This document shows, in pieces, positions 1-64,000 of a stretch of 64,000 bases of DNA. The notes under the pieces were generated by a model that had not been told where the DNA came from, made no database searches, and saw nothing but the letters and a program-made list of their open reading frames with translations. The position numbers and the translations under genes were made by a program. Origin of the DNA: an uncultured Gammaproteobacteria bacterium (GTDB lineage: Bacteria > Patescibacteriota > Patescibacteriia > Magasanikbacterales > GWA2-37-8); contig CAZHTA010000005.1 of NCBI GenBank assembly GCA_964535515.1, positions 13 to 64,012 of the forward strand. The letters run 5' to 3'. The number at the start of each line of letters is the position of its first letter. Within the stretch, counting starts at the first letter, position 1.

Positions 1-25
1 ATTTTATCGTTGGCCGACTATTATT

Positions 26-328
26 TTGATGTTGCCTATAGAAGTTTTGTATAATTTGGGTTTGTTGGCGATAGCGCTAAAGAATGGTTGGGTTAGTGAA
101 TTATTTAAAGTTTATCATTATTGGTTGCAACCAAAAAATTGGCAAACGTGGAAAAATTTACGTAAGAAAAATCTAGAAGAGCGTTTGTTGTCTGATCGGA
201 CGCTCATCAGTTGGGCGGAGCGTACTGTTGAAATGACGGATGTGGTGGTGCCAATGCCAATTAAGTTGATAGCAGATGCGGTGTTTACAATTTACTATTA
301 TTTCCTTAAAATAGTAGTGTGGTGGTAA
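26..328 (+). CDS. hypothetical small protein (possibly partial; may start upstream of the window)
   Basis: ORF track 100 aa; hydrophobic C-terminus; no recognisable motif. Confidence 0.3.
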   Translation: MMLPIEVLYNLGLLAIALKNGWVSELFKVYHYWLQPKNWQTWKNLRKKNLEERLLSDRTLISWAERTVEMTDVVVPMPIKLIADAVFTIYYYFLKIVVWW

Positions 329-374
329 TGATACCTATGCAGTTTTGTGGTAGGTAGTTTAATTACAATATTCT

Positions 375-1463
375 ATGAAAATACTTGTTTGTGGTGGTGC
401 CGGTTTTATCGGTTCCAACTTTATCCACTATATCCTCGAAACCTTTTCCCACTATGAAGTGGTTAATTTTGATAAATTAACCTATGCGGGTAATTTGGAT
501 AATTTAAAAGATATCGAAGAGAATCTGGCGTATTCTTCTCGTTATACTTTTGTAAAAGGGGATATTTGTGATTATACACTTTTAGCAGAAGTGGTAGAAA
601 AGTATCAGATTGATCATATTATAAACTTCGCAGCTGAAACTCACGTAGATCGTTCAATCTTTGGCGATTGTTCGGAGTTTGTTATGACCAATACTTTTGG
701 TGTCTTGCAGCTTTTGAATATTTGCCGTCATTATAAGATTGAAAAATTTGTTAATGTTTCAACCGATGAGGTGTATGGTACTTTGGCACTAGACTCAACT
801 GACAGATTTACCGAGCAGACTCCAATTTGTCCGAATATGCCGTATGCGGCTGCTAAGGCGGGCGGAGACATGCTTTGTGGGTCATATTTTGTCACTCACA
901 AGGTGCCGGTAGTAGTAACTCATTGTTCTAATAACTACGGTGCATTTCAATATCCGGAAAAGTTGATTCCTTCCTCAGTGTTTCGTTTGTTAAAGAAAAA
1001 GCCAATTTTAATCCATGGCAATGGTCAGAATGTTCGTGATTGGATTCATGTCCGTGATCATTGTCGAGCATTGTATTTAATGTTAGAAAAAGGCGTTCCT
1101 GGTGAGATATATAACGTGGGAGTGGACAACGAACGTAATAACCTAGAAATTGCTAAGATGATTTTACGTTTAATGAATTTGCCTGAGTCAATGATCGAGT
1201 TTGTAGAAGATCGACCAGGCAATGACTTGCGTTATGCGATTGATTCTTCTAAAATACAGAAGATGGGTTGGCAGCCAATATATTCGCGTGAGCAGTTTGA
1301 GGTGGGTATGACAGAGACTATTAATTGGTATTTAACTCACAAAGAGTGGGTAGAGGATTTGTGGGGTAAAGCAGATGATGCCTACAAGATAAACCACGCG
1401 CCAACTGTTGTTAAAAAGCAGGAAGAGCACAAAAAAAAGATATTAGAAGAAGAAGCAATTTAA
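375..1463 (+). CDS. rfbB: dTDP-glucose 4,6-dehydratase (NAD-dependent epimerase/dehydratase family)
   Basis: N-terminal Rossmann GGAGFIGS motif, YxxxK-type SDR core, length 362 aa typical of RmlB. Confidence 0.85.
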   Translation: MKILVCGGAGFIGSNFIHYILETFSHYEVVNFDKLTYAGNLDNLKDIEENLAYSSRYTFVKGDICDYTLLAEVVEKYQIDHIINFAAETHVDRSIFGDCSEFVMTNTFGVLQLLNICRHYKIEKFVNVSTDEVYGTLALDSTDRFTEQTPICPNMPYAAAKAGGDMLCGSYFVTHKVPVVVTHCSNNYGAFQYPEKLIPSSVFRLLKKKPILIHGNGQNVRDWIHVRDHCRALYLMLEKGVPGEIYNVGVDNERNNLEIAKMILRLMNLPESMIEFVEDRPGNDLRYAIDSSKIQKMGWQPIYSREQFEVGMTETINWYLTHKEWVEDLWGKADDAYKINHAPTVVKKQEEHKKKILEEEAI

Positions 1464-1464
1464 T

Positions 1465-1866
1465 ATGCTAGATTTTAAACAGTTACAATTGAAAATTGTT
1501 AAAAATGAAAGAGCGACCTATTCATTCGCAGAATTAAAGGAATTTATCGATTGGGAAGTTAAACGGGTGTATTTTATTCAAGACTGCAAAGAGAATACTG
1601 GTCAACATTGTCACAAGATTGAAAAAGAAATGTTTGTGATGCAACGAGGAAGTTGTGTGGCGATAATCGATCGTGGTAATGGTAAGGAAGATATCCCGTT
1701 TAATGGGCCGGGTGACGCCATTTATGTTGGTAATTATGTCTGGCATGGTTTTAAGAATTTTTCTAGTGATGCGGTTTTACTGGCTTTGTCTTCTACTAAC
1801 TATAGTCCTGATCGTAGTGATTACATTGAAGACTATGAAGAATATTTAAAAGTTAGAAGTAATTAA
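1465..1866 (+). CDS. WxcM/FdtA-like cupin (putative dTDP-4-keto-6-deoxyhexose 3,4-ketoisomerase)
   Basis: 133 aa cupin-sized protein with HxH (GQHCHK) motif, immediately after rfbB with 1-nt spacing. Confidence 0.45.
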   Translation: MLDFKQLQLKIVKNERATYSFAELKEFIDWEVKRVYFIQDCKENTGQHCHKIEKEMFVMQRGSCVAIIDRGNGKEDIPFNGPGDAIYVGNYVWHGFKNFSSDAVLLALSSTNYSPDRSDYIEDYEEYLKVRSN

Positions 1867-1867
1867 T

Positions 1868-2806
1868 ATGGTGATTGATGGTGATCCAAAAAATATTCCA
1901 CCTGAAGTTGTTATGCCGGAGATTAGAAATATAACTATTGAGGGCATCTCTGACGAGGCTAAAACAACCAAGGAATGGTTATTTGCTAATTACCGATTAC
2001 AGGTAATTAGTGCTTTGGATAAGAGCAACTTAATTACCAATGAACGTTGTGATAGTGTAATTAATCGTTGTGAGGAAGTTTTAAATAAAACGATTGATAC
2101 TTTTGCACCACCTATTCAGGAAGAGGTTGTCAGCGCGTTGTTGGATATGATTCGTTTGCACGCTGGTCAAAAAACTCGTCTTAATGGAGAATTGGTAGTT
2201 GAACATTTATTAGAAGTGACAAGTTTGTTGTTTAATATAGTTAAAGATCCTAAACCAGAAGAAGTGGTAGTGGCACTTTTACACGATGCGATTGAAGATC
2301 GATCAAGAGAGATCGTGCGGGCTGCTGATTTTGGTAGCGACGTTCATGTTGCACGTTTTCGTACTGTCCAAGAACAAGCATTGGCAGAAGCACAAATGTC
2401 TTATGTCTATGGAGAAAAAATACAAGAAATGTTATTTAGCTTGACTAAGCCAGATTATAGGAAGGAAGCGATGCGTTTATCTGGTCGTTCGGAATTGGAA
2501 GAAGGGGAATTTGATTTAATGAAGAATAATATATATGTTGATTATTTAAAAAAAGCTTTGGATAATCCCGATGTGGCATTGATTAAGTTGGTTGATTTCA
2601 TTTCTAATGCAATTGATGTTAATGAGATACCGGACAGTGAAAAAGAACGAAGAGAGAAGATAAAAAATAAATATAGCGGTGGTTTTCCGATAGTAATAGA
2701 AAAAATACAAGACCCAGTTTTTTCTGCTCGTTTGAAAGATCCAGAAAAATTAGCTCATCAAGTAGCTACTGTTTTTGAAAGGTCTTATCATCAAGGATTA
2801 CTTTAA
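1868..2806 (+). CDS. HD-domain protein (RelA/SpoT-like metal-dependent phosphohydrolase fold)
   Basis: LLHDAIED motif resembling HD domain; 312 aa; in operon with rfb genes. Confidence 0.4.
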   Translation: MVIDGDPKNIPPEVVMPEIRNITIEGISDEAKTTKEWLFANYRLQVISALDKSNLITNERCDSVINRCEEVLNKTIDTFAPPIQEEVVSALLDMIRLHAGQKTRLNGELVVEHLLEVTSLLFNIVKDPKPEEVVVALLHDAIEDRSREIVRAADFGSDVHVARFRTVQEQALAEAQMSYVYGEKIQEMLFSLTKPDYRKEAMRLSGRSELEEGEFDLMKNNIYVDYLKKALDNPDVALIKLVDFISNAIDVNEIPDSEKERREKIKNKYSGGFPIVIEKIQDPVFSARLKDPEKLAHQVATVFERSYHQGLL

Positions 2807-2823
2807 TTTGTTTTAATTATTCT

Positions 2824-2849
2824 CCGGCCTTAAATAGGCCGGTTTTTTT
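2824..2849 (+). terminator. Rho-independent terminator after HD-domain gene
   Basis: ccggccttaaataggccgg hairpin followed by T7 run. Confidence 0.7.
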
Positions 2850-2859
2850 ATATCAAATA

Positions 2860-2888
2860 TTGACAGAAGTGAGTTTTTTTAGTATAGT
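2860..2888 (+). promoter_or_regulatory. sigma70-like promoter TTGACA-17-TATAGT driving GC-rich ORF
   Basis: ttgaca(2860-2865) 17-nt spacer tatagt(2883-2888); AAGGAGG RBS at 2950-2956 before ATG 2961. Confidence 0.55.
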
Positions 2889-2960
2889 GAGCTGTTCTAC
2901 CCGTGGGGATGGGTGGACATCACGCGACTGGAGTATATCCAGCGCTAGCAAGGAGGAGGC

Positions 2961-3896
2961 ATGAAACTCAGAGAGATTCTGGTGGTCGAAGGGCTTACCA
3001 GGAACATGGGCGAACTTCTCTCGTCGGTGGTCGAGGCCGTGTCGGCTATCGGCTACCTCGAGGGCATGCGGCTGGTCATCGAAGAGTACAAGCCGGCTGC
3101 TGCCAAGCGCCAGCCGCTGGATGGCGTAAACGTGTCGGAAGAGTCGGTCAGGGCCTTTCGCGCCTTTTCGGGTGCTATGACCGCGCTTGCCGAGGGATGC
3201 CACATTCCCGTGGTGCAGGCCCTGTACCTGCACGATGCGGCGAGTGGACTCAGCCGGGGCAACGGCAACCTGCCCGACCAGCAGGTTGAGCTGAATCGGC
3301 ACGCTCTGCTCGTTCTCGGTGGTGTCTCTAGCGTTCTGCGTGGGGACGACTGGTGGTGCGTCTACGAGAAAGTGATGGTCGGCCTCATGGAGGCCGGGCA
3401 CGTCGCTTTCAATGAAGACGTCTTCCGGTCGATCATCGAGTCCATGAAGAAGAACCACGCCAAGGATGCGGCTGGTCGCCAGGCTCATCTGGCCGAGCGG
3501 CTCGCCGAGCAGGATCGCCTAGACGAGGCGATCGAAGTGCTCGCGTCGGTGGAGGGCGACACGTACTCCGCTCCGAACCAGCGTGGGTATGCGCTCGGGC
3601 TCCTGGAGAGGTACAGAGCCGTCGCCGTTACTCGGCGTGGTACGGGCACCTCGCGTGAGCGTCGCGCTCCGTCTCGTCGCAAGAAGGGCAGCGGTGCGAC
3701 CAAGGAAGGCGATCCCGAGCCACCACCAATAATCCGTCATCGCGCTTGGTACGGCACGATTGGCGGTACGTTCATTAGTACTAGGAGGGATAACGTCGTG
3801 GTCCCCACCCACGACTTACTCCAAAAGAGCATCAAATTATTGGTGCTTTTTTGTTTGTTTTTTTTATTTAAAAATGGTATATTATTCCTACTATGA
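2961..3896 (+). CDS. hypothetical protein encoded in GC-rich foreign-like cassette; 3' end appears truncated and reads through into AT-rich backbone/terminator
   Basis: High GC3 codon bias in this frame, canonical SD+ATG; C-terminal 25 aa (LLQKSIKLLVLFCLFFLFKNGILFLL) are translated from AT-rich terminator/promoter sequence. Confidence 0.5.
   Translation: MKLREILVVEGLTRNMGELLSSVVEAVSAIGYLEGMRLVIEEYKPAAAKRQPLDGVNVSEESVRAFRAFSGAMTALAEGCHIPVVQALYLHDAASGLSRGNGNLPDQQVELNRHALLVLGGVSSVLRGDDWWCVYEKVMVGLMEAGHVAFNEDVFRSIIESMKKNHAKDAAGRQAHLAERLAEQDRLDEAIEVLASVEGDTYSAPNQRGYALGLLERYRAVAVTRRGTGTSRERRAPSRRKKGSGATKEGDPEPPPIIRHRAWYGTIGGTFISTRRDNVVVPTHDLLQKSIKLLVLFCLFFLFKNGILFLL
3826..3852 (+). terminator. Rho-independent terminator downstream of GC-rich cassette
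   Basis: agagcatcaa-attat-tggtgct hairpin (one G-U) followed by T-run. Confidence 0.6.
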
Positions 3897-4747
3897 AAAA
3901 ACTTTTAATTTTAGGTTACAAAGGAACTCTTGGTCAGGCTTTGGTGGTGGAGTTTAATTTGCCAGATTACGAGGTAGTTGGGTGGGATCGAGAAGAGGCA
4001 GATATTACATCTTTAGATTTGGAAGATAAAATTGTGGCACTAGCACCGCAGGTGATTATTAATGCCACCGGTTACAATGCGTTAGATAAGGCAGAAAGTG
4101 ATGTTCAAGCCAAAGAAGTTTGTTTTGCAATTAATTCTGAAGCACCTAAGCGACTAGCAGAGATTGCTAAAAAGTTAGACGCGGTATTTGTTAATTATTC
4201 TTCAGACTATGTTTTTAGGGGTGATAAGGAAGAGGGGTATGCTGAAGATGATCTACCAAATCCGATCAATGTCTATGGCGAGTCAAAATATTTGGGAGAA
4301 AAGAATGTTCAATCGGTTGGTGGCAAGTTTTACATTATTCGACCTTCTCGCATTTTTGGTAAACCGGGTATTAGCGAGATGAGCAAGAGAAGTTTTGTTG
4401 ATATTATGGTAAGTAAGAAAAACGAAACCGAAGTAAGGGTGGTTAATGAGGAAAAGGGTAGTCCAACGTATGCTCCGGATTTAGCAAATTTTACTAGGGC
4501 GTTAATTGAAGAAGAAAAACCGTTTGGTATTTATCACGGGTCTAATAGTGGTGCCTGTACTTGGTATGAATGGGCAACAGAGATTTTTAAGATTATTGGT
4601 GCATCACCCAAATTAATACCGATTCCTAGTAGCGAATATCCTCGTCCTACCAAACTTCCACAATTTTCTGAGTTGTTAAATACTAAAATGTCTTTGCAAA
4701 GGCCGTGGCAGGAAGCTTTAAAAGAGTATTTAAAAAATTCCACTTAA
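3893..4747 (+). CDS. rfbD: dTDP-4-dehydrorhamnose reductase
   Basis: RmlD-like N-terminus MKKLLILGYKGTLGQAL, YSSDYVF motif, 284 aa. Confidence 0.75.
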   Translation: MKKLLILGYKGTLGQALVVEFNLPDYEVVGWDREEADITSLDLEDKIVALAPQVIINATGYNALDKAESDVQAKEVCFAINSEAPKRLAEIAKKLDAVFVNYSSDYVFRGDKEEGYAEDDLPNPINVYGESKYLGEKNVQSVGGKFYIIRPSRIFGKPGISEMSKRSFVDIMVSKKNETEVRVVNEEKGSPTYAPDLANFTRALIEEEKPFGIYHGSNSGACTWYEWATEIFKIIGASPKLIPIPSSEYPRPTKLPQFSELLNTKMSLQRPWQEALKEYLKNST

Positions 4748-4762
4748 AGTGGAATTTTTTAG

Positions 4763-4835
4763 TCGGGCTGAGAGGAATCGAACCTCCGGCCTCATCGTCC
4801 CGAACGATGCGCGCTACCAACTGCGCTACAGCCCG
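4763..4835 (-). tRNA. tRNA-Pro (anticodon CGG)
   Basis: Manual cloverleaf fold on minus strand: 7-bp acceptor CGGGCUG/CAGCCCG, D-arm GCGC-AGUUGGUA-GCGC, anticodon loop UUCGGGA, T-arm GGAGG-UUCGAUU-CCUCU. Confidence 0.8.
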
Positions 4836-4840
4836 AATTG

Positions 4841-4913
4841 TCAGGGTAACAAGACTTGAACTTGCGGCCTCATGCACCCCATGCATGCGCTCTACCAACT
4901 GAGCTATACCCTG
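4841..4913 (-). tRNA. tRNA-Pro (anticodon GGG)
   Basis: Manual fold on minus strand: acceptor CAGGGUA/UACCCUG, anticodon stem CAUGC/GCAUG loop AUGGGGU, T-loop UUCAAGU. Confidence 0.75.
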
Positions 4914-5003
4914 AGCATTGCTTGATTCTATCACGTCTTTTCTTGCTTTTCAAGTGGGTGATATTGTGTTAAAATATATCTGTTATTTGTTATATCTAAT
5001 TTT

Positions 5004-6035
5004 ATGAATTTAAAGTCATTTTTTAAAGAAGCGATCAAAAAAGAAGCGTCAGACTTACATTTGGTAGGCGAAGAATTACCAATGTTACGTATTGAAGGAG
5101 AATTGCAACCAATTGAAGAAAAACCTCTCAACAACAAGGAGCTGGAAACAGCTGTTTTTGAAGTGCTGAACAAAGATCAATTAGCACGTTACAAAGAGGA
5201 AATGGAGCTAGATTTTAGTTATGAACAAGAGGGCGTGCGTTTTCGTGTTAATCTTCATCAACAAGAAGAGAAGATTGGTTTGACTGCTCGTTTGATCCCA
5301 GCGGAAATTCCTACGCCAAAGGATTTAAATTTTGAGCCAGTATTATTAGAAGTGCCGAATTTTTTGGATGGATTAGTTTTAGTTACTGGTCCAACCGGCT
5401 GCGGTAAATCAACTACTATTGCGGCAATTATCGAAGAGATTAATAAAAATCGCAAAGCTCACATTGTTACGATTGAAGATCCGATCGAGTTTGTTTTTGA
5501 GGACAAGCAAAGTTTGATTGAACAACGTGAAGTAGGAACTGACACCAAATCTTTTGCTAATGCTCTAAAGCATGTGTTGCGTCAGGATCCGAATGTTATC
5601 TTAGTAGGTGAAATGCGCGACCCAGAGACCATTGCTACCGCATTAACTGCGGCGGAGACTGGTCACTTGGTATTATCAACCTTACATACTTCAAGTGCGG
5701 CCGAAGCGATTGAGCGTATCGTTGATGTCTTTGATGGTTCAAAACAAAAACAGGTTTTGATTCAGTTGGGTGCGGTATTGCGTATGGTGGTGGCACAACA
5801 GCTTTTGCCAGCGAAAGACGGTGGACGTGTGCCAGCACGTGAGATTTTAGTTAATACTCCAGCGGTCGCAAGTATGATTAAAGAAAACAGTATTAATCAG
5901 ATTAAATCAGCGATTCAAACGGGCGGTAAGGATGGTATGATAACAATGGAAAATTCAATTAAGCAACTTCTTAAAGAAGGTTGGGTTACCGAAGAAGTAG
6001 CAGAAAAACGCTCTAGTCGTGCTAAAAAAGTTTAA
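5004..6035 (+). CDS. pilT: type IV pilus retraction ATPase PilT (T2SS/T4P secretion ATPase family)
   Basis: Walker A GPTGCGKST, Asp box, His box, 343 aa, PilT-like N-terminus. Confidence 0.85.
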   Translation: MNLKSFFKEAIKKEASDLHLVGEELPMLRIEGELQPIEEKPLNNKELETAVFEVLNKDQLARYKEEMELDFSYEQEGVRFRVNLHQQEEKIGLTARLIPAEIPTPKDLNFEPVLLEVPNFLDGLVLVTGPTGCGKSTTIAAIIEEINKNRKAHIVTIEDPIEFVFEDKQSLIEQREVGTDTKSFANALKHVLRQDPNVILVGEMRDPETIATALTAAETGHLVLSTLHTSSAAEAIERIVDVFDGSKQKQVLIQLGAVLRMVVAQQLLPAKDGGRVPAREILVNTPAVASMIKENSINQIKSAIQTGGKDGMITMENSIKQLLKEGWVTEEVAEKRSSRAKKV

Positions 6036-7494
6036 AGTAATGTTAAAGAAATATTTTAAAATTATTGCTAAAGTAGCAAAACAAGAAAAAACACCGATAT
6101 ATTTGGTTGGTGGTTTTGTGCGTGATTTTTTAATGGGCAAGACAGAAAAGAAAGATGTGGATTTTGTTGTGGTAGGAAGCGGATTGGAGTTTGCTAAAAA
6201 GTTAGATGAGGCATTAAGCGAAGAAGGCAGTTTGGTAGAGTTTCCCGACTTTGATACCGCTCGCTATGTTATTGGTGAGGGTGAAGAACAGTTGGTGTTA
6301 GAATTTGCTGGTGCTCGATCAGAAAGCTATCGTAGCGAATCGCGTAAACCTCAAGTAGAAGCTTCGACATTAGAAGATGATCTTAAACGTCGCGATTTTA
6401 CAGTTAATGCCATGGCGGTGCCAGTGGAGGCATTCACTGGGCTTCGCAGTCCCACAAAAACAACGATCAAAAAACATTTAGTTGATCCATTTAATGGTCA
6501 GGACGATTTAAAAGAAAAAATATTACGGACACCAATGGATCCGGATATTACTTTTTCTGATGATCCGCTTCGAATGATGCGGGCAATTCGTTTTGCGGGA
6601 CAGTTGAATTTTGCTATCGATCCAAAGACTTTAGAGTCAATTTTTAATAACCGAGAACGGATTAAGATAATTTCGGCTGAGCGGGTGCAAGAGGAATTGG
6701 TTAAAATGATGAAAGTAGAAAAACCATCGATTTGTCTAACCCTTCTTTTCCAAACCCAGCTTTTAGACTTAATTTTACCAGAAGTCTCACGATTAGATGG
6801 GGTAGAGGAAATCTATGGTCATCAGCATAAAAACAATTTGATTCATACTTTTAAAGTGGTGGATAATATTGCAGAACGCACAGACAAGGTGTGGCTACGT
6901 TTGGCGGGATTGTTCCATGACATTGGTAAATCAGATACTAAGCAATTCGTGGAAGGCACAGGTTGGACTTTTTATGCCCATGAACATTTGGGTAGAAAAA
7001 TGACACATCAAATTTGTAAACGTTTGCGTTTTTCTAAAGAACAAACAGCTTACTTAACTAAGTTAGTTCGCTGGCATCAGCAGCCAATTAGTTTGATGGA
7101 TGATGGGATAACCGATTCGGCAGTGCGTCGTTTGATTGTTAATTTGGGAGAAGAATTAGAAGATCTTCTGGTTTTAGGTGTATCTGATATTACTACCGGT
7201 AATCCTTACAAACTTAAAAAGCGTCAGGAAAATTATCTACATCTTAAAAAGCGAATTGAAGAAGTAATGGAAAAAGACAAGCTTCGGGCTTTCCAGTCGC
7301 CTGTTAGAGGGGAAGAAATTATGCAATTGTGTGGTCTTAAACCAGGACCAACGATTGGTAAGATAAAAGAAGCGATTGAAGAAGCGATTCTAGAAGGGGA
7401 AATACCGAATGAATATGAACCCGCGCTAGAATATTTTAATAAAATAAAAGGAGAATATTTAGCTAAGACAGAAGAGTGGGAGCGGATAAAGTAG
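6019..7494 (+). CDS. cca: CCA-adding tRNA nucleotidyltransferase with HD domain
   Basis: PIYLVGGFVRDFLMG...DVDFVV polymerase-beta head motif, HD domain, 491 aa; start may be the downstream Met (overlaps pilT by 17 nt). Confidence 0.8.
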   Translation: MLKKFKVMLKKYFKIIAKVAKQEKTPIYLVGGFVRDFLMGKTEKKDVDFVVVGSGLEFAKKLDEALSEEGSLVEFPDFDTARYVIGEGEEQLVLEFAGARSESYRSESRKPQVEASTLEDDLKRRDFTVNAMAVPVEAFTGLRSPTKTTIKKHLVDPFNGQDDLKEKILRTPMDPDITFSDDPLRMMRAIRFAGQLNFAIDPKTLESIFNNRERIKIISAERVQEELVKMMKVEKPSICLTLLFQTQLLDLILPEVSRLDGVEEIYGHQHKNNLIHTFKVVDNIAERTDKVWLRLAGLFHDIGKSDTKQFVEGTGWTFYAHEHLGRKMTHQICKRLRFSKEQTAYLTKLVRWHQQPISLMDDGITDSAVRRLIVNLGEELEDLLVLGVSDITTGNPYKLKKRQENYLHLKKRIEEVMEKDKLRAFQSPVRGEEIMQLCGLKPGPTIGKIKEAIEEAILEGEIPNEYEPALEYFNKIKGEYLAKTEEWERIK

Positions 7495-7504
7495 TTATGG
7501 ATTG

Positions 7505-7533
7505 TGCCGAGGGTGATTTTGTGGTATGATAAA
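7505..7533 (+). promoter_or_regulatory. sigma70-like promoter TTGTGC-17-TATGAT
   Basis: ttgtgc cgagggtgattttgtgg tatgat upstream of AbrB-like gene. Confidence 0.5.
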
Positions 7534-7553
7534 TATGATTAATCATATTTATA
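7534..7553. promoter_or_regulatory. perfect 20-bp palindrome AAATATGATTAATCATATTT (candidate operator)
   Basis: 10+10 inverted repeat with no spacer located between -10 element and start codon of AbrB/MazE-like gene. Confidence 0.55.
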
Positions 7554-7559
7554 CGTATT

Positions 7560-7787
7560 ATGGCTAAAACAAAAGAAAAAAAGATAGATTGTGGCTTTGG
7601 AACAATCTGTGGAACAACTACCGTGGGTGAACGTGGACAGGTAGTTATTCCTAAGGAAGCGCGAGAAAGATTGAAATTTAAGACGGGGGATCGTTTTTTG
7701 GTTATTGAACATTATGGGAAGATTGTTTTAATACCAGAAAAGGAAATGCGTACTATGATTGAACAAATTACTAAACATTTAAAATGA
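7560..7787 (+). CDS. AbrB/MazE/SpoVT-type swapped-hairpin DNA-binding protein
   Basis: GQVVIPKEARERLKFKTGD matches AbrB-N/SpoVT domain consensus; 75 aa. Confidence 0.6.
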   Translation: MAKTKEKKIDCGFGTICGTTTVGERGQVVIPKEARERLKFKTGDRFLVIEHYGKIVLIPEKEMRTMIEQITKHLK

Positions 7788-7796
7788 TATTAATAT

Positions 7797-9533
7797 ATGA
7801 ACTTAAGTTTTTTACGTACTAAAAAATTCTACCTGATTTTGGGTGGAGTAATTATTGTCGGTTTAATCGGTTGGAATTCTTATCGTAAAGCCAATATGCC
7901 GGTGGAATACGAAACGGTTAAAGTTGAGCGTGGTAATTTGGTACAAACTGTTGAAGTGACTGGTAAGATTGAATCAGTAACCGACCTATCATTACGATTT
8001 GAAATACCAGGTACAGTTGATGCGATAAAGGTAACAGAAAATACTCAAGTAAAAGCAGGTGATTGGTTGGCTAACTTACGTTTAGCAGAATTAAATGCAG
8101 CAGTGGCTCAAGCTAGTGCTAATTTGAATCAAAAGTTGGCAGGTCCGTCGACTGAGGATCGAAGTTACTACAAAGCAGCAGTTGATTCAGCTCGTTCTTC
8201 TTTAGAGCAAACACGTATAGACGCACAGTCTACTATTACTGCCGCGGAAGCTGTTTTAGAGACGGCAAAGAATAATTTAAAATTTGCTGAAGGAGGAGAG
8301 AATAGTCAGATTGTAAACAATGCCTATGACTCCGCCGTAGCGACCTTACAAACAGCTTTGGGCACAATCGATAGTGGTCTTACACAGGCTGATAATATTT
8401 TGGGAGTTGATAGTACTTTGGCTAACGATAGTTTTGAGTCGTATTTGTCAATTCTAGATAGTTCTAAGTTGTCATTTGCTAAAACAAACTATCTCATTGC
8501 CAAATCAGCGCGTGATCAAGTTAGACCTTTAATACTTGCTTTAACTACTGGTAATGATCGAGCAAAAGTTGATAGTGCATTGCCGTTGGCTGAGACAGCG
8601 CTTTCAAAAAATATTACTTTGTTGTCATCGGTTGGTGAGGTATTAACTGCTACTCCGCCAGTTGGTACTTTAACCCAAGCTGTGTTAGATGGACACAAAA
8701 CAACAATTGATGCCGCTCGTACTGCCGCTACCACTCAATATACCAGTGTGATTGTTAGGCGTCAGGCAGTGGCGGATTCAAAAAATAGCTATTCCACATA
8801 TTTGGTAGCATACAATAAAGCAGAAAAAGATTTGTTAAGCGCACAAGATAACGCTAATAATCTGATTGCTTTAAAACAGGCAGTATATGATCAAGCAGTT
8901 GCTAGTTTTGATAGCAAAGTTAATCCACCTCGTGAAATTGATGTGGCTGCTTACCGTGCCATTCTCGCATCGGCGGTGGCTAATCGCGACAAAGCGATTA
9001 TTCGCGCTCCGATTGATGGGTTGGTGACTAAAGTTAACAAGAAAAAAGGTGAATATATTTCTGGTGCGGAAACAATGATTCAATTGTTGTCACCGCATTA
9101 TGAAATTAAAGTGGACATTCCAGAAACTGATATTCCAAAGTTAAAATTGAATGATGCCGCTAAAATTACTTTAGATGCTTTTGGTAAAGATGTTAAATTT
9201 TCTGGGAAAATTGTAAATATTGAACCAGCTTCAACTGAAATTCAGGATGTTGTATATTACAAAGTCACCATTACATTAGACGATACTGAACAGGCGATTA
9301 AACCAGGTATGACAGCAAATGTTACGATTACTACTGCGACACGTGAGAATGTTTTGTTCATCCCGTATCGTACCGTTAAAATTAACGGAGAAAAAACTGT
9401 CCGAGTATTAGAAAACAATCAACCTAAGGATACAGTGGTTAGTATTGGTTTGCGCGCTGATGAAGGGAAGGCCGAAGTGTTGTCCGGTTTAAATGAAGGG
9501 CAAGTTGTTGTGGTGAGTGTAAAAACAAAGTAA
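7797..9533 (+). CDS. HlyD-family periplasmic adaptor (membrane fusion protein) with long coiled coil
   Basis: N-terminal TM, biotinyl-lipoyl-like half domains, Ala/Gln-rich coiled coil, C-terminal beta-barrel; followed by MacB-like ABC genes. Confidence 0.7.
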   Translation: MNLSFLRTKKFYLILGGVIIVGLIGWNSYRKANMPVEYETVKVERGNLVQTVEVTGKIESVTDLSLRFEIPGTVDAIKVTENTQVKAGDWLANLRLAELNAAVAQASANLNQKLAGPSTEDRSYYKAAVDSARSSLEQTRIDAQSTITAAEAVLETAKNNLKFAEGGENSQIVNNAYDSAVATLQTALGTIDSGLTQADNILGVDSTLANDSFESYLSILDSSKLSFAKTNYLIAKSARDQVRPLILALTTGNDRAKVDSALPLAETALSKNITLLSSVGEVLTATPPVGTLTQAVLDGHKTTIDAARTAATTQYTSVIVRRQAVADSKNSYSTYLVAYNKAEKDLLSAQDNANNLIALKQAVYDQAVASFDSKVNPPREIDVAAYRAILASAVANRDKAIIRAPIDGLVTKVNKKKGEYISGAETMIQLLSPHYEIKVDIPETDIPKLKLNDAAKITLDAFGKDVKFSGKIVNIEPASTEIQDVVYYKVTITLDDTEQAIKPGMTANVTITTATRENVLFIPYRTVKINGEKTVRVLENNQPKDTVVSIGLRADEGKAEVLSGLNEGQVVVVSVKTK

Positions 9534-9865
9534 TACTAAAAAGTAAATTAAAAAAACAAAAAATCCCTTTGGTTAAGGAATTGTATGATGAATGGGCACC
9601 AGGAGGAGAAGTGGTGCCAGTGTTCGGACCGCGTCCGATTAATGAGCTAGGCCGGTTTTTCGCCCGCGCGCTAGACACTCAAACACTGACACCACGACTC
9701 CTCTGGTGGTGAGAGAAGAGACTGTGTGTGTAGAAGGGCTTTCCTTCAGGGGGATAACGTATGCGACCGTCATCCACTACTACACGCAGATCTTCCTTCT
9801 CTCAAGCGGGAGCATCTCGACGCGGTTTGGGCATGGGCCGTCTGCGCGTAGGAAGATCTCCCGAG

Positions 9866-9913
9866 TCTGGGAACATGGGGATTTGAACCCCATGAATTCG
9901 TCGATGTTCCCAG
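9866..9913 (-). ncRNA. tRNA-like minihelix (8-bp acceptor stem + 12-nt linker + T-arm GGGGUUCAAAUCCCC, no D or anticodon arm)
   Basis: Minus strand CUGGGAAC-AUCGACGAAUUC-AUGGGGUUCAAAUCCCCAU-GUUCCCAG-A folds as acceptor/T-arm coaxial stack. Confidence 0.3.
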
Positions 9914-9925
9914 GAAAGAATAAGG

Positions 9926-9999
9926 AGCGGGAGACTGGAATTGAACCAGTGGCCTCCACCCTAGCAGGATGGCACTCTGTTTCTCTGAGCTACTCCCGC
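9926..9999 (-). tRNA. atypical tRNA-like gene (anticodon GCU, short variable arm, D-loop lacking GG) - possibly pseudo-tRNA or non-canonical tRNA
   Basis: Manual fold: acceptor GCGGGAG/CUCCCGC, anticodon stem CCAUC/GGUGG loop CUGCUAG, T-arm ACUGG-UUCAAUU-CCAGU; D-loop AGAGAAACA unusual. Confidence 0.45.
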
Positions 10000-10071
10000 G
10001 AAAGTAGTTAAATACTATCAAATATATTAAAAATGTAAAGATTGTGTTGTGGATAAGTAAAATCAATTATT

Positions 10072-10794
10072 ATGCCTTTAATTAAAGTTGAAAATTTAAC
10101 CAAACAATACGAAAACGAAGATGTGATAACACCAGTGTTGCATGGTGTGAGTTTTGAAATTCAAAAAGGGGAGTTTGTGGCCATTATGGGCCCGTCTGGT
10201 TCAGGCAAGTCAACACTAATGCATATCTTGGGTTTTTTGGACAAGCTTAGTGCTGGTAAGTATTTGTTTGATGGAAGGGACGTTAGTGGTTTAAGTGATG
10301 ACCAATTAGCAGAAATGCGCAGTGAGTCCGTGGGTTTTATTTTTCAGGCGTTTAATCTTTTGCCACGTACAACTGTTTTAGAAAATGTAATGTTACCGTT
10401 GGTCTATACCAAGTTGACTCCAGCAGCGCAAAAGTTAAAAGCAAAGCAGGCAATTGTATCAGTTGGTCTAGAACATCGTTTAGAATATTATACTAATCAA
10501 TTATCTGGTGGCGAAAAACAAAGAGTAGCCATTGCGCGTGCTTTAGTTAATAATCCGGCAGTAATTTTTGCTGATGAACCAACTGGCAACTTGGATTCTA
10601 AATCAGGTTTGCAGGTAATGAAAATTTTGCAAGATTTAAATGAGCAGGGTCATACAATTATATTAGTTACGCACGAACGTTATACCGCTGACCATGCTAA
10701 GCGTATTATCCGGGTACGTGACGGCGAAATTGAAGAGGACTCATTGGTGGCTGTTCGTCAAATTGCTGCCACTAACGGTGAGCTTAAAAAGTAG
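10072..10794 (+). CDS. ABC transporter ATP-binding protein (MacB/LolD-like)
   Basis: Walker A GPSGSGKST, signature LSGGEKQRVAIARAL, Walker B, H-loop; 240 aa. Confidence 0.85.
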   Translation: MPLIKVENLTKQYENEDVITPVLHGVSFEIQKGEFVAIMGPSGSGKSTLMHILGFLDKLSAGKYLFDGRDVSGLSDDQLAEMRSESVGFIFQAFNLLPRTTVLENVMLPLVYTKLTPAAQKLKAKQAIVSVGLEHRLEYYTNQLSGGEKQRVAIARALVNNPAVIFADEPTGNLDSKSGLQVMKILQDLNEQGHTIILVTHERYTADHAKRIIRVRDGEIEEDSLVAVRQIAATNGELKK

Positions 10795-10805
10795 CAATAA
10801 ATTTT

Positions 10806-12047
10806 GTGAATTTTCTTGAAAACATCCATGCAGTTTGGCATTTGATTGGTCGTAATAAAATTCGATCATTTTTAACTATGCTTGGGGTCATCGTCGGTAT
10901 CATGTCAGTGATCGTTGTAATGTCGGTGGGGGCGGGAGCACAAAGTTTGATTTTAAATCAAGTAAAAAGCATGGGATCAAATCTGGTTGGTATTTTACCG
11001 GGTAAATCCGATAGTAATGGCCCGCCAGCTTCGGCTATGGGTGTTGTTATTAAAACTTTAACGGCAGCAGATGTTAATTATATAGTAGCGAGCAAAGACT
11101 TTCCGCATATTATTGCTGGTACTGGTTATGTACGGGGGAGTGACACAGTTTCTTGGGGCGACAATAAAACAGATACTAGCTTTGTTGGTGTATCGGCCGG
11201 GTTATTAGAAATTGAAGATACTAATGTTTCGCAAGGAAGATTTTTTTCTGAGGAAGAAGATCGCGTACAAGCGCGGGTAGCGGTAATAGGCAGTGCGGTG
11301 GCAAAAGATCTGTTTGGTGAAAACAATCCATTAGGTCAACAAATTAAAATTAAAAAATCTAGTTTTAGTATTATTGGTGTGATGACTCAACGTGGTAGTA
11401 GCGGTTTTCAAAATCAAGACAATCAGATCTATGTACCAATTAACACCACACAAAAGATATTGCTTGGGATTGATTATGTTAGTTTTGCGCGTTTTAAAAT
11501 TGATGCAGCGGAAAATGTTAATGATAGTATGGGTTATATCACTCAGGTTTTGCGTGAGCGTCATCGTATTGACGACCCAGAAAAGGATGATTTTTCTGTG
11601 CGTTCAATGGCTCAGGGGGTAGAATCGATTATTAAAATTACTGATGCACTAAAAATATTTTTAACCGCAATCGCCGCCATATCTCTTTTGGTTGGTGGAA
11701 TTGGTATTATGAATATTATGCTTGCGGCGGTAGAAGAGCGAACACGCGAGATTGGTTTACGCAAAGCTGTTGGGGCAAAAAATTACAATATTATTGTTCA
11801 ATTTTTGATTGAAACGGTGATGATTACTTTTATCGGGGGCCTTATTGGAATGGCGTTGGGAATTTTAATTTCCGTGACTGTTGCTAAGATTGCTGAGGGC
11901 ATGGGGTATAACTGGGATTTAGTGATTTCGATTTGGTCAATTTTGTTAGCGGGTAGTGTCTCGATTGGGATTGGTTTGTTGTTTGGTATTATTCCGGCGA
12001 AGAGAGCGTCGAAATTAAATCCAATTGAGGCTTTAAGATACGAATAG
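10806..12047 (+). CDS. ABC transporter permease, FtsX/MacB family
   Basis: N-terminal TM, large periplasmic domain, C-terminal 3-TM FtsX-like domain; 413 aa. Confidence 0.8.
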   Translation: MNFLENIHAVWHLIGRNKIRSFLTMLGVIVGIMSVIVVMSVGAGAQSLILNQVKSMGSNLVGILPGKSDSNGPPASAMGVVIKTLTAADVNYIVASKDFPHIIAGTGYVRGSDTVSWGDNKTDTSFVGVSAGLLEIEDTNVSQGRFFSEEEDRVQARVAVIGSAVAKDLFGENNPLGQQIKIKKSSFSIIGVMTQRGSSGFQNQDNQIYVPINTTQKILLGIDYVSFARFKIDAAENVNDSMGYITQVLRERHRIDDPEKDDFSVRSMAQGVESIIKITDALKIFLTAIAAISLLVGGIGIMNIMLAAVEERTREIGLRKAVGAKNYNIIVQFLIETVMITFIGGLIGMALGILISVTVAKIAEGMGYNWDLVISIWSILLAGSVSIGIGLLFGIIPAKRASKLNPIEALRYE

Positions 12048-12048
12048 T

Positions 12049-13299
12049 ATGAAGATGAATTGGTCAGCAGTACAACTTGCCTGGAATGCTCTGAAAGCGA
12101 AAAAAACTCGTTCTATTTTGACTATTGTTGGTATTAGTATTGGTATTGCAATGGTAATTGCCATCATGGCTGCTGGGCGTGGGTTGGATTATTTAATTAT
12201 GGGAGAATTGGAAGTTTTTGGTTCAGATACAGTTAGCATCGAAGTTAAGGTGCCTAGCACAAAAAAGAATTCTAGTGAAAATGCCACGAGTCAGGCACAG
12301 GGCGTCGCCATTACCACTTTAAAGGATAAAGACTTGGAAGATGTTAGTAAAAATCCTGGTATTGTAGCGGCCTATGGATATGTTATGGGGCAAGAGGTGG
12401 CTTCTTACGAAGGTCAAAACAAGACAGTGTTATTAGTAGGTGAAGGGTATAATGTGCGCGAGGTGGAAAAGTTTGATTTGGCAGAAGGAAGGATGTATAC
12501 GCAAGAAGAGCAAGAATCGACGACTCAGGTGGCGGTTTTGGGTTGGGGTGTGAAGGATTATTTTTTCGGTGATAATTCGCCGCTTGGTCAGATGGTGTAT
12601 ATCAAAGGCAAACCTTTTAGAGTTGTTGGTGTGGCAGCAAAACGGGGAGCGGTTTTTTCGATGGACATGGATAACGTGATTTTGTTACCCACTAAAACAA
12701 TGCAAAGAAAGATTTTAGGCACTGATTATTTTCAAGCTATTATTGGTAAATTAAAAGATGTAAATAAGGCTGATGCTACAGTGTTGGATTTGGAAGATGT
12801 TATTCGTGCTAATCATAAAATTGACGATCCAGCAAAAGATGATTTTGCTATTAATACTATGGCCGAGGCAATTGGTATTTTATCAAGTGTAGTCGGAGGT
12901 ATTACTCTGTTGTTAGTAGCGTTGGTTTGTATTTCTTTAGTTGTTGGTGGAGTGGGTATTATGAATATCATGTATGTTTCTGTTACTGAACGAGTTTTTG
13001 AAATTGGCTTAAGAAAAGCTCTGGGAGCGAAAAGCAAAGATATTCTTTGGCAGTTTTTATCTGAAGCTATTATTCTAACTGTGCTTGGTGGTTTGGTTGG
13101 TATTGTTTTGGGGTTAATTTTGGCGCTCATTATATATTTTACCGCTACATATTACGGTCTGTCTTGGATTTATTCGGTTCCGATTTCTTCAATATTTTTA
13201 TCAGTTGGATTTTCCGGCTGTGTCGGCTTGGTTTTTGGTCTTTATCCAGCCAAAAAAGCTGCTAGTTTAGAGCCAATGACCGCACTTCGGAAAGAATAG
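12049..13299 (+). CDS. ABC transporter permease, FtsX/MacB family (second copy)
   Basis: Same architecture as preceding gene, 416 aa, 1-nt intergenic gap. Confidence 0.8.
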   Translation: MKMNWSAVQLAWNALKAKKTRSILTIVGISIGIAMVIAIMAAGRGLDYLIMGELEVFGSDTVSIEVKVPSTKKNSSENATSQAQGVAITTLKDKDLEDVSKNPGIVAAYGYVMGQEVASYEGQNKTVLLVGEGYNVREVEKFDLAEGRMYTQEEQESTTQVAVLGWGVKDYFFGDNSPLGQMVYIKGKPFRVVGVAAKRGAVFSMDMDNVILLPTKTMQRKILGTDYFQAIIGKLKDVNKADATVLDLEDVIRANHKIDDPAKDDFAINTMAEAIGILSSVVGGITLLLVALVCISLVVGGVGIMNIMYVSVTERVFEIGLRKALGAKSKDILWQFLSEAIILTVLGGLVGIVLGLILALIIYFTATYYGLSWIYSVPISSIFLSVGFSGCVGLVFGLYPAKKAASLEPMTALRKE

Positions 13300-13347
13300 G
13301 CAGGGAGTTGATTTTTATCGAAATACAGGATAGTATAGAGGTATTCT

Positions 13348-15144
13348 GTGTTTTTTATGGCTGATACGCAACTTATCAAAGACAAGTTAGATTTGGCGCA
13401 GTTTATTGGTGAATATGTGCAGGTAAAGAAGGCCGGCTCTTACTGGAAAGCCTGCTGCCCGTTTCATCACGAAAAGACGCCATCTTTTATGATTCATCCA
13501 GAACGTCAGTTCTGGCATTGTTTTGGTTGTGCTAAAGGTGGTGATATTTTTTCTTTTGTTCAAGAAATTGAGGGTTTAGATTTTTCGGAAGCATTAAAGT
13601 TGTTAGCTGATCGAGCGGGCGTAAAAATTGACAGTTACCGTAGCGAGATTGATAAGAGTCAAAAGAATCGAATTTTGGAAATCAATCAAAAAGCTGCGTA
13701 TTTTTTCAATCATGTCCTTTCGGAAATGTCACAGTCAAAAGAGGCGCGTGACTATTTAGAGCGTAGGAAATTAAAAGCAGAAACTATCGCGGAATGGGAA
13801 GTTGGATATATTACTGATCAATGGGATTTGTTAACGCAATATTTTTTAAAAAAAGGAATTGGCGTAGATGATTTAGTGGCTTCAGGATTAACGATTAAAA
13901 AAGATAACGCCACTGCTGGTCGTGGTTACTATGATCGTTTTCGCGGGAGGATTATGTTTCCAATTAAAAATGTACACGGCAACGTGGTTGGCTTTACTGG
14001 CCGACAATTAGTAGATAATCCCGATGCCGGTGGTAAATATGTTAATTCACCTCAGACATTGGTGTTTGACAAGTCACGAGTGTTGTATGGATTGGATAAA
14101 GCAAAAATGGAAATCAAAGCAAAGGATTTAGCAGTCATTGTTGAAGGGCAGATGGATGTGATTGCTTGTCACCAGGCTGGTATGAAAAATGTAGTAGCCG
14201 CGTCTGGAACTGCACTAACCCCAGAACAAATACATTTGATTGAGCGATATACCAAAAATATTGCTATGGCATTTGATGCGGACAAGGCGGGGATAAACGC
14301 CGCCAAGCGGGGGATTGATATTGCTTTGAAAGAAGGGATGAACGTGCGAGTTATTCGTTTGCCAGAAGATGCCGGTAAAGATGCCGATGAAGCAATCAAA
14401 AAAGATCCAGCAGTTTGGTTTAAAGCAGTGGAAGATTCCACGGAGATAATGCAGTGGTTTTTTGATATTGTTTTTACTGGTAGAAAGTTAACTTCTCCAA
14501 AAGACCGCCAGGCCGCAAGCGACGAACTTTTGCCGCTTATCGGCCTAATTCCTTATGCCGTAGAAAAAGATTACTGGCTTAAAAAGTTAGCGGAGACAAT
14601 TGGTACGGAGGTGGCGGTTTTGCGTGAAGATTTAAAAAGAATTGCGAACCAGCAGCCGAGCCGTAGTTTTTCTCCGGTTCAAGTAAAGCCAGCACAAGCA
14701 GCAAAACCAGTTAAGTTAACCCACTTAGATTCCTTGCTTGAAAGGTTGTTGATGTTGATTATTAAGTTTCCTGATATTTCTCCGGCAGCGGCCGCTGCTT
14801 TGCCTGAACTCTTAACTACTGAATTAGAGCAATCCAAGCTTTACGAAACTATTAAAAAACAGTATAATGAAAGTAATGATTTTACTACTGCCACACTCTT
14901 GGCCGTTTTGTCTTTACCGGAGTTTTTTGAAGTAGTAGAAATATTAAAATTAAAATCGGAATTGGAATTTTCTGAATGGAATATTGAACAAGCGCGGATT
15001 GAATTAGTTGATGTTACGGGACGCTTAAGAGATGAGGATAAAAGAAGCCGTCGACAAATATTGCAACAGGAAATTAATGTTGCGGAGCAAGCGGGTAATC
15101 AAGAGCGAGTAAAAGAATTATTATCTCAATTTCAAAATTTGTAG
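13348..15144 (+). CDS. dnaG: DNA primase
   Basis: CHC2 zinc finger CPFHHEKTPSF...CFGC, TOPRIM domain EGQMDVI; 598 aa. Confidence 0.85.
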   Translation: MFFMADTQLIKDKLDLAQFIGEYVQVKKAGSYWKACCPFHHEKTPSFMIHPERQFWHCFGCAKGGDIFSFVQEIEGLDFSEALKLLADRAGVKIDSYRSEIDKSQKNRILEINQKAAYFFNHVLSEMSQSKEARDYLERRKLKAETIAEWEVGYITDQWDLLTQYFLKKGIGVDDLVASGLTIKKDNATAGRGYYDRFRGRIMFPIKNVHGNVVGFTGRQLVDNPDAGGKYVNSPQTLVFDKSRVLYGLDKAKMEIKAKDLAVIVEGQMDVIACHQAGMKNVVAASGTALTPEQIHLIERYTKNIAMAFDADKAGINAAKRGIDIALKEGMNVRVIRLPEDAGKDADEAIKKDPAVWFKAVEDSTEIMQWFFDIVFTGRKLTSPKDRQAASDELLPLIGLIPYAVEKDYWLKKLAETIGTEVAVLREDLKRIANQQPSRSFSPVQVKPAQAAKPVKLTHLDSLLERLLMLIIKFPDISPAAAAALPELLTTELEQSKLYETIKKQYNESNDFTTATLLAVLSLPEFFEVVEILKLKSELEFSEWNIEQARIELVDVTGRLRDEDKRSRRQILQQEINVAEQAGNQERVKELLSQFQNL

Positions 15145-15162
15145 TTTAAAGCCATATATAAT

Positions 15163-16578
15163 ATGCCTGGTAAAAGTAAGCCAAAGAAGAAAATTAGCAA
15201 AACAACTGCTAAGGTAGCGAAGAAAGTAAAAGTAAAAAAAGTTGTTAAGGCTAAGAAGATCAAACCGGTAAAGTCGGTAAAAACAGCGAAGAAGAAAGTC
15301 GTTGTCAAAAAGCCAATTAAAGTTTTAAAAAAGAAAGAAAAACAACCTGAGAAGAAACCAGGCCATAAAATTTGGGTTGATAAAAACAAGAGTAAGGATA
15401 AGAGTAAAGAAAAAAACAAGTTTAATAACAATAAATTTAAACATAAACCATACTTGGCTAAACCAGTGGTAATGGAACCAGTGGTCGAACCAGATTTGCA
15501 GGCGATTTGGCGTTTGGTAAGTAAAGGGAGAAACCGCGGTTTTATCACCGAGATTGAACTTAGCGCGCTCATGTCACGACCAGAGTGCTATCTTGATCTT
15601 TATGAAGGGTTGTTAGATGTTTTTGAGAAGAATGGTGTAACTGTTGTTGAAAGTTCACATAATTTGTTAGGTGGTAAAGATTCGCATAGCACAGCCTTAA
15701 AACAATTTCAAGGATCACAACCAGACATGGACATACCGTTTGACTTGGGTGAAATTTCGTCTGATTCTATTCAGATGTATTTGCGTGAGATTGGTAAGAT
15801 TCCACTTTTAAAAACTGAAGAAGAAATCTCATTAGCAAAACGCAAAGAAAAGGGTGACCACGCGGCAGAGCGAAAACTCATCGAAGCCAACTTGCGTTTG
15901 GTTGTTTCGATTGCGAAGAAGTTTGTTGGCAAGAGTCTTTCTTTGTTAGATCTGATTCAAGAAGGCAACATTGGTTTGTTCCGAGCAGTAAAGAAATTTG
16001 ATCATCACAAAGGTTTTAAATTTTCTACCTATGCCACTTGGTGGATTCGTCAGGCTATTACCCGTGCTTTGGCTGATCAGTCCCGCACCATTCGTATTCC
16101 AGTGCATATGGTGGAAACAATTAATCGTTTTCAACAAGTACAACGTCGTTTGATGCAAGATTTAGGGCGTGATCCAACACCAGAAGAATTAGCTGCCGAA
16201 ATGGGTGAAGAAGTGGAAAAGATTAACCATATTATTAAAATTTCTCAAGATACGATTTCTCTTGAGGTGTCAGTTGGTGATGATGACGAAGACACTCAAT
16301 TGGAAGATTTTATTGAAGATGTTAAAAACGTTTCGCCTGATCGTTCGGCTGGTTTACAGATTTTGCGTGATTATGTGCGTGATGCTATCCAGTTTTTATC
16401 TCCACGTGAACAAAAAATCTTGGAGATGCGTTTTGGTTTGTCTGATGGAGTTACTCATACGTTGGAAGAAGTGGGTACAGAATTTGGTGTTACCCGTGAA
16501 CGTATTCGTCAGATTGAGGCTAAAGCTTTAGAAAAAATTCAAACTTCTGATTTAATTAGCAAACTTCGTGATTATTAG
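15163..16578 (+). CDS. rpoD: RNA polymerase sigma-70 factor with Lys-rich N-terminal extension
   Basis: Regions 1.2, 2 ([13 protein letters not shown]), 3 and 4 (helix-turn-helix) recognisable; adjacent to dnaG as in MMS operon. Confidence 0.85.
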
Positions 16579-16587
16579 TTCTCTACT

Positions 16588-17670
16588 ATGAAGATTGTAT
16601 TTTCCGGAGGAGGAACATTGGGACCAGTGGTGCCATTGATTGCAATTGCTGAGGCTTGTCGAGCGGAAGACCCGAAAGTACAGTTAGTTTGGGTCGGCAC
16701 AAAGAATGGTCCGGAGCGTGAAGTAGTGGAACAATATGATATTCCTTTTTTTACCATGACGGCCGGTAAATGGCGCCGGTATTTTTCTTGGTGGAATTTT
16801 TTTGATATTTTCAAAGTTGTTGCGGCTTTTTTTAAGTCCATTGTTTTTATCTGGCAAGAAAAACCCGATCTTTTGATATCGGGTGGTGGTTTTGTTAGTG
16901 TGCCATTGCATTGGGCGGGATGGATTTTGGGTGTTCCTAGCTGGATACATCAACAAGATGTTGAACCAGGATTAGCCAATCGTTTGATGGCCAGTATTGC
17001 TAAAAAAATTACTACGGCTTTGCGTGAAGGGGTAAATAGTTTTCGTACTAAGAAAACTGAGTGGCTAGGTAATCCATCACGTGATTTAAGCGGTGCTGAT
17101 CAGGTTGCGGCACGAGCAAAGTTTGGTATTCCCGAAGGTTCGCCAGTAATTTTTGCATTAGGTGGCGGTACGGGTTCGTCTCGTTTAAACGAAATGATTT
17201 TAGAAGCTTTGCCAGCTTGGCCACGTGATTGGCATGTTATTCATTTGGTTGGTAAAGATCGGCCAAGCGAATTACAACAGCGAGCAGTAGGAGTTTTTCC
17301 TAATTATCATGTTTACAAATTTTTTACTACTGAAATGAAGGAGGCGTATGCTTTGGCGGATGTGGTAATCGCACGTGCTGGGTTTGCAACAATTACCGAA
17401 TTGGCAGCTTTAAGTAAGGCAGCAGTTCTGTTGCCAATGGCTGGTACCCATCAAGAAAAGAATGTGAAAATGTTTACTGATAACAATGCCGTGGTAGCGC
17501 TGAACGAAGTTAATGATAACGGTTTAAAGTTAGCACAGATTGTAAAAGAATTAGTTAACAATCAAGAGTTAAGAATACGTTTAGGAAAAAGATTAAACGA
17601 AGTATTGCCTCGTGCCAACCCTGAACGGATTGTGGAAATAGTGGGTGAATTGGTGGGGGAGGAGAAGTAA
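16588..17670 (+). CDS. murG: MurG-like GT28 glycosyltransferase (undecaprenyl-PP-MurNAc-pentapeptide-UDP-GlcNAc GlcNAc transferase)
   Basis: N-terminal GGGTLGPVVP motif of MurG, C-terminal GT-B fold, 360 aa. Confidence 0.7.
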   Translation: MKIVFSGGGTLGPVVPLIAIAEACRAEDPKVQLVWVGTKNGPEREVVEQYDIPFFTMTAGKWRRYFSWWNFFDIFKVVAAFFKSIVFIWQEKPDLLISGGGFVSVPLHWAGWILGVPSWIHQQDVEPGLANRLMASIAKKITTALREGVNSFRTKKTEWLGNPSRDLSGADQVAARAKFGIPEGSPVIFALGGGTGSSRLNEMILEALPAWPRDWHVIHLVGKDRPSELQQRAVGVFPNYHVYKFFTTEMKEAYALADVVIARAGFATITELAALSKAAVLLPMAGTHQEKNVKMFTDNNAVVALNEVNDNGLKLAQIVKELVNNQELRIRLGKRLNEVLPRANPERIVEIVGELVGEEK

Positions 17671-17694
17671 ATAAAATTAGAAAAAATTTGATTT

Positions 17695-17725
17695 AAAAAT
17701 CCCGATTTAGTCGGGATTTGTTTTT
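17695..17725. terminator. bidirectional Rho-independent terminator between convergent murG and MiaB-family gene
   Basis: aaaaatcccgatttagtcgggatttgttttt hairpin with A/T runs on both sides. Confidence 0.7.
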
Positions 17726-18957
17726 AGATTACTTTTTTCTATTTTTACTTTAAGTATTTTGTTATGTAGATCTTTGTCTGATTTAACTGCAATTTTTAAA
17801 TATTCTGGCGTGTATCCTTCGTAAGAACCGTTTTTACTTTTGTTTTCAAACAACACTGATTTGGTTTGGTTGATGAATTGCTTGGTAAATTGTTTGGCAA
17901 CATTGTTAGCAATGAAAATTAATTCTTTGACACGTTGTTTTTTTGTTTTATCTATCACAGTTTCTTTCATACTCGCGGCTAATGTCCCGGGTCGTGAAGA
18001 AAAAGGGAATACATGCACTTTAGAAAATTGTATTTCTTTAACAAATTGTTTGGTTTGGGCAAAGTCTTTTTCGGTTTCACCAGGAAATCCAATAATGATA
18101 TCCGTGGTAAAAGAAAAAAATGGATAACGGGCGCGCATTTTCTTTGCAATTTCAGCATAATGCTTGGTTGTATATCCACGACGCATGTTTTTTAATACTG
18201 TGTCTGATCCAGATTGGAGAGATAGATGCCAATGGGGCATGAGACGAGTGTTTGGGTAAAGCTTGATTAGTTCCGGTGTGATTAAACGTGGGTCAAGTGA
18301 ACCAAGACGGATTCGTTTGATTTTAGTTTCTTTTAGTATTTTTTTAAGCAACCCAGATAGAGAAGTTCTTTTATCTTTGTATAGACAGATATTCACTCCT
18401 GTTAAAGTAACTTCTTGGTATTTCTTTTTTTCTAGCTCTTTTATTTTTGTAATAATATTTTTAACAGAAACGCTTTGTGTTTTTCCGCGAAAGTGGGGGA
18501 TGATGCAATAGGCACAAGAGAAATTGCAGCCAGTTTGAATTTTAAGAAAAGCACGAGTACGATTGAGTTGAGTGGGTTCTTTTTTGTTTGTGTTGGTTGG
18601 TTCAGATTCAGCTAGGTTCATTACTTGTTCAATGGCAAGTTCGTTGGTTGGAGCAACAAAATCAATTTCTGGTAAATCAGAGTTTTCTACACATCCTAAT
18701 ACGATTACAGTCTTTCCTAATTTTTTGGCCCGGCGGATTATTTCTCTGGTAGTTTGGGAGGCGTTACAAGTAACACCGCAGGCGCGGATAATTGCTACTT
18801 TTTCGGTAGTTAAAAAAGGTACAGTAGTCTGCCCTAATTTTTCTAGATTTTCTTTTAAATCCTCGGTTTCTGCCCAATTTAATTTGCAACCCAAGGTAAA
18901 GTAGGAAATGTTCATAAAATACGTGTGGATTATATCAAAAGGATATTTTTTGAGCAA
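17707..18957 (-). CDS. radical SAM methylthiotransferase, MiaB/RimO/MtaB family
   Basis: MTTase N-domain, CxxxCxxC radical SAM motif (CAYCIIPHFRG), TRAM-like C-terminus; true start likely internal Met (MNISYFTLGC). Confidence 0.75.
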   Translation of the reverse strand: MLKKYPFDIIHTYFMNISYFTLGCKLNWAETEDLKENLEKLGQTTVPFLTTEKVAIIRACGVTCNASQTTREIIRRAKKLGKTVIVLGCVENSDLPEIDFVAPTNELAIEQVMNLAESEPTNTNKKEPTQLNRTRAFLKIQTGCNFSCAYCIIPHFRGKTQSVSVKNIITKIKELEKKKYQEVTLTGVNICLYKDKRTSLSGLLKKILKETKIKRIRLGSLDPRLITPELIKLYPNTRLMPHWHLSLQSGSDTVLKNMRRGYTTKHYAEIAKKMRARYPFFSFTTDIIIGFPGETEKDFAQTKQFVKEIQFSKVHVFPFSSRPGTLAASMKETVIDKTKKQRVKELIFIANNVAKQFTKQFINQTKSVLFENKSKNGSYEGYTPEYLKIAVKSDKDLHNKILKVKIEKSNLKTNPD

Positions 18958-19013
18958 GTAACTTAGTTAAAAGAAAACCCACTCATATTACTATAAGTGG
19001 GTTTATATTTTTT

Positions 19014-19069
19014 AAAACCACCTCCCTTAAGCGACAATGTCTTATCATTTAAGGGAGTCGGGTGGTTTT
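19014..19069 (-). terminator. hairpin terminator downstream of GC-rich cassette 2
   Basis: aaaaccacctcccttaa ... ttaagggag-tcg-ggtggtttt imperfect inverted repeat followed (minus strand) by A/T run. Confidence 0.45.
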
Positions 19070-19156
19070 GAGAATCACGCCCGACATAAGGCAGGTGTGA
19101 TTGTTGGGAAAGGGCAATGGCCTTGGGTTGGGTAGGGCGGAGTAGCCGTCGTGGGT

Positions 19157-19582
19157 CTAGTCGTCCAGCGTGCCCGGTCTGTCGAGCGGAGCGTAGAGAC
19201 CCAGTATGGAGCACTTGAAATCGGGGTCGTCGGGCGGGTTTTGCCCGAAAGCGCTGCGCATCTCGCGCTCTGGGCTCTGGCCGAATGCTCCGGGCCAGTA
19301 CTCGGCCGGAACGCTCAGAGCGCCTTCACGGAAGAAAAGGCGCACGTGACCTTTCATGTCTTCGGATAGGTTGTCCCACGCCGCCTGGTCCGTATCCGCG
19401 AGGGCGGATTCTTCCAGGAGGTGCTCGAGCAGAACCGGAGGCGTCTGCTTTTGCCTTTCTGCCCACTCACGCGCTCGTGCCTTGCTAAAGAACGGGGTGG
19501 TGTAGATATGGTCGCCGTTGAAGAAGCGTCCGTGAGTCGGCAGCACTCCGCATTTGCAGAGTCTGAACGTAATGTCTGCCAT
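19157..19582 (-). CDS. hypothetical protein in GC-rich foreign-like cassette 2
   Basis: 141 aa, strong GC3 bias in this frame, AAGGAGG RBS 6 nt upstream of ATG, no recognisable domain. Confidence 0.5.
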   Translation of the reverse strand: MADITFRLCKCGVLPTHGRFFNGDHIYTTPFFSKARAREWAERQKQTPPVLLEHLLEESALADTDQAAWDNLSEDMKGHVRLFFREGALSVPAEYWPGAFGQSPEREMRSAFGQNPPDDPDFKCSILGLYAPLDRPGTLDD

Positions 19583-19750
19583 CGGTTCCTCCTTACTTAC
19601 CCAGTTGGTTGTCGCCTGTTATAGAGCCTAACACAGGGTGGTATTTTGTTCAAGATGCTTAGTGTTTATGTCTTGTTTTGCGATTTGTAGTTTTTTAATA
19701 TAGGGAGTACAATATATGACAATTAATTATTGCTGTTATTTTAAATAACA

Positions 19751-22700
19751 GTGTTTATTCTTAACCATCGCTCTATGCGTCTCACACGTCTTTTGCGAGC
19801 AGCCCTACTTGGAGTTGGGGTAGCACTTTTTGTGTTACTTTTAGCACCATCAGCAAAGGCTGCTTCAGTGACAGAATTAACTCTGGCACAAGTTCAGTCA
19901 GAAAGTTTGACAATTTTAACTTTTGAAGACAGCAAGATTGATCTGTTGTCAGGTTATTGGGATACAAAAGGAGTAAAGTTTTTTTCTAACAAGGGAAAAG
20001 CAATTTATGTTAGTAGTTATAACCGAGGCGGTGAGGCGACTGCATCAGGAGAGTATGCAATTGCTAATTATGCTGCTTATCCTAGTACCAGCGCTAATGA
20101 TCCGTTATTTATCGAATTTAAAAATCCAGCTAAATCAGTTGGTTTTTATTATGGTAATGGTAGTGGTTCTGAAACGGCGACAATCAGAGTGTATGGTAAA
20201 AACAATGTCTATCTTGGCTCTTTAACCAAAAGTAATGTCACTGATCCAGTAACCAATTTTGTTGGTTTAACTGCCAGTGAGTCAATTACGTATATTTCTT
20301 TAGATTACGGCAATACGTTACTAAGTGAGTCAATTGATAGTCTGGTTTTCTCAGCCGCTCCTTTGCAAGAGAAAACTTGTTCAGAAACTGATGGTGGCAA
20401 TAGTAAGTATTTAAAGGGTAAAAATACTATTTACAACACTGATGGCAGTATTTTCACTTCCTCAGAAGATTATTGTAAAGATTCACAGACGGTTACAGAA
20501 ATTACCTGTAATGGTGGTCAATGGGATATAACGTACGAGACTTGTGATGGTAAATGTCAGGATGGACAATGTGTAAAAGCTAATCCGACCTGCTCTGATA
20601 CTGATAATGGTTTGTTTTACAATGTGTTTGGTAAGACAACTGGCTCGGATGAGGTAACTAAAGTAAATAGCTCATATTCTGATTCTTGTGGTGGATATAT
20701 CGGTGAACAAGGAAAAGATAAAGGTGACTATCTTGCGGAAAAACATTGTAGTGGATCAACGGATGCCCCATATGTGCATACACAGTGGTATAAATGTCCA
20801 AACGGATGCCAGTCGGGTGTTTGTTTAGCAACTCCAGCTGTAACAGCACAAAAGACCTGTTCTGAGACTGACAATGGCAACAACAAGAACTTAAAGGGTA
20901 AAAATACTATTTACAACACCGACGGTAGTGTCCTTACTACTGCCGAAGATTATTGTAGAGACGGACGCACTGTTACAGAAATTACCTGTAATGGTGGTCA
21001 ATGGGATGTAACATACGAGACTTGTGCTGGCAATTGTCAGGAAGGGCAGTGTGTAGTTACTACTGAAGCAAGTAAGCCTGATCTTGGTATGTATGGATTC
21101 CTCACCATCGGTAAAGATCGTCGTGAAGTTAAATGGGGTGAAACCATTACTTTAACACCAGCAGATACAGTTTATGGTACAAAATCCGCCTGGTTTGATG
21201 TATCTTACACTCAAAAGAACTATGGTCTTGCTGCCGCTTATCGATATTACAATTATTTAACTTTTGACGGTAGTCTTTTGGCTTCCAAGTATACTGGTCA
21301 GCTATATATTGACAGTAAGTCTGAAATTAAAGGAAGAGTATTATTCCCATCAAAAGTTGGTGTACATACTTTAAAGATTAAGATTGATAACAATAACGTG
21401 GTTAATGAAGTAAGGGAAGATAATAATGATTTTGAAGTTACGGTTAAATTAGAAGGGTTTGATACACCAAATTACAATTTAAATGCTAAGCCGGTAATTT
21501 ATCAACCAGAATCTAATCAGACTTTAACCAACTATCCACGTCAGGCATTCTTGAGTTGGTCTAGTGTGAAGGATGCTAATAATTACAACATTGAAGTTGC
21601 TTGTGATGTCTGCAATTTCCCAGAATGGACATCAGTACAAAAGACTCAGTCGGCAACTAACTATTCTACTACTCCTCCTTTAGCGGGTGATAATCGTTTC
21701 CGCGCTCGTGTTCAGGGGGTTTACCCAGATGGTAGTACTGGCGCTTGGTCAGAATGGAGATATTTTAAATATGATACTTCCAAATATTCTGACAATGGAC
21801 CGCGTTGTAGTGATGTTAAGGGCGGCAATGTGACCTTCTTGGTTTGTGAAGATTTTGCTGTGGATCATTTTTGGAGTGGATCCAAGATTTACTTGAATAG
21901 TTTTGATAACAATGGTGCTAGTGTAACTTTAAAGAATCTTAGTGGTACTAGTGCTTATTTGGAAAAGGGTAAAATGTACACTTACAATGTCACTAACAAA
22001 CCAGGTAAATATGTTGAAGTAACATATCTTGGTACTGGATCTTGGGGTAGGGCAGTGGTTAAAGTTAATTCCAATACCACCTATGAAAACTCTAATGATT
22101 ACCTATCTCAATCCAAGTGTGTAAATAGTTGGGGTAGTGATGGGTTGTATAGTTTGTGTGTAGGAAAGACTTTGTACCATAACGATGGCTGGACGATTAC
22201 CAATGTACAACAAAACAGTCAATATGTTTGGTTGAAAGTAAAATGGGCAAATAAAACTACCAAACAAATCAAAGTTAAGCTTAACACTATTAAAGAGATA
22301 GACAAACCAGGCGTAGATGAGTCCGTTGAGTTCAGCTATGTTAAATACCAGTCTAAATCTAAAGCTTTAATTAAAGTTAGTACTAACTTTGCTGAATCAG
22401 ATATTGTAGTTGATGAAACCATCCCAAACGAAACGGGTGTTGTCAGTGGTAACATCTATGTTGATTTCGGAGTGGGAGTAAATGACTATCCTGATCACAA
22501 GGATAATAGTAAGACTAAAAATTTAACCTACGGCTACGTAAATATGTACACTGTGGCTGTGGAGGATGGTAAATTTAAAGTTAAAGGTGTAAATCGTAGT
22601 CAGGTTAGCAGTAGTAATAATAACGGAGCGATGTTTAGTGTTACTCCTGGCCAGATAGTTGATTTTGCTGGTTTTAAAACATTGAGTGGTGCAATTAATG

Positions 22701-22876
22701 CTGCTAATAACAAAATCGGCACATCATTTACTGCTCCACCGCCATACAAGAATTTTGGTAATAAGGTGGGTACTCTTTGTCAGACTAATTGGATGGATAT
22801 AAACAATGTGTTGAAAATAGCTTCTGACAATAGTGAATCATGCGCTACTAGCATAAGTACACCATATCAAGATTGA
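19751..22876 (+). CDS. large secreted/surface protein with N-terminal signal anchor and tandem Cys-rich modules
   Basis: 1041 aa, N-terminal hydrophobic segment, repeated ~68-aa 6-Cys module, Asn/Ser/Thr-rich beta-type sequence. Confidence 0.75.
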   Translation: MFILNHRSMRLTRLLRAALLGVGVALFVLLLAPSAKAASVTELTLAQVQSESLTILTFEDSKIDLLSGYWDTKGVKFFSNKGKAIYVSSYNRGGEATASGEYAIANYAAYPSTSANDPLFIEFKNPAKSVGFYYGNGSGSETATIRVYGKNNVYLGSLTKSNVTDPVTNFVGLTASESITYISLDYGNTLLSESIDSLVFSAAPLQEKTCSETDGGNSKYLKGKNTIYNTDGSIFTSSEDYCKDSQTVTEITCNGGQWDITYETCDGKCQDGQCVKANPTCSDTDNGLFYNVFGKTTGSDEVTKVNSSYSDSCGGYIGEQGKDKGDYLAEKHCSGSTDAPYVHTQWYKCPNGCQSGVCLATPAVTAQKTCSETDNGNNKNLKGKNTIYNTDGSVLTTAEDYCRDGRTVTEITCNGGQWDVTYETCAGNCQEGQCVVTTEASKPDLGMYGFLTIGKDRREVKWGETITLTPADTVYGTKSAWFDVSYTQKNYGLAAAYRYYNYLTFDGSLLASKYTGQLYIDSKSEIKGRVLFPSKVGVHTLKIKIDNNNVVNEVREDNNDFEVTVKLEGFDTPNYNLNAKPVIYQPESNQTLTNYPRQAFLSWSSVKDANNYNIEVACDVCNFPEWTSVQKTQSATNYSTTPPLAGDNRFRARVQGVYPDGSTGAWSEWRYFKYDTSKYSDNGPRCSDVKGGNVTFLVCEDFAVDHFWSGSKIYLNSFDNNGASVTLKNLSGTSAYLEKGKMYTYNVTNKPGKYVEVTYLGTGSWGRAVVKVNSNTTYENSNDYLSQSKCVNSWGSDGLYSLCVGKTLYHNDGWTITNVQQNSQYVWLKVKWANKTTKQIKVKLNTIKEIDKPGVDESVEFSYVKYQSKSKALIKVSTNFAESDIVVDETIPNETGVVSGNIYVDFGVGVNDYPDHKDNSKTKNLTYGYVNMYTVAVEDGKFKVKGVNRSQVSSSNNNGAMFSVTPGQIVDFAGFKTLSGAINAANNKIGTSFTAPPPYKNFGNKVGTLCQTNWMDINNVLKIASDNSESCATSISTPYQD
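20373..20575 (+). repeat. intragenic repeat copy 1 (Cys-rich module KTCSETDGGNSKYLKGKNTIYNTDGS...CQDGQCV)
   Basis: About 80-85% nucleotide identity by eye to 20850-21055. Confidence 0.7.
20850..21055 (+). repeat. intragenic repeat copy 2 (Cys-rich module)
   Basis: Near-identical stretch gggtaaaaatactatttacaacac shared with copy 1; degenerate third copy lies between. Confidence 0.7.
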
Positions 22877-22885
22877 TAATTTTAA

Positions 22886-22935
22886 CTACTAAAGTAGTTG
22901 CATAAAGCCTCGTTTAACAGCGGGGCTTTGTGATT
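22886..22935 (+). terminator. two consecutive terminator hairpins after surface-protein gene
   Basis: aactactaaagtagtt palindrome and aagcctcg-tttaacag-cggggctt hairpin followed by T-rich tract. Confidence 0.5.
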
Positions 22936-23018
22936 AAATAGAGTATGTTTAGATATTGCCAGAGACTAAATGAGATGGTAAAATATATTTGTAAATTTGA
23001 AAAAAGTTTTAATTATAT

Positions 23019-23420
23019 ATGGAACCAGAAAAATTTAAGATTTGGTGGGATCAAGATTTAGGTGTTTGTCATGTTGTTTTGTTTGGAGCGCAAGACGAGG
23101 ATAGTGCTCTGTTGGCGGTAGAAAAGGAACAAGAGATGATGGATTTTTTTAGAGAGAACGAAATATCTGATGTTGGCGTTCTTTTTGATATTCGTGAAGC
23201 AGGTAAAGCAACCAAACAGGCTAAAGAAATATTTGCTACATATTTAAAAAAGATAGGAAAAGAATTTCCAGGAGTTCGTATTGCTTATGTAGGAGGGCCA
23301 AGAATTGCTGTTTTGGCCACTTTGTTTATTCACAAGATTGGTGGTATGCGCGGGGCGATTAAATTTTTTAATGATGATGTTCCGGCTTTAAAGTGGCTTA
23401 GTAAAACTCGCATTACGTAG
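23019..23420 (+). CDS. hypothetical protein
   Basis: 133 aa ORF with AT-rich codon usage consistent with backbone; no motif recognised. Confidence 0.45.
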   Translation: MEPEKFKIWWDQDLGVCHVVLFGAQDEDSALLAVEKEQEMMDFFRENEISDVGVLFDIREAGKATKQAKEIFATYLKKIGKEFPGVRIAYVGGPRIAVLATLFIHKIGGMRGAIKFFNDDVPALKWLSKTRIT

Positions 23421-23432
23421 TTAGAGTAAACA

Positions 23433-23502
23433 AAAAAATTGTCCAATCTCCTTGATTTAATTCCAAATTATTTTAGAAGTAAATCATGGTGGACAATTTT
23501 TT
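23433..23502. repeat. palindromic element A: 13-bp terminal inverted repeats AAAAAATTGTCCA/TGGACAATTTTTT flanking 44-nt core containing CTCCTTGATTTAATTC
   Basis: Perfect 13-bp inverted repeat; homologous in architecture and core motif to element at 24074-24144. Confidence 0.6.
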
Positions 23503-23601
23503 GTATTCCTCCTATCATCCCTCCCGTTTTCCCGGGAGGATCAGGTGTGTGTTCGGGTGTGGGGTGGATTGCGACAGAATCGTCGCTCTTGGGGGGGGTA
23601 G

Positions 23602-23970
23602 CTAAGGCTTGGCGGCGTTGACCTCGGCGTTGACCTCCTGCATCCACTGCCCGATGACGGTGAGGGTGACGCCGGTCGAGGTGAGCTTGTTGATCACCAC
23701 CGACATTCCGAAGAGCACGATCGTTTCGGGAGCGAAGCCCTCAGCGTCGCCGTTGGCCCGGGAGTGGTCGAGAACCTCCCGGTAGGTGCCCTTGAAGAGG
23801 TCCTCTTCCGACTGGGACGGCACCCGCAGGTTGCCCACCTCCGTGGGCAAGATGTTGCCGCACTTCGTGCACATGACGACGTATCCGTTTCCGGATTCGC
23901 CGCGCATGACCTTGTGCAGGTGGTTGCACACGCACTCTGGACACCACGCGCTACGCATGAAGAGATACAT
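23602..23970 (-). CDS. zinc-ribbon protein in GC-rich foreign-like cassette 3
   Basis: 122 aa, N-terminal CPEC...CTKC zinc-ribbon, high GC3, promoter-like TTGACA with flanking direct repeats upstream. Confidence 0.5.
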   Translation of the reverse strand: MYLFMRSAWCPECVCNHLHKVMRGESGNGYVVMCTKCGNILPTEVGNLRVPSQSEEDLFKGTYREVLDHSRANGDAEGFAPETIVLFGMSVVINKLTSTGVTLTVIGQWMQEVNAEVNAAKP

Positions 23971-24015
23971 GGTGGGGCATCCCCCGATTTGTTGGTCCGT
24001 AATTTTTTAATCACT

Positions 24016-24042
24016 ATTACAGGAGATTGTCAATATTACAGG
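24016..24042. promoter_or_regulatory. direct repeats TATTACAGG x2 bracketing a minus-strand TTGACA -35 hexamer (candidate operator of zinc-ribbon gene)
   Basis: tattacagg agattgtcaa tattacagg on plus strand; reverse complement gives cctgtaata-TTGACA-atctcctgtaata. Confidence 0.4.
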
Positions 24043-24073
24043 TAATTTTTAAATAAATAATTATTAAAACAAA

Positions 24074-24144
24074 AAACAGTCCATAAACCTCCTTGATTAA
24101 TTCTCAACTTTTATATTAAGAATTAATGTTGGGATGGACTGTTT
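24074..24144. repeat. palindromic element B: 11-bp terminal inverted repeats AAACAGTCCAT/ATGGACTGTTT with nested inner hairpin and CCTCCTTGATTAATTC core
   Basis: Same architecture and core motif as element A; inner inverted repeat ATTAATTCT/AGAATTAAT. Confidence 0.6.
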
Positions 24145-24527
24145 GATGTTCGCGCCGATCCGTGCCTGGGAGTCCGTGCTCCCAGGACTTATTCAATGCT
24201 GCCTATTCGGCAACAACTGGGGGTGGAAGATGGGCGATCTCGTCCATCATATCCAGGTAGATGTGAAGAAGCAGTGACTTCTCCGGCGGACGGGGGCTTT
24301 CGATGCCTCGAATCTTGTCCAAGAACTCCAACTTCGTCATCCTTGTTTCCGACGCGGTTGTTTAATTAAATAGTACACCTTTAAGAGTCGATTGACAATA
24401 ATAAAGTTCGAACCCCTCCCGCCCTCAACCAAAATCACCCACACCGCTTGGAATTGGCAAACTTATTTCGGCTCTAATATCAGCAGAAAACAAAAGAACC
24501 TCGAACATGATTCGAGATTCCATCTTG

Positions 24528-24600
<73 letters not shown>

Positions 24601-24715
24601 AATGGACTTGGCAACTTTTTAATGATATACTATTTTTGTATAAATAGCAAGATTCGCTTGTGGAAAATTGCTAAATTGTTGATTAAAATATTATCATTTA
24701 TTAAATAATAAGTCA

Positions 24716-25294
24716 ATGTTTATGTTAAATAAAAAATATTTACAGGTTTTACGTGGTCAGGTGCTTGGTTATGCGGTTAAACGCCGGGAGGTGATAAAGA
24801 TAGCCGGAGACGCCCAACACCACGCTAAAAGGGCAATTTTTGGCTTCCAGAGGGACGATAAGAAGGCAGGGGAGGAATCCATGCGTTCAGCCAATGCCCT
24901 CTTGCTAGAGCTTAATAAAAAGTTCAAGGGTGATAAAGCACTTTTTGACGAGGGGTCATATTTAGCCGCTACGGAAGAGTATGTTGAAGCATATTTATTT
25001 CAACAATTTTGGTTAGGCAAAGAACTAGGGAAGATAACGGGTCTCATTGTTGATGCTGACACATACATTGGTGGTTTGTGTGATTTACCAGGTGAATTGT
25101 ATCGTTATGCCATTAAATCAGCTACTGCTAAGAATTTTGTTATGGTAGAAAAGTGCTATAAAGTATCCGAGGAGATTATTGGTGAATTAATGGATATGGA
25201 TTTGACTGGGTACAACCGCAACAAGTTTGATCAGGCAAAGGGTGCGTTGCATAAATTAGAACAAGTAGTATACGAAGTGAGTTTGCGTAAGTAA
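24716..25294 (+). CDS. hypothetical all-alpha protein (possibly translin-like)
   Basis: 192 aa; weak resemblance to translin family only; low certainty. Confidence 0.45.
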   Translation: MFMLNKKYLQVLRGQVLGYAVKRREVIKIAGDAQHHAKRAIFGFQRDDKKAGEESMRSANALLLELNKKFKGDKALFDEGSYLAATEEYVEAYLFQQFWLGKELGKITGLIVDADTYIGGLCDLPGELYRYAIKSATAKNFVMVEKCYKVSEEIIGELMDMDLTGYNRNKFDQAKGALHKLEQVVYEVSLRK

Positions 25295-25298
25295 AATT

Positions 25299-26606
25299 AT
25301 GTTGGTGAAGTATTTAAAAAAATTAAAACATTTTTTAATTGCCGTAACAGCATATTGGTATTACGGCCGTCCGGCACGTAAATTAATTGTTGTTGGTGTT
25401 ACTGGCACCAAAGGTAAGTCAACGACTTGTCGGTTAGTTGCTTCGGTTTTAGAAGCGGGTGGTTTTAAGGTTGGTTTGCTTTCAACGGTTGAGTTTCAAA
25501 TTGATGATAAAAGATTTCCTAATGACAAGAAGATGACGATGTTGGGTTTGGGTCAAATTCAAAAGATGTTACGAGAAATGGTTAAAGCCGGTTGTAAATA
25601 TGCGGTAGTAGAAACGTCTTCTGAGGGTATCATGCAATATCGTCATTATGGTTTGAATTATGACATTGCGGTATTTACCAATTTAGGCACAGAACATTCT
25701 GAACGTCATGGTGGTTTTGAAAATTTAAAACAAGATAAAGGAAAAATGTTTGCAGCTTTGAATGTTAAGCGTAAAAAAATTGGTGGTAAGATAGTACCTA
25801 AAGTGATTGTTGTTAATGTTGATGACCAACATTCTGATTACTATTTAAATTTTCTCGCGGATGAGAAGTGGGGCTTTGGTTTAGACGCTAGCAAAGAGAA
25901 GGGGTTAGGAGATCGAACGATTAGGGGTGAAATAGTTGGGAGTGAATCCGGTCGTTCACAGTTTTTAGTTGGTGGTGAAAAATACAGTCTAAATATTATC
26001 GGTGATTTTAATGTTTACAATGCGTTGGCGGCAGTAGCGGTTGGTAAGTCACAAGGGTTAAACCCAATTCAAATTGCCTCTGGACTAGAGAGTGTTAAGC
26101 AAGTTGAAGGGCGGGTGGAATTCGTTGATTGTGGTCAATCTTTTAAAGTGGTAGTTGATTATGCACATGAACCAATGAGTTTGGCAGCTTTGTTTAAAAC
26201 CTTAAAAAGTTTGGTTGCTAAAGATAATGGTAAGGTCATTGCGGTTATCGGTTCTGACGGTGGGGGGAGAGATGTGAGTAAACGTGGGAAAATGGGGAAA
26301 GTGACGGGAGAGATGGCGGATATTGTAGTAGTAACCGATGTAAATTGTTTTGATGAAGATCCAAAGGCGATTGCGGAGATGTTGGCGGCGGGGGCGCGCG
26401 AAGCAGGAAAAGTGGATGGCAAGGATTTGTTTATCGAAGTTGATCGCCGCAAAGGGATAGAACTCGCGATTAAGTTAGCTCATCCAGGGGATGCGGTGGC
26501 AATTACTGCTAAAGGCACTGAACCATGCTTAGTGGTAGCGGGCGGCAAAAGATTACCTTGGGATGATCGAGTAGTTGCTAAAGAAATATTACAATCATTT
26601 AAATAA
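25299..26606 (+). CDS. Mur ligase family protein (MurE/MurF-like ATP-dependent amide ligase)
   Basis: P-loop VTGTKGKSTT typical of Mur ligases, central and C-terminal Mur ligase domains; 435 aa. Confidence 0.65.
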   Translation: MLVKYLKKLKHFLIAVTAYWYYGRPARKLIVVGVTGTKGKSTTCRLVASVLEAGGFKVGLLSTVEFQIDDKRFPNDKKMTMLGLGQIQKMLREMVKAGCKYAVVETSSEGIMQYRHYGLNYDIAVFTNLGTEHSERHGGFENLKQDKGKMFAALNVKRKKIGGKIVPKVIVVNVDDQHSDYYLNFLADEKWGFGLDASKEKGLGDRTIRGEIVGSESGRSQFLVGGEKYSLNIIGDFNVYNALAAVAVGKSQGLNPIQIASGLESVKQVEGRVEFVDCGQSFKVVVDYAHEPMSLAALFKTLKSLVAKDNGKVIAVIGSDGGGRDVSKRGKMGKVTGEMADIVVVTDVNCFDEDPKAIAEMLAAGAREAGKVDGKDLFIEVDRRKGIELAIKLAHPGDAVAITAKGTEPCLVVAGGKRLPWDDRVVAKEILQSFK

Positions 26607-26611
26607 TACAT

Positions 26612-27283
26612 ATGTCTTTAGAAAAAAAGATTCAACTACGTCCAAGTGAAGAGATCAATTTAGTTGTTCGTCGTTCAGGCGCGACTTTTGCTTGGCGATA
26701 TATTTTGGGCTTTGGTATTTTATTTGCCACTGCTTTTTACTTGTTTTGGTTTTTGTCTCAAGGGTGGTGGGGGACAGCAGTTGTTAGTTTGGGTTTTTTA
26801 GTGGGCGTGTATGTGATATTTCATGCTTGGTTTTTTTGGAAAAACAATATGTTGGTGGTAACCGACGAACGGGTGATTGATATTAATCGTTTAGGTTGGT
26901 TTGAGGAATTAATTTCAACTGCCGCTTACAATGATATTAAAGATATCTATCTTCATCGTAAAGGTTTTTTTGCCAGTATTTTTAATTACGCCACCGTGGT
27001 AATTGAAAGCAAAAGCCAGCGGGCGTTATTAGAATTGCCAGCTGTATCTGAGCCAGAGAAGGTTTTGGCTTTGGTGTTGGACAAAAATGATCAGTATGAA
27101 AGTCGTCGGGGTTTACTAAAAAAGCAGGCGGTCTATGAGCGATTTCTACAAATTGTTCCTGAACTTTCAGAAGCAGAGTTGTGTGAGGTGTTAGACTTGG
27201 TTGATTTGCGTTTGGCTAATATGGCTAGTGAAGTGACGGAAGTGCCGATTGAGGTTGATGAAGATGAGGAAGAAGTGGTATAA
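26612..27283 (+). CDS. membrane protein with bacterial PH-like domain, acidic C-terminus
   Basis: Two TM helices then YdbS/bPH-like region; 223 aa. Confidence 0.45.
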   Translation: MSLEKKIQLRPSEEINLVVRRSGATFAWRYILGFGILFATAFYLFWFLSQGWWGTAVVSLGFLVGVYVIFHAWFFWKNNMLVVTDERVIDINRLGWFEELISTAAYNDIKDIYLHRKGFFASIFNYATVVIESKSQRALLELPAVSEPEKVLALVLDKNDQYESRRGLLKKQAVYERFLQIVPELSEAELCEVLDLVDLRLANMASEVTEVPIEVDEDEEEVV

Positions 27284-27332
27284 TTACCACATATTCCTAA
27301 TTGGGGAAATTTTGGTATTTAAGTAATTTGTT

Positions 27333-27740
27333 ATGCCAACCGGAGGGAAAAATCATTGGCAAAAAATATTTGGATCACGCTGGTTTTTACTGGTACTTTT
27401 AGTGGTCGCAATTTTTGTGGCGGTTGCTTATTGTCGTGCTTATTATCGTGATTATCAAGTGCGGCAAGAGATCGCTCGTTTGCAAGACGAAGTTAAAAAA
27501 TTAGAGTCAAAGAAAATTGAGACGATGGAAATTTTGCAATATGTAAAATCTAGTAGTTTTATTGAAGAAAAAGCGCGAACTGAGCTTAATTTGATTAAAC
27601 CAGGCGAGAAGATGGCGATTGTTGCCTCAGGGACTAAAAGTGAGAGTGGTGAGTTAGGCAAAGCCAAGGATTACAGTTCGGATTTGCCTAATCCGACTAA
27701 GTGGTGGCGTTTCTTTTTTGGGGGCTTGCGCAGTAAGTGA
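27333..27740 (+). CDS. FtsB/DivIC-like septum formation initiator
   Basis: Single N-terminal TM followed by coiled coil (IARLQDEVKKLESKKIETMEIL) and ELNLIKPGE motif typical of FtsB family. Confidence 0.55.
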   Translation: MPTGGKNHWQKIFGSRWFLLVLLVVAIFVAVAYCRAYYRDYQVRQEIARLQDEVKKLESKKIETMEILQYVKSSSFIEEKARTELNLIKPGEKMAIVASGTKSESGELGKAKDYSSDLPNPTKWWRFFFGGLRSK

Positions 27741-27787
27741 TAATTTTGTATAATTTAAAAACTTATTAATTAACTTTCATTTTTCCT

Positions 27788-28810
27788 ATGGAGAATCTAG
27801 TACCTAGCACTGATCAGGAGGTTGGTGTTAAACAAAACAAAGAACAGAAGAACATGAAAATGTTTTTGTACGGTTTGGGTGGTATAGTCCTAGTTGCAAT
27901 ATTGGCAGCAGCGGTGGTTGGGGTATATCGTGCCTATGCTAAAGGAGCAACTGATACTTACACTGTGACTGTTGCAAAGATATTACGTTTGCCAGTAATG
28001 AAGATTAATGGTGAAGTTGTACGCTATGGTGAGTTTGCTGATGATATGAAAGCGATTAAGATTATGCGTGAATACGAAAAGGCAAACAATGGTCAGAATG
28101 CTAATTTAACTGACGAACAGTTAACTGATCAAGTGTTGTGGCGTTTAGCTAATGGTGTCTTGGTTAAGCAAGGAACCTTAGAGTACAATTTAAAGATCGA
28201 AAAAGATGATATTGATCGTTTGAAAACTCAGTTGTTGCAGAATTTCAAAAGTACTGATGAGTTAGACAAAGAATTAATGCAGCGCTATGGTTGGGACTTG
28301 GCTACCTATGAAAAGAAAGTAATGAATACTTTTGTTTTGCAATCTAAGTTATCTGATGCCTTGGCAGCAGATGAAAAGTTAAAGGGTCAGGTTAAAGTTC
28401 AGGCACAGGCGGTATTAGACCAAATTAAAGCTGGAGCAGATTTTGCCGCAATGGCAAAACAGTATGGTCAGGATGGTACGAAAGATAACGGTGGTGATCT
28501 AGGATTTTTTGCCGCCGGAGAAATGGTGCCACAGTTTGAAATAGCAGCCTTTGCTTTAAAGCCAGGTGAGATGACCCAAGAATTAGTGGAAACCGATTAT
28601 GGTTATCATATTATTAAAGTAGTAGAGAAAAAGACTGAAAAAGTAAAAGATGAAGCTGGTAAGATGGTTAACAAGGAACAGGTACGTGCTAGTCATATCC
28701 TTTTCCGTTTTCCAGCAGTTGATACATACTTGGATGGTTTGGCAAGAAAGTCAGCAATTCATTTGTATGTGAGAGTGCACAACCCATTCACTGAGGTGTT
28801 GGGGAAATAA
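27788..28810 (+). CDS. peptidyl-prolyl cis-trans isomerase, parvulin (PpiC/SurA/PrsA-like) with N-terminal TM anchor
   Basis: Rotamase motif GGDLGFFAAGEMVPQFE...DYGYHIIKV; 340 aa. Confidence 0.75.
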   Translation: MENLVPSTDQEVGVKQNKEQKNMKMFLYGLGGIVLVAILAAAVVGVYRAYAKGATDTYTVTVAKILRLPVMKINGEVVRYGEFADDMKAIKIMREYEKANNGQNANLTDEQLTDQVLWRLANGVLVKQGTLEYNLKIEKDDIDRLKTQLLQNFKSTDELDKELMQRYGWDLATYEKKVMNTFVLQSKLSDALAADEKLKGQVKVQAQAVLDQIKAGADFAAMAKQYGQDGTKDNGGDLGFFAAGEMVPQFEIAAFALKPGEMTQELVETDYGYHIIKVVEKKTEKVKDEAGKMVNKEQVRASHILFRFPAVDTYLDGLARKSAIHLYVRVHNPFTEVLGK

Positions 28811-28820
28811 CAAGATTAAA

Positions 28821-28845
28821 AACGGGGGCTAAGCCCTCGTTTTGC
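28821..28845 (+). terminator. Rho-independent terminator after parvulin gene
   Basis: acgggggct-aa-gccctcgt hairpin + TTTT. Confidence 0.65.
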
Positions 28846-28846
28846 T

Positions 28847-28917
28847 GCGGGATTAGTACATTGGTAGTATACGTCCTTCCCAAGGATGAGAGGCCAGTTC
28901 GATTCTGGTATCCCGCT
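28847..28917 (+). tRNA. tRNA-Gly (anticodon CCC)
   Basis: Manual fold: acceptor GCGGGAU/AUCCCGC, anticodon stem CGUCC/GGAUG loop UUCCCAA, T-loop UUCGAUU. Confidence 0.75.
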
Positions 28918-28935
28918 CAATTTAGTAAACAAAAA

Positions 28936-28975
28936 AACTACTCCACTTGGGAATAGTTTTTTATTTTTTTTCGCA
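28936..28975 (+). terminator. terminator hairpin with long T-run after tRNA-Gly
   Basis: aaactactcc-acttg-ggaatagttt (one mismatch) followed by ttttttattttttttc. Confidence 0.55.
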
Positions 28976-29132
28976 AAACCGTCTTCGTCAAAAGACAAAA
29001 ATCTTCTGACGGAGCGGGCGGTCTTGCGACAGCCTCAACTCCGTTGGGGGAGTTGTGACTTTGGAAAGAACAACCGGGTAGGAGGGGGGGGTGGACTGGG
29101 AGGCAACTCTATTTGACCGCTACGGCCTCGAT

Positions 29133-29483
29133 CTAGACGATCAGCGTGGTGCCGACGGAGCGGGGGTCGCGGATTTTCCGCACCCTACCTTCCTTGCTGG
29201 TGGCGACGAAGGTGTACGGGCTGGTCCAGGTCCAGACGACCTGGAAGAGGCTCCCTGTCGGCGCCTGTTGGGCGAAGCACATGATGCCGCTGTCCTTACC
29301 GTCGGTCCTGGGGACCAACAGGTCGCCGTCGCGAACGAGCCGGATGTAGGTCTTGAGCTGCGGTCCCGACTCCGGCGAGCTGGGCTTCCGGCTCGTGCGG
29401 AAGAAGGTCACGTCGGGCGGCAGCTTGAACAGGGCGCCCTTTTGGAACGGGAACGACGAGGTCGGGGTCGGTTGGTCGGACAT
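29133..29483 (-). CDS. hypothetical protein in GC-rich foreign-like cassette 4
   Basis: 116 aa, high GC3, GGAGGA RBS 5 nt upstream of ATG, minus-strand TTGACA-17-TAATAT promoter at about 29548-29576. Confidence 0.5.
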   Translation of the reverse strand: MSDQPTPTSSFPFQKGALFKLPPDVTFFRTSRKPSSPESGPQLKTYIRLVRDGDLLVPRTDGKDSGIMCFAQQAPTGSLFQVVWTWTSPYTFVATSKEGRVRKIRDPRSVGTTLIV

Positions 29484-29524
29484 GGTAATCCTCCAGAGAT
29501 GCTTGCTCTCACACCAACTGCGGT

Positions 29525-29806
29525 ATGAGTGTTGGTGAGGATATTAATGCTTTTTTTACAATTTGTCAATATTTCCCATTGCGGTTAATGTATTTTTTTG
29601 ATAAAATATTAATGCTTATGAAGACAAAAATAAATCAGAAGCAACAAGAAGAACTACAAAAACTAGAGAAGTGGTTTGATTTGGAGTTAATAAAATTAAA
29701 GAAAAAGCGAATCGAGATTTTAAAGCGTTATGATAAAAAAAGGTCATTGTTGTTTCAGAATAAAATATTAAAACATATTAGTGGTATAAAGACAGAAACA
29801 TATTAA
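29525..29806 (+). CDS. small Lys/Glu-rich coiled-coil protein (true start probably internal Met near 29614)
   Basis: ORF track 93 aa; first third overlaps minus-strand promoter of cassette 4, so a downstream start is more plausible. Confidence 0.4.
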   Translation: MSVGEDINAFFTICQYFPLRLMYFFDKILMLMKTKINQKQQEELQKLEKWFDLELIKLKKKRIEILKRYDKKRSLLFQNKILKHISGIKTETY

Positions 29807-29808
29807 AT

Positions 29809-32800
29809 ATGCCAGATGAAGTAGAGGACAACCAAGAGTTGGCGGTTGAACAGGATGGTGCACCTATAGAAATATTTGAGGGTCCATTCACTAATGAGAC
29901 TGAAGTTGATTTTGAAAATTTAAGAGCTGGGGCTGAGGTTGCTGAAGAAACTGCTAGGCAAGCAGAAGATTTTGTTATACAAAATCAAGACAAACCAGAG
30001 TTTGTCGAAGAAGTGCAAGCGATGGTTGAAGTAAAGACTGAGGCCAAAGAAATCAAATCTGGGTTTTTGCGTGGGTTAGATAAGATTTTTGGTGGCGTAA
30101 AGGAGAAGCTTAAGGGAGGTTTAGAAAAATCAGTTAAGGTTGATGATGAAAAAGTTATTGCTAGTTTGCACGCGAAATTAAATAAACTTCAGGTTGCTTT
30201 GCTTACAAAGAAGACTGATTTTTTGAAAAAAGTTGCTAAAAAATTAGGGACGAAATATTATTCAATACCAAAAAAAGAAGAAGAAAAAGCAATGACGGAA
30301 TTTTCTTATGGCAAAGAAAGTGGGGATGAATTTTTGGAATTACTTGATTTACATAAAAAAGCAGAAAAAAGTGACTATAAAAAATGGGAAAAAGCGGAAG
30401 AAGTTCTTTTGAGGGTTGCCAGGGACTTGATTTACAGCGCTTTAAGAAAGGGAAATCTAGAAGCAGCGTTAAGATTGTATGACCGATTGCCTGATTTGTT
30501 GGGTCTTAGTGAGATTTCAGAGAGGATAGTAATGTTTGTAGATGATCAATTCAAAGAAGAATATGATAAAAATGAAGGATATTTTGATTCAGAGAAAGCT
30601 CGTTTTGAGAACAAAAGAAAAGCGCGGATAAATTTCTTTAAAGATAAATTAAAATTTCGTCCAGATTTACGATTTTCAACATTTTTTATTAATGATCCGT
30701 ATTATCGAGGAGGTGGATTGGAATGCGTTGATGATGCTCAGCTGGGTGTTTTTAAAGATATTATTATCAAAGGCAATCGTGATTGTATATTAGCAAAATT
30801 TTCACCAACTGAAAAAATGACCGAAGAGGAGGTTGACAGGTTGTTCGAAGCGTATAGGAGGTTTGATAAAAACAAAATATTAAATAATATTGATCGTTTA
30901 AAAAGCAGAGTTGAAAAGTTGACTGATGCGGAGAGAGATGATGTAATTTTGCCTTTAATCGAAAATGGTGCGTGTTTGAACAATCCGGGTTTTGAACAGT
31001 ATTTACGTTTTTTCCCACTGACTAAAGCACAGACACGAGAGTTTGTTCACAAATTTTGGGATTATTATGAACCGTCAGATAATAAAACTAAAGATGAAGA
31101 CAAAAGAAAATGTATTGAACATTTGTCAATTAATTTTCCACAGATCTTTTTATTTGATTCAAATTTGGAAAAGATGAGTAATGTTTTTGAGTGGCCGTTA
31201 ACGGCAATAGATCAAAAGAAAGTGATTAGATATTGTTCTGGCGGTTTAGATGAAAGAGGAAATCTTAATGGGGATATTGATAATTTAAAGATGGTTATTG
31301 ATCGTAACAAAGAAGACTGTTCAGGATTGGGGGATATAGAAAGAGAAAATGCGTTATTAACTTATGTAAATTTACACCGAAGTTTTGGTTCGATTGATTA
31401 TGAACGTTTGTTTGGCGCTCTAGATAAAGCATCAGATGATGTTAGGGGAAAAATAATTCTAGAACTTAAAACTAAAAGGGCTTTAGAGGTTGTAGTTTTA
31501 GGTTTTGAATTTTTAAAACCCGAAGAACAAAAAAGCTTTTTAAGTTCTGATATGTTGGATGCACGCAAGCTTTTGGGCGTGTTTTATAATGGTGATAGTA
31601 GTGTTGATGGTGTTATGTATATAATTAATGGTTTGCATTTGTCAAATACAGAAAAGAAAAATATATATAGCCATTTGTTTGGTGATCTTACGAGTATTGA
31701 TCAAATAAAGTTGCTTAATACTTTTTATAAATATACAAATTCTAAAAAAGAATTAGAAGATTATTTGTCAGCCAATATTTCTGGGGTGTTAGGAAATTTA
31801 GATTTACTCGGTTATTTATCAAGTATTGGTAATGGGATTTATCCGGATATTGATTCGTTAAGTGCTGAAGATAGAGATTTTTTGACGTTAGCGCAAAATT
31901 TTCGAGCTTCGAAAAATCAACGTGATCTTTGGACGAGAATTGATCATGATGGTATAAACAGAGTTGAATGTAATGAAGGAGAGGTTGTGGCCACAAAAAA
32001 GGCAGATAGATTTGAAAGTAGAGTTTTAGCAAAAATTTTAGATGAAATGGGGTTGTCCACAGTCGAAAGAGATAAGCTTATAAATACGTTGATCTCTAGC
32101 CCTATCAGTGTTAGTGAGAGGTGTTGTGGTAAGCTCTCGGAATATTCGTCGGCTGAATTTTTTGATATCACTTTATTATCACAAGATAAGGGTGGAATTT
32201 TAACAAATGAACAATTTAATAAAATGGTGGATGGATTGTTGGTAAGCAGGCCAGATACTGTTTATGAAATATATATTGAAATTGGTGCTACTGCAGAAGA
32301 GAAAAAGCGATTGGCATTGGCGTTAGTAGAACATAATCCAAAATATTTATTGTCTCTTCATTTAAAAGGCGGAGATGTTTTGGAATTGATTTCTTTTTTA
32401 CCTCATCAAAAACGTTTAGACGCGATTAAAGAAATGGAAGTCGAAGAGCTTGTGAGTATTTTAGGTCAAGGACAGGGAGTAGTTTTTGGCCAGTTTGATC
32501 AAAGCGAGAGAGGCGCGGTTGTAGACAAACTATCGAAAGACAAACCGGAATTTATTTATGTTCTATACGAGAGTGTAGGTGTAATTTCTTCGGAAGAAAA
32601 AAAACAATTAGCGGAATCTTTTTTAAAGGTTAATCCTGTATATTTATTTCAAAAATATGTTGAGGGTAGTGATGGGATGGGTATAATTTATGGTTTGGAA
32701 AATTTGGATGAGATAATAGATAAGGTTGCGGAGTTTGACCCAGCTTTGGTGTTTATACATCGCAAGTTTTTGAATCTTGATGAAAAAAGACGTTTAGAGT

Positions 32801-34938
32801 TAATGAGACAAATGAGTCCTGATAAGCTAGTTTGGGTTTGTGTCGCAGAGGATGGTACAGAAAAAGATCCGCTTGAACAATATGAGCGAGACGAAATATT
32901 GCTTAAGTTATTAGATGGGTACCCAGAATTCGTTTATAATATGTATGTGCAGATTGGTAAAATAACACCAGAGCAGAGTCGGGGGTTAGCTGCTTCATTT
33001 TTATTACACAAACCCGAGTATCTTCTCCGGCTTTTTGTGTCAGGTCAAGATACGCTTGATGTATTTAATAATTCTTTTAATAGGAACGAATTAGTAGATA
33101 AGTTTATTGCGGTTTATCCAAGTTTAGTTTTTGAACATAGGGGTAAATTAAATCTTAGTGCGGAAAAGCGTATTGCGTTAATTGCATATATGCATCCTAG
33201 AGATATTGCCAATGTTATTCTTAATGTTAACGATGAAGGAAATAAATTTGCTAGTTTTGAGCAATATGAAAAAGATGCTATTTTAAGTAGATTTTTTAAT
33301 CAGGCTGCTGGGGAGTTCGTTAATTGTCGTAAAGAGTTTGGTTTGGGTGACTTAGATGGTATTCTTAAGATTAGGGATTTAAATATTTTTGGTGCTTATG
33401 AAGAGAAGATAAGTGCTGAAGTTCGTGAAAACATGGTGATCAGAACACAACAATTGTTATGTGCGGCGACTTTTTCAGATAGTATCGGGGATAAAAACTA
33501 TGAGTATTTTGATCAATTTGAAGTTGATGAAAATGAAAGTAAGAATTCAGTATTTTTTCGTGAATTTGTTGAGAAATATCCAATTGGTAACAAGGGGAAA
33601 ACCATTCTTGTTTTGTGTGCGGCTAAAGCATTTGAGGCTGGCGCTACTGCCGGTGAGGTGGTCGCCAACATTAGGCATGAGGTGGAATCTTATGAAAAGG
33701 TTATTGATAGATATGCGAGCTTAGATATTCCGACTGGTTTGCGTGCGTCTATGGGGACAGAATATGAAATTACGAAACCTAATAGTGAGGGCCACCGAGA
33801 AAGATTTGGAATGGACCTGAAGTCTAATATCATGAGTCTTAGTATGTTAGCGGAGGTGGGTCAGGGTCGTGATGCAGTACATGAAATTGCTACAAAACCG
33901 ACTGACAATCCGGCTTTGCTTTTGGCGGAAATGCATTTATTGCAAGAATTAGGATTTATTGATTTAAACTTTAATGAATATACTAAAGGGAGCCGCGGTT
34001 ATCATTTAACTATTGGTGGCGCACACGGTTTGCGAAACAGCAGGGATACTCGTTTTCTGTTAAATACATTAGTTATGTCTGGTTGGGCAGGTATAAACGC
34101 TGGTAAAGTAATTGGCGCTGTAAGCAGTGGTAGAAACATCCCGATTAGAGACCGTGGTTTTGGTGGAGTTCAAGTATTTAAGGGTGATACGCAATCAACC
34201 GAACTACGTAGTGTGTCTATTGATGCTTGGGAACCGTTTGAAAGAACGATTTTGACTAGTTATTTCTCTAGTATTGCTATTCAGACAATGAATAAATATT
34301 GTCCGGTTGAAGATTTGAAGGACTTTCTTGATGATCCAAGATTGTTGTCTGATTGGAGTGATAATTTTATTAGTAATCGTTCGTTGTCGGGAAGTGATTT
34401 GGAGGAGAGTAGCAAAATAGTAGAGATTGTTGGTGCATGGGTAAAATTGATGAGTGATGCAAAAGCAGCGGTAGATTACCATAATGAAAATTTTCCAACC
34501 GAAGCTTATAATGAAGAAGTTTATCGACAGATGGATGAGGCGACCATGGGAGAGAACTTTGAAAAAAAATTAGATATTGATCCAGCAGAGTTGTTTAGTG
34601 ATTTAACTCCGGAGTTTATTAATCGTTTGACGATGATTACTAATTTGTTTATTAAGCCATCTTTGAAAAGTGGCGGAGACACCGTAAATGCTGCGGCAAT
34701 ATTGTCAACTACTAAGATTGGTAAAAAGAATGGTGAAGAGTACGTGGAAGAAAGCCGGAGAACCCAATATAGTTCAATGTTTGATAGAGGTGAAAGTCGA
34801 CAGGGGTATTATTATGTTCAAAATGGCAGTCAGGAAATGATTATTCATAAAATTCAACAGTTATTGTTAGAGTTTAATCAGCGAATGCAGAAGGTTTTAT
34901 CGCGTTCGAATGCTGCTGTAATAGCGAAGGCGGCTTAA
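29809..34938 (+). CDS. giant protein (1709 aa) with internal ~100-aa repeats; function unknown
   Basis: Long uninterrupted ORF with backbone-like codon usage; three repeats of module ...PEF(V/I)Y..Y..(I/V)G.I..E....LA.SFL...P.YL... Confidence 0.8.
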   Translation: MPDEVEDNQELAVEQDGAPIEIFEGPFTNETEVDFENLRAGAEVAEETARQAEDFVIQNQDKPEFVEEVQAMVEVKTEAKEIKSGFLRGLDKIFGGVKEKLKGGLEKSVKVDDEKVIASLHAKLNKLQVALLTKKTDFLKKVAKKLGTKYYSIPKKEEEKAMTEFSYGKESGDEFLELLDLHKKAEKSDYKKWEKAEEVLLRVARDLIYSALRKGNLEAALRLYDRLPDLLGLSEISERIVMFVDDQFKEEYDKNEGYFDSEKARFENKRKARINFFKDKLKFRPDLRFSTFFINDPYYRGGGLECVDDAQLGVFKDIIIKGNRDCILAKFSPTEKMTEEEVDRLFEAYRRFDKNKILNNIDRLKSRVEKLTDAERDDVILPLIENGACLNNPGFEQYLRFFPLTKAQTREFVHKFWDYYEPSDNKTKDEDKRKCIEHLSINFPQIFLFDSNLEKMSNVFEWPLTAIDQKKVIRYCSGGLDERGNLNGDIDNLKMVIDRNKEDCSGLGDIERENALLTYVNLHRSFGSIDYERLFGALDKASDDVRGKIILELKTKRALEVVVLGFEFLKPEEQKSFLSSDMLDARKLLGVFYNGDSSVDGVMYIINGLHLSNTEKKNIYSHLFGDLTSIDQIKLLNTFYKYTNSKKELEDYLSANISGVLGNLDLLGYLSSIGNGIYPDIDSLSAEDRDFLTLAQNFRASKNQRDLWTRIDHDGINRVECNEGEVVATKKADRFESRVLAKILDEMGLSTVERDKLINTLISSPISVSERCCGKLSEYSSAEFFDITLLSQDKGGILTNEQFNKMVDGLLVSRPDTVYEIYIEIGATAEEKKRLALALVEHNPKYLLSLHLKGGDVLELISFLPHQKRLDAIKEMEVEELVSILGQGQGVVFGQFDQSERGAVVDKLSKDKPEFIYVLYESVGVISSEEKKQLAESFLKVNPVYLFQKYVEGSDGMGIIYGLENLDEIIDKVAEFDPALVFIHRKFLNLDEKRRLELMRQMSPDKLVWVCVAEDGTEKDPLEQYERDEILLKLLDGYPEFVYNMYVQIGKITPEQSRGLAASFLLHKPEYLLRLFVSGQDTLDVFNNSFNRNELVDKFIAVYPSLVFEHRGKLNLSAEKRIALIAYMHPRDIANVILNVNDEGNKFASFEQYEKDAILSRFFNQAAGEFVNCRKEFGLGDLDGILKIRDLNIFGAYEEKISAEVRENMVIRTQQLLCAATFSDSIGDKNYEYFDQFEVDENESKNSVFFREFVEKYPIGNKGKTILVLCAAKAFEAGATAGEVVANIRHEVESYEKVIDRYASLDIPTGLRASMGTEYEITKPNSEGHRERFGMDLKSNIMSLSMLAEVGQGRDAVHEIATKPTDNPALLLAEMHLLQELGFIDLNFNEYTKGSRGYHLTIGGAHGLRNSRDTRFLLNTLVMSGWAGINAGKVIGAVSSGRNIPIRDRGFGGVQVFKGDTQSTELRSVSIDAWEPFERTILTSYFSSIAIQTMNKYCPVEDLKDFLDDPRLLSDWSDNFISNRSLSGSDLEESSKIVEIVGAWVKLMSDAKAAVDYHNENFPTEAYNEEVYRQMDEATMGENFEKKLDIDPAELFSDLTPEFINRLTMITNLFIKPSLKSGGDTVNAAAILSTTKIGKKNGEEYVEESRRTQYSSMFDRGESRQGYYYVQNGSQEMIIHKIQQLLLEFNQRMQKVLSRSNAAVIAKAA

Positions 34939-34948
34939 TTATTATTGT

Positions 34949-35353
34949 ATGAGCAGAAGAGAGTTTCCATCATATTTAAGGTTAGTACAACCAGATGAAG
35001 TACCTAGTACTAATCCTGATAGTTTGCCAGTTTCTAATTTTAGTTCGGTAGATATTTTAAATTTGCCCGATGATACAGTAAATGACATGTATAAAAGATA
35101 TTCTACTTTTCCGGTTGCATTTGATTTTTTAAATCGATTAAGTGATTGGGAATTAAAAAGAGGTTTGTCTAAAACAGATAAGGGGATATTGTTTGTTATG
35201 GCTATGACCGCACAGTCACTTAATAATACGGGTTTATTTAGTGCTTTGAGAGCTTTTATAGTTAAAGGTGAACCGCTTATAGAAAATAATCTAGTTGAAT
35301 TTGGTGGTAAAATTAAGGACTATTTATTAAATTTAAAAATTGAAAAAGAGTAA
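34949..35353 (+). CDS. hypothetical protein
   Basis: 134 aa ORF immediately after giant gene. Confidence 0.45.
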   Translation: MSRREFPSYLRLVQPDEVPSTNPDSLPVSNFSSVDILNLPDDTVNDMYKRYSTFPVAFDFLNRLSDWELKRGLSKTDKGILFVMAMTAQSLNNTGLFSALRAFIVKGEPLIENNLVEFGGKIKDYLLNLKIEKE

Positions 35354-35380
35354 TTATTTTAATATTTTATTATAAACCTT

Positions 35381-37318
35381 ATGGACGAAAATCAAATCCA
35401 ATCAAATACTTTGGTTAGTGAACCGGTTGTGGCAGAAGCTCCTCCCGTAGTTGTGATGCAGGATGTGCCGGTGGTTAAGAAAAAGAATGTTTTAAATTCT
35501 GCTCTTTTTCCGCTTTTAGCGTTTCTTTTGATTGGTTTGGTATATATGGCAGTTTATGCTTTTATAAAGCCCGTAGCTAAAGATATTGTTAACGAGACAA
35601 TCGCTAAAATATTTAAAAATTACGGGATGTATTTTGGTTGGGTTTTTGCTTTGTTGTCTTTGGTGATAATGTATGTTTTGTATTTAATTAAAAAAATAGT
35701 TAGATTAGGTAAATTTCAAATAACTAATCCGATTATTTTAATTGCATCACTTTTGCCTTGGTATTTTTTTGCTAAACAGTTGCTTTTTCATGAAAAACGT
35801 TATACGGATATTGCCCGAGGGATAATCACTTATGTTGGCTTGCCATTACTGTGGGTGGTATATATTGTGGCGGGCATAGCTTTAGTTTGGTTTGTTGTTC
35901 TGGCGATTGTGAAATTACTCAAAAGAAAAGATTTGGCAAATAAAGCGGCTTTAGTGTTGTTTGTTGTTTTTGCCCCGTTTGTTTTAACAGGTTGTGTTGG
36001 TGATCTTCAAGCAATGTTGTGTGATTTTTTACCTGATAGCGATCATTGTTTTCAAGGAGCAGCTGTCCAAGAAGGGGACGCAGATGGTTGTGAAAAAGTT
36101 TCGGGAGAGAAATTTAAGGATGTTGGCTCTAATCCACCACGTGACAAGTGTTATTTGCAGATTGCAGAAAATACCGGTGATTTGGAAGCTTGTAAAAAAA
36201 TTAAAGGTGGGCCAATGTCATATGATAAAGATGAATGTATTTTAAGCACCTCTTTGGCCTATGAAAATCCAGCGGGTTGTAAATTGTTGTCGGGAGCGAA
36301 TAAAACAAAATGTTTATCGGAGTTTGGCATGCGTACTACCTACGACAAAGTTTTGGAGGTAGACGACCAGATTCAAATTTTAAAAGATAGTTTAAAAAAT
36401 GGTTCAGATGCGGAAATGGAAAAGCAGTTAAAAGGTTTGGAAGAAAAACGAACTGACATGCTTGGGGTGATGACAAAAATCAATCGTACGGAATATGAAA
36501 AAATGAGTGATCCAACGAATCGAGAAATTATTGGTGATTTTGCTGTTGGTGATATTGATAGTGCTACTAAAGAAAAACTTTTAGCCTTTAATGCTTCGTT
36601 AAAGAAGCAGGGGCTAGCTTTGACCGCAAGTCAGTATGATTCTTTTAAAGAATACTATAAATTTGTGAATGATCCTGATAATGATATTGAGAAGATGAAT
36701 GATTCGGAGATTGTAAAGAATCGTTGGAATGAAAAAGTTGGTAATGTAGTTGATGCAATGAAATTTTGGAAAACTAATGATACCAAAGCTGAGGAAAGTG
36801 CTGATCAGCAATTACGTTTTTATCAACGCATGTTAGAGCGTCAGGCGGCTATTGCCAAAGGGATGAGTGATTTGCAACAGGATGTCGATAGGAATATGGA
36901 TATGGTAATTGAAGCAGGCAAAGACAAAGCCAAGGATATTTTGAAAGACAAGGTGATTGAGGGTTTGTTTGGCGAAATTACTGGTAAAACTGTTGGTATT
37001 ACTACAGCGGTATTAGGTGAAGCAATAGACACGGTTAAAGCCGAAGCCAAATCAGCTGAGTTTAGAGGCTTGGTAAATGCCTATAACTCTGGCATGTCTG
37101 AAGAAGTGGGTAAATTTGGCGGTGATGTTGAAAAGGCACATGCGGAAGTTATTAAGAAATTGATGGCTGATCCATATACATATGCAAGTGGCAATTCGTT
37201 TGCTAAGTATGGTAACTTAATAGAAAATAAAGATTGCGATGGTACTAATCCGCATTGTTTAAATAAAGAGGTATTTTGGAAGGCGATGAAAAAGTCGTAT
37301 AAATATCAACATCAATAG
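35381..37318 (+). CDS. multi-pass membrane protein with Cys-rich and coiled-coil extracytoplasmic region
   Basis: 645 aa, about 6 N-terminal hydrophobic helices, Cys-rich segment, Lys/Glu-rich C-terminal half. Confidence 0.55.
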   Translation: MDENQIQSNTLVSEPVVAEAPPVVVMQDVPVVKKKNVLNSALFPLLAFLLIGLVYMAVYAFIKPVAKDIVNETIAKIFKNYGMYFGWVFALLSLVIMYVLYLIKKIVRLGKFQITNPIILIASLLPWYFFAKQLLFHEKRYTDIARGIITYVGLPLLWVVYIVAGIALVWFVVLAIVKLLKRKDLANKAALVLFVVFAPFVLTGCVGDLQAMLCDFLPDSDHCFQGAAVQEGDADGCEKVSGEKFKDVGSNPPRDKCYLQIAENTGDLEACKKIKGGPMSYDKDECILSTSLAYENPAGCKLLSGANKTKCLSEFGMRTTYDKVLEVDDQIQILKDSLKNGSDAEMEKQLKGLEEKRTDMLGVMTKINRTEYEKMSDPTNREIIGDFAVGDIDSATKEKLLAFNASLKKQGLALTASQYDSFKEYYKFVNDPDNDIEKMNDSEIVKNRWNEKVGNVVDAMKFWKTNDTKAEESADQQLRFYQRMLERQAAIAKGMSDLQQDVDRNMDMVIEAGKDKAKDILKDKVIEGLFGEITGKTVGITTAVLGEAIDTVKAEAKSAEFRGLVNAYNSGMSEEVGKFGGDVEKAHAEVIKKLMADPYTYASGNSFAKYGNLIENKDCDGTNPHCLNKEVFWKAMKKSYKYQHQ

Positions 37319-37332
37319 AAAATTGAAATATT

Positions 37333-38034
37333 ATGAATAAAAAATATATAATATTTATTATGGTCATAGCTATTTTAATTGGTGTAGCATTACTTGTGTT
37401 AGTTTTTTCGATGATGGGATCAGATAAAGAAGTTACTAATACACCGGTAACAAAAGTAGAAAATTTTAGCGAACCTATTCCAGAACCTGTTGTGGAGCCT
37501 GTGGTTCCAGTGGTTGTTGCACCTGTTGTTTCGTCAACAAATTTAGTAATTAATGAAAATACAATGCCAGTTGTTAAAATAAAAACAAACAAAGGAGACA
37601 TTACGTTAGAACTTTTTTCTGAAGACGTGCCAAAGACGGTGGAGAATTTTATTACTTTAGCTAAAAAAGGTTTTTATGATGGTGTAATTTTTCATCGGGT
37701 AATCAGTGGTTTTATGATTCAAGGCGGTGATCCAACAGGTACGGGCACGGGTGGTCCAGGGTATCGGTTTGATGATGAATTGAATTCACAAACACCTTCA
37801 TACAAGCGTGGTTATGTGCGTGGTACTTTAGCAATGGCTAACGCCGGTCCAAATACTAATGGTAGCCAGTTTTTTATCATGCACAAAGACTACCCACTAC
37901 CTAATGCCTATACTATTTTTGGGCGGGTGACAAAGGGAATAGAAGTAGTTGATGCGATTGCGGCTGAAGCTGTTGATTCGTCCGATCGTCCGCTAGAAGA
38001 CGTGGTAATGACAAAGGTAGAGGTAAAGCTTTAA
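37333..38034 (+). CDS. ppiB: cyclophilin-type peptidyl-prolyl cis-trans isomerase with N-terminal membrane anchor
   Basis: FHRVISGFMIQGGDP...GPNTNGSQFFI cyclophilin signature; 233 aa. Confidence 0.85.
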   Translation: MNKKYIIFIMVIAILIGVALLVLVFSMMGSDKEVTNTPVTKVENFSEPIPEPVVEPVVPVVVAPVVSSTNLVINENTMPVVKIKTNKGDITLELFSEDVPKTVENFITLAKKGFYDGVIFHRVISGFMIQGGDPTGTGTGGPGYRFDDELNSQTPSYKRGYVRGTLAMANAGPNTNGSQFFIMHKDYPLPNAYTIFGRVTKGIEVVDAIAAEAVDSSDRPLEDVVMTKVEVKL

Positions 38035-38036
38035 AT

Positions 38037-38064
38037 TTGACAGGGTTTTTGTTGGTGGTATAAT
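38037..38064 (+). promoter_or_regulatory. strong sigma70-like promoter TTGACA-16-TATAAT
   Basis: ttgaca(38037-42) gggtttttgttggtgg tataat(38059-64). Confidence 0.6.
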
Positions 38065-38121
38065 GTGAGTATGCTTAATAAAAAGTATCAATTTTTAAAG
38101 GCACACAAAAGAAAGAAATCA

Positions 38122-38149
38122 GAATTTCCCTGTTGGGAAATTTTTTTTA
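38122..38149 (+). terminator. terminator hairpin 1 in leader region
   Basis: aatttccc-tgtt-gggaaatt + T8. Confidence 0.65.
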
Positions 38150-38171
38150 TAACCAACAATATTAATTCACT

Positions 38172-38199
38172 AAATCCTCCGTTTCCCGGAGGATTTTTT
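38172..38199 (+). terminator. terminator hairpin 2 in leader region
   Basis: aaatcctccg-tttccc-ggaggat + T6. Confidence 0.65.
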
Positions 38200-38239
38200 A
38201 AATTTTAAAATTATGACATAAAATATCAATCAATAATTT

Positions 38240-38264
38240 GACGGCTAATGGCCGTCTGTTTTTT
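38240..38264 (+). terminator. terminator hairpin 3 in leader region
   Basis: gacggc-taat-ggccgtc + tgtttttt. Confidence 0.6.
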
Positions 38265-38288
38265 AGAAAATAATTTAATTAAAAAACT

Positions 38289-39293
38289 ATGGATACATCA
38301 GTTATTAAATTAACCGATCGAGTTTTGCAAGGCGCACGAGAATATTTGATTCAGAATGGTTATACGGAAGTCGTAACACCGCGCATTGTTAAGGCATCAG
38401 GTGCTTGTGAGAATATCAACACTTTGTTTGAGGTTTCATCAGATAAGGATGATCGTTGGTTTGATGGTCACAAAAGTTATTTGGCACAAACTGGTCAGTT
38501 GTATCTTGAGGCTTTAGTGCCAAAGTTAGGTTGTGTATATTGTGTTGGTCCTAGTTTTCGTGCGGAGCCGAAGGTAGACAAAAGGCATTTAACGGAGTTT
38601 TTGATGATTGAGATTGAACATCCAGGTGGTTTTGATCGGTTATTAGAATATATCGAAGGCATGCTTTATCATGTAGCGCAAATAGTTGCAAATGACCCAA
38701 AGGCAGTTGACGTCTATGGTATTACAGATGAAACTATTGTCCGATTAGCTTCGTGCACTAAAGTGTTTACTAAACTTACCTATGACCAAGCAATTAATAA
38801 GTTAAAGAGTTTGGGCGAAAAAATTGAATGGGGCGATGATATATCTTCAGCACAAGAGAGTGTCTTAGTATGGGAGAATAAAAATCAGCCGTTGTTTATT
38901 ACCAGATTTCCTGATCCGATGTGGAAGTTCGATAAGGATATTGAAGTGGAAAAATTTTTTAACATGTTGCCCGACCCGGAAAATCCGGGTCGTGTTTTAT
39001 CTGCTGATTTAATCTTGCCTTTTGGTGGGGAAGCAGTAGGTTCAGCAGCACGAGCGCATGAGGCCGATGTTCTGCGGGCAAGATTGGAGAACTCAAGAAT
39101 GTTTAAGCGTTTAGTGGAACGAGGGGGAAGCATTGAAGACTTTGAGTGGTATATTAACCAAGTTGAAACGAACGGTGCTGTACCACACGCAGGTTGTGGT
39201 TTTGGTATGGCCAGAGTAATACAATGGTTAAAAGGGGAGACTGATATTCGTAAGGCTGTGGCGTTTCCTTCTAACAAAGAGATTTTAGTATAG
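38289..39293 (+). CDS. class II aminoacyl-tRNA synthetase catalytic-core homolog lacking anticodon-binding domain (AsnA-like aspartate-ammonia ligase, archaeal AS-AR type)
   Basis: Motif 2-like GPSFRAEP, motif 3-like GCGFGMARVIQWL; 334 aa with no N-terminal OB fold. Confidence 0.55.
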   Translation: MDTSVIKLTDRVLQGAREYLIQNGYTEVVTPRIVKASGACENINTLFEVSSDKDDRWFDGHKSYLAQTGQLYLEALVPKLGCVYCVGPSFRAEPKVDKRHLTEFLMIEIEHPGGFDRLLEYIEGMLYHVAQIVANDPKAVDVYGITDETIVRLASCTKVFTKLTYDQAINKLKSLGEKIEWGDDISSAQESVLVWENKNQPLFITRFPDPMWKFDKDIEVEKFFNMLPDPENPGRVLSADLILPFGGEAVGSAARAHEADVLRARLENSRMFKRLVERGGSIEDFEWYINQVETNGAVPHAGCGFGMARVIQWLKGETDIRKAVAFPSNKEILV

Positions 39294-39342
39294 TATTAGT
39301 TGGCGGTTATTAGTTTGGGTTAAATGTTAGGGTAGTTATAGG

Positions 39343-39375
39343 AAAAAATCCGCTTGTTTTAAAGCGGATTTTTTG
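39343..39375 (+). terminator. Rho-independent terminator
   Basis: aaaaaatccgctt-gtttta-aagcggatttttt. Confidence 0.7.
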
Positions 39376-39404
39376 TTAATATTACTACGTTAATATATTT
39401 TTAT

Positions 39405-41336
39405 ATGCGTTTTAGATTATTATCATTTTTAGGCTTGTTGTTTGTTTTTGGTGGGTTGGTATTTGTTGGGCCAGTTAAGGTGGTTGAAAATCGTAGTTAT
39501 TTTTATGATGGTATAGATGTTGAAGCGGTGGTGAATCAAGATACTACGGTAGATATTAGAGAAAGGCAATCGTACGTTTTTGTAGGCGAATATCATAAGG
39601 GATGGAGAAGTATTCCTTTGCGTAAAATTGATGCGATTACCAATATTCAGGTTTTAGATGGTGTGACCAATCAACCGTTGACGTATTCTTGGCGTACTTT
39701 AGAAAAAACTGATCCAGCAAGTTGGGGTAAATATACCTACCGTCGTAACGGTGGTAATGTGGAGATTGAATGGTATTACAATGCCAAAGACGAACAAAAG
39801 ACCTGGATAATTGAATACAAAGCGCATGGTGCATTAGAGTTTTTAAAAGATAATGATAGGTTCTATTGGAATTTATTTACTGATTATGAAGTACCAGTAG
39901 AAGCGGCGAGTGTTAAAGTATATTTACCAGAAAATGCTAATTTGTCAGTCGCGGGTTGGGAAATATATCCATCAGGGGGCGTGGCGGCAGTTTCTTCATT
40001 TGACAGTAGTCAGGGTTATTTTTATGCTTCTGGCGAAAATTTTCCTCCTCAGGGCATGTTGACAGTGAATCTTTTCTGGCCAAAGGGAGCGGTAAACCGT
40101 TCAGCATATTGGTCAGATTTTTGGAAATTAAAGTATGGTTATATTATCTCAATATTTTTATTAATATTAACTTTTTCAATTGCTATTATCCGCTGGTTAA
40201 TGGTTGAACGTTTAGTTAAAGGGCGAGGTACAATTGTGCCGCAGTATGAACCACCAAAAGGAATGTCTCCGGCGGAAATGCAAGTAGTGTTAAAAGAGAG
40301 TGTGAATAGTCGAGCGCTGGCAGCGACGATTATAGACTTGGCAGTGAGGGGCTATGTAAAAATTGAAGAAGAGCCACCAACTGCTTGGCATAAAATGTTG
40401 GCGAAAGCAACGGTTGGTCTGTTTGCTGCTATTTTTATCTTACTTTTTATTGGTATTTGGTATTTTGGATCAGGAAATTCTATTAGTTTGTTTTTTGTTG
40501 CAGTAGCAGCGCTTATTTGTTTTATCATATTGCAGAAGTTTAAAACCGGACGTTACGGGCGTGATTATCGAATTGTTAAAACTGAAAAGGATAATAGTGG
40601 TTTAAAGGATTATGAGAAGAAATATTTGGATGCACTTTTTTGGTATGGAAGTGAATATTTTTCTACTCGCGAAATGCGTTCGTCTTCTAGTTCTTCTCGA
40701 GCGGCGGCGATGCAAAAAAATATTTTAGAATTGCGAGAAGATATTTACAAATCAGTTGACCCGGATAACAAGTTTTATGAAGTCTCACCGTTAAAAGAAA
40801 AAATCAAATGGGGTGTTTGGATTTTGTCTGGGATTATTATTGTTATTTGTTTGTCTGCGGGAGGAAGTTGGTTTTTTAGTTTAGCACAATATTGGTACAT
40901 TGTTTTTTCTTTAGTAATATTTGGTTCTTGTTTATTTGTATATTTTAAATACGAAGCTCGTTTAAGTCAGGCGGGTAGAGAGCTTAAAGAAGAGATCTTA
41001 GGCTTTAAAATGTATTTGTATTCTGCCGAACGGTATCGTTTGCAAAATCTTACGCCCGATATTTTCGAGAAGTATTTACCATACGCAATGGTGTTTAAGA
41101 TCGAAAAACAGTGGGCAAAGACTTTTGTTTCGAGAGACGTTAGCCAGCCTTCTTGGTATTATACTGGGTATTATGGTTCGGATTCCTCGGTACCGTCAGT
41201 AGCCACATTTTCGGCTACTGCCTTTAGCGCTAGTTTTGTTTCATCTTTTCCCGCCTCCTTTTCAGGTTGGTCGGGGGGGGGGTGGGGGGGGTTTTGGGGG
41301 GGGGGGGGGGGGGGTGGGGGAGGCGGTGCAAGTTAG
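39405..41336 (+). CDS. DUF2207-like membrane protein with Gly-rich C-terminus
   Basis: Signal/TM, extracytoplasmic beta-rich N-domain, several TMs, C-terminal GGGWGGFWGGGGGG tail as seen in DUF2207 family; poly-G DNA tract 41270-41330. Confidence 0.6.
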   Translation: MRFRLLSFLGLLFVFGGLVFVGPVKVVENRSYFYDGIDVEAVVNQDTTVDIRERQSYVFVGEYHKGWRSIPLRKIDAITNIQVLDGVTNQPLTYSWRTLEKTDPASWGKYTYRRNGGNVEIEWYYNAKDEQKTWIIEYKAHGALEFLKDNDRFYWNLFTDYEVPVEAASVKVYLPENANLSVAGWEIYPSGGVAAVSSFDSSQGYFYASGENFPPQGMLTVNLFWPKGAVNRSAYWSDFWKLKYGYIISIFLLILTFSIAIIRWLMVERLVKGRGTIVPQYEPPKGMSPAEMQVVLKESVNSRALAATIIDLAVRGYVKIEEEPPTAWHKMLAKATVGLFAAIFILLFIGIWYFGSGNSISLFFVAVAALICFIILQKFKTGRYGRDYRIVKTEKDNSGLKDYEKKYLDALFWYGSEYFSTREMRSSSSSSRAAAMQKNILELREDIYKSVDPDNKFYEVSPLKEKIKWGVWILSGIIIVICLSAGGSWFFSLAQYWYIVFSLVIFGSCLFVYFKYEARLSQAGRELKEEILGFKMYLYSAERYRLQNLTPDIFEKYLPYAMVFKIEKQWAKTFVSRDVSQPSWYYTGYYGSDSSVPSVATFSATAFSASFVSSFPASFSGWSGGGWGGFWGGGGGGGGGGAS

Positions 41337-41397
41337 AATTGACTAGTAAGCGGTTTTGAGTTAAAATTCTTCTGTTTTATACTTGCTTGTAATTTCT

Positions 41398-41468
41398 GCC
41401 CTCTTTGTTCAGTGGTAGAACAGTGGTATCGTAAACCACAAACATCAGTTCGATTCTGATAGAGGGCT
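41398..41468 (+). tRNA. tRNA-Thr (anticodon CGU)
   Basis: Manual fold: acceptor GCCCUCU/AGAGGGC, D-arm GUUC-AGUGGUA-GAAC, anticodon loop AUCGUAA, T-arm AUCAG-UUCGAUU-CUGAU. Confidence 0.8.
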
Positions 41469-41582
41469 CATTTAAAATTTCGCTTAATAGCGGAGTTTTT
41501 TATTTTCCACAAACCCTTGCTTTTTTTGTTGTTTATGATAGGGTTATTAAAGAAATTTGGGAATATATTTCCCTTAATTTGC

Positions 41583-41602
41583 ATTTGCACGCTCGTGCAA
41601 AT
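41583..41602. promoter_or_regulatory. 9-bp perfect inverted repeat ATTTGCACG-ct-CGTGCAAAT adjacent to TTGAC hexamers upstream of pepT (candidate operator)
   Basis: Palindrome seen directly; overlaps putative promoter ttgaccgatatttgaca. Confidence 0.45.
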
Positions 41603-41689
41603 GTTGACCGATATTTGACAATTCATTACGGAAACGGAAGAGGGAGTTAGTGCTAGTGCTGGAGCGAAAACTGTTTGGGGGAGGAATAG

Positions 41690-42943
41690 ATGTTGATTCC
41701 ACGCGAACGCATGCTCGAAAGGTTCATGCGCTACGTGCGCATGGACACCCAGTCGGTTGAGGGAGCGGAGTGCTACCCCTCGACCGAGAAGCAGAAGACC
41801 TTGCTGCGGCTGTTGGTCGACGAACTGAAGGCGCTGGGCCTCGCCGATGCGGCCATGGACGAGTGGGGCTACGTCTTCGCGACGTTGCCGTCGAACTTGC
41901 CGGCCGACCAGGCCGCCAAGTTGCCGGCCATCGGTTTCTTGGCGCACGTCGACACGTCGCCGGAAACGAGCGGCACGGACGTGAAGCCGGTGATCTGGAG
42001 GCACTACGATGCGGGCACCAACCTCGTGTTGCCCGGCGACCATTCCCAGGTGATCACCTGGGACGGTAACCCCGTGCTGCAGCGATACGTCGGGCAGGAC
42101 ATCATCACCAGCGACGGCACCACCCTGCTGAGCGCGGATGATAAGGCGGGCATCGCCGAAATCATGACCGCCATCGAGGTGCTGTTGGCGAATCCTGACA
42201 TCCCGCGCCCCACCATCCGTGTGGCGTTCACGCCCGACGAAGAGGTCGGTATGGGTACTGCCCATTTCGATCTCGCGAAGTTCGGCGTGCAGGCCGCCTA
42301 TACCCTCGACGGCGGCGAAATCGGTGAGGTTGAATGCGAGACATTCAACGCTTACCTCGCGACCTTCACGGTCGTCGGCAACAACTGCCACCCCGGCTAC
42401 GCCAAGGGGAAGATGGTCAACGCCATTCGTCCCATGGCAGCTATCGTCGAGGCCTTGTCCGACCAGCCTGCACCCGAGACCACCGAGGGTCGCCAGGCTT
42501 ACCTGCACCCGTACGATCTCAAGGGTGAAGTTGCCAAGGCTACGCTCAAGGTGCTCATCCGCAGCTTCGATGAAGCAGGTATCGAGTCGCGCAAGATGTT
42601 CCTCGCGGGCGTGCGCGATCGCGTAGCGGCGGCGTTCCCTCAGGCGAACATCGTTCTCGAGATGGTCGAGCAGTACAAGAACATGAAGGTCTACGTGGAT
42701 CAGGATCCGCGTGTCATGGCCTTCGCCACGGAAGCCATCATCAAGGCTGGTCTCCAGCCGATCACACGCGAGATCCGCGGCGGTACGGATGGCTCGAAGT
42801 TGTCCGAGAAAGGACTGCCTTGCCCCAACCTGTTCGCGGGTGGGCACAACTTCCACTCGAAGTTGGAGTTCATCCCGGTGCAGTCTATGGAGAAGGCCGT
42901 GGAGGTCGTGGTCTACCTGGTCGAGCGCTGGGCCAACGCCTGA
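41690..42943 (+). CDS. pepT: peptidase T (tripeptide aminopeptidase, M20B family) in GC-rich foreign-like cassette 5
   Basis: Strong collinear similarity to E. coli PepT recalled from memory (HVDTSP, GADDKAGIAEIM, AFTPDEEVG, IRGGTDG, GLPCPNLF, GGHNFH); high GC3; GGGGGAGG RBS. Confidence 0.8.
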   Translation: MLIPRERMLERFMRYVRMDTQSVEGAECYPSTEKQKTLLRLLVDELKALGLADAAMDEWGYVFATLPSNLPADQAAKLPAIGFLAHVDTSPETSGTDVKPVIWRHYDAGTNLVLPGDHSQVITWDGNPVLQRYVGQDIITSDGTTLLSADDKAGIAEIMTAIEVLLANPDIPRPTIRVAFTPDEEVGMGTAHFDLAKFGVQAAYTLDGGEIGEVECETFNAYLATFTVVGNNCHPGYAKGKMVNAIRPMAAIVEALSDQPAPETTEGRQAYLHPYDLKGEVAKATLKVLIRSFDEAGIESRKMFLAGVRDRVAAAFPQANIVLEMVEQYKNMKVYVDQDPRVMAFATEAIIKAGLQPITREIRGGTDGSKLSEKGLPCPNLFAGGHNFHSKLEFIPVQSMEKAVEVVVYLVERWANA

Positions 42944-43198
42944 TCATCCCGTCTCAGCCGTTTCTGGCTAAACACTTACCACATTGGAGGGAAATGGTGT
43001 GGCACAGTGCGATTCATTCGCCAAGCTATTCCCCTCTAAATGAAGATTTTGATTTAAGTCTTTATTTAGAGGATAGTTTGGAAATATTAATAAGACCATT
43101 TGTATAAATTACGAGTGGTTTTTTATTTATACACATCCTTTGGTTTGGTAGGTTTTCTACTTCTCCTTTTTTGTGATATAATTTAAATACTATCGCTT

Positions 43199-43879
43199 AT
43201 GATTAAATTACAGGGAGTAACCAAACTTTATACCACTACCTCAATTGCCTTGAGGGATATTAGTATTAATATTGGGGCGGGGGAGTTTGTTTCTATTATC
43301 GGACAAAGTGGTAGTGGTAAAACTACGTTAGCTAAACTTTTGATTGCGGAAGAGCGACCGACTAAAGGGGTCATTCATATTGGTGATTGGGATCTAACAA
43401 AAATCACTTCTAATGAAATTCCTTTTTTACGTCGTCAGATCGGAATGATTTTTCAGGATTACAAACTTTTACCAAAGAAAACTGTTTATGAAAACGTTTC
43501 TTTTGCGTTAGAGGTTTCCGGAGAAGATAGTCATCGTATTAATCAGGTGGTTCCGCAGCTGCTCGAGATTGTTGGTTTGTCAAAAAAACATGACCGTTAT
43601 CCTTTTCAGTTATCTGGTGGTGAACAACAGCGTGTGGCGATCGCTCGTTCGCTAGCGCATCGTCCAAAGATTATCGTAGCGGATGAACCAACTGGTAATT
43701 TGGATACAATTAACACTGAAGAGATAATTCAAATTTTGAAAAAAATTAACGAGTTTGGTACTACGGTTATGTTGTTAACACATAATCGCGAAGTGGTTAA
43801 CAGTCTGCGTCGGAGAGTAATTACTTTACATGGTGGTGAGATTATTATGGATCAAAGTGAGGGTAAATATGTGCTTTAA
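43199..43879 (+). CDS. ftsE: cell-division ABC ATPase FtsE
   Basis: Walker [10 protein letters not shown], signature [15 protein letters not shown], 226 aa, followed by ftsX. Confidence 0.8.
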
Positions 43880-43882
43880 AAT

Positions 43883-44791
43883 ATGATATCATTTTGGCGA
43901 GTGTTAAAATTTGCGTTTCAAGATTTAGGCCGTAATTTAGGCATGTCTTTCATGACAGTTTTTATTTTAGTCTTGATGTTGTTGTCTTTTAATACTCTCT
44001 GGTCAGTGGAAATCTTAACTAAACAGGCGGTTAGCACAGTTAAGGATCAAATTAATGTTAGTATATATTTTTCGGCTGATGCTAAAGATAAAGAGGTGGA
44101 GGATACCAAAAGTTATCTTTCTGGTTTCCCTGAAGTAGTTCAGGTTGATTTGCGTAGTCGTGAAGAAGTGTTGCAGCTTTTTAAAGATCGCCATAGTTTA
44201 AGTAAGGAAGTTTTGCAGGCATTAGAAGAGTTGGGTGGTAATCCTTTTGGTCCAACTGTAATTGTAAAAACAAAAGAACCGGGGGATTACAAAAAGATTG
44301 TAGAGGCACTGAACGCTCCAGAGTACAAAGATTTGATTGAAGCCAAAAGTTTTGATGAGCATGCAGATGCGATTGATAAGATTCAGAATATTACTAACCG
44401 AATCGAAGGGGCGGGGATGGGTTTAACTATTTTGTTTGCTCTAATTTCATTTTTAGTTATCTTTAACACTGTGAGGGTGGCAATTAACAGCCAGCGGTTT
44501 GAGATTGGAATCAAGCGGTTAGTGGGGGCAAGTAATTGGTTTATTCGTGGCCCGTATTTGATCGTTTCAGTAGTCTTAACTTTGGTTAGTGTGGGTATTA
44601 CGGCAATTATCCTTAAATTTGCTTTAAAATGGGTGGATCACTATTTATCCGTGGTCTTTTCTGGTGGATTCTCCTTGACAAATTATTACAATTCGCATAT
44701 TCTGTACGTGTTTGGCGTGCAGATTATAGTGGTCCTGGTTTTGACAGTGGCTTCTAGTATCCTAGCAATGCGCCGACAGTTGAAGATATAA
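43883..44791 (+). CDS. ftsX: cell-division permease FtsX
   Basis: N-terminal TM, periplasmic domain, C-terminal 3 TM FtsX domain; 302 aa. Confidence 0.75.
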   Translation: MISFWRVLKFAFQDLGRNLGMSFMTVFILVLMLLSFNTLWSVEILTKQAVSTVKDQINVSIYFSADAKDKEVEDTKSYLSGFPEVVQVDLRSREEVLQLFKDRHSLSKEVLQALEELGGNPFGPTVIVKTKEPGDYKKIVEALNAPEYKDLIEAKSFDEHADAIDKIQNITNRIEGAGMGLTILFALISFLVIFNTVRVAINSQRFEIGIKRLVGASNWFIRGPYLIVSVVLTLVSVGITAIILKFALKWVDHYLSVVFSGGFSLTNYYNSHILYVFGVQIIVVLVLTVASSILAMRRQLKI

Positions 44792-44810
44792 AATGCAATT
44801 TTATAAATAT

Positions 44811-44881
44811 TCGGGGATCGTCTAATGGCAGGACAGCGCCCTTTGAAGGCGCTTATCTTGGTTCGAATCCAAGTCCCCGAA
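44811..44881 (+). tRNA. tRNA-Gln (anticodon UUG)
   Basis: Manual fold: acceptor UCGGGGA/UCCCCGA, short D-stem, anticodon stem GCGCC/GGCGC loop CUUUGAA, T-arm CUUGG-UUCGAAU-CCAAG. Confidence 0.7.
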
Positions 44882-44883
44882 CT

Positions 44884-45144
44884 ATGTGGTTACTTTTCTT
44901 CGTAGGTATAGTAGAAATGGTGATTATTACCGCCTGGACTAAGGTGGTTTCTGATACCAAGGTTATAGCGAGTGGAGTTATAACTGTGATTAATATCATT
45001 ATTTGGTATTATGTTTTGCGTATATTCGTAGAGAATATTGAAAATATTTACTTTTTAGTTGTTTATATTGCTGGTTGTGCTTTAGGCACCATGGTTACCA
45101 CTTATTATTACAAACAGCAAGAAAAAAAGAATGTTATAAAATAA
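44884..45144 (+). CDS. small hydrophobic membrane protein
   Basis: 86 aa, two to three predicted TM segments; starts 3 nt after tRNA-Gln so expression uncertain. Confidence 0.35.
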   Translation: MWLLFFVGIVEMVIITAWTKVVSDTKVIASGVITVINIIIWYYVLRIFVENIENIYFLVVYIAGCALGTMVTTYYYKQQEKKNVIK

Positions 45145-45331
45145 TAGCTTAACCAAGCTGTTATTTTTTTATACCTGAATGGGATATTGTGATTATTACA
45201 GTCTCTGTTTAAACAAAAAATCACTTTATAATAAGTGGTTTGATGTTTGTTTAAATGAATCTGTGTGGAACCGGCGCGCCTATCCACACAGAGGCGGAAG
45301 AAGTGCGCCGGGTCCTAGGCCTTGTACGTCG

Positions 45332-45586
45332 TCACGCGGTCTTCTGCTCGGGGTAGTACCCCGTGTCGAACATCGCGTCGATGATGTCCGCCGGCACCAC
45401 GTCCTCCATGCGGATGAACGGTCCCGGCGGTGGGAGGTAGATTCCTCGCTTCCTCTCGAATCCAACAGCCAGGAGGAGGCTGCGGAATTCGTCGCATGCG
45501 GGCACGGGCACCGCCATGTCGTTGACATCGACTGCGATTGCGCCGATAGGATCGTTCGGTTCGAAGAGGTTCGTGGCGTCGTCCAT
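45332..45586 (-). CDS. hypothetical small acidic protein in GC-rich foreign-like cassette 6
   Basis: 84 aa from MDDATNLFEP; high GC3; TGGAGG RBS 6 nt upstream; hairpin ctgtgtgga...ccacacag just after stop. Confidence 0.45.
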   Translation of the reverse strand: MDDATNLFEPNDPIGAIAVDVNDMAVPVPACDEFRSLLLAVGFERKRGIYLPPPGPFIRMEDVVPADIIDAMFDTGYYPEQKTA

Positions 45587-45735
45587 GACACCCTCCAAAA
45601 AAGTTACTAATAGTAGACTGTCATATTTTATCAACAAAGTCAATATTTAGTCTAATAATTTTATTGTTTTCCATGGTGTGGAATGGTGTAAGTAAGGTTG
45701 CTTTAAACCTTGTTTTTTGTTAAAATATTAATACT

Positions 45736-46437
45736 ATGAATAAAATTGAAATTGTTTTTAATAACCAAAAAATTAAGGGTATTTGGCGTGATGAGGCAGA
45801 CGAGAGTGTTTGGGCGGAAATATTTAAATGGCGTGAATATCGCATCGCTGAGGAAATAATAAAAAGCGAGGGTGCAGTGGTTTTAGATGTCGGTGCTCAT
45901 GCCGGTTTTTTTGCTTTGTATTGTTTGTCTTTAAATGGTACTGTCAAAATTTTTAGTGTTGAGCCAGAAGAGAATAATTTGGCAACAATGAAAGATAATT
46001 TGAAATTAAACGATAGCCTTAAAAAAGTCTCTGTTATTCCGGGCGCGCTTTCATTGGTTGAAGGCGAGTGTTTTTTAAAGGTTTCCGAAGATAATCACAA
46101 TCACCATCTTTTGGGTAATGATGAAAATGATGAAGGTGTAGTTAAAGTGGCAGGTTTTAGCTTGCTTGGCTTGTTAAAGAAGAATAAGGTTAAAAAGATT
46201 GATTTATTAAAAATGGACATTGAGGGCGGGGAATTTGATTTAATAGAAAGTTGGGGGGCAGAGGAGTGGGGGGTAATATCTAATTTAATCTTTGAATATC
46301 ACGAAACCTCTAATCATAAAAAAGAGACCTTACTAGAAGTTTTACGTCAGAGTGGTTTTGGTGTACAGGTGTTTCCTTCCAAATTTGATAAAACAATGGG
46401 AATAATTTTTGCTAATAACAAAAGAATTAAAAAATAA
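45736..46437 (+). CDS. FkbM-family SAM-dependent methyltransferase
   Basis: VLDVGAHAGFF SAM-binding motif I and FkbM-like core; 233 aa. Confidence 0.7.
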   Translation: MNKIEIVFNNQKIKGIWRDEADESVWAEIFKWREYRIAEEIIKSEGAVVLDVGAHAGFFALYCLSLNGTVKIFSVEPEENNLATMKDNLKLNDSLKKVSVIPGALSLVEGECFLKVSEDNHNHHLLGNDENDEGVVKVAGFSLLGLLKKNKVKKIDLLKMDIEGGEFDLIESWGAEEWGVISNLIFEYHETSNHKKETLLEVLRQSGFGVQVFPSKFDKTMGIIFANNKRIKK

Positions 46438-47770
46438 CAATATGGACCACGAAGCTTGGGTAGTTGCAGTGGATATGGGTTACGGCCATCAGCGCGCCGC
46501 TTACCCTTTGCGCCATTTGTCTCCTACTGGTAAAGTAATTATTGCTAATAATTACGAAGGTATCCCTAAAAGCGATCGTTTGGTTTGGAAAAAGTCACAA
46601 GATTTTTATGAGTTTTTTTCTCGTACCAAAACTTGGCCAATAATTGGCAATTGGATGTTCAAGACTTTTATTGATAATCCACAACGTATTAGTAAGTTTT
46701 ACCCACGACGTGATTTATCTAAACCGAATTTTCAGTTGAGCTACAATTATCGTTTGATTAAAGCTGGATGGGGGAAGGATTTAATTAATTTTTTTAATAA
46801 AAAAGACATCCCTCTCATCACCACTTTCTTTGCGGTTGCTTTTTTTGCAGCAGAACACAAGTTTAAAAATGAGATTTACTGTGTTGTTTGTGATAGCGAT
46901 TGTAGTCGTACTTGGGCGCCACTTAACCCTTCTAAGAGCCGAATAAAATATCTTGCGCCTTGTCGTCGGGTAGTGGAACGGTTAAAACTTTATGGTGTAC
47001 CAGAAAAGAATATATTTTTGACTGGTTTTCCTTTGCCTGAAGAAAATTTAGGGGGCAAGAGTTTGGGTATTTTAAAAGCTGATTTAGCAGAGCGCATCGT
47101 TAATCTTGACCCTGATCGCCACTATCGTCAGAAGTATATGGGTACAGTAAAACAGTTTTTGCAGGGAGTAAAAGAAGATGAGCGCCACGTGCATCCTTTA
47201 ACTTTAACGTTTGCAGTAGGTGGAGCGGGTGCGCAGCGTAATTTGGCTTTAACAATCTTAGGAAGTTTAAAGGAAAAGATATTAAACCATGAGATTAATT
47301 TGAATTTAGTTGCTGGTTCTAGAAATGATGTATATTTATACTTCAAACATCAGGCGGAAAAAATGGGGTTAGACAAGAATTTAGGGGATAATCTGAATAT
47401 TATTTTTGCTGTTGATAAGGAAGATTATTTTGCTATGTTTAATGAAGTTTTGCGTACTACTGATATTTTGTGGACAAAACCAAGTGAGTTGGTGTTTTAT
47501 ACCGCTTTAGGATTGCCGGTTATTATCGCTCCACCTTTGGGTTCACAAGAGGATTTTAACAAGATTTGGCTTAAGACAATTGGGGCTGGTATTTCTCAGG
47601 GCGACCAAAATTATGCGAACGAGTGGTTATTTGATTGGATAAAGAGTGGCTGGTTGGCGGAAGCAGCGATGGCTGGGTTTTTGGATGGTCGTCAATTTGG
47701 TGTGCAAAATATGGTTGATGTAGTTTTCCATGGCGTTACTGAACCAGCTAAGGATTATCAGTTGTTATAG
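46409..47770 (+). CDS. putative GT-B glycosyltransferase (MGDG synthase/UgtP-like N-terminal motif)
   Basis: N-terminal DMGYGHQRAAYPL resembles Gly-rich MGDG-synthase/GT28 N-domain motif; 453 aa; low certainty. Confidence 0.4.
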   Translation: MLITKELKNNNMDHEAWVVAVDMGYGHQRAAYPLRHLSPTGKVIIANNYEGIPKSDRLVWKKSQDFYEFFSRTKTWPIIGNWMFKTFIDNPQRISKFYPRRDLSKPNFQLSYNYRLIKAGWGKDLINFFNKKDIPLITTFFAVAFFAAEHKFKNEIYCVVCDSDCSRTWAPLNPSKSRIKYLAPCRRVVERLKLYGVPEKNIFLTGFPLPEENLGGKSLGILKADLAERIVNLDPDRHYRQKYMGTVKQFLQGVKEDERHVHPLTLTFAVGGAGAQRNLALTILGSLKEKILNHEINLNLVAGSRNDVYLYFKHQAEKMGLDKNLGDNLNIIFAVDKEDYFAMFNEVLRTTDILWTKPSELVFYTALGLPVIIAPPLGSQEDFNKIWLKTIGAGISQGDQNYANEWLFDWIKSGWLAEAAMAGFLDGRQFGVQNMVDVVFHGVTEPAKDYQLL

Positions 47771-47796
47771 GGAATGTTTATTGTGTTGTATTAAAT

Positions 47797-47825
47797 CAAA
47801 ATACCGGTTTCAGCCGGTATTTTGA
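47797..47825 (+). terminator. Rho-independent terminator
   Basis: aaataccgg-tttcag-ccggtattt + tgatttgg. Confidence 0.6.
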
Positions 47826-47930
47826 TTTGGAGAAATATATTTTTTGGTATGTTGTGATACAAGATATTTTTTCTTTACGTATTTTGTGGTATAATTATAT
47901 TAGTTACTTTTTGTTTCAAACAATCAAACT

Positions 47931-49610
47931 ATGGACAATATCTTTTTACAGATGACAGCGTTGCTCGGGATCACCGTCGGCGTGTCTTTTTTGATTCGTT
48001 TGTTACGCCAACCGTTAATTATTGCCTATATTATTACGGGGATTGCTTGCGGGCCACTTTTCCTTAATCTTTTGCGTGGGCAGGAGGCAACATACAATAT
48101 TTTTGCTCAATTTGGTGTTGTTTTGCTTTTGTTTATTATTGGTTTGAACTTGAATGTTCACCATTTAAAACATATTGGGAAAATTTCTGTGATAGCTGGC
48201 TTTGCTCAGTTTTTCTTTACAGCAATAATTGGGACACTTCTTTTATTAACATTTAAATTGAGTCTGGTAACGGCATTGTTTTTGGCAGTAGCGATTACTT
48301 TTTCAAGTACGATCATTATAATGCGTCTGTTGACTGACAAGAAGGACACGGAGACTATTTATGGCAAACACACGGTTGGTTTGCTCCTGGTTCAGGATAT
48401 TATTGCTATTTTGATTATGATTTTCTTGGGCGTACTAAAGAGTGGCGGTAACGATCAATTAACTTATACTTTAGTTATTTTATTTGTTAAAGGGGTTTTT
48501 GCGGTAATAGCAGTTGTTGTTTTGTCAAAATACTTGTTGCCAACTATTTTAGAGAAAGTTTCTGGTTCAAGTGAATTATTATTTATTTTTACAATTGCTT
48601 GGTGTTTTGGTCTGTCGAGCTTGTTATTCTTACTTGGTTTTTCTTTGGAGATTGGGGCAATTGCCGCTGGTTTATCGCTTAGTACTTCTCCATATCAACC
48701 GCAAATTATCAGTCGTCTTAAGCCGTTGCGGGATTTCTTTTTAGTTTTATTTTTTATCGTACTTGGAAGTACGATGAGCGTTTCTTCTTTTTCATCAATT
48801 TGGTTACCGGGCATTATTTTGTCTTTATTTATTTTAATCGGTAATCCGCTTATCTTGTATTTTGTATTTCGGAGCCTTAGCTTTACCAGAAGAAACAGTT
48901 TTTTGATTGGTTTAGCGGCCGCTCAAGTTAGTGAATTTGGTTTTATTATACTTTTTACTGGTGAACAAACCGGACACGTAGTTGGTCAAGAAGTGGCAAT
49001 TTTTACCTTTGTTGCCTTGGTAACAATATTTTTCTCTTCATATTTGATAATTTACAATGAGAGGATTTATCAGTGGATGTTGCCTTGGTTTAAACTATTT
49101 GGGCCAGATAAATATTTAGATAAACGCCACAAACATTTGCCACTTTATGATGTTTGGGTAATTGGGTATCATCGTATTGGTTATAGTATTTGTGAGGCGC
49201 TTTTGGCAATTAAAGCCAAGTTTGTGGTAATTGACTTTGATCCAGCGGCGATTAAAAAAATACATACAAAAAATATTCCTGCCATTTTTGGTGATGTAGC
49301 AGATATTGAATTTTTAGAAGATTTGAAATTTAAAAATACTAAATTGGTTGTTATGACTATTCCGGCAGCCGATGATCAGGTTAATATGATAAAGCATTTG
49401 TCGGCTATTAAAAGCGATGCGATAATTATTGCTAATGCGTACCACCGAGTTGATGCAGAATTGTTATATCGTGCTGGTGCACATTATGTTTTGATGCCAT
49501 ATATTTTAGGTGGTGATTGGGCGGCTAATATATTAAAAGGACAAAAATGGACTAAAAAGAATTTTGAGAAATTGAAGGTAGAGCAGAAAAAGATATTGAG
49601 TTTAAAGTAA
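47931..49610 (+). CDS. Kef-type (CPA2) cation:proton antiporter with C-terminal RCK/TrkA-N domain
   Basis: About 12 TM N-terminal domain, C-terminal Rossmann VIGYHRIGYSI; 559 aa. Confidence 0.8.
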   Translation: MDNIFLQMTALLGITVGVSFLIRLLRQPLIIAYIITGIACGPLFLNLLRGQEATYNIFAQFGVVLLLFIIGLNLNVHHLKHIGKISVIAGFAQFFFTAIIGTLLLLTFKLSLVTALFLAVAITFSSTIIIMRLLTDKKDTETIYGKHTVGLLLVQDIIAILIMIFLGVLKSGGNDQLTYTLVILFVKGVFAVIAVVVLSKYLLPTILEKVSGSSELLFIFTIAWCFGLSSLLFLLGFSLEIGAIAAGLSLSTSPYQPQIISRLKPLRDFFLVLFFIVLGSTMSVSSFSSIWLPGIILSLFILIGNPLILYFVFRSLSFTRRNSFLIGLAAAQVSEFGFIILFTGEQTGHVVGQEVAIFTFVALVTIFFSSYLIIYNERIYQWMLPWFKLFGPDKYLDKRHKHLPLYDVWVIGYHRIGYSICEALLAIKAKFVVIDFDPAAIKKIHTKNIPAIFGDVADIEFLEDLKFKNTKLVVMTIPAADDQVNMIKHLSAIKSDAIIIANAYHRVDAELLYRAGAHYVLMPYILGGDWAANILKGQKWTKKNFEKLKVEQKKILSLK

Positions 49611-49622
49611 ATTGTAGATATT

Positions 49623-49653
49623 AAAAAATTCCGATTAAAATCGGAATTTTTTT
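49623..49653. terminator. bidirectional terminator between convergent genes
   Basis: aaaaattccgatt-aaa-atcggaattttt flanked by A and T runs. Confidence 0.7.
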
Positions 49654-49663
49654 GTATTTGCGT

Positions 49664-50107
49664 TTATTGTAAATTAGCTACAAAGTAAGGGGTCAAATAT
49701 TGTTTTTTGTCAGGGCTATGTTTAAGATTAAATATTTGAGTACCATCTTTGCCGCAATTGCGTATTATTTTTTCTGGACCACCTGGGTGTTGTGGAATGT
49801 ATGATGTGACATTGTATATTTTTCCGTCAATTACCATCCAGCAATCATTAGCGTTATTATGTTTGCTTACTTCAGCCAAGTTGTACACCACAGTATTTTG
49901 TTTTGGTGCTGCGGTAGGTGTTGGTGCAACGATGGTTGGAGGAGGAGTGTTCGATGGCGCAACATTTTGTGTAGTAGTTGTGCTTTCTGTTGGAACAACT
50001 ACTTTGGTGGGTGTTTGAGCTATTTGTTGAGTTGTTGTGCCGCAGCCACTTAAGAATATGGTTGTAAATGCAATTAAGGTAAGTATTTTAAAATGAGAAT
50101 TTTTCAT
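49664..50107 (-). CDS. cytochrome b5-like heme-binding domain lipoprotein
   Basis: Lipobox LSGCG, Thr/Pro-rich linker, C-terminal b5 motif HPGG; 147 aa. Confidence 0.7.
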   Translation of the reverse strand: MKNSHFKILTLIAFTTIFLSGCGTTTQQIAQTPTKVVVPTESTTTTQNVAPSNTPPPTIVAPTPTAAPKQNTVVYNLAEVSKHNNANDCWMVIDGKIYNVTSYIPQHPGGPEKIIRNCGKDGTQIFNLKHSPDKKQYLTPYFVANLQ

Positions 50108-51422
50108 AATATATATTTGATTTATTAATTCCTAGACTAATTAATTGTTTTTTTAGAGACATCATCATTCCTGATGGCCCGCAGATGTATGCTTCGCGCG
50201 AACCAATATCAGGTACGAGGCAAGAAATACAGACTTCATTTATTAATTTGAATTTACTGTCGCTTTCTTCTTCGCTGGTGATATAGTGTACTTTTAAATT
50301 GTTGGAATATTTTTTTGCTAAGTCTTCCAGCTCTTGTTTGAAGATAATCTGGTTGGTTCTGCGAGCGCTATATAATAGTACCAAATTTTTATTGTTTTTT
50401 GCAAGTTGTTCAATTAAAGCGCGTATTGGTGTTATCCCCACACCGCCAGCAATCAGGAGGATTTTGTCTTTTTGTTTTTCTTTTTCGGTAAATATTCCAT
50501 TAGGTCCGTCGATTATTACTTTTGTTCCTATTGAGATGTCTTTTAATGTCGCACTGGAGTCGCCGAGATTTTTAACCGTTATTCTTAGATATTCTTTTCC
50601 TGGTATATCAGAAAAAGAATAAGGGTGGGATTCTGGCCAGATTTTTTTGTTTAGGAAGCGGAAGATGCCAAATTGTCCAGCCTTGTAAGAGAATTCGTTT
50701 ATTTTGTTTCCTTTAATATATATTGATGTTGTATCGATAGTTTCGGTAACTATTTTATCGACATAAAATTGATGTTTTTTGAAGAGGTAAATTTGCCAAA
50801 AGAATCGATAGAAAACAAAGTTAATACCAGTGAACACATAGAGTAAAATCCAATAGGCAGCAAAAAGGTGGTTAGTGTTTAAATCAAAGCCAGATTCTAG
50901 TTGATGGCTGTAAGCTAATAAAATTGCTAAGTATGAAATCAGGTGAACATAATACCAGTTCTCATATTTCATTCTTTTCTTTACCAAAGTGATTGACCCG
51001 ATGATTGTTATAATAAACAATATCAAAGAAATTGTAGCAGGTAAGAGCTCTTCCCAGTTAGTAAGGAAATCCCAAAATTGTCCAATCCAGCTTAATTCAT
51101 ATATCTGGGCATAGCCAGCAAGGAGTAGTAGGAAATGCAAAACGATTAGTAAAAAAGCTCCTATGCCTAGCCAGTGGTGGGCTAAAGATAGCCTATCAAG
51201 CCCAAATATTTTTTCAATCCACTTTACTCGGCCAATTACTAATAGTTGGACTAAGATAAAATATACAGCCAACAAACCGGCGATTCTACCAAAAACAATT
51301 AAGACGGTCGATGGGCTAGGACTGTTTAATAATGATTTTCCCGAGATTGCCCACCAGAAAGAAACAATAATTAGCAAGTTTACTGAAAACAAAATATAGA
51401 GTAATGATTTTTTCATAGCCAT
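50088..51422 (-). CDS. ferric-reductase-like transmembrane oxidoreductase with FAD/NAD(P)-binding domain
   Basis: Six-TM ferric reductase domain with paired His, HPYSF FAD motif, GGVGITP NAD motif; 444 aa. Confidence 0.7.
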   Translation of the reverse strand: MAMKKSLLYILFSVNLLIIVSFWWAISGKSLLNSPSPSTVLIVFGRIAGLLAVYFILVQLLVIGRVKWIEKIFGLDRLSLAHHWLGIGAFLLIVLHFLLLLAGYAQIYELSWIGQFWDFLTNWEELLPATISLILFIITIIGSITLVKKRMKYENWYYVHLISYLAILLAYSHQLESGFDLNTNHLFAAYWILLYVFTGINFVFYRFFWQIYLFKKHQFYVDKIVTETIDTTSIYIKGNKINEFSYKAGQFGIFRFLNKKIWPESHPYSFSDIPGKEYLRITVKNLGDSSATLKDISIGTKVIIDGPNGIFTEKEKQKDKILLIAGGVGITPIRALIEQLAKNNKNLVLLYSARRTNQIIFKQELEDLAKKYSNNLKVHYITSEEESDSKFKLINEVCISCLVPDIGSREAYICGPSGMMMSLKKQLISLGINKSNIYYEKFSF

Positions 51423-51425
51423 TTT

Positions 51426-51875
51426 CTAGAAGCCGCGTTCGTTTTTAATTTTCTTTAAAATATTGAGCGGGCTTTCTTTGCAGAAGTTTCCAATGTAGGT
51501 TTTAACTAAGTTTTTCTTTAGAACAGCGGGTAGGGCTTTTTCTAGTTCTTTAATAATGGTATCTGGTGCGAACAAATAAACAAGATCAATTTTTTGTTCA
51601 GTTGATAATCTTTTTGTTTCTTCTTTAAAACTTTTAACAAAGTCTCGTCGTGCTGCCTTTTTTATTTTTTCAGTTATGGCACCGGTTTCAAAAGCCACTG
51701 AACCACGACGAGAAGAGTCTTCGCGATCAGAAAATTTAGTTTTTTCTAATTTAAAATGGAAGACGCCGCTGATCATGCTGTTTTGGGCAAGGAAGAAGTC
51801 GGCTTCTTCTGTGCCAGTTACCAAAATTAATCCAGTTTTGTTTTTGAACTGTATTAGCGTAGATGGTATTTTCAT
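51426..51875 (-). CDS. hypothetical protein, first gene of ferric-reductase operon
   Basis: 149 aa; 3-nt gap to next gene. Confidence 0.45.
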   Translation of the reverse strand: MKIPSTLIQFKNKTGLILVTGTEEADFFLAQNSMISGVFHFKLEKTKFSDREDSSRRGSVAFETGAITEKIKKAARRDFVKSFKEETKRLSTEQKIDLVYLFAPDTIIKELEKALPAVLKKNLVKTYIGNFCKESPLNILKKIKNERGF

Positions 51876-51985
51876 ATTTAATTAAATATTAAATTATGTT
51901 TTAGGTTGTGTTTTTTGGTCAAAACACATATAATTAGTATACCAGAATTGATTTAAATTAGCTACTGGTTTTTAAAGATGATTTT

Positions 51986-52483
51986 ATGCGTACTGCCAAT
52001 CGAAAACCCGGGAAATTTAGCATTCTTAAGCCAGACCCAGTTTTAACTAAAGAAAAGTTTGGGGAGCTAGAAAGTAAATTAGAAAAATTGAAAAAGGCTA
52101 AACCAGGGGCAGCGGTTGAAGTCGCCCGTTTAGCTGAATTGGGTGATTTTTCGGAAAATGTTGAATATCAGATGGCTAAAGGTAAACTACGAGGAATTAA
52201 CAATGCTATTTTAAATTTAGAAAACCAACTGCACGAAGCGGTGGTGGTTAAAGAACATAAACCGTCTGGGGTTGTACAAATTGGTAGTACTGTGACCGTC
52301 GCTCGGGGCGGGGAAGAAAAAGTATATAAAATCTTAGGATCAGTTGAATCTGACCCTAATAAAGGGGTGATTTCTTACAATTCTCCGATCGGTGAGGCTT
52401 TAATGGGATGTGAGGCAGGGGAGAAAGTACTAGTAAAATTAGCAGATCGAGAAGTTGAGTATATGGTGGTAAAGATAGAGTAA
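51986..52483 (+). CDS. greA: transcription elongation factor GreA
   Basis: N-terminal coiled-coil with acidic tip region, C-terminal FKBP-like domain; 165 aa. Confidence 0.8.
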   Translation: MRTANRKPGKFSILKPDPVLTKEKFGELESKLEKLKKAKPGAAVEVARLAELGDFSENVEYQMAKGKLRGINNAILNLENQLHEAVVVKEHKPSGVVQIGSTVTVARGGEEKVYKILGSVESDPNKGVISYNSPIGEALMGCEAGEKVLVKLADREVEYMVVKIE

Positions 52484-52505
52484 TTCTTGTCTTTGTTATC
52501 ACGCA

Positions 52506-52534
52506 TTGACTTTTTATTGTTTTTGTGGTATACT
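52506..52534 (+). promoter_or_regulatory. sigma70-like promoter TTGACT-17-TATACT with long 5' UTR for cspA
   Basis: ttgact(52506-11) 17 nt tatact(52529-34); about 85-nt leader. Confidence 0.55.
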
Positions 52535-52620
52535 AATTCTACAAAAATATCCTTGGAAACCTCGTCGACTTTCTTCAACGGATATATAAAATTTTGTAAT
52601 TATTTATTAGTTTTTCTCGT

Positions 52621-52821
52621 ATGAAAGGTACTATCAAAAGTATTATTGCTGAGAAGCATTTCGGCTTCATCACACCAGAAGATGGCTCAAAGGACGTTTT
52701 CTTCCACGAAAGCGGTCTTACAGAAGTTCAATTCTCTGAATTGAAATCTGGCGATGTTGTCAGCTTCGATGTAGAGCAATCTGAAAAGGGTCCTCGCGCT
52801 ATCAACGTTGTTCGCGCTTAA
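52621..52821 (+). CDS. cspA: cold-shock protein (CspA family)
   Basis: RNP1 KGFGFI-like (HFGFITPEDG) and RNP2 VFFHES motifs; 66 aa. Confidence 0.9.
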   Translation: MKGTIKSIIAEKHFGFITPEDGSKDVFFHESGLTEVQFSELKSGDVVSFDVEQSEKGPRAINVVRA

Positions 52822-52839
52822 GTCTTTTTCGAAAGCATT

Positions 52840-52879
52840 AACACCAGGCACTATTTTAGTGCCTGGTGTTTTGTTTTTT
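52840..52879 (+). terminator. Rho-independent terminator after cspA
   Basis: aacaccaggcac-tatttta-gtgcctggtgtt + ttgtttttt. Confidence 0.75.
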
Positions 52880-52966
52880 ATTGACAAAAGGCTAAAAATA
52901 TGAGATTATGTCGTTGTAGCGAACCTTTTTAAAGGCTCGCTATTCATATCAATTAAAGAAATAAGT

Positions 52967-54418
52967 ATGGCAGAAGACGTAATTTTACGTTTTGATAATG
53001 TAACATTTGAGTATGCTGATAAAAAACCGGTTTTAGACGAGGTTTTTTTTGGTGTACGTAAAGGTGCGAAGATAACCTTAATGGGGCAAAATGGCGCTGG
53101 GAAAAGTACAATATTTAAATTGATTAAACAAGAATTAAAGCCAACCAAAGGTAAGGTGTTTATTACTAACGAAGCTAGCATTGCCACCGCGTTACAAATG
53201 GTTGAAAAGCAAGACTTAAACTTAACGGTGGAGCAATATTTTGCTAAATCTTTCCATAGTGTTCCGGGCAATATTAAGAGTCAGATAAGCAAAGTAATGA
53301 ATGCGGTTAATTTAGCTGTACCAATTGATTTGAAAGTAGGGGATTTATCTGGCGGTCAACAAGCAAGACTTTTGCTCGCTTATGCCCTTATTCAGAATCC
53401 AGATATCTTGCTTTTGGATGAGCCTACAAACAACCTGGATAGGGATGGTATCGACCATTTGATACAGTTTTTAGTAATGTACGACAAAACAGTAATGGTG
53501 ATTTCCCACGATGCTGACTTCTTGAATTGTTTTACTGAAGGAGTGGTTTATCTTGATGTTTTTACTAAAAAAGTAGAAACATATGTTGGTGATTACTATT
53601 CTGTGGTAGAAGAAATTAAAAGCAGAATTGAAAGAGAGATAAAGAAGAATGCTCAGTTAGAAAAAGAAATTAAAGACAACAAAGAGAAGGTTAACTTTTT
53701 TGCTCACAAGGGTGGTAAGATGCGTAAATTAGCAAGTAAGTTAAAAGAAGAGGTGGAAGATTTGGAAGAAAATAAAGTGGATGTTCGTAGAGAAGACAAG
53801 ACTATTAGAGAATTTACTATTCCCGCTCAGGGTATTGTTGGTAATGTAGTGGTAATCAAATCGGTAAAAGTAATTAAGAATCATGAGTCAGAAACTAAAG
53901 ATGTAGATATATTATTAAGGCAAAGAGATCGTCTTTTAATCTCTGGACCGAATGGTATTGGTAAAAGCACGTTGTTGCGTTCTTTGATAAGCGGTACTAG
54001 TGAAGGTGCAACTATCTTAAAAGATACTCGTGTTGGCTATTATAGCCAGGATTTTGCCACTTTAGATTACAATCAAACAGTTTTTGATTCTTTAAAAAGT
54101 GTATTAACCGCAGAAACCGATATCCAAGAGATGCGCTCGGTGGCGGCTGGTTTTTTGATTACCGGTGAGTTAATGGGGTTAAATATTTCTCATTTATCCG
54201 AAGGTCAAAAAGGACTATTGTCTTTTGCTCGATTGGTATTGATGCGGCCGGGTCTTTTGGTGTTGGACGAGCCTACTAACCACATCAATTTTCGCCATAT
54301 TCCCGTTATTGCTAAGGCAATAAACGAATTTGATGGTGCTATCATCCTCATTAGTCATATGCCAGATTTTGTCAAAGAAATTGAGTTTAATAACGAACTT
54401 GACCTTGGGAAGCTCTAA
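52967..54418 (+). CDS. ABC-F family ATPase (two tandem ABC domains, no TM domain)
   Basis: Two Walker A (GQNGAGKST, GPNGIGKST), two signature motifs (LSGGQQARL, LSEGQKGLL), inter-domain linker; 483 aa. Confidence 0.75.
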   Translation: MAEDVILRFDNVTFEYADKKPVLDEVFFGVRKGAKITLMGQNGAGKSTIFKLIKQELKPTKGKVFITNEASIATALQMVEKQDLNLTVEQYFAKSFHSVPGNIKSQISKVMNAVNLAVPIDLKVGDLSGGQQARLLLAYALIQNPDILLLDEPTNNLDRDGIDHLIQFLVMYDKTVMVISHDADFLNCFTEGVVYLDVFTKKVETYVGDYYSVVEEIKSRIEREIKKNAQLEKEIKDNKEKVNFFAHKGGKMRKLASKLKEEVEDLEENKVDVRREDKTIREFTIPAQGIVGNVVVIKSVKVIKNHESETKDVDILLRQRDRLLISGPNGIGKSTLLRSLISGTSEGATILKDTRVGYYSQDFATLDYNQTVFDSLKSVLTAETDIQEMRSVAAGFLITGELMGLNISHLSEGQKGLLSFARLVLMRPGLLVLDEPTNHINFRHIPVIAKAINEFDGAIILISHMPDFVKEIEFNNELDLGKL

Positions 54419-54498
54419 AAGCAGCCTGGCTATTGATTTTTATTAAGATTTGTGCTAAACTAATGGAAATTACATTTTAAGTAATTCAAATATATCGT

Positions 54499-55155
54499 AT
54501 GGGTAATTATAATCGAGACAACGGAAGATCTAGTGGCGGCGGTGGACGCGGTGGTTTTGGTGGTCCAAGTAGATCATTTGGCGGTGGTGGACGGTCATTT
54601 GGCGGTGGTGGTAGATCGTTCGGTGGTGGTAGAGATGGTGGTAAGCCAGCTATGCACAAAGCTACTTGTAGTGAATGTGGTTCTAGTTGTGAGCTTCCTT
54701 TCAAGCCTACCGGCGACAGACCTGTTTTTTGCAGCACATGTTTTGGTAAGCAGCAAGACGGTGGTGGCAGCGCTAGACCATCTAGTTTTGGTGGTGAAAG
54801 ACGCGAAAGACCTCGTTTTGAAGACAAACAAATGCATGATGCTACTTGTGGCAAATGTGGTAAAGAATGCCAAGTACCTTTTAGACCAATGGCTGGTAAA
54901 TCAGTTTTTTGTAATGATTGTTTTGAAAAGGGTGGAAGTAAAGATTCTGGTGAAGTCATGGAACAATTAAAAGCTTTACATGTTAAAGTTGACAAGTTGA
55001 TGGCTTTTTTAAATCCAAAGGCTCCAGTAGAAAAAGCTGAGAAGGTAGAGGTGAAAAAAGAAGTAGCTGTTAAAAAAGAGGTTGTAAAGGAAAAGAAAGA
55101 AAAAGTAAAAGCAAAAGCTGCTCCAAAAAAAGTAGCAGCTAAGAAGAAGAAATAA
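54499..55155 (+). CDS. Gly/Arg-rich protein with two CxxC-x16-17-CxxC zinc-ribbon repeats and Lys-rich C-terminus
   Basis: GGGRSFGGGG repeats; CSECGSSC...FCSTCF and CGKCGKEC...FCNDCF; KKEVAVKKEVVKEKKEK tail; 218 aa. Confidence 0.55.
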   Translation: MGNYNRDNGRSSGGGGRGGFGGPSRSFGGGGRSFGGGGRSFGGGRDGGKPAMHKATCSECGSSCELPFKPTGDRPVFCSTCFGKQQDGGGSARPSSFGGERRERPRFEDKQMHDATCGKCGKECQVPFRPMAGKSVFCNDCFEKGGSKDSGEVMEQLKALHVKVDKLMAFLNPKAPVEKAEKVEVKKEVAVKKEVVKEKKEKVKAKAAPKKVAAKKKK

Positions 55156-55170
55156 AAAACAAAATTTTTT

Positions 55171-55245
55171 AAAACCCCGACTGTAAAAAGTTGGGGTTTT
55201 TGTTAAAAAAACACCCTCCACATAAGTGAGGGTGTTTGATTTTGT
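55171..55245 (+). terminator. two tandem terminator hairpins
   Basis: aaaacccc-gactgtaaaaagt-tggggtttt and acaccctc-cacataagt-gagggtgt + T-rich. Confidence 0.65.
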
Positions 55246-55493
55246 AGGTTTAAGCTTGTTCGCTTGTAGTATCTTCGGTCGGTGGAGTAGCAGGTTCGAC
55301 TGGAGCGTCACTAGGGGTTGGGGTAGCAGTAGTTTCTTCTCCGTCAAGATTGTTGAACACCATAGTGTACAATGTTAGTTAATAATCTGCCAACTAGTGG
55401 TAGCTAACATTGGCGATAGTTTAACAGAAAATGTTGCTTGTGTCAACGCTGAGCTTTTGTTTGTGTGATTAGAGTGTGCGATGTTTTGTTTTT

Positions 55494-56810
55494 TTATACA
55501 AACAACAACCAGACTGAACTCGCAATTACAATTGAGACAGCGGCTACTAAAAATTTTAAAGCAAATTTTCGGTCACCTTGTAGGTAAGAGTAAGTGGTTT
55601 TACTTAACAAGTTGGTGGCATTAACCAACAAGAAAGTAATTAAAGCAAATTTGAAAGTAATTGTTTGTCCAGCCATTTCTGCTAAGTTCACTAGGATTGC
55701 GTCGATACCAGCAAAAGAAGCAATAATTGAACTGATAATAAAACCAGATTGACCAAATAGAATTAAGCAGATTTTTGTTACAATTTTTACGATAATCAAG
55801 ATGCCGGCAAATTTTAGCGCTGGCATTAAAGAAAATATTTTACCAGCAGTTAATTCTACCTCTTTTTCTTGTTTGTTAGGTTCTTTCTTTCTTAAGAAAA
55901 TTATGGAAATTAAACCAGCAGTGAGAATCATGATAATAATGCTGGGTGCGATAGAGACAAGCCATCGTGGGTTAAGAGGTCCAACTAATAAAAATATTTG
56001 TAAGAAGCTTGCGAGATTAGCTAAAACTGCTGCTCCAACCAAATGATTAATGAAATTGGTTTTTTTACTCTTTTGCGCCAGAGATTGTGTGGCGGAAGTA
56101 GAAGAAACAAAACCAGCGATGAAACTGGTTAACGCAAAGCCTTTTTTGCTACCGACGAACTTACTCAAGAGATATCCGAATACATCAATACCTGTGATCA
56201 ACACCACAACTAACCAGATTTTTCGTGGGTTTATTAAATCAAGAGTATTAAATTTACCTAAATCAACATTAAAACCTTGTAAAATTGATGATAAGACTGG
56301 AATATCTTTTAATTTGTAGGCAATGTCTGGTAAAAATGGTAATACCACTAATGCGATAATAGCATAGCTAATAAAGGCCTGGAGTTCTTGTCTAGAAACA
56401 CCAGCTACGATTTGGCTGGTTTTAGATTTTAAAGACAGAATAAACATTAATATGACAAAGATAGCAATAATTATTTGGATTGGGATGATGTCTAATACTA
56501 ATAACAAACCAATTAAGAAGGTTATGATAACCGATAGCTCGCTAGTGATCCCAAAGTCGTGGGTGGTAGAAGAACCGACAATGTAGTAAGAAATTAGTAA
56601 GATTAAAAATCCAGCGGCCATTAAAAGCGCTAATGAAGAAAAATCATTAGTAAAAAATATGCCAACTAAAGCACCAATTAAAGCAATTAAAGAATAGGTG
56701 CGCATGCCGCCGATTCCACCGTTGCCTTGGTTGCTACCTTCGCGTTCTAAGCCAATTGTTGCACCAAAGACAATTGCTAATATTAATTTTATAAATAGTC
56801 CGGTAAACAT
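55494..56810 (-). CDS. MgtC/SapB-family N-terminal domain plus DUF4010-like polytopic membrane protein
   Basis: N-terminus IVFGATIGLEREGSNQGNGGIGGMRTYSLIALIGAL matches MgtC family signature; about 12 TM; 438 aa. Confidence 0.6.
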   Translation of the reverse strand: MFTGLFIKLILAIVFGATIGLEREGSNQGNGGIGGMRTYSLIALIGALVGIFFTNDFSSLALLMAAGFLILLISYYIVGSSTTHDFGITSELSVIITFLIGLLLVLDIIPIQIIIAIFVILMFILSLKSKTSQIVAGVSRQELQAFISYAIIALVVLPFLPDIAYKLKDIPVLSSILQGFNVDLGKFNTLDLINPRKIWLVVVLITGIDVFGYLLSKFVGSKKGFALTSFIAGFVSSTSATQSLAQKSKKTNFINHLVGAAVLANLASFLQIFLLVGPLNPRWLVSIAPSIIIMILTAGLISIIFLRKKEPNKQEKEVELTAGKIFSLMPALKFAGILIIVKIVTKICLILFGQSGFIISSIIASFAGIDAILVNLAEMAGQTITFKFALITFLLVNATNLLSKTTYSYLQGDRKFALKFLVAAVSIVIASSVWLLFV

Positions 56811-56830
56811 AAATTAAACAATATTAGTTA

Positions 56831-57634
56831 TTATGAATTTTTAGGATAGGGGATCGGGAACAATCCTTTTGCTTTGAAAGCATTAGTTTTTTCTCCGTTA
56901 ATCGTTAATTTGGCGTAAAAATTAAATTTTTCTACATTTACTAAATCTTCGGGGTTAAACCCGAATCCGCTTCCTACTTGTTTGGCGGTGCGACCGTCGG
57001 CAGTAAAACAAATGACATGATCAACTACATCAAAGAGTTGTTGTAAATCATCATCAGAATAGTGACTGATTGATTGGTCAGAAAAATGACATTTGATTCC
57101 GTATTCTTTGTTTGCAGCGATATCGTATTCTTTGTTTACGAAATTATGGAATTCATCGATAAAAAGAGATGTGTTGTTCAAATCACTTTTTAATTTATAA
57201 TATTCATTTAATATGTACGTTCCGATTTCACGAGCAACATGGCTGCCGATTATCTGATAGCTTATTTTGCATAATATGAATTTACCATTTTTAATTTCCG
57301 TTAAGTCAATTTCTTGCTTAAATTTGTTTATATTAAATTCGGCATCTCCTTTGTCTGCTTCAAATATGATTACGTTGTCTTTGTTTGCATATTGCAATAC
57401 GTCGTTGATAAGGTCCCCGTATGGATCGATAAAGAGTCCACCTCTCGAATTTACTAAGTCTGAGATTAATAAAGTTTCTAACAAAACACTTTTACCGGTG
57501 CCACTTCTTCCTAATACAAGCATGTTTCCTTTTCTGTCTTCTTGGCTTAATCCAAAAGTGCTCCCATCATCAGTTACTCCGATTGCTAGGGCGTCATCTG
57601 TTAAAACATCAGTAATTATTTTTGGCTCTGCCAT
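56831..57634 (-). CDS. P-loop NTPase of HerA/VirB4/TraG-like (DUF87/AAA_10) type
   Basis: Walker A GRSGTGKS, Walker B LFIDEFH; 267 aa; family assignment uncertain. Confidence 0.45.
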   Translation of the reverse strand: MAEPKIITDVLTDDALAIGVTDDGSTFGLSQEDRKGNMLVLGRSGTGKSVLLETLLISDLVNSRGGLFIDPYGDLINDVLQYANKDNVIIFEADKGDAEFNINKFKQEIDLTEIKNGKFILCKISYQIIGSHVAREIGTYILNEYYKLKSDLNNTSLFIDEFHNFVNKEYDIAANKEYGIKCHFSDQSISHYSDDDLQQLFDVVDHVICFTADGRTAKQVGSGFGFNPEDLVNVEKFNFYAKLTINGEKTNAFKAKGLFPIPYPKNS

Positions 57635-57637
57635 ATT

Positions 57638-57913
57638 TTATATATTAGTTAAATTAATTAGTTTTAGTTTGTTTTCTCTTGTTAGTTTTTTCATTTGACT
57701 TTCTGCCTTAGAAACAGAAGAGCGGTTACGGAATTTTTTTGAATATACAAGTTTTACTGGTCGACGCGCTCGGGTATATTTTGCCCCGAGCTGGGAGGTG
57801 TTGTGTTCTTTAACTCTTCGATCCAGATTAACAGTAATGCCAGTGTATAATGTTTTATCGGCACATTCAAGAATGTATAGGTGATACATATTATTCAATC
57901 GTTCGTCTGCCAA
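57638..57913 (-). CDS. GIY-YIG nuclease family protein (UPF0213-like)
   Basis: YHLYILECADKTLYTGIT...RRVKEHN GIY-YIG motif; 91 aa. Confidence 0.8.
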   Translation of the reverse strand: MADERLNNMYHLYILECADKTLYTGITVNLDRRVKEHNTSQLGAKYTRARRPVKLVYSKKFRNRSSVSKAESQMKKLTRENKLKLINLTNI

Positions 57914-58307
57914 CTTTTATTTGTGATCGTATTTTTTTGGATTCGATCCTTCTTAGTTTAGAAGCTTTGGTCGGCCGGGTAGGTTGACGTTTTTTTGGTA
58001 TATGTAAAGCTTTGGTTACTAATGTTTGAAGTCGGGAAGTCGCTAAAATACGGTTTTGCGGCTGTGAACGTTCTTCCTCTGAGGTAATTACTATTTCACC
58101 ATAATTACTGATCCTATTGGCCAATTTTGACCGTACACGAGCCTTTTCTTCTGGGGTTAAAATATGTGAATGATCCACTGACCAATGGACAGTTGCTTTG
58201 GTTGAAGTTTTGTTAACATTTTGTCCTCCCGCACCAGATGAGCGAGCAAAGCTCACCTTAATCTCATTCGCTGGTATGTGAATAGGGGAGGTGGTATTTT
58301 TTAACAT
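57891..58307 (-). CDS. arfB: alternative ribosome-rescue factor ArfB (peptidyl-tRNA hydrolase, RF-1 domain with GGQ)
   Basis: SSGAGGQNVNKTSTKA GGQ motif, basic C-terminal tail; 138 aa. Confidence 0.8.
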   Translation of the reverse strand: MLKNTTSPIHIPANEIKVSFARSSGAGGQNVNKTSTKATVHWSVDHSHILTPEEKARVRSKLANRISNYGEIVITSEEERSQPQNRILATSRLQTLVTKALHIPKKRQPTRPTKASKLRRIESKKIRSQIKVGRRTIE

Positions 58308-58423
58308 ATGTTAACTTTAGACTACTGAGATTAATTATATCATTTTTATAGGAAAATCATAGGATTTGTGAATTAGGTCGTGATATTGTACAATTCAGTA
58401 GGTATTTTAATTATATTAAATTT

Positions 58424-58876
58424 ATGCAAGAAGAACGTTTTAAATTAAGAGCGTCAGTACATATTCTTTTTCTTAAGGAGGACCAACTACTACTTTCTTT
58501 GAGAAAAAATATTAGCTCTGATGGTTTATATGGAGTGGTGGCCGGTCATTTGGATGGCGGAGAGTCAGTAACACAAACGATTATACGAGAAGCCAGAGAA
58601 GAAGCGGATGTAGAAATTGGTTTGGGTGATTTTGAAATAGCAACTGTTTGTCACAGTCTGATTTCACAGAGTAAAATAGAATACATCCAATTTTATGTTA
58701 TTTGCAGGAGCTGGCAGGGGGAGATAAAAAACAAGGAATTAGGCAAATGCGGTGAGTTGAAATTTTTCCCGATTAATTCATTGCCAGAAAACATGGTGCC
58801 GTATGTAAGAGATGGTATAGAAAAAACATTGGCGGGTGTTAAATATTATGAATATGGATGGAATGGGGAACAGTAA
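58424..58876 (+). CDS. NUDIX hydrolase
   Basis: Nudix box GHLDGGESVTQTIIREAREEADVEI; 150 aa. Confidence 0.8.
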   Translation: MQEERFKLRASVHILFLKEDQLLLSLRKNISSDGLYGVVAGHLDGGESVTQTIIREAREEADVEIGLGDFEIATVCHSLISQSKIEYIQFYVICRSWQGEIKNKELGKCGELKFFPINSLPENMVPYVRDGIEKTLAGVKYYEYGWNGEQ

Positions 58877-58887
58877 GGTGAAAAAAA

Positions 58888-59229
58888 TTAAGTATGCAAC
58901 AAACAAGCGCACGGTTTTTGTTTTAATATTTCTTTTTGTTCTTTAATTGTGTTAATAAAAACACTTTGGCTTTTTAAGCCGGTAGCCAATTTTTTATCGA
59001 GCGGGGTATGGTGAGAATAACCGCGGTTAGCGAATTCTCTTATTAGTGCTTCATGTCGTAGGTAAAGAGCGTGTTGTTTGCCTACCCAACGTAAGGTCTC
59101 TGGATGGTGCGAATAACCACCTTTACCTTTATGTTTGGTTAAAATATTCCAAAGGCCATGAAGTTCTCGGTGTTCGGCGAGTAAATGTTTGTGGCATAAA
59201 TGCTTTGGATGTATGTCCCAGACACGCAT
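58888..59229 (-). CDS. hypothetical protein, possibly pyrimidine-dimer DNA glycosylase (Pyr_excise-like) family
   Basis: N-terminus MRVWDIHPKHLCHKHLLAEHRELHG resembles bacterial denV-like family members; recalled from memory, low certainty. Confidence 0.4.
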   Translation of the reverse strand: MRVWDIHPKHLCHKHLLAEHRELHGLWNILTKHKGKGGYSHHPETLRWVGKQHALYLRHEALIREFANRGYSHHTPLDKKLATGLKSQSVFINTIKEQKEILKQKPCACLLHT

Positions 59230-59230
59230 A

Positions 59231-59884
59231 TTATTTTATTTTGGGTTGGTTAAAAATGTTTTTCTTGCCCTTGCCGATAATTTTTGTATTATTGCCATTA
59301 ATTAATATTGCCTGTTCGTCAGTTAAGGATATGATTTTATATTTTGTATTTTTAGCTTCTTCTTTAACAATCGGATATGACTTTTTGTCGAGATGGGCTG
59401 TTACTAAAAATGGGACGAAATTAAAACTTTTCAAATTTTTAAGTCCGATTAAGTTTTCATCCACATTTTTCCAAGTCGCAGCTTCGATTGTCGGCGCCGC
59501 GATATAGCTGCCGGCGCTTAATCCGACATAGACGCCGTCTTTCTTTACAAAATCTTTTATTATTTTATAAAGACCAGTTTCTTTAATTCTGGATAAATAC
59601 TCAAAAGTATTTCCTCCAAAAACAAAAATTACGTCAGTATCCGTTAGTTCTTTTTTGTTTACCTTCCTATCTAGTTGGAAAAAGGTAATATTTTTTTCTG
59701 GTATTTTGATTCCATTAAATTGGATGAGCTGTTTTAAAATGTATTTATTTCTTTTAAGATATTTGATCGGGGTGATAACTAAAAAAATTTTAATTTCAGC
59801 GGGTTTTTTATTAACTAGTTTTAATAATTCCTTGCCGATAGCAGGATTTTCCCCCCAACCAGCGGATGTAAGAAGTAGTTTCAT
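59231..59884 (-). CDS. peptidase S51 (dipeptidase E-like) family protein
   Basis: IFVFGGNTFEYL and GLSAGS catalytic Ser region typical of S51; 217 aa. Confidence 0.65.
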   Translation of the reverse strand: MKLLLTSAGWGENPAIGKELLKLVNKKPAEIKIFLVITPIKYLKRNKYILKQLIQFNGIKIPEKNITFFQLDRKVNKKELTDTDVIFVFGGNTFEYLSRIKETGLYKIIKDFVKKDGVYVGLSAGSYIAAPTIEAATWKNVDENLIGLKNLKSFNFVPFLVTAHLDKKSYPIVKEEAKNTKYKIISLTDEQAILINGNNTKIIGKGKKNIFNQPKIK

Positions 59885-59901
59885 ATAAATTGTCAGTTTA
59901 A

Positions 59902-61104
59902 TTAAGTGGTTATAGACTTGTTTCTCAAAAACATTATTAAACTAATCGCCCCTAAAACAAAAATAATTATTCCCGAAAGGCTTAGTGCTTGACTTAAGCT
60001 ATATATATCAACAAACCATCCTATAAATGGTGTGATTATTGCGAAAAATGTTTTTTCTATTAAACTTTTGACTGATAATATTGTGGCTCTAATACTCGAA
60101 TCAGTTAGTTGGTGTACGTAATCAGAAATAATTACTTCGGAAAACCCTCTTACAAATTGAAGTAAAAAAGCAAAACTAAAGCTAAAAAGATATATAAAAT
60201 TACTCATCAACAAAAAGCTTGAACCGGTAAGTACGAGCAACAAAACAAGAGAATGTTTTTGGCCCATTTTTTCCTCAAGTATATGAGAATATTTTGAACT
60301 TATTGCTGCGACCAAATTAAACCCAGCAAAAACCACCCCGAAGTAAATTACATCTAATCCTGATAATTTAAAATATGGTTGATATAGAAAATATGCAATA
60401 TTTATGAATCCGATTGTAATGGCCGAATAAGCTAGTAGCCATCTCATTTTTTTATTTTTTAATACTGATAATTTTATTATTTTAAATAAGTCAAAAAGAT
60501 AATTTTTTGTTAAAATTGTTTTATATCTTTGTGGTTCTGTAAGGGATAAGGAAAGGGGAATGAGTAGTAGCATAAAAGGTATCATCGCATAGAACGGATA
60601 TCTATAATCAAACTTACCGAGTAGTCCGCCAATAATACTTGCGAAAGCTGTTCCGATAGAATAGTAAAAAACAATATTTCCCCATATTTTTTTATACTGC
60701 CCTTCTTTTCTAAGATCTTTTAATGTGTCATAAACAAAAGCTGAGTCTGCGCCAGAAATAAAGACACCTGCCAATGCCCATAAAGTAACTGCGAGTAAGA
60801 AATGATAAAAATTTGTTGATATTGCAAAAATAAACATTGCTAGCGCTGAAAAAACACCTGTAATCGTAAGGGCAATTTTTCTTCCAAAAATATCAGCAAA
60901 GTATCCTGTAGGTATTTCTAAAACTACAAACAATATTGAAGATAAAGATTGTAGTATCATTATCTGTGTTAGTGATAGCCCGTTATTTTGATAGAACAGA
61001 ACAATAATTGGTGTAAAGAACATTAGGCTATACAAAACAACATACAAGTATATTTTCCAAATGTTGCTTTCTAATTTCATTAAATTGAGATTATGATTTT
61101 CCAT
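59902..61104 (-). CDS. MFS transporter
   Basis: 12 predicted TM, GRK-like motif between TM2-3; 400 aa. Confidence 0.8.
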   Translation of the reverse strand: MENHNLNLMKLESNIWKIYLYVVLYSLMFFTPIIVLFYQNNGLSLTQIMILQSLSSILFVVLEIPTGYFADIFGRKIALTITGVFSALAMFIFAISTNFYHFLLAVTLWALAGVFISGADSAFVYDTLKDLRKEGQYKKIWGNIVFYYSIGTAFASIIGGLLGKFDYRYPFYAMIPFMLLLIPLSLSLTEPQRYKTILTKNYLFDLFKIIKLSVLKNKKMRWLLAYSAITIGFINIAYFLYQPYFKLSGLDVIYFGVVFAGFNLVAAISSKYSHILEEKMGQKHSLVLLLVLTGSSFLLMSNFIYLFSFSFAFLLQFVRGFSEVIISDYVHQLTDSSIRATILSVKSLIEKTFFAIITPFIGWFVDIYSLSQALSLSGIIIFVLGAISLIMFLRNKSITT

Positions 61105-61130
61105 ATATTACGGTATCGTGCCATATTGTA

Positions 61131-62105
61131 TTATCGCAATAACTGTAGTGTAATTTTTATCATTCGTTCTTTGTTCTTCGGTTCACTTTCTGCGACCAGT
61201 AGTGTCAAAGCGGTAAGTGCAGCGGGGGACATAGCAGCTAGATTAAATATTCCGGTTTTTTTCAAAAACCAAATAAAAGCATAAGCCCCGCTTCTTTTAT
61301 TGCCATCAATAAAAGGGTGGTTTTTAATCATAAAGTACAATAAGTGGGCGGCTTTTTCTTCGATGGTAGGGTACATGGGTTTTCCGCCGAAAGATTGCAT
61401 AACATTACCGACGATACCTTCTATATTATTTTTTTGTCTTTCTACTCCGAATAGTTCAGATGCTTCACCTCTTTTTGTTAACGCAACCTTAAAATCAACC
61501 AACGTTTTTATTAGGTGTTCTGTAGTAAGATTGACAGAACGCCTAGTGGTGCCAGTGGTTACCAATTTGTCTTTGTCGTAAGCATCAATGGAAAGCCAAG
61601 TTGCCGAAAAAGCATTAATTAATTCTAGTACGCTTTTTTGGTCAACAACACCATCTGGGGGTAGTAAAACTTTTAGATTTTCCACCACTTTCATGAATTC
61701 AGAATAATTATTTTTGATTTGTGAACGATTGACAGTGAACCCCTTGGTGATATGCTCGCGGAGGGTTTTTGTTGCCCATTGGCGAAATTTTGTACCGACG
61801 ATCGAGTTTATTCTATACCCAACAGCAATTAATATATCGAGATTATAAATATCAATTTCACGACGCACTCGTCTCCCTGACTCATTTTGAACTAGTTCCA
61901 TTTTGGAACTAGTTGAGGATTTTTGTAGTTCTTCCTCCTTATATATATTTTGAATGTGTTTTGTAATTGCTTGTGGGTTTACCCCAAACATTTTGGCCAT
62001 TTGCATCCGGTTTGCCCATAGAGTTTCTTTCTTAAAATCGCCCTTCAATTCAATCGCTCCAGTTTTTGTTTGGTATAGAACTGTTTGATTTTTTATTTTT
62101 TTCAT
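61131..62105 (-). CDS. Fic/DOC family protein with N-terminal RhuM-like domain
   Basis: Fic motif HPFIDGNKRSG; N-terminal MKKIKNQTVLYQT...AKMFGVNPQAITKHIQNI resembles RhuM family; 324 aa. Confidence 0.8.
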   Translation of the reverse strand: MKKIKNQTVLYQTKTGAIELKGDFKKETLWANRMQMAKMFGVNPQAITKHIQNIYKEEELQKSSTSSKMELVQNESGRRVRREIDIYNLDILIAVGYRINSIVGTKFRQWATKTLREHITKGFTVNRSQIKNNYSEFMKVVENLKVLLPPDGVVDQKSVLELINAFSATWLSIDAYDKDKLVTTGTTRRSVNLTTEHLIKTLVDFKVALTKRGEASELFGVERQKNNIEGIVGNVMQSFGGKPMYPTIEEKAAHLLYFMIKNHPFIDGNKRSGAYAFIWFLKKTGIFNLAAMSPAALTALTLLVAESEPKNKERMIKITLQLLR

Positions 62106-62142
62106 AGTTTTATTGTAAATTTTAATGCATGATTATTATACA

Positions 62143-62170
62143 AAAAATCGCCAGGTTTGGCGATTTTGTG
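62143..62170 (-). terminator. Rho-independent terminator for gene 62252-62956
   Basis: Minus strand aaatcgccaaacctggcgatttttt. Confidence 0.65.
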
Positions 62171-62251
62171 ATATATGCTCCCCGGGTCGGTTGCGAAATA
62201 TAAATAACTGTATGTGTTAGGGCTTTTTCGGAGGTCTTATTGAGGGGTTTG

Positions 62252-62956
62252 TTACGGGAGCGGGTCGGTATGAGTTTGGCCAGGTTTACTAATCATCATT
62301 ACTATTTTGTGAGAATCTGGAATTGGAATTAACTGGTCAGGGGCCAATTCAAATTTACATTTTAACACACCATACTTAAGAATTTTCTCGGCTTTATTAA
62401 AGTATTGATTAAAGTCAATATTTATCATTGAAGCAAATTCTCTTTCTGGTGTATCGAAATATAGAACAGGCATAGGTGTGTCTTTGTAATCTTTTATTTG
62501 ACTTTTTATCTCTGTCTTTGGCGGAACAAAAAGATCAATTTCTAATTCTTTTTCAATTTTTTGAATCTGAATTATATAAAATACATTACCACTTTCCAAA
62601 TTTACCACTTTAGTAATCCAATAACCTCTATCCAAAAAAACAGATGTTCCTTTGCTATTAACTAAAATTTGTACTTCTTTATTTATACCAACATCAATTC
62701 GTAAACCCACGTTGTAAAGGGATTGTTTTTTTGTATTAATAACATTTAGTGTATGTTTTTCTTTGTAATTAGTATTATTGATAATTTTGCTTTGGCTAAT
62801 TTGTATTGGATTAAATTTATCAGTAAAATATTCATATACAGATGGAAATTGTAGTATACCAATAATGGTAGCTAAAAAACCTAGAATAGCAAGTAAGGTA
62901 AACATAATTTTTTTTAATGATTTTATAAATTTTACTTTTATCTTTTCGACTCTCAT
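62252..62956 (-). CDS. hypothetical protein with N-terminal TM anchor
   Basis: 234 aa, single N-terminal hydrophobic helix. Confidence 0.45.
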   Translation of the reverse strand: MRVEKIKVKFIKSLKKIMFTLLAILGFLATIIGILQFPSVYEYFTDKFNPIQISQSKIINNTNYKEKHTLNVINTKKQSLYNVGLRIDVGINKEVQILVNSKGTSVFLDRGYWITKVVNLESGNVFYIIQIQKIEKELEIDLFVPPKTEIKSQIKDYKDTPMPVLYFDTPEREFASMINIDFNQYFNKAEKILKYGVLKCKFELAPDQLIPIPDSHKIVMMISKPGQTHTDPLP

Positions 62957-62971
62957 TTTTTATTTAAGATA

Positions 62972-62998
62972 AAACAAACGAGAGCGACTCGTTTGTGT
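62972..62998 (-). terminator. terminator hairpin downstream of PG-binding protein gene
   Basis: caaacgag-agcgac-tcgtttg palindrome flanked by T/A runs. Confidence 0.55.
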
Positions 62999-63076
62999 TT
63001 TAGGCAAGCAGAACCCAAACGGGTCGCTTTTACGTATTTACTTGGCTCGGGGTTGCGGACGATGTTCGAACTGAGG

Positions 63077-63934
63077 TTACTTTGAATTGATTATTTTTCT
63101 AGTAATCGGTCCAAAGTATCCAATCACTGGTTTAATATTATTAGCTTTCTGAAATTTAATTAATGCTGATCTAGTCGCCGAACCGAATTTATTTGTTTCA
63201 AATCCAACAGAACCAGGTTGACCAGATTTAGCGAGTATATACCCATTAGCGTTAAGCCATTTCTGAAGCTCTTTAACATCAACACCAATTACACCAGTGC
63301 TAAGATTATGATTAAAAATAAATTTTGTTGTTGATGTGTTTATTGTTGATATTATATTTTTTTTCTTAATCTCTTCTACATCAAACAATGATCTGATTGT
63401 AAGCTCGGCTCTGTTTGTCCAAATATTGACAAATTTAACTTCAATATCCTTGACTTTATCCCCATCCAAATCCACTTGACCTATCTCTCCAAGTTTTAGT
63501 TTAACTATTTGGGGTGTAGACTGAATAGTTAGTTGTATAATATTTAATGCAAGATCTAAATCACTAATAACAAGTTGATGATTTTGAAGTATCTTGTTGC
63601 CACTAACAATAATACTAAAATTAGCTTTAGAATTAATATAAGATAAATAATTAATGCCATCAAGACCAATACTACCGATATCACCAGTTTTACCCATGGA
63701 TCCATATTTGTCTGTAGTTCCAACCCCTACACCAGCTGGTGTTGATACTACGCCACCACCACAACTCGACGTTGACTTTATAATTGTTGCAACATCAGTC
63801 TCTACACCATCACCATTTCTATATTTTACAGAATAATTATATATATTTCCACATGATAAGTTTGAATCTGTCCAATTATTTGTTTGAATCCACCCTGAAT
63901 TAGCATTAGAACTTGAAAAATAATAACCAGACAA
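63077..63934 (-). CDS. secreted protein with C-terminal peptidoglycan-binding (PG_binding_1-like) domain
   Basis: C-terminal ELQKWLNANGY...GFETNKFGSATRSALIKFQKANNI; N-terminal Ser/Asn-rich; may extend upstream toward window end. Confidence 0.55.
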   Translation of the reverse strand: MSGYYFSSSNANSGWIQTNNWTDSNLSCGNIYNYSVKYRNGDGVETDVATIIKSTSSCGGGVVSTPAGVGVGTTDKYGSMGKTGDIGSIGLDGINYLSYINSKANFSIIVSGNKILQNHQLVISDLDLALNIIQLTIQSTPQIVKLKLGEIGQVDLDGDKVKDIEVKFVNIWTNRAELTIRSLFDVEEIKKKNIISTINTSTTKFIFNHNLSTGVIGVDVKELQKWLNANGYILAKSGQPGSVGFETNKFGSATRSALIKFQKANNIKPVIGYFGPITRKIINSK

Positions 63935-64000
63935 ACCACTATTACTGTTTAGAAAACTACCAACTGTTAAGGTGACGCTATTTAAAGTTGCGGAGGCAGA

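Follow-up and report, generated by a model that had tools for sequence, protein, structure and literature searches.

A conserved, probably leaderless short ORF threading intrinsic terminators before an AsnRS-core gene of Patescibacteria: a candidate ribosome-dependent attenuator

Among the systems in which the translation of a short leader influences whether the gene behind it is transcribed, the closest to the locus considered here are the pyrBI (pyrL) and pyrE attenuators of E. coli. In these, a leader ORF runs into or through an intrinsic terminator, no antiterminator takes part, a ribosome that stays close to the RNA polymerase blocks formation of the hairpin, and a further hairpin with a U-tract serves as a pause site upstream of the attenuator (PMC5021804; PMC4824070). 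[quoted passage not shown] Terminators located in an ORF's first 100 bp are functional unless a pause gives the ribosome time to draw level, and termination within an ORF yields non-stop mRNAs (PMC4824070). A second group is formed by the Actinobacteria leaderless short ORFs, such as the mycobacterial polycysteine ORFs, which start at the 5' end of the transcript, have no Shine-Dalgarno sequence and control an operon in cis (bioRxiv 10.1101/834739); the leaderless leader peptides of Corynebacterium and Streptomyces belong to the same comparison group. A third group comprises the trp, his, phe, leu and thr attenuators, in which a short translated leader ORF likewise leads to an intrinsic terminator and an amino-acid gene. 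The literature searched held nothing relevant on leader peptides or attenuators of Patescibacteria, nor on leader peptides of asnA or AsnRS genes. Patescibacteria (CPR) are uncultured bacteria with tiny genomes that are thought to be host-dependent for amino acids, and their gene regulation is almost uncharted.

In the window, that is, the whole stretch of 64,000 nucleotides that was analysed, a strong promoter, a 45-codon leader ORF and three terminator hairpins (T1 to T3) precede a gene for a class II AsnRS catalytic core (Table 1). The promoter, the three terminators and the mini-ORF had been described in a sequence-only reading of this DNA and were all found again where that reading had placed them. 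The leader ORF threads T1 and T2, which end 78 and 129 nt from its AUG, and its TAA lies 9 nt past the T2 stem; T3 lies 31 nt past this stop, where the leader ribosome cannot reach it. A predicted terminator 3' of the regulated gene makes the transcription unit monocistronic.

Table 1. Features of the leader region and its neighbours (window coordinates; energies are those of the stem-loops).
Feature	Coordinates	Strand	Details
Cyclophilin-type peptidyl-prolyl isomerase gene (upstream neighbour)	37333..38034	+	Ends 2 nt before the promoter
Sigma-70-type promoter	38037..38064	+	-35 TTGACA 38037-38042, 16-nt spacer, extended -10 TGgTATAAT 38056-64
Leader ORF, 45 codons	38071..38208	+	MLNKKYQFLKAHKRKKSEFPCWEIFFITNNINSLNPPFPGGFFKF*; ATG 38071, TAA 38206-38208
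T1 (candidate terminator or pause site)	38121..38148	+	Hairpin AGAATTTCCC-TGTT-GGGAAATTTT and U8 tract, inside the leader ORF; stem-loop 38121-38144, U8 38141-38148, -11.3 kcal/mol
Asn-rich stretch between T1 and T2	38155..38175	+	AAC AAT ATT AAT TCA CTA AAT
T2 (candidate terminator)	38172..38199	+	Hairpin AAATCCTCCG-TTTCC-CGGAGGATTT and U6 tract, inside the leader ORF; stem-loop 38172-38196, U6 to 38199, -14.1 kcal/mol
Two-codon ORF ATG ACA TAA	38213..38221	+	5 nt past the leader stop, 18 nt before T3
T3 (candidate terminator)	38240..38264	+	Hairpin GACGGC(T)-AAT-(G)GCCGTC, then TGTTTTTT, 3' of the leader ORF; stem-loop 38240-38256, tail to 38264, -11.1 kcal/mol
Class II AsnRS catalytic core gene, 334 aa	38289..39293	+	Pfam tRNA-synt_2 PF00152, E = 2e-48
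Terminator 3' of the regulated gene	39343..39374	+	

With the pyrBI and pyrE attenuators the locus shares a leader ORF that runs into or through a terminator, an arrangement found in the window and throughout its family, and the position of T1 5' of T2 is that of their pause hairpin. It differs from them in that the leader is probably leaderless whereas theirs are Shine-Dalgarno-led, in that the gene concerns asparagine and not pyrimidines, in having two terminators inside the ORF and a third outside, and in a stop codon that, in the window's family, often lies in a hairpin loop; sequence similarity between the two is absent. Further features of these attenuators are known from Turnbough's work. 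Of the features of trp-type attenuators, a putatively translated leader ORF and an intrinsic terminator are present, but the alternative 1:2, 2:3 and 3:4 pairings, with them the antiterminator, and a conserved run of regulatory codons are not, and stop codons in the window's family lie in or after the terminator and not well before it. The Actinobacteria ORFs carry regulatory-codon runs and belong to another lineage, and a stop codon embedded in a terminator is not known to have been described for them. The constructs of Li et al. (2015; PMC4824070) were engineered, whereas the present unit is natural and conserved.

The promoter scores 12 out of 12 against the consensus (TG at 38056-57, TATAAT at 38059-64) and is the sole perfect match to TTGACA-N16-18-TATAAT on both strands of the 64-kb window, for which 0.05 matches would be expected by chance. 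The A of the leader ATG is the seventh base past the -10 hexamer, and 34 of 39 related loci have a promoter-like site that ends 6-10 nt 5' of the leader's start codon. Because the start codon lies 6-10 nt past the -10 box, the leader mRNA is probably leaderless, with transcription predicted to start at the AUG or a few bases from it. The locus thus has what characterizes a leaderless ORF at the sequence level, a likely transcription start near the start codon and no Shine-Dalgarno sequence; such sequences were found for none of the about 41 native genes in the window.

T1, T2 and T3 each fold far better than their own shuffles, and a 3-kb scan returned eight terminator-like sites against 1.9 expected. 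T2 shows covariation and is, of the family's hairpins, the one conserved most widely. T1 is kept with compensatory changes in 10 related loci and is missing in L025 and L002, and T3 is kept in L054 (as GACGAC/GTCGTC, a compensatory change), L055 and L002. When T1 and T2 are taken together, changes on both sides of the stem affect 14 cells, whereas shuffles give 5.2 and none of 500 attains 14; 85.6% of cells are paired, and sliding the partners brings this to 58% at most. T1 with its U8 tract is placed as an upstream pause site would be in the window and nine relatives; a U-run of at least 5 within the leader ORF occurs in only 22 of 46 loci, which rules out a U-rich pause tract as a universal feature of the family. 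The mutually exclusive pairing of terminator and antiterminator that the earlier reading had named as a check did not emerge from partial-transcript folds of the leader, in which no antiterminator was found: in the fold of 38071-38181, where the partner has yet to be transcribed, T2's 5' arm is free of pairing, and in the fold of 38135-38200 there is no competition between the 3' arm of T1 and T2.

The conservation of the arrangement was assessed in 53 + 80 fetched related loci, nearly all from Patescibacteria. Of about 90 distinct Patescibacteria loci, most have the same module 5' of this gene; a strict module rule is passed by 69 of 92 distinct loci, and the module is missing from all three Zixibacteria homologues. 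A scan of 467 kb on both strands for units composed of a promoter, an ATG 5-11 nt past the -10 box, an ORF of 12-70 codons and a terminator gave 35 units, 33 of them directly 5' of an AsnRS-core gene; judged by this distribution, the module is specific to that gene and is no product of chance. The check that had been named for the mini-ORF, its conservation in relatives, has a strongly positive outcome. The promoter-proximal leader frame has no stop before the first hairpin in 62 of 66 loci, compared with 9 and 17 for the other two frames, and its median open length is 29 codons against 1 and 7.5; a homologous leader ORF is open in nine individual relatives, L064 and L067 among them. In the 46 curated loci the stop codon never lies more than 4 nt upstream of a hairpin. 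Hairpin loops contain 25 stop triplets in the leader frame and 4 and 4 in the others (binomial p = 7.5e-7, the frame and stop-codon statistics treating related sequences as independent), and at the identical loop position close relatives have TAA, TGA or TAG. The N-terminal half of the leader diverges fast while frame and length are kept, as illustrated by a 6-nt indel between the window and L054, which argues for selection on translation and not on the peptide; the possibility that the peptide is a conserved nascent-chain sensor was set aside given this rapid divergence and because the 'FF' motif is nothing else than the U-tract read in frame. Taken as a whole, the pattern indicates that the reading frame, the start position and the stop position are all under selection. 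These coding signatures make it unlikely that the promoter produces only sRNAs, as had been suggested as an alternative. Of the earlier interpretation, a cis-acting leader or attenuator is supported, the ORF being real, conserved and probably leaderless; a trp-style mechanism is not sustained by folds that contain no antiterminator.

The identification of the downstream gene as an AsnRS-type core was supported by matches to Pfam, NCBIfam asnS and PDB entry 1x54. The product matches only residues about 131-445 of the NCBIfam asnS models, and residues about 133-427 of the best PDB match, the AsnRS of P. horikoshii (1x54). Because the matches are limited to these segments, the regulated protein is taken to lack the anticodon-binding domain, as do AsnRS-derived asparagine synthetases of the AS-AR or AsnA-like type. 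The archaeal AS-AR, a truncated AsnRS paralogue, likewise consists of an AsnRS-type class II core from which the anticodon-binding domain is absent, and the gene product is probably an asparagine synthetase of this kind. It differs from AS-AR in falling far under the asparagine synthetase A cut-off (104.8 bits against 368) and in being closer to genuine AsnRS cores (198 bits to the asnS model, whose cut-off is 414); every NCBIfam equivalog score of the protein is under its cut-off, and an exact look-up of the enzyme in public assemblies gave no record. The predicted activity, which would make Asn from Asp, ammonia and ATP and not charge tRNA, has its sole, indirect support in the poly-Asn uORFs found before orthologues.

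These uORFs occur in L064 and L067, whose proteins are 75% and 72% identical, in the interval between the leader stop and T3 that in the window holds the two-codon ORF; an ATG-NCN-TAA/TGA is present at the equivalent position in nine other relatives. Each uORF consists of a Shine-Dalgarno sequence, ATG, 7-8 Asn codons and a stop, resembles the regulatory-codon runs of classical attenuators and stands before the same downstream gene. Folding places stable hairpins without a U-tract 4-10 nt past their stops. No prominent run of any other amino acid was found in the upstream ORFs. Since two relatives carry such uORFs before the same gene, Asn-tRNA sensing appears to operate in this gene family, and the link of the family to asparagine is taken as real, with sensing by a leader peptide located, in relatives, at a separate element. 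L064 and L067 retain the T1-T2 leader in addition to the uORF, which suggests that the T1-T2 leader itself does not read Asn.

The reading that we consider rather likely is that the unit attenuates transcription in a ribosome-dependent manner, as pyrBI does, and works without an antiterminator. The very strong promoter would give an mRNA whose 5' end coincides with the AUG of the short leader ORF or lies a few bases from it; this ORF enters and crosses the intrinsic terminators T1 and T2. If the first ribosome loads fast and trails the RNA polymerase closely, it would cover each hairpin's 5' arm during the time that the polymerase spends on the U-tract, so that termination would fail and the AsnRS-core gene would be transcribed; with the ribosome absent or lagging, the transcript would be ended at T1 or T2. 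The leader would then report how closely its translation matches the speed of transcription, the peptide being irrelevant. The hairpins are accordingly expected to stop or pause the polymerase of this organism, and occlusion by the ribosome to relieve them. As the leader is so short, only a pausing polymerase would allow the ribosome to be in place, and passage of T3, which lies beyond the reach of the leader ribosome, must depend on something else. The physiological signal that sets the outcome may be the general capacity for translation, Asn-tRNA or UTP at the U8 tract. Against the attenuator model it may be noted that leader translation, the start site and termination at T1 to T3 are all inferred from sequence. 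A logic in which good translation means ON is unusual for an amino-acid biosynthesis gene.

Possible, though on balance doubtful, is the more specific proposal that these leaders form a distinct kind of attenuator, in which the sole input would be the distance between pioneer ribosome and polymerase on a leaderless mRNA, read serially at T1 and T2. The two-codon ORF would relay the ribosome toward T3, the stop codon in the loop would have been selected against non-stop mRNAs, and the poly-Asn uORF would make the response Asn-specific in some lineages. The non-stop mRNAs that in-ORF termination yields would explain the selection for an in-frame stop in the loop. If the distance-reading attenuator were true, Patescibacteria would have in it their first defined regulatory RNA leader, and it would provide direct sequence evidence of leaderless initiation and of coupling in organisms poor in Shine-Dalgarno sequences.

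The unit of about 250 nt is compact, widely conserved and testable in a cell-free system, and it bears on leaderless translation and on the coupling of ribosome and polymerase in Patescibacteria. In the 467 kb of sampled sequence the AsnRS-core gene is the only one with such a leader, and the presence of this leader on a probable asparagine synthetase points to asparagine supply as a controlled step. The poly-Asn leader peptides of the two relatives would be, within the literature searched, the first asparagine leader-peptide attenuators described. The stop-in-terminator-loop geometry also offers a simple rule for finding similar attenuators elsewhere.

An attenuator that stalls at Asn codons had been put forward as a coherent model for this locus: scarce Asn-tRNA would make the ribosome stall in ITNNINSLN, termination would be relieved and the asparagine-synthesis gene induced. 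The leader of the window indeed has four Asn in seven residues just before T2 (codons at 38155-60, 38164-66 and 38173-75) and ranks third in Asn density among the short ORFs of 98 distinct leaders; the last Asn codon lies within the 5' arm of T2, where a stalled ribosome would mask the hairpin, and the poly-Asn uORFs of L064 and L067 precede the same gene. In the clade with T1, the segment between T1 and T2 has 13 AAY triplets in the leader frame and 1 and 8 in the other two, an excess that is only suggestive. However, the first hungry codons (38155-60) are placed 12-17 nt ahead of T2, and a ribosome stalled there would leave T2 free and should raise termination, given the geometry established in E. 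coli (PMC4824070). The Asn run is also not kept in the closest relatives, in which ITNNINSLN reads ITINFIN and ITADNIAIS, and it does not hold as a feature of the family: Asn makes up 5.6% of leader residues, in-frame AAY amount to 81 against 85 and 87 out of frame, and no Asn enrichment was found next to the hairpins (28 in frame, 21 and 23 in the other frames). Together with the lack of an antiterminator in the folds and the separate location of the poly-Asn uORFs, this makes Asn stalling in the T1-T2 leader an unlikely explanation.

Another reading takes the unit as an independent small gene, whose abundant short mRNA or sRNA would encode a small basic peptide that has a role in its own right; the terminators would then be the ends of this gene, and the enzyme would be expressed by leak-through. 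A strong promoter, strong terminators and a conserved ORF are what such a gene would show, but its peptide is poorly conserved even in close relatives, and the C-terminal half is dictated by the hairpin sequences. Moreover, the unit stands almost exclusively before this one gene, the last terminator and the gene ATG are separated by only 20-30 nt in most loci, which leaves no room for a promoter, and where the stop codon lies is tied to the hairpin. We regard an independent small gene as quite improbable.

Termination might instead be decided by a trans-acting factor that binds the leader RNA, be it a protein (the AsnRS-core enzyme is one possibility), a tRNA or a small molecule, with the ORF being secondary. 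Such a factor would explain how T3, unreachable by the leader ribosome, is passed, and the CCUCCG/CGGAGG core of T2 is near-invariant in the window's clade. On the other hand, no Rfam family, T-boxes and riboswitches included, matches the whole window or the leaders of 20 related loci at gathering thresholds. At E <= 10, a search of 37900-38400 gave solely terminator-shaped sub-threshold matches, the best being Phe_leader (27 bits against a gathering threshold of 55), in which only the terminator hairpin is matched. No tRNA or tmRNA was found in the region, and no tRNA-Asn adjoins the gene in relatives. The leader is AT-rich and unstructured outside the hairpins, its conservation follows the codon frame, and the enzyme lacks a domain for binding the tRNA anticodon, so that control by a trans-acting factor also has a low probability.

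Finally, the isomerase gene has no terminator of its own between its end and the promoter, so T1 to T3 would end its transcripts too, but that the hairpins serve only to terminate the isomerase operon and that the ORF is accidental is extremely improbable, as the frame statistics contradict chance and the module recurs behind differing upstream genes, with a terminator of their own just before the promoter at nine loci.

Between a cyclophilin-type isomerase gene and the AsnRS-core gene lies a leader in which the promoter, the mini-ORF and the three terminators described by the sequence-only reading are found in every detail (see the table of features). Its promoter is the only perfect TTGACA-N16-18-TATAAT on either strand of the 64-kb window, where 0.05 would be expected. 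On folding, each hairpin is much stabler than its own shuffles, and T1 and T2 end 78 and 129 nt from the AUG, respectively.

Features of the leader and its flanking genes (all leader parts and the AsnRS-core gene on the forward strand)
Feature	Position	Sequence or stability	Remark
Cyclophilin-type isomerase gene	37333-38034		upstream flank
Promoter	38037-42 and 38056-64	TTGACA, TGgTATAAT	spacer 16 nt; score 12/12
Leader ORF	ATG 38071; stop 38206-38208		45 codons; start is 7th base past -10 hexamer
T1	stem-loop 38121-38144; U8 38141-48	-11.3 kcal/mol	inside leader ORF
T2	stem-loop 38172-38196; U-tract to 38199	-14.1 kcal/mol	inside leader ORF
Two-codon ORF	38213-38221	ATG ACA TAA	5 nt past leader stop, 18 nt before T3
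T3	stem-loop 38240-38256	-11.1 kcal/mol; followed by TGTTTTTT	starts 31 nt past leader stop
AT-rich pre-start motif	38266-38284	AATAATTTAATTAA	
AsnRS-core gene	38289-39293		downstream flank; 334 codons

The protein encoded downstream is a class II aaRS core (PF00152, E = 2e-48) that aligns with the catalytic part alone of the asnS models (residues ~131-445) and of P. horikoshii AsnRS (1x54, residues 133-427), which supports its earlier assignment to the AsnA/AsnRS type. The anticodon-binding domain is absent, and the protein falls under the cut-off of every NCBIfam equivalog model; we take it to be, probably, an asparagine synthetase, by its likeness to the archaeal truncated AsnRS paralogue. 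Relatives of the gene were fetched from 53 genome loci and 80 metagenome loci (L-numbers below), almost all from Patescibacteria/CPR assemblies (Magasanik-, Komeili-, Uhr-, Kerfeld-, Specht-, Lipton- and Nomurabacteria, and Paceibacterota), the nearest enzymes being those of L054 (87% identity) and L055 (84%). Many TPA_asm bins titled 'uncultured Gammaproteobacteria' (e.g., L002, L004, L005 and L008) hold this CPR-type locus with its leader, and their labels are probably wrong.

The relatives share a plan of promoter, start codon a few bases past the -10 box (6-10 nt in 34/39 loci), short ORF, one to three terminators and, 20-30 nt after the last of these, the gene. A blind scan for this module on both strands of 467 kb returned 35 modules, 33 of them directly 5' of an AsnRS-core gene. 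The strict module rule captures 69 of 92 distinct loci, and most of the other 23 are visible variants that, e.g., start with GTG or have an extended 5' end. At many loci the upstream gene has its own terminator immediately 5' of the leader promoter, which makes the module autonomous. The leader is absent from three homologues in Zixibacteria, which carry an ordinary Shine-Dalgarno (SD) sequence. REP-like palindromes (GTCATTGCGAGGAG...GCAATC and GTCATTCTGAGC...GAAGAATC) are inserted in the leaders of some relatives (L067, ~1250-1335; L020; L039). Many loci (e.g., L003, L004, L009, L012 and L029) also carry an AT-rich motif, TAATAATTAAC, 10-15 nt 5' of the AsnRS-core start codon; it follows the last terminator, has stops in two frames and may be a region for SD-independent initiation or a barrier to translation.

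Conservation of the mini-ORF is clearest in its frame. When the best promoter and ATG were taken at each of 66 loci, with the ORF itself not a condition of selection, the leader frame was open to the first downstream hairpin in 62, whereas the two alternative frames were so in 9 and 17. Across the family, the median open length is 29 codons in the leader frame versus 1 and 7.5. In the window's own clade (L054, L055, L061, L063, L066, L071, L064, L065 and L067) the ORF invariably spans T1 and reaches into or beyond T2, and a 6-nt indel between T1 and T2 leaves the frame intact. In L064 (~1166-1183) and L065 (~1174-1197) the leaderless ATG opens just a 5-6-codon ORF, and a second ATG, overlapping as ATGA in L065, opens the long ORF through T1 and T2. 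The hairpins are conserved as well: 14 cells of T1/T2 changed on both sides versus 5.2 in shuffles, none of 500 shuffles reaching 14, and 85.6% of cells are paired versus at most 58% with the partners slid. T3, compared in four loci, shows one compensatory and one wobble change.

The leader stop is placed with respect to these hairpins. In none of 46 curated loci does it precede a hairpin by more than 4 nt: 13 have it at the hairpin 5' edge, 19 in the loop and 14 past the hairpin. The loops of the 85 hairpins that an open leader frame reaches hold 25 stop triplets in the leader frame versus 4 and 4 in the others (p = 7.5e-7, in a test that counts related sequences as independent), and among close relatives the triplet at one and the same loop position can be TAA, TGA or TAG. 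The stop seems to be under two constraints: the ribosome has to get onto the hairpin and, where possible, terminated transcripts keep a stop codon, since any leader terminated without one would be a non-stop mRNA, as noted before for intra-ORF terminators (PMC4824070). In the window T1 and T2 both precede the leader stop, and leaders terminated there would therefore be non-stop.

An attenuator in which ribosomes stall at the Asn codons of ITNNINSLN had been proposed for this leader. The ORF is kept in relatives, but its Asn run is not, being replaced by ITINFIN and ITADNIAIS in the closest ones. Across the family, 5.6% of leader residues are Asn, and AAY codons number 81 in frame versus 85 and 87 out of frame (28 versus 21 and 23 beside hairpins). 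The in-frame excess between T1 and T2 in the T1-bearing clade (13 versus 1 and 8) is only suggestive, the sequences being related and one comparison frame being biased by the avoidance of stop codons. A stall at the first Asn codons (38155-60) would leave the ribosome well clear of T2 and should promote termination; T2 would be masked only by a stall at 38173-75 and, in part, at 38164-66. Because family-wide in-frame Asn enrichment is missing, the run is not conserved and the stall geometry points mostly the other way, the stalling model is unsupported for the window leader. The mutually exclusive antiterminator envisaged with it did not appear in the folds either: the T2 5' arm is unpaired in a transcript ending at that arm, and T2 folds unchanged once the T1 5' arm is removed. 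In trp-type attenuators, by contrast, an antiterminator and a conserved run of regulatory codons are present, both of which the window leader lacks.

The leader N-terminal half is highly divergent even where enzyme identity is 84-87%, and in the own clade its length is constant and its basic character retained, a pattern usual for leader ORFs that matter by being translated; translation, and not the peptide, would be what is selected here. This divergence with frame and length retained disfavours a functional small protein, and also a conserved nascent-chain sensor, the recurring 'FF' of the leaders being only the U-tract read in frame.

The comparisons show the leader's anatomy and conservation, the geometry of its frame and stop, and its lack of alternative pairing. 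One mechanism alone fits them all, and we consider it reasonably likely: a ribosome close behind the polymerase would directly occlude the terminators. A ribosome trailing closely would cover T1 and T2 and so relieve them, and T1 could serve as a synchronising pause; we infer where transcription starts, that the hairpins cause termination or pausing and that the ribosome relieves them, as well as the signal. In E. coli pyrBI the leader ORF runs through the attenuator, preceded by a hairpin and U-rich pause site (PMC5021804, PMC4824070), and in E. coli moving a stop codon from 28 to 5 bp before terminator tR2 lowers termination from ~90% to <10% in a translation-dependent manner (PMC4824070). 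Terminators within the first 100 bp of an ORF are efficient unless a pause allows the ribosome to catch up (PMC4824070). By analogy, the distances of T1 and T2 from the AUG would be in the range where loading and speed of the first ribosome set the outcome. T3 starts too far past the leader stop to be reached by the leader ribosome. The two-codon ORF sits directly after the T2 U-tract, and ATG-NCN-TAA/TGA occurs at the same place in nine other distinct loci (L054, L055, L057, L058, L025, L002, L061, L063 and L066), the long leader ORF sharing its stop codon in L061 and L063. A ribosome relay by this ORF towards T3 is conceivable; repression of a terminator 18 nt past a stop is weak or strong depending on sequence (PMC4824070). 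Control in which good translation means ON is an unusual direction for a biosynthetic gene, possible inputs being UTP, general translation capacity and Asn-tRNA.

Poly-Asn uORFs before AsnRS-core orthologues tie the enzyme to asparagine independently. Between T2 and the gene, L064 (75% identity) has a strong SD and ATG (AAY)7 TAG (1404-1430, MNNNNNNN), and L067 (72%) an equivalent uORF with (AAY)8 and TAG (1354-1389, MNVNNNNNNNN). These two, from different metagenomes and with different codon order, contain the only runs of at least 7 AAY codons in 729 kb, and L065 has a decayed copy (~1331-1348). Such codon content indicates that leader-peptide sensing of Asn-tRNA exists in this gene family. 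The hairpins that follow the L064 and L067 uORFs have no U-tract on folding; in L067 pairing is possible between the Asn codons and the ensuing AUAUUGUUGUU.

No account of this leader, nor of any asparagine leader peptide, was found in the literature searched, and neither the window nor the leaders of 20 relatives match any Rfam family at threshold. The leader's likeness to pyrBI/pyrE is in its presumed way of working, and that to the regulatory short ORFs of Actinobacteria in the leaderless start (bioRxiv 10.1101/834739). The module is gene-specific, occurs widely in a phylum-level group that is poorly understood, and is easily tested.

Across the whole window, none of ~41 native long ORFs has an SD-like sequence within 18 nt of its start, and several have TATAAT-like boxes just 9-16 nt upstream, which suggests SD-independent and short-leader initiation as the norm in this organism. 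Pfam gives no match for the 1709-aa ORF (29809-34938) or the 645-aa ORF (35381-37318), the latter with predicted membrane-like N-terminal segments. The only two SD-bearing long ORFs are 2961-3896 (no Pfam match) and 41690-42943 (M20 peptidase). Short islands of ~60% G+C in this ~37% G+C genome (~2850-3900, 19100-19600, 23600-23900, 29000-29600 and 41470-43000) are possibly foreign insertions or assembly chimeras, the last adjoining a tRNA-Thr (41398-41469).

Follow-up and report, generated by a model that had tools for sequence, protein, structure and literature searches.

A GC-rich tripeptide aminopeptidase gene inserted beside tRNA-Thr in a Candidatus Magasanikbacteria genome, very probably by horizontal transfer from an uncultured 68–72% GC lineage

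Streamlined genomes of the Patescibacteria (CPR) gain metabolic functions from unrelated bacteria by horizontal transfer, and ancient transfers into them go undetected since composition converges (mSystems 2025, PMC12455944). The locus described here is of that kind, yet it differs from the transfers reported there in the extremity of its contrast (GC3 of 0.84 versus 0.30) and in keeping a Shine–Dalgarno sequence in a genome otherwise without them. It lies in a stretch of 64,000 nucleotides, hereafter the window, which homologues of DnaG place on the chromosome of a Candidatus Magasanikbacteria (Patescibacteria) bacterium. Within the window, a gene for the tripeptide aminopeptidase PepT was very probably acquired horizontally, ultimately from an uncultured lineage of 68–72% GC, and is carried by the Magasanikbacteria as an apparently functional, self-contained unit of 1,655 bp (Table 1).

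Table 1. Features of the pepT locus, with positions numbered from the first nucleotide of the window.
Feature	Position	Strand	Basis
tRNA-Thr(CGT), with the block adjoining its 3' side	41398–41469	+	ARAGORN; Rfam tRNA, 62 bits
Antisense ORF of 462 aa, composition artefact	41468–42856	−	No Pfam match; frame open in homologues
Terminator-like hairpin followed by T-run, left end of block	41474–41499	+	Terminator scan
Inserted block (pepT cassette), 1,655 bp	41475–43129	+	blastn and alignment against relatives
Perfect palindrome CATTTGCACG-ct-CGTGCAAATG, candidate binding site or cassette-edge element	41582–41603		Palindrome search
Two −35-like hexamers without a matching −10 (TTGACC, 41604–41609; TTGACA, 41615–41620)	41604–41620	+	Sequence; promoter scan
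5' UTR, ~50% GC, containing the Shine–Dalgarno sequence GGGGGAGG	41632–41689	+	Homology to the L165 cassette
pepT coding sequence, 417 aa, M20B tripeptide aminopeptidase	41690–42943	+	ORF list, NCBIfam, Pfam, homologue search, structure-chain alignment
Long 3' hairpin, common to L165	43021–43081	+	Folding z, blastn, local alignment, pair counts
Intrinsic-terminator-like hairpin with T-run, right end of block	43092–43122	+	Terminator scan; folding
ftsE (43199–43879) and ftsX (43883–44791)	43199–44791	+	NCBIfam, Pfam, synteny in L083–L162

Comparison with related genomes showed that the pepT block was cleanly inserted at a conserved tRNA-Thr/ftsE junction. The tRNA-Thr(CGT) gene lies 50–175 bp upstream of ftsE in ~35 related contigs and 1,729 bp upstream of it in the window; in two contigs (L083 and L085) with ~76–82% nucleotide identity to the window backbone, the gap measures 65–73 bp. 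When these two and a further relative (L087) were searched against the window with blastn, the matches jumped from 41474 to 43125, and in the alignment the sequence of the relatives runs unbroken across the site (...GGGCTCATTTA directly followed by TACACA...). The tetranucleotide TTTA bounds the block (41471–41474 and 43126–43129) and was the sole repeat at its ends in the alignment with relatives, with no long direct repeats, and a Pfam scan of the window ORFs found no integrase or transposase. On the far side of the block, the products of ftsE and ftsX gave Pfam matches above cut-off (ABC_tran, FtsX and FtsX_ECD), with NCBIfam scores (264.5 bits for FtsE and 138–145 bits for the FtsX models) that fall below the curated cut-offs. 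Every relative examined lacks pepT at this locus, so that the 'housekeeping' character ascribed to the peptidase in the preliminary description was not borne out.

Two described types of genomic unit share features with the block. Like tRNA-adjacent genomic islets, it adjoins the 3' side of a tRNA gene, has a deviating composition, is missing from close relatives and occupies a locus that sometimes holds other genes in more distant relatives; unlike them, it consists of a single gene, without an integrase and without a duplicated tRNA 3' end (TTTA only), and its regulatory flanks are AT-rich, like the recipient, whereas its transcript is GC-rich. Like integron gene cassettes (an ORF with a 3' attC hairpin), it comprises a single ORF with a long, imperfect and conserved hairpin downstream, and the pepT unit occurs at different loci of two genomes, that of the window and that of an independently assembled contig, L165. 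The unit nevertheless has its own leader and terminator, neither an integrase nor attI was found within the window, and a conserved G·U pair in the hairpin points to an RNA rather than a DNA structure. An integron cassette was rejected, given that the hairpin ends in CCAAGC...GTTTGG and not in the RYYYAAC...GTTRRRY cores, and that the Pfam scan of the window gave no tyrosine recombinase. Also rejected were an IS200/IS605-like element (no recombinase/TnpA, and end hairpins resembling ordinary terminators), a phage origin (pepT and three other window cassettes, c2, c3 and c4, have no relatives in IMG/VR) and an explanation of the GC-rich islands by structured RNA genes (Rfam at the gathering threshold yielded seven tRNAs only, and a permissive Rfam scan of 41300–43300 only sub-threshold noise).

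The encoded 417-aa protein is, as the preliminary description had it, a PepT: it matched the NCBIfam PepT model NF003976 at 516.4 bits (cutoff 255), with residues 6–415 on profile positions 3–406 of 409, and TIGR01882 at 416.6 bits (cutoff 285.75). It shares with the PepT of Salmonella enterica and Escherichia coli (MEROPS M20B; structures 1FNO and 1VIX) a two-domain architecture of M20 catalytic domain (PF01546, Peptidase_M20; 53.9 bits) and inserted dimerisation domain (PF07687, M20_dimer; residues 218–317, 37.2 bits), both above the Pfam cut-offs, and it aligned end to end with the solved PepT structures 1FNO, 1VIX and 3IFE (query 6–414 to chain 2–404, E = 9 × 10−112, for the enterobacterial enzymes), although the sequences are well diverged despite this full-length alignment. 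The enterobacterial genes differ in setting as well, the window gene being a foreign cassette in a Patescibacteria genome. In a residue-by-residue alignment to 1FNO, the HVDTSP, ADDKAG, PDEEVG, DGG and GHNFH motifs are kept (the last as GxNxH in common with the enterobacterial enzymes). The individual residues retained are the H-x-D of HVDTSP, D of ADDKAG, E-E of PDEEVG, D of LDGG and H of GHNFH; we take these motifs to be the di-zinc ligands and catalytic Glu/Asp of 1FNO. Against all homologues, codon positions 1 and 2 of pepT are far better conserved (0.71–0.88) than position 3 (0.54–0.62), which indicates purifying selection. The product thus looks, apparently, like a working tripeptidase with intact catalytic motifs, and by analogy with its family it is likely to free N-terminal amino acids from imported tripeptides, a breakdown that would help an amino-acid-auxotrophic episymbiont. 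For the metabolic reconstruction of Magasanikbacteria, the finding offers a case in which a CPR bacterium appears to have gained a peptide-scavenging enzyme by horizontal transfer, with the insertion site mapped to the base and a donor clade identified.

In composition, the gene is as foreign to its AT-rich surroundings as had been claimed (62% GC, close to the ~63% first given): its GC content of 0.62 and GC3 of 0.835 compare with 0.30–0.42 and 0.24–0.38, respectively, in 30 backbone genes. A codon-adaptation index trained on backbone usage, a comparison that the preliminary description had also put forward, set pepT strongly apart (0.374 versus 0.684 ± 0.042, z = −7.4). The ribosome-binding site reported upstream was likewise recovered, a strong Shine–Dalgarno sequence at 41677–41684 with the ATG 5 nt further on; a Shine–Dalgarno motif precedes just 1 of 50 backbone genes. 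The long antisense ORF was correctly regarded as an artefact of GC content: it has no Pfam match, and the codon-aligned antisense frame is free of stops over the whole of pepT in five of six homologues from GC-rich contexts.

The search for the donor lineage returned PepT proteins with at most 78% identity to that of the window (64–78% for the nearest ten, P0001–P0010). Contigs were fetched for eight close homologues, and seven of these are of 68–72% GC, with the eighth (P0006, in L165) in an AT-rich mosaic contig; low-GC Patescibacteria, which had been named as the origin that would speak against a foreign source, were thus for the most part not where the closest homologues lay. The seven GC-rich contigs show pepT–HSP20 and/or pepT–ribF adjacency, with GC3 of 0.93–0.98, in a conserved neighbourhood of the order M23–HIT–...–pepT–HSP20–ribF. 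Among GTDB species representatives, PepT identity did not exceed 58% (to unclassified bacteria, Neomarinimicrobiota and Acidobacteriota), and the proteins neighbouring pepT in the donor contigs had no matches in 80 GTDB loci. Judged from these sequences, the donor clade is one of uncultured bacteria of 68–72% GC, of which the best sampled match is only 78% identical.

The contig L165, an AT-rich mosaic from an independent groundwater assembly, carries a related GC-rich pepT at a different locus (GC3 0.90, beside a P-type ATPase gene of GC3 0.30), and with it the same unit from 5' UTR to terminator, ~25% diverged. Homology extends beyond the coding sequence on both sides: the 5' UTRs aligned locally with a score of 16 (shuffled sequences, 8.8 ± 1.3; 0 of 500 shuffles reached 16), and the 3' flanks with a score of 55 (9.9 ± 1.5 shuffled; blastn E = 1.8 × 10−10). 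The long 3' hairpin folds with z of −7.0 in the window and −7.2 in L165, and the two copies differ by compensatory changes while conserving a G·U pair, so that it is probably an RNA-level element. A terminator hairpin follows at the equivalent place in L165, with a different sequence. Among third positions that differ between the two genes, 79 of 172 (~46%) are C↔G differences; this pattern is what divergence in GC-rich surroundings, as under two transfers, would give, and it is hard to square with one entry and subsequent neutral decay. The AT-rich flanks common to both genomes argue for a single entry.

The preliminary description had left a choice between recent transfer and a chimeric join; transfer was the right part of this, whereas a very recent date is probably wrong and a join very much so. 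That an assembly stitched a foreign GC-rich fragment into a Magasanikbacteria contig is extremely improbable, even though the GC shift is abrupt (0.36 to 0.66), the source is a metagenome-assembled contig and an odd poly-G run stands 150 bp upstream. The junctions with the backbone (41474/41475 and 43129/43130) lie in AT-rich DNA, with the GC transitions set inwards from the block ends by 150 bp and 130 bp, and what cleanly interrupts the conserved junction is exactly one complete gene with its leader and two terminators. The homology of the 5' UTR and of the 3' hairpin/terminator region with L165, an independent assembly with the same GC-rich gene in homologous AT-rich flanks, argues further against a chimera, as does the finding that c1, a different GC-rich cassette of the window, recurs at the corresponding locus in two additional assemblies, both independent. 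The poly-G run (41267–41320), considered as a sequencing artefact marking a misjoin, was rejected: it is in frame and codes for the Gly-rich C-terminal tail of a DUF2207 protein. Unlikely, but to be taken more seriously, is that the window and L165 each obtained pepT from related GC-rich donors in two independent transfers, with their flanks co-transferred or captured in parallel. The C↔G share of their third-position differences is as would be expected between genes of GC-rich donors, their insertion loci differ, and a neighbour-joining tree did not place the two as sisters. At four-fold sites, moreover, L165 differs from a donor-side gene (L164) by 0.28, within the range among donor-side genes themselves (0.22–0.35), whereas the window differs from L164 by 0.47. 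Against this, the homologous flanks include a hairpin of 33% GC and AT-rich terminator regions, no similar flanks adjoin pepT in the sampled donor loci of 68–72% GC, and shared derived residues slightly favour grouping the window with L165 (five, against two and two).

We therefore return to a horizontally acquired unit with some history in AT-rich genomes. A very recent transfer sits poorly with a nearest donor-side protein of 78% identity, with ~15% of the third positions conserved in other sequences having turned from GC to AT on the window branch and with the diverged copy in L165. On that branch, third positions underwent 33 GC→AT and 0 AT→GC changes, indicating that amelioration of pepT is under way, along with 32 C↔G changes, which belong to the pattern that speaks for two transfers. 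The diverged 5'UTR-to-terminator unit in L165 suggests an old entry followed by spread or inheritance: most likely, pepT entered the gene pool of AT-rich, CPR-type genomes at some earlier time and was later moved or inherited as a cassette, slowly losing GC. In the window, the unit comprises, in order, an upstream hairpin/terminator, an AT-rich leader with the 22-bp palindrome, a foreign-style 5' UTR with a strong Shine–Dalgarno sequence, the GC-rich ORF, the conserved 3' hairpin and a terminator, and it is inserted between the 3' end of tRNA-Thr(CGT), which it immediately follows, and the ftsEX promoter. At least six further GC-rich single-gene cassettes occur in the window, most with a strong Shine–Dalgarno sequence; in several, the GC-rich stretch spans roughly from just past the promoter to the terminator. 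A common mobile backbone was rejected for these cassettes, among which all-against-all blastn gave matches of 11–20 bp only. It is improbable that their GC-richness is actively maintained, whether through repeated conversion of the ORF by DNA acquired from a GC-rich host that has the gene too or through selection on the transcript, although several observations would fit: the roughly transcript-sized extent of the GC-rich part, the Shine–Dalgarno sites held on to in a genome otherwise without them and, above all, the behaviour of c1. Three genomes whose adjacent genes have diverged at 49–71% of four-fold sites carry this cassette at a shared locus; its four-fold GC content there is 0.74–0.80, compared with ~0.6 or less predicted by a rough two-rate estimate of amelioration, and its C↔G differences per GC site (0.20–0.30) exceed those of the backbone (0.04–0.125). 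Backbone four-fold sites are, however, heavily yet incompletely saturated, so that c1 retains modestly, not dramatically, more GC than expected, and this excess is measured on few sites (55–68 four-fold). The c1 family, furthermore, has no member in GC-rich organisms among 5.8 billion proteins, which speaks against a host reservoir for c1, and pepT itself shows clear net GC→AT decay. Slightly less probable still is the more specific proposal that the pepT block belongs to a class of transcript-sized, Shine–Dalgarno-bearing GC-rich cassettes of Magasanikbacteria whose GC is kept beyond neutral amelioration, for example by repeated conversion with host DNA; if it were true, the bacteria of 68–72% GC with pepT–HSP20–ribF would physically host the Magasanikbacteria, and cassettes of this class would read out the host identity of uncultured CPR. 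The wider pattern of GC-rich, Shine–Dalgarno-bearing cassettes under AT-rich promoters, with c1 stable in locus across three genomes, would, if general, bear on the domestication of foreign genes by ultra-small symbionts, on the real pace of amelioration and on donor composition as a pointer to the hosts of uncultured CPR.

The leader of the unit contains a perfect palindrome 87 nt upstream of pepT, 22 bp in all, with two 10-bp arms (not the 9 bp of the preliminary description, which was right that the inverted repeat is real and perfect) around a 2-bp centre. It is single-copy in the window even when three mismatches are allowed (chance expectation, 0.05 matches). Perfect palindromes with arms of at least 10 bp number ~11 in the whole window versus 0.8 expected, and most are terminators; this one was rejected as an intrinsic terminator, as no T-run follows it. 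No further copy of the motif turned up elsewhere in the window or among 170 fetched loci, which include ~0.75 Mb of related Magasanikbacteria-type DNA. A palindrome also stands at a roughly equivalent position in L165, built on a TTTGC...GCAAA core (CGTTTGC-N7-GCAAACG); relative to the window, an outer position in it is altered from A/T to G/C on both arms. By local alignment with shuffles, this stretch taken alone showed no significant homology. In enterobacteria, anaerobic induction of pepT works through a hybrid FNR/CRP site of the TTGAT-N4-ATCAA type. The window palindrome (TTTGCAC-N4-GTGCAAA) departs from that consensus, and the mismatch of its half-sites led us to reject it as an FNR/CRP site.

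The palindrome had been described as a classic repressor operator. Its dyad symmetry is indeed perfect, but it abuts TTGACC, with TTGACA 11 nt past the palindrome, and so overlaps neither hexamer, and the −10 element and regulator expected of such an arrangement were not found in the window. A predicted operator of this kind, overlapping the pepT promoter, is accordingly a tentative reading and somewhat unlikely. It would agree with the geometry (10 + 10 bp with a 2-bp centre, giving no stable hairpin loop unless a base pair opens), with the uniqueness of the palindrome in the window directly against two −35-like hexamers, and with the comparable palindrome of L165, altered in parallel on both arms around the shared core. 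Yet a consensus scan found no sigma-70-like promoter on the forward strand between 41470 and 41690, and Pfam found no obvious DNA-binding regulator among the ORFs of the cassette or window. The comparison, in which the stretch is not significantly homologous by itself, involves two sequences only, the motif is absent from all 170 loci, and the half-site cores are spaced by 8 nt in the window against 7 nt in L165, a difference more easily reconciled with a hairpin than with a dimer site of fixed spacing. The palindrome could equally be an element marking the cassette boundary or serving in its recombination, or an activator site centred ~41 bp upstream of a start at about 41634, the point at which the pepT block turns GC-rich. 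Most plausibly, it is a candidate binding site through which a dimeric regulator would act on the weak promoter of the cassette itself.

The GC-rich island singled out in the preliminary description holds a single ORF, pepT, whose predicted product exceeded the cutoffs of two PepT profiles (NCBIfam NF003976, 516 bits against a cutoff of 255; TIGR01882, 417 bits against 286), contained the Pfam domains Peptidase_M20 and M20_dimer, and could be aligned over its full length with the solved structures of PepT (1FNO, 1VIX and 3IFE), retaining the HVDTSP, ADDKAG, PDEEVG, DGG and GHNFH motifs. Compared with every homologue, codon positions 1 and 2 were far more conserved than position 3, showing purifying selection on the gene. 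Window GC was 38.5% overall, with sharply bounded islands reaching 55-66%; pepT differed from backbone genes in GC (0.62 versus 0.30-0.42), GC3 (0.835 versus 0.24-0.38) and codon-adaptation index based on backbone usage (0.374 versus 0.684 ± 0.042), and a Shine-Dalgarno site (GGGGGAGG) lies 5 nt ahead of its ATG. Profile scores and GC3 thus confirm the initial reading of a PepT gene of foreign composition. The antisense 462-aa ORF, initially dismissed as a GC artefact, is indeed a by-product of GC-ending codons: it had no family match, and the codon-aligned antisense frame was open across the whole of pepT in five of six homologues from GC-rich contexts.

The backbone of the window includes dnaG, rpoD-like, murG, pilB/T-like, ftsEX, DUF2207 and CCA-adding enzyme genes, and organism-named DnaG homologues were mostly from Candidatus Magasanikbacteria (Patescibacteria). 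An FtsX scan provided 80 related metagenome loci for comparison, the closest of which (L083 and L085; ~76-82% nucleotide identity) were collinear with the window and had 65-73 bp between tRNA-Thr(CGT) and the ftsE promoter. The tRNA-Thr/ftsE spacer measured 50-175 bp in ~35 relatives versus 1,729 bp in the window, and alignment placed the break exactly, with GGGCTCA-TTTA-TACACA in relatives and GGGCTCA-TTTA-(1,651 bp)-TTTA-TACACA in the window, which therefore delimits the inserted block (see table). A few more distant relatives carry unrelated AT-rich genes at this junction, which makes it a permissive site. Pfam scans of the ORFs of the 64-kb window turned up neither an integrase nor a transposase.

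The ten nearest PepT proteins (64-78% identity) all come from metagenomes only; seven contigs carrying them had 68-72% GC, with pepT GC3 of 0.93-0.98, and share, wholly or partly, an M23 peptidase, HIT, pepT, HSP20, ribF, plsC and epimerase neighbourhood. Among GTDB species representatives, PepT identity reached at most 58% (unclassified bacteria, Neomarinimicrobiota and Acidobacteriota). The direction of transfer is clear: pepT is native to the GC-rich lineage but inserted in the Magasanikbacteria genome. Horizontal transfer, one of two explanations initially proposed for the foreign composition, is strongly supported by the clean insertion, mapped to the base, and by the seven GC-rich contigs. 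The other, a chimeric join, fares poorly given an eighth close homologue with a fetched contig, P0006 (72% identical to the window PepT), on the AT-rich groundwater contig L165. There, pepT (GC3 0.90) lies between two AT-rich spacers, preceded by an MFS transporter gene (GC3 0.86) and followed by a P-type ATPase gene (GC3 0.30, no Shine-Dalgarno site). The flanks of the two copies are homologous, both in the ~55-nt 5'UTR (local score 16 versus 8.8 ± 1.3 in shuffles) and in the ~180-nt 3' flank (55 versus 9.9 ± 1.5; blastn E = 1.8e-10), which in either copy (z ~ -7 for each copy) forms three hairpins, one small, one long (~60 nt) and one a terminator, with compensatory changes and one conserved G.U pair in the long stem. 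A unit extending from 5'UTR to terminator is thus present at different loci in two different AT-rich genomes; an assembly chimera is therefore very unlikely, and part of the history of the pepT cassette took place within AT-rich genomes.

How often pepT entered such genomes was weighed from third positions, limited for the window branch to sites where donor-side genes and L165 agree. The window branch had 33 GC->AT, no AT->GC and 32 C<->G changes, and on the L165 branch there were 18 GC->AT and 21 C<->G changes. The surplus of GC->AT changes reflects amelioration under way; the C<->G changes are of the type accumulated by GC-rich genes in GC-rich genomes, a spectrum that argues for separate histories of the two copies in GC-rich backgrounds. 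Against such histories stand the AT-rich flanks common to the window and L165, which speak for a single entry into AT-rich genomes and later spread as a cassette; from these two sequences, a single entry is tentatively favoured. Shared derived residues weakly favour joining the window and L165 (five, versus two and two), and differences at four-fold sites were 0.28 between L165 and the donor-side locus L164, 0.47 between the window and L164, and 0.43 between the window and L165. Separately, the best match of the GC-rich L165 MFS gene among fetched loci was an MFS gene of Holophaga, 6-8 kb away from pepT in the Holophaga genome, hinting that transporter and peptidase were possibly transferred together.

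Upstream of pepT, the perfect inverted repeat CATTTGCACG-ct-CGTGCAAATG is supported statistically and occurs nowhere else in the window, with arms one base longer than the 9 bp first reported. Its description as a "classic repressor operator" overlapping TTGAC hexamers is a hypothesis: the repeat directly adjoins TTGACC, with TTGACA further downstream, neither hexamer has a usable -10, a consensus scan found no plus-strand promoter in the pepT leader, no regulator gene lies near the palindrome, and the motif occurred in none of the 170 fetched loci. In L165 the corresponding position is occupied by CGTTTGC-N7-GCAAACG, with the same TTTGC/GCAAA core and one outer position changed on both arms; core spacing differs, and the stretch is not significantly alignable. 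The palindrome could serve as an operator or as an activator site centred ~41 bp before the start of the GC-rich transcript, or it could belong to the edge of the cassette. A second perfect palindrome, TCCCAGGTGATCACCTGGGA, lies within the pepT coding sequence (residues SQVITWD) and overlaps QVITWDGN, one peptide pattern picked for collection scans.

Between tRNA-Gly and tRNA-Thr, ~12.5 kb of the window is absent from L083, where these tRNA genes are ~100 bp apart; the sole L083 match inside is 44 bp. The segment contains a GC-rich cassette, a cyclophilin, the DUF2207 gene, 1,709-aa and 645-aa proteins without Pfam domains, and an AsnRS-like protein reduced to the catalytic core. The DUF2207 gene has at its 3' end a ~50-base, nearly all-G run that is in frame and encodes ...GWSGGGWGGFWGGGGGGGGGGAS before the stop, using GGG/GGT codons in this AT-rich genome; the window carries tRNA-Gly(CCC).

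At least six further GC-rich single-gene cassettes occur in the window, the six islands each flanked by AT-rich promoter-like and terminator-like sequence, with codon indices of 0.31-0.36 for the five scored (all except 24203-24340) versus 0.68 for the backbone. Several have a tRNA gene (Gly-CCC, Lys-TTT, Gln-TTG) no more than a few hundred bases away; for example, directly after tRNA-Gln, an 811-bp block comprising an AT-rich 86-aa membrane ORF and a GC-rich ORF is a clean insertion absent from L083, L084 and L085. GGAGG or GGAG precedes the start codon in five of seven cassette genes (pepT counted), whereas 49 of 50 backbone genes lack a Shine-Dalgarno motif in the 18 nt ahead of the start codon; foreign 5'UTRs therefore entered together with the genes. 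The window cassettes have no flanks in common, and those other than pepT encode rare, unannotated proteins (one weak zinc-finger match).

Coordinates of features in the window and in related loci
Feature	Sequence	Coordinates	Strand	Details
pepT ORF	window	41690-42943	+	417 aa
Inserted pepT block	window	41475-43129		1,655 bp including one TTTA copy
Shine-Dalgarno of pepT	window	41677-41684
Upstream palindrome	window	41582-41603		10-bp arms
TTGACC	window	41604-41609
TTGACA	window	41615-41620
Palindrome in pepT	window	42044-42063		20 bp
Segment absent from L083	window	28922-41397
L083 match	window	39339-39382
AsnRS-like protein	window	38289-39293
DUF2207 gene	window	39405-41336
G run	window	41267-41320
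tRNA-Gly(CCC)	window	28847-28918
Cassette c1	window	2961-~3620	+	island 2826-3900
Cassette ORF	window	19157-19582	-	island 18976-19675
Cassette ORF	window	23602-23970	-	island 23426-24050; weak zinc-finger match
Cassette ORF	window	24203-24340	-	island 24126-24450
Cassette ORF	window	29133-29483	-	island 28876-29625
Cassette ORF	window	45332-45589	-	island 45176-45675
Block after tRNA-Gln	window	44883-45693
Membrane ORF	window	44884-45144
c1 locus	window	2895-3900
c1 locus	L168	1-875
c1 locus	L170	1593-2735
c1 frame extension	window	3620-3896
c1 frame extension	L170	2400-2735
MFS transporter gene	L165	1-1342
Small GC-rich ORF	L137	258-566	-
Small GC-rich ORF	L094	2894-3061
Small GC-rich ORF	L087	6428-6628
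Small GC-rich ORF	L114	1383-1652	-

One of these cassettes, c1, has syntenic orthologues in L168 and L170, so that three independent Magasanikbacteria assemblies, the window included, have the gene order FdtA, HD_4, c1, RmlD. In L170 the conserved promoter, the GC-rich 5'UTR and GGAGG are all retained; in L168, where the locus starts inside the 5'UTR, there is a GAGG motif. A collection of 5.8 billion proteins contained just two clusters of its family, and c1 evolves rapidly (49-58% amino-acid identity between genomes versus 71-83% for RmlD), with GC3 of 0.70-0.79 in the three genomes versus 0.30 in neighbours. Relative to neighbouring and backbone genes, c1 had four-fold GC of 0.74-0.80 (versus ~0.31-0.43), ~0.57-0.59 of four-fold sites differing (versus 0.49-0.71) and 0.20-0.30 C<->G differences per GC site (versus 0.04-0.125). 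A rough amelioration estimate gave an expected four-fold GC of ~0.6 or less, which c1 exceeds by a modest margin drawn from 55-68 sites. In the window and L170, the c1 frame is stop-free through its own terminator and the next gene's promoter, overlapping the rmlD-like start, and its C-terminal RRG...IRHxxWY...GGTFI.TRRDNVV.PTHD is conserved between the two; the L168 frame stops earlier.

The GC-rich cassettes with Shine-Dalgarno sites that recur in this lineage merit systematic survey. Related AT-rich contigs of Magasanikbacteria type likewise contain small ORFs of high GC (GC3 0.66-0.87), and GC-rich islands there numbered ~14 in 0.75 Mb, a density below that of the window.
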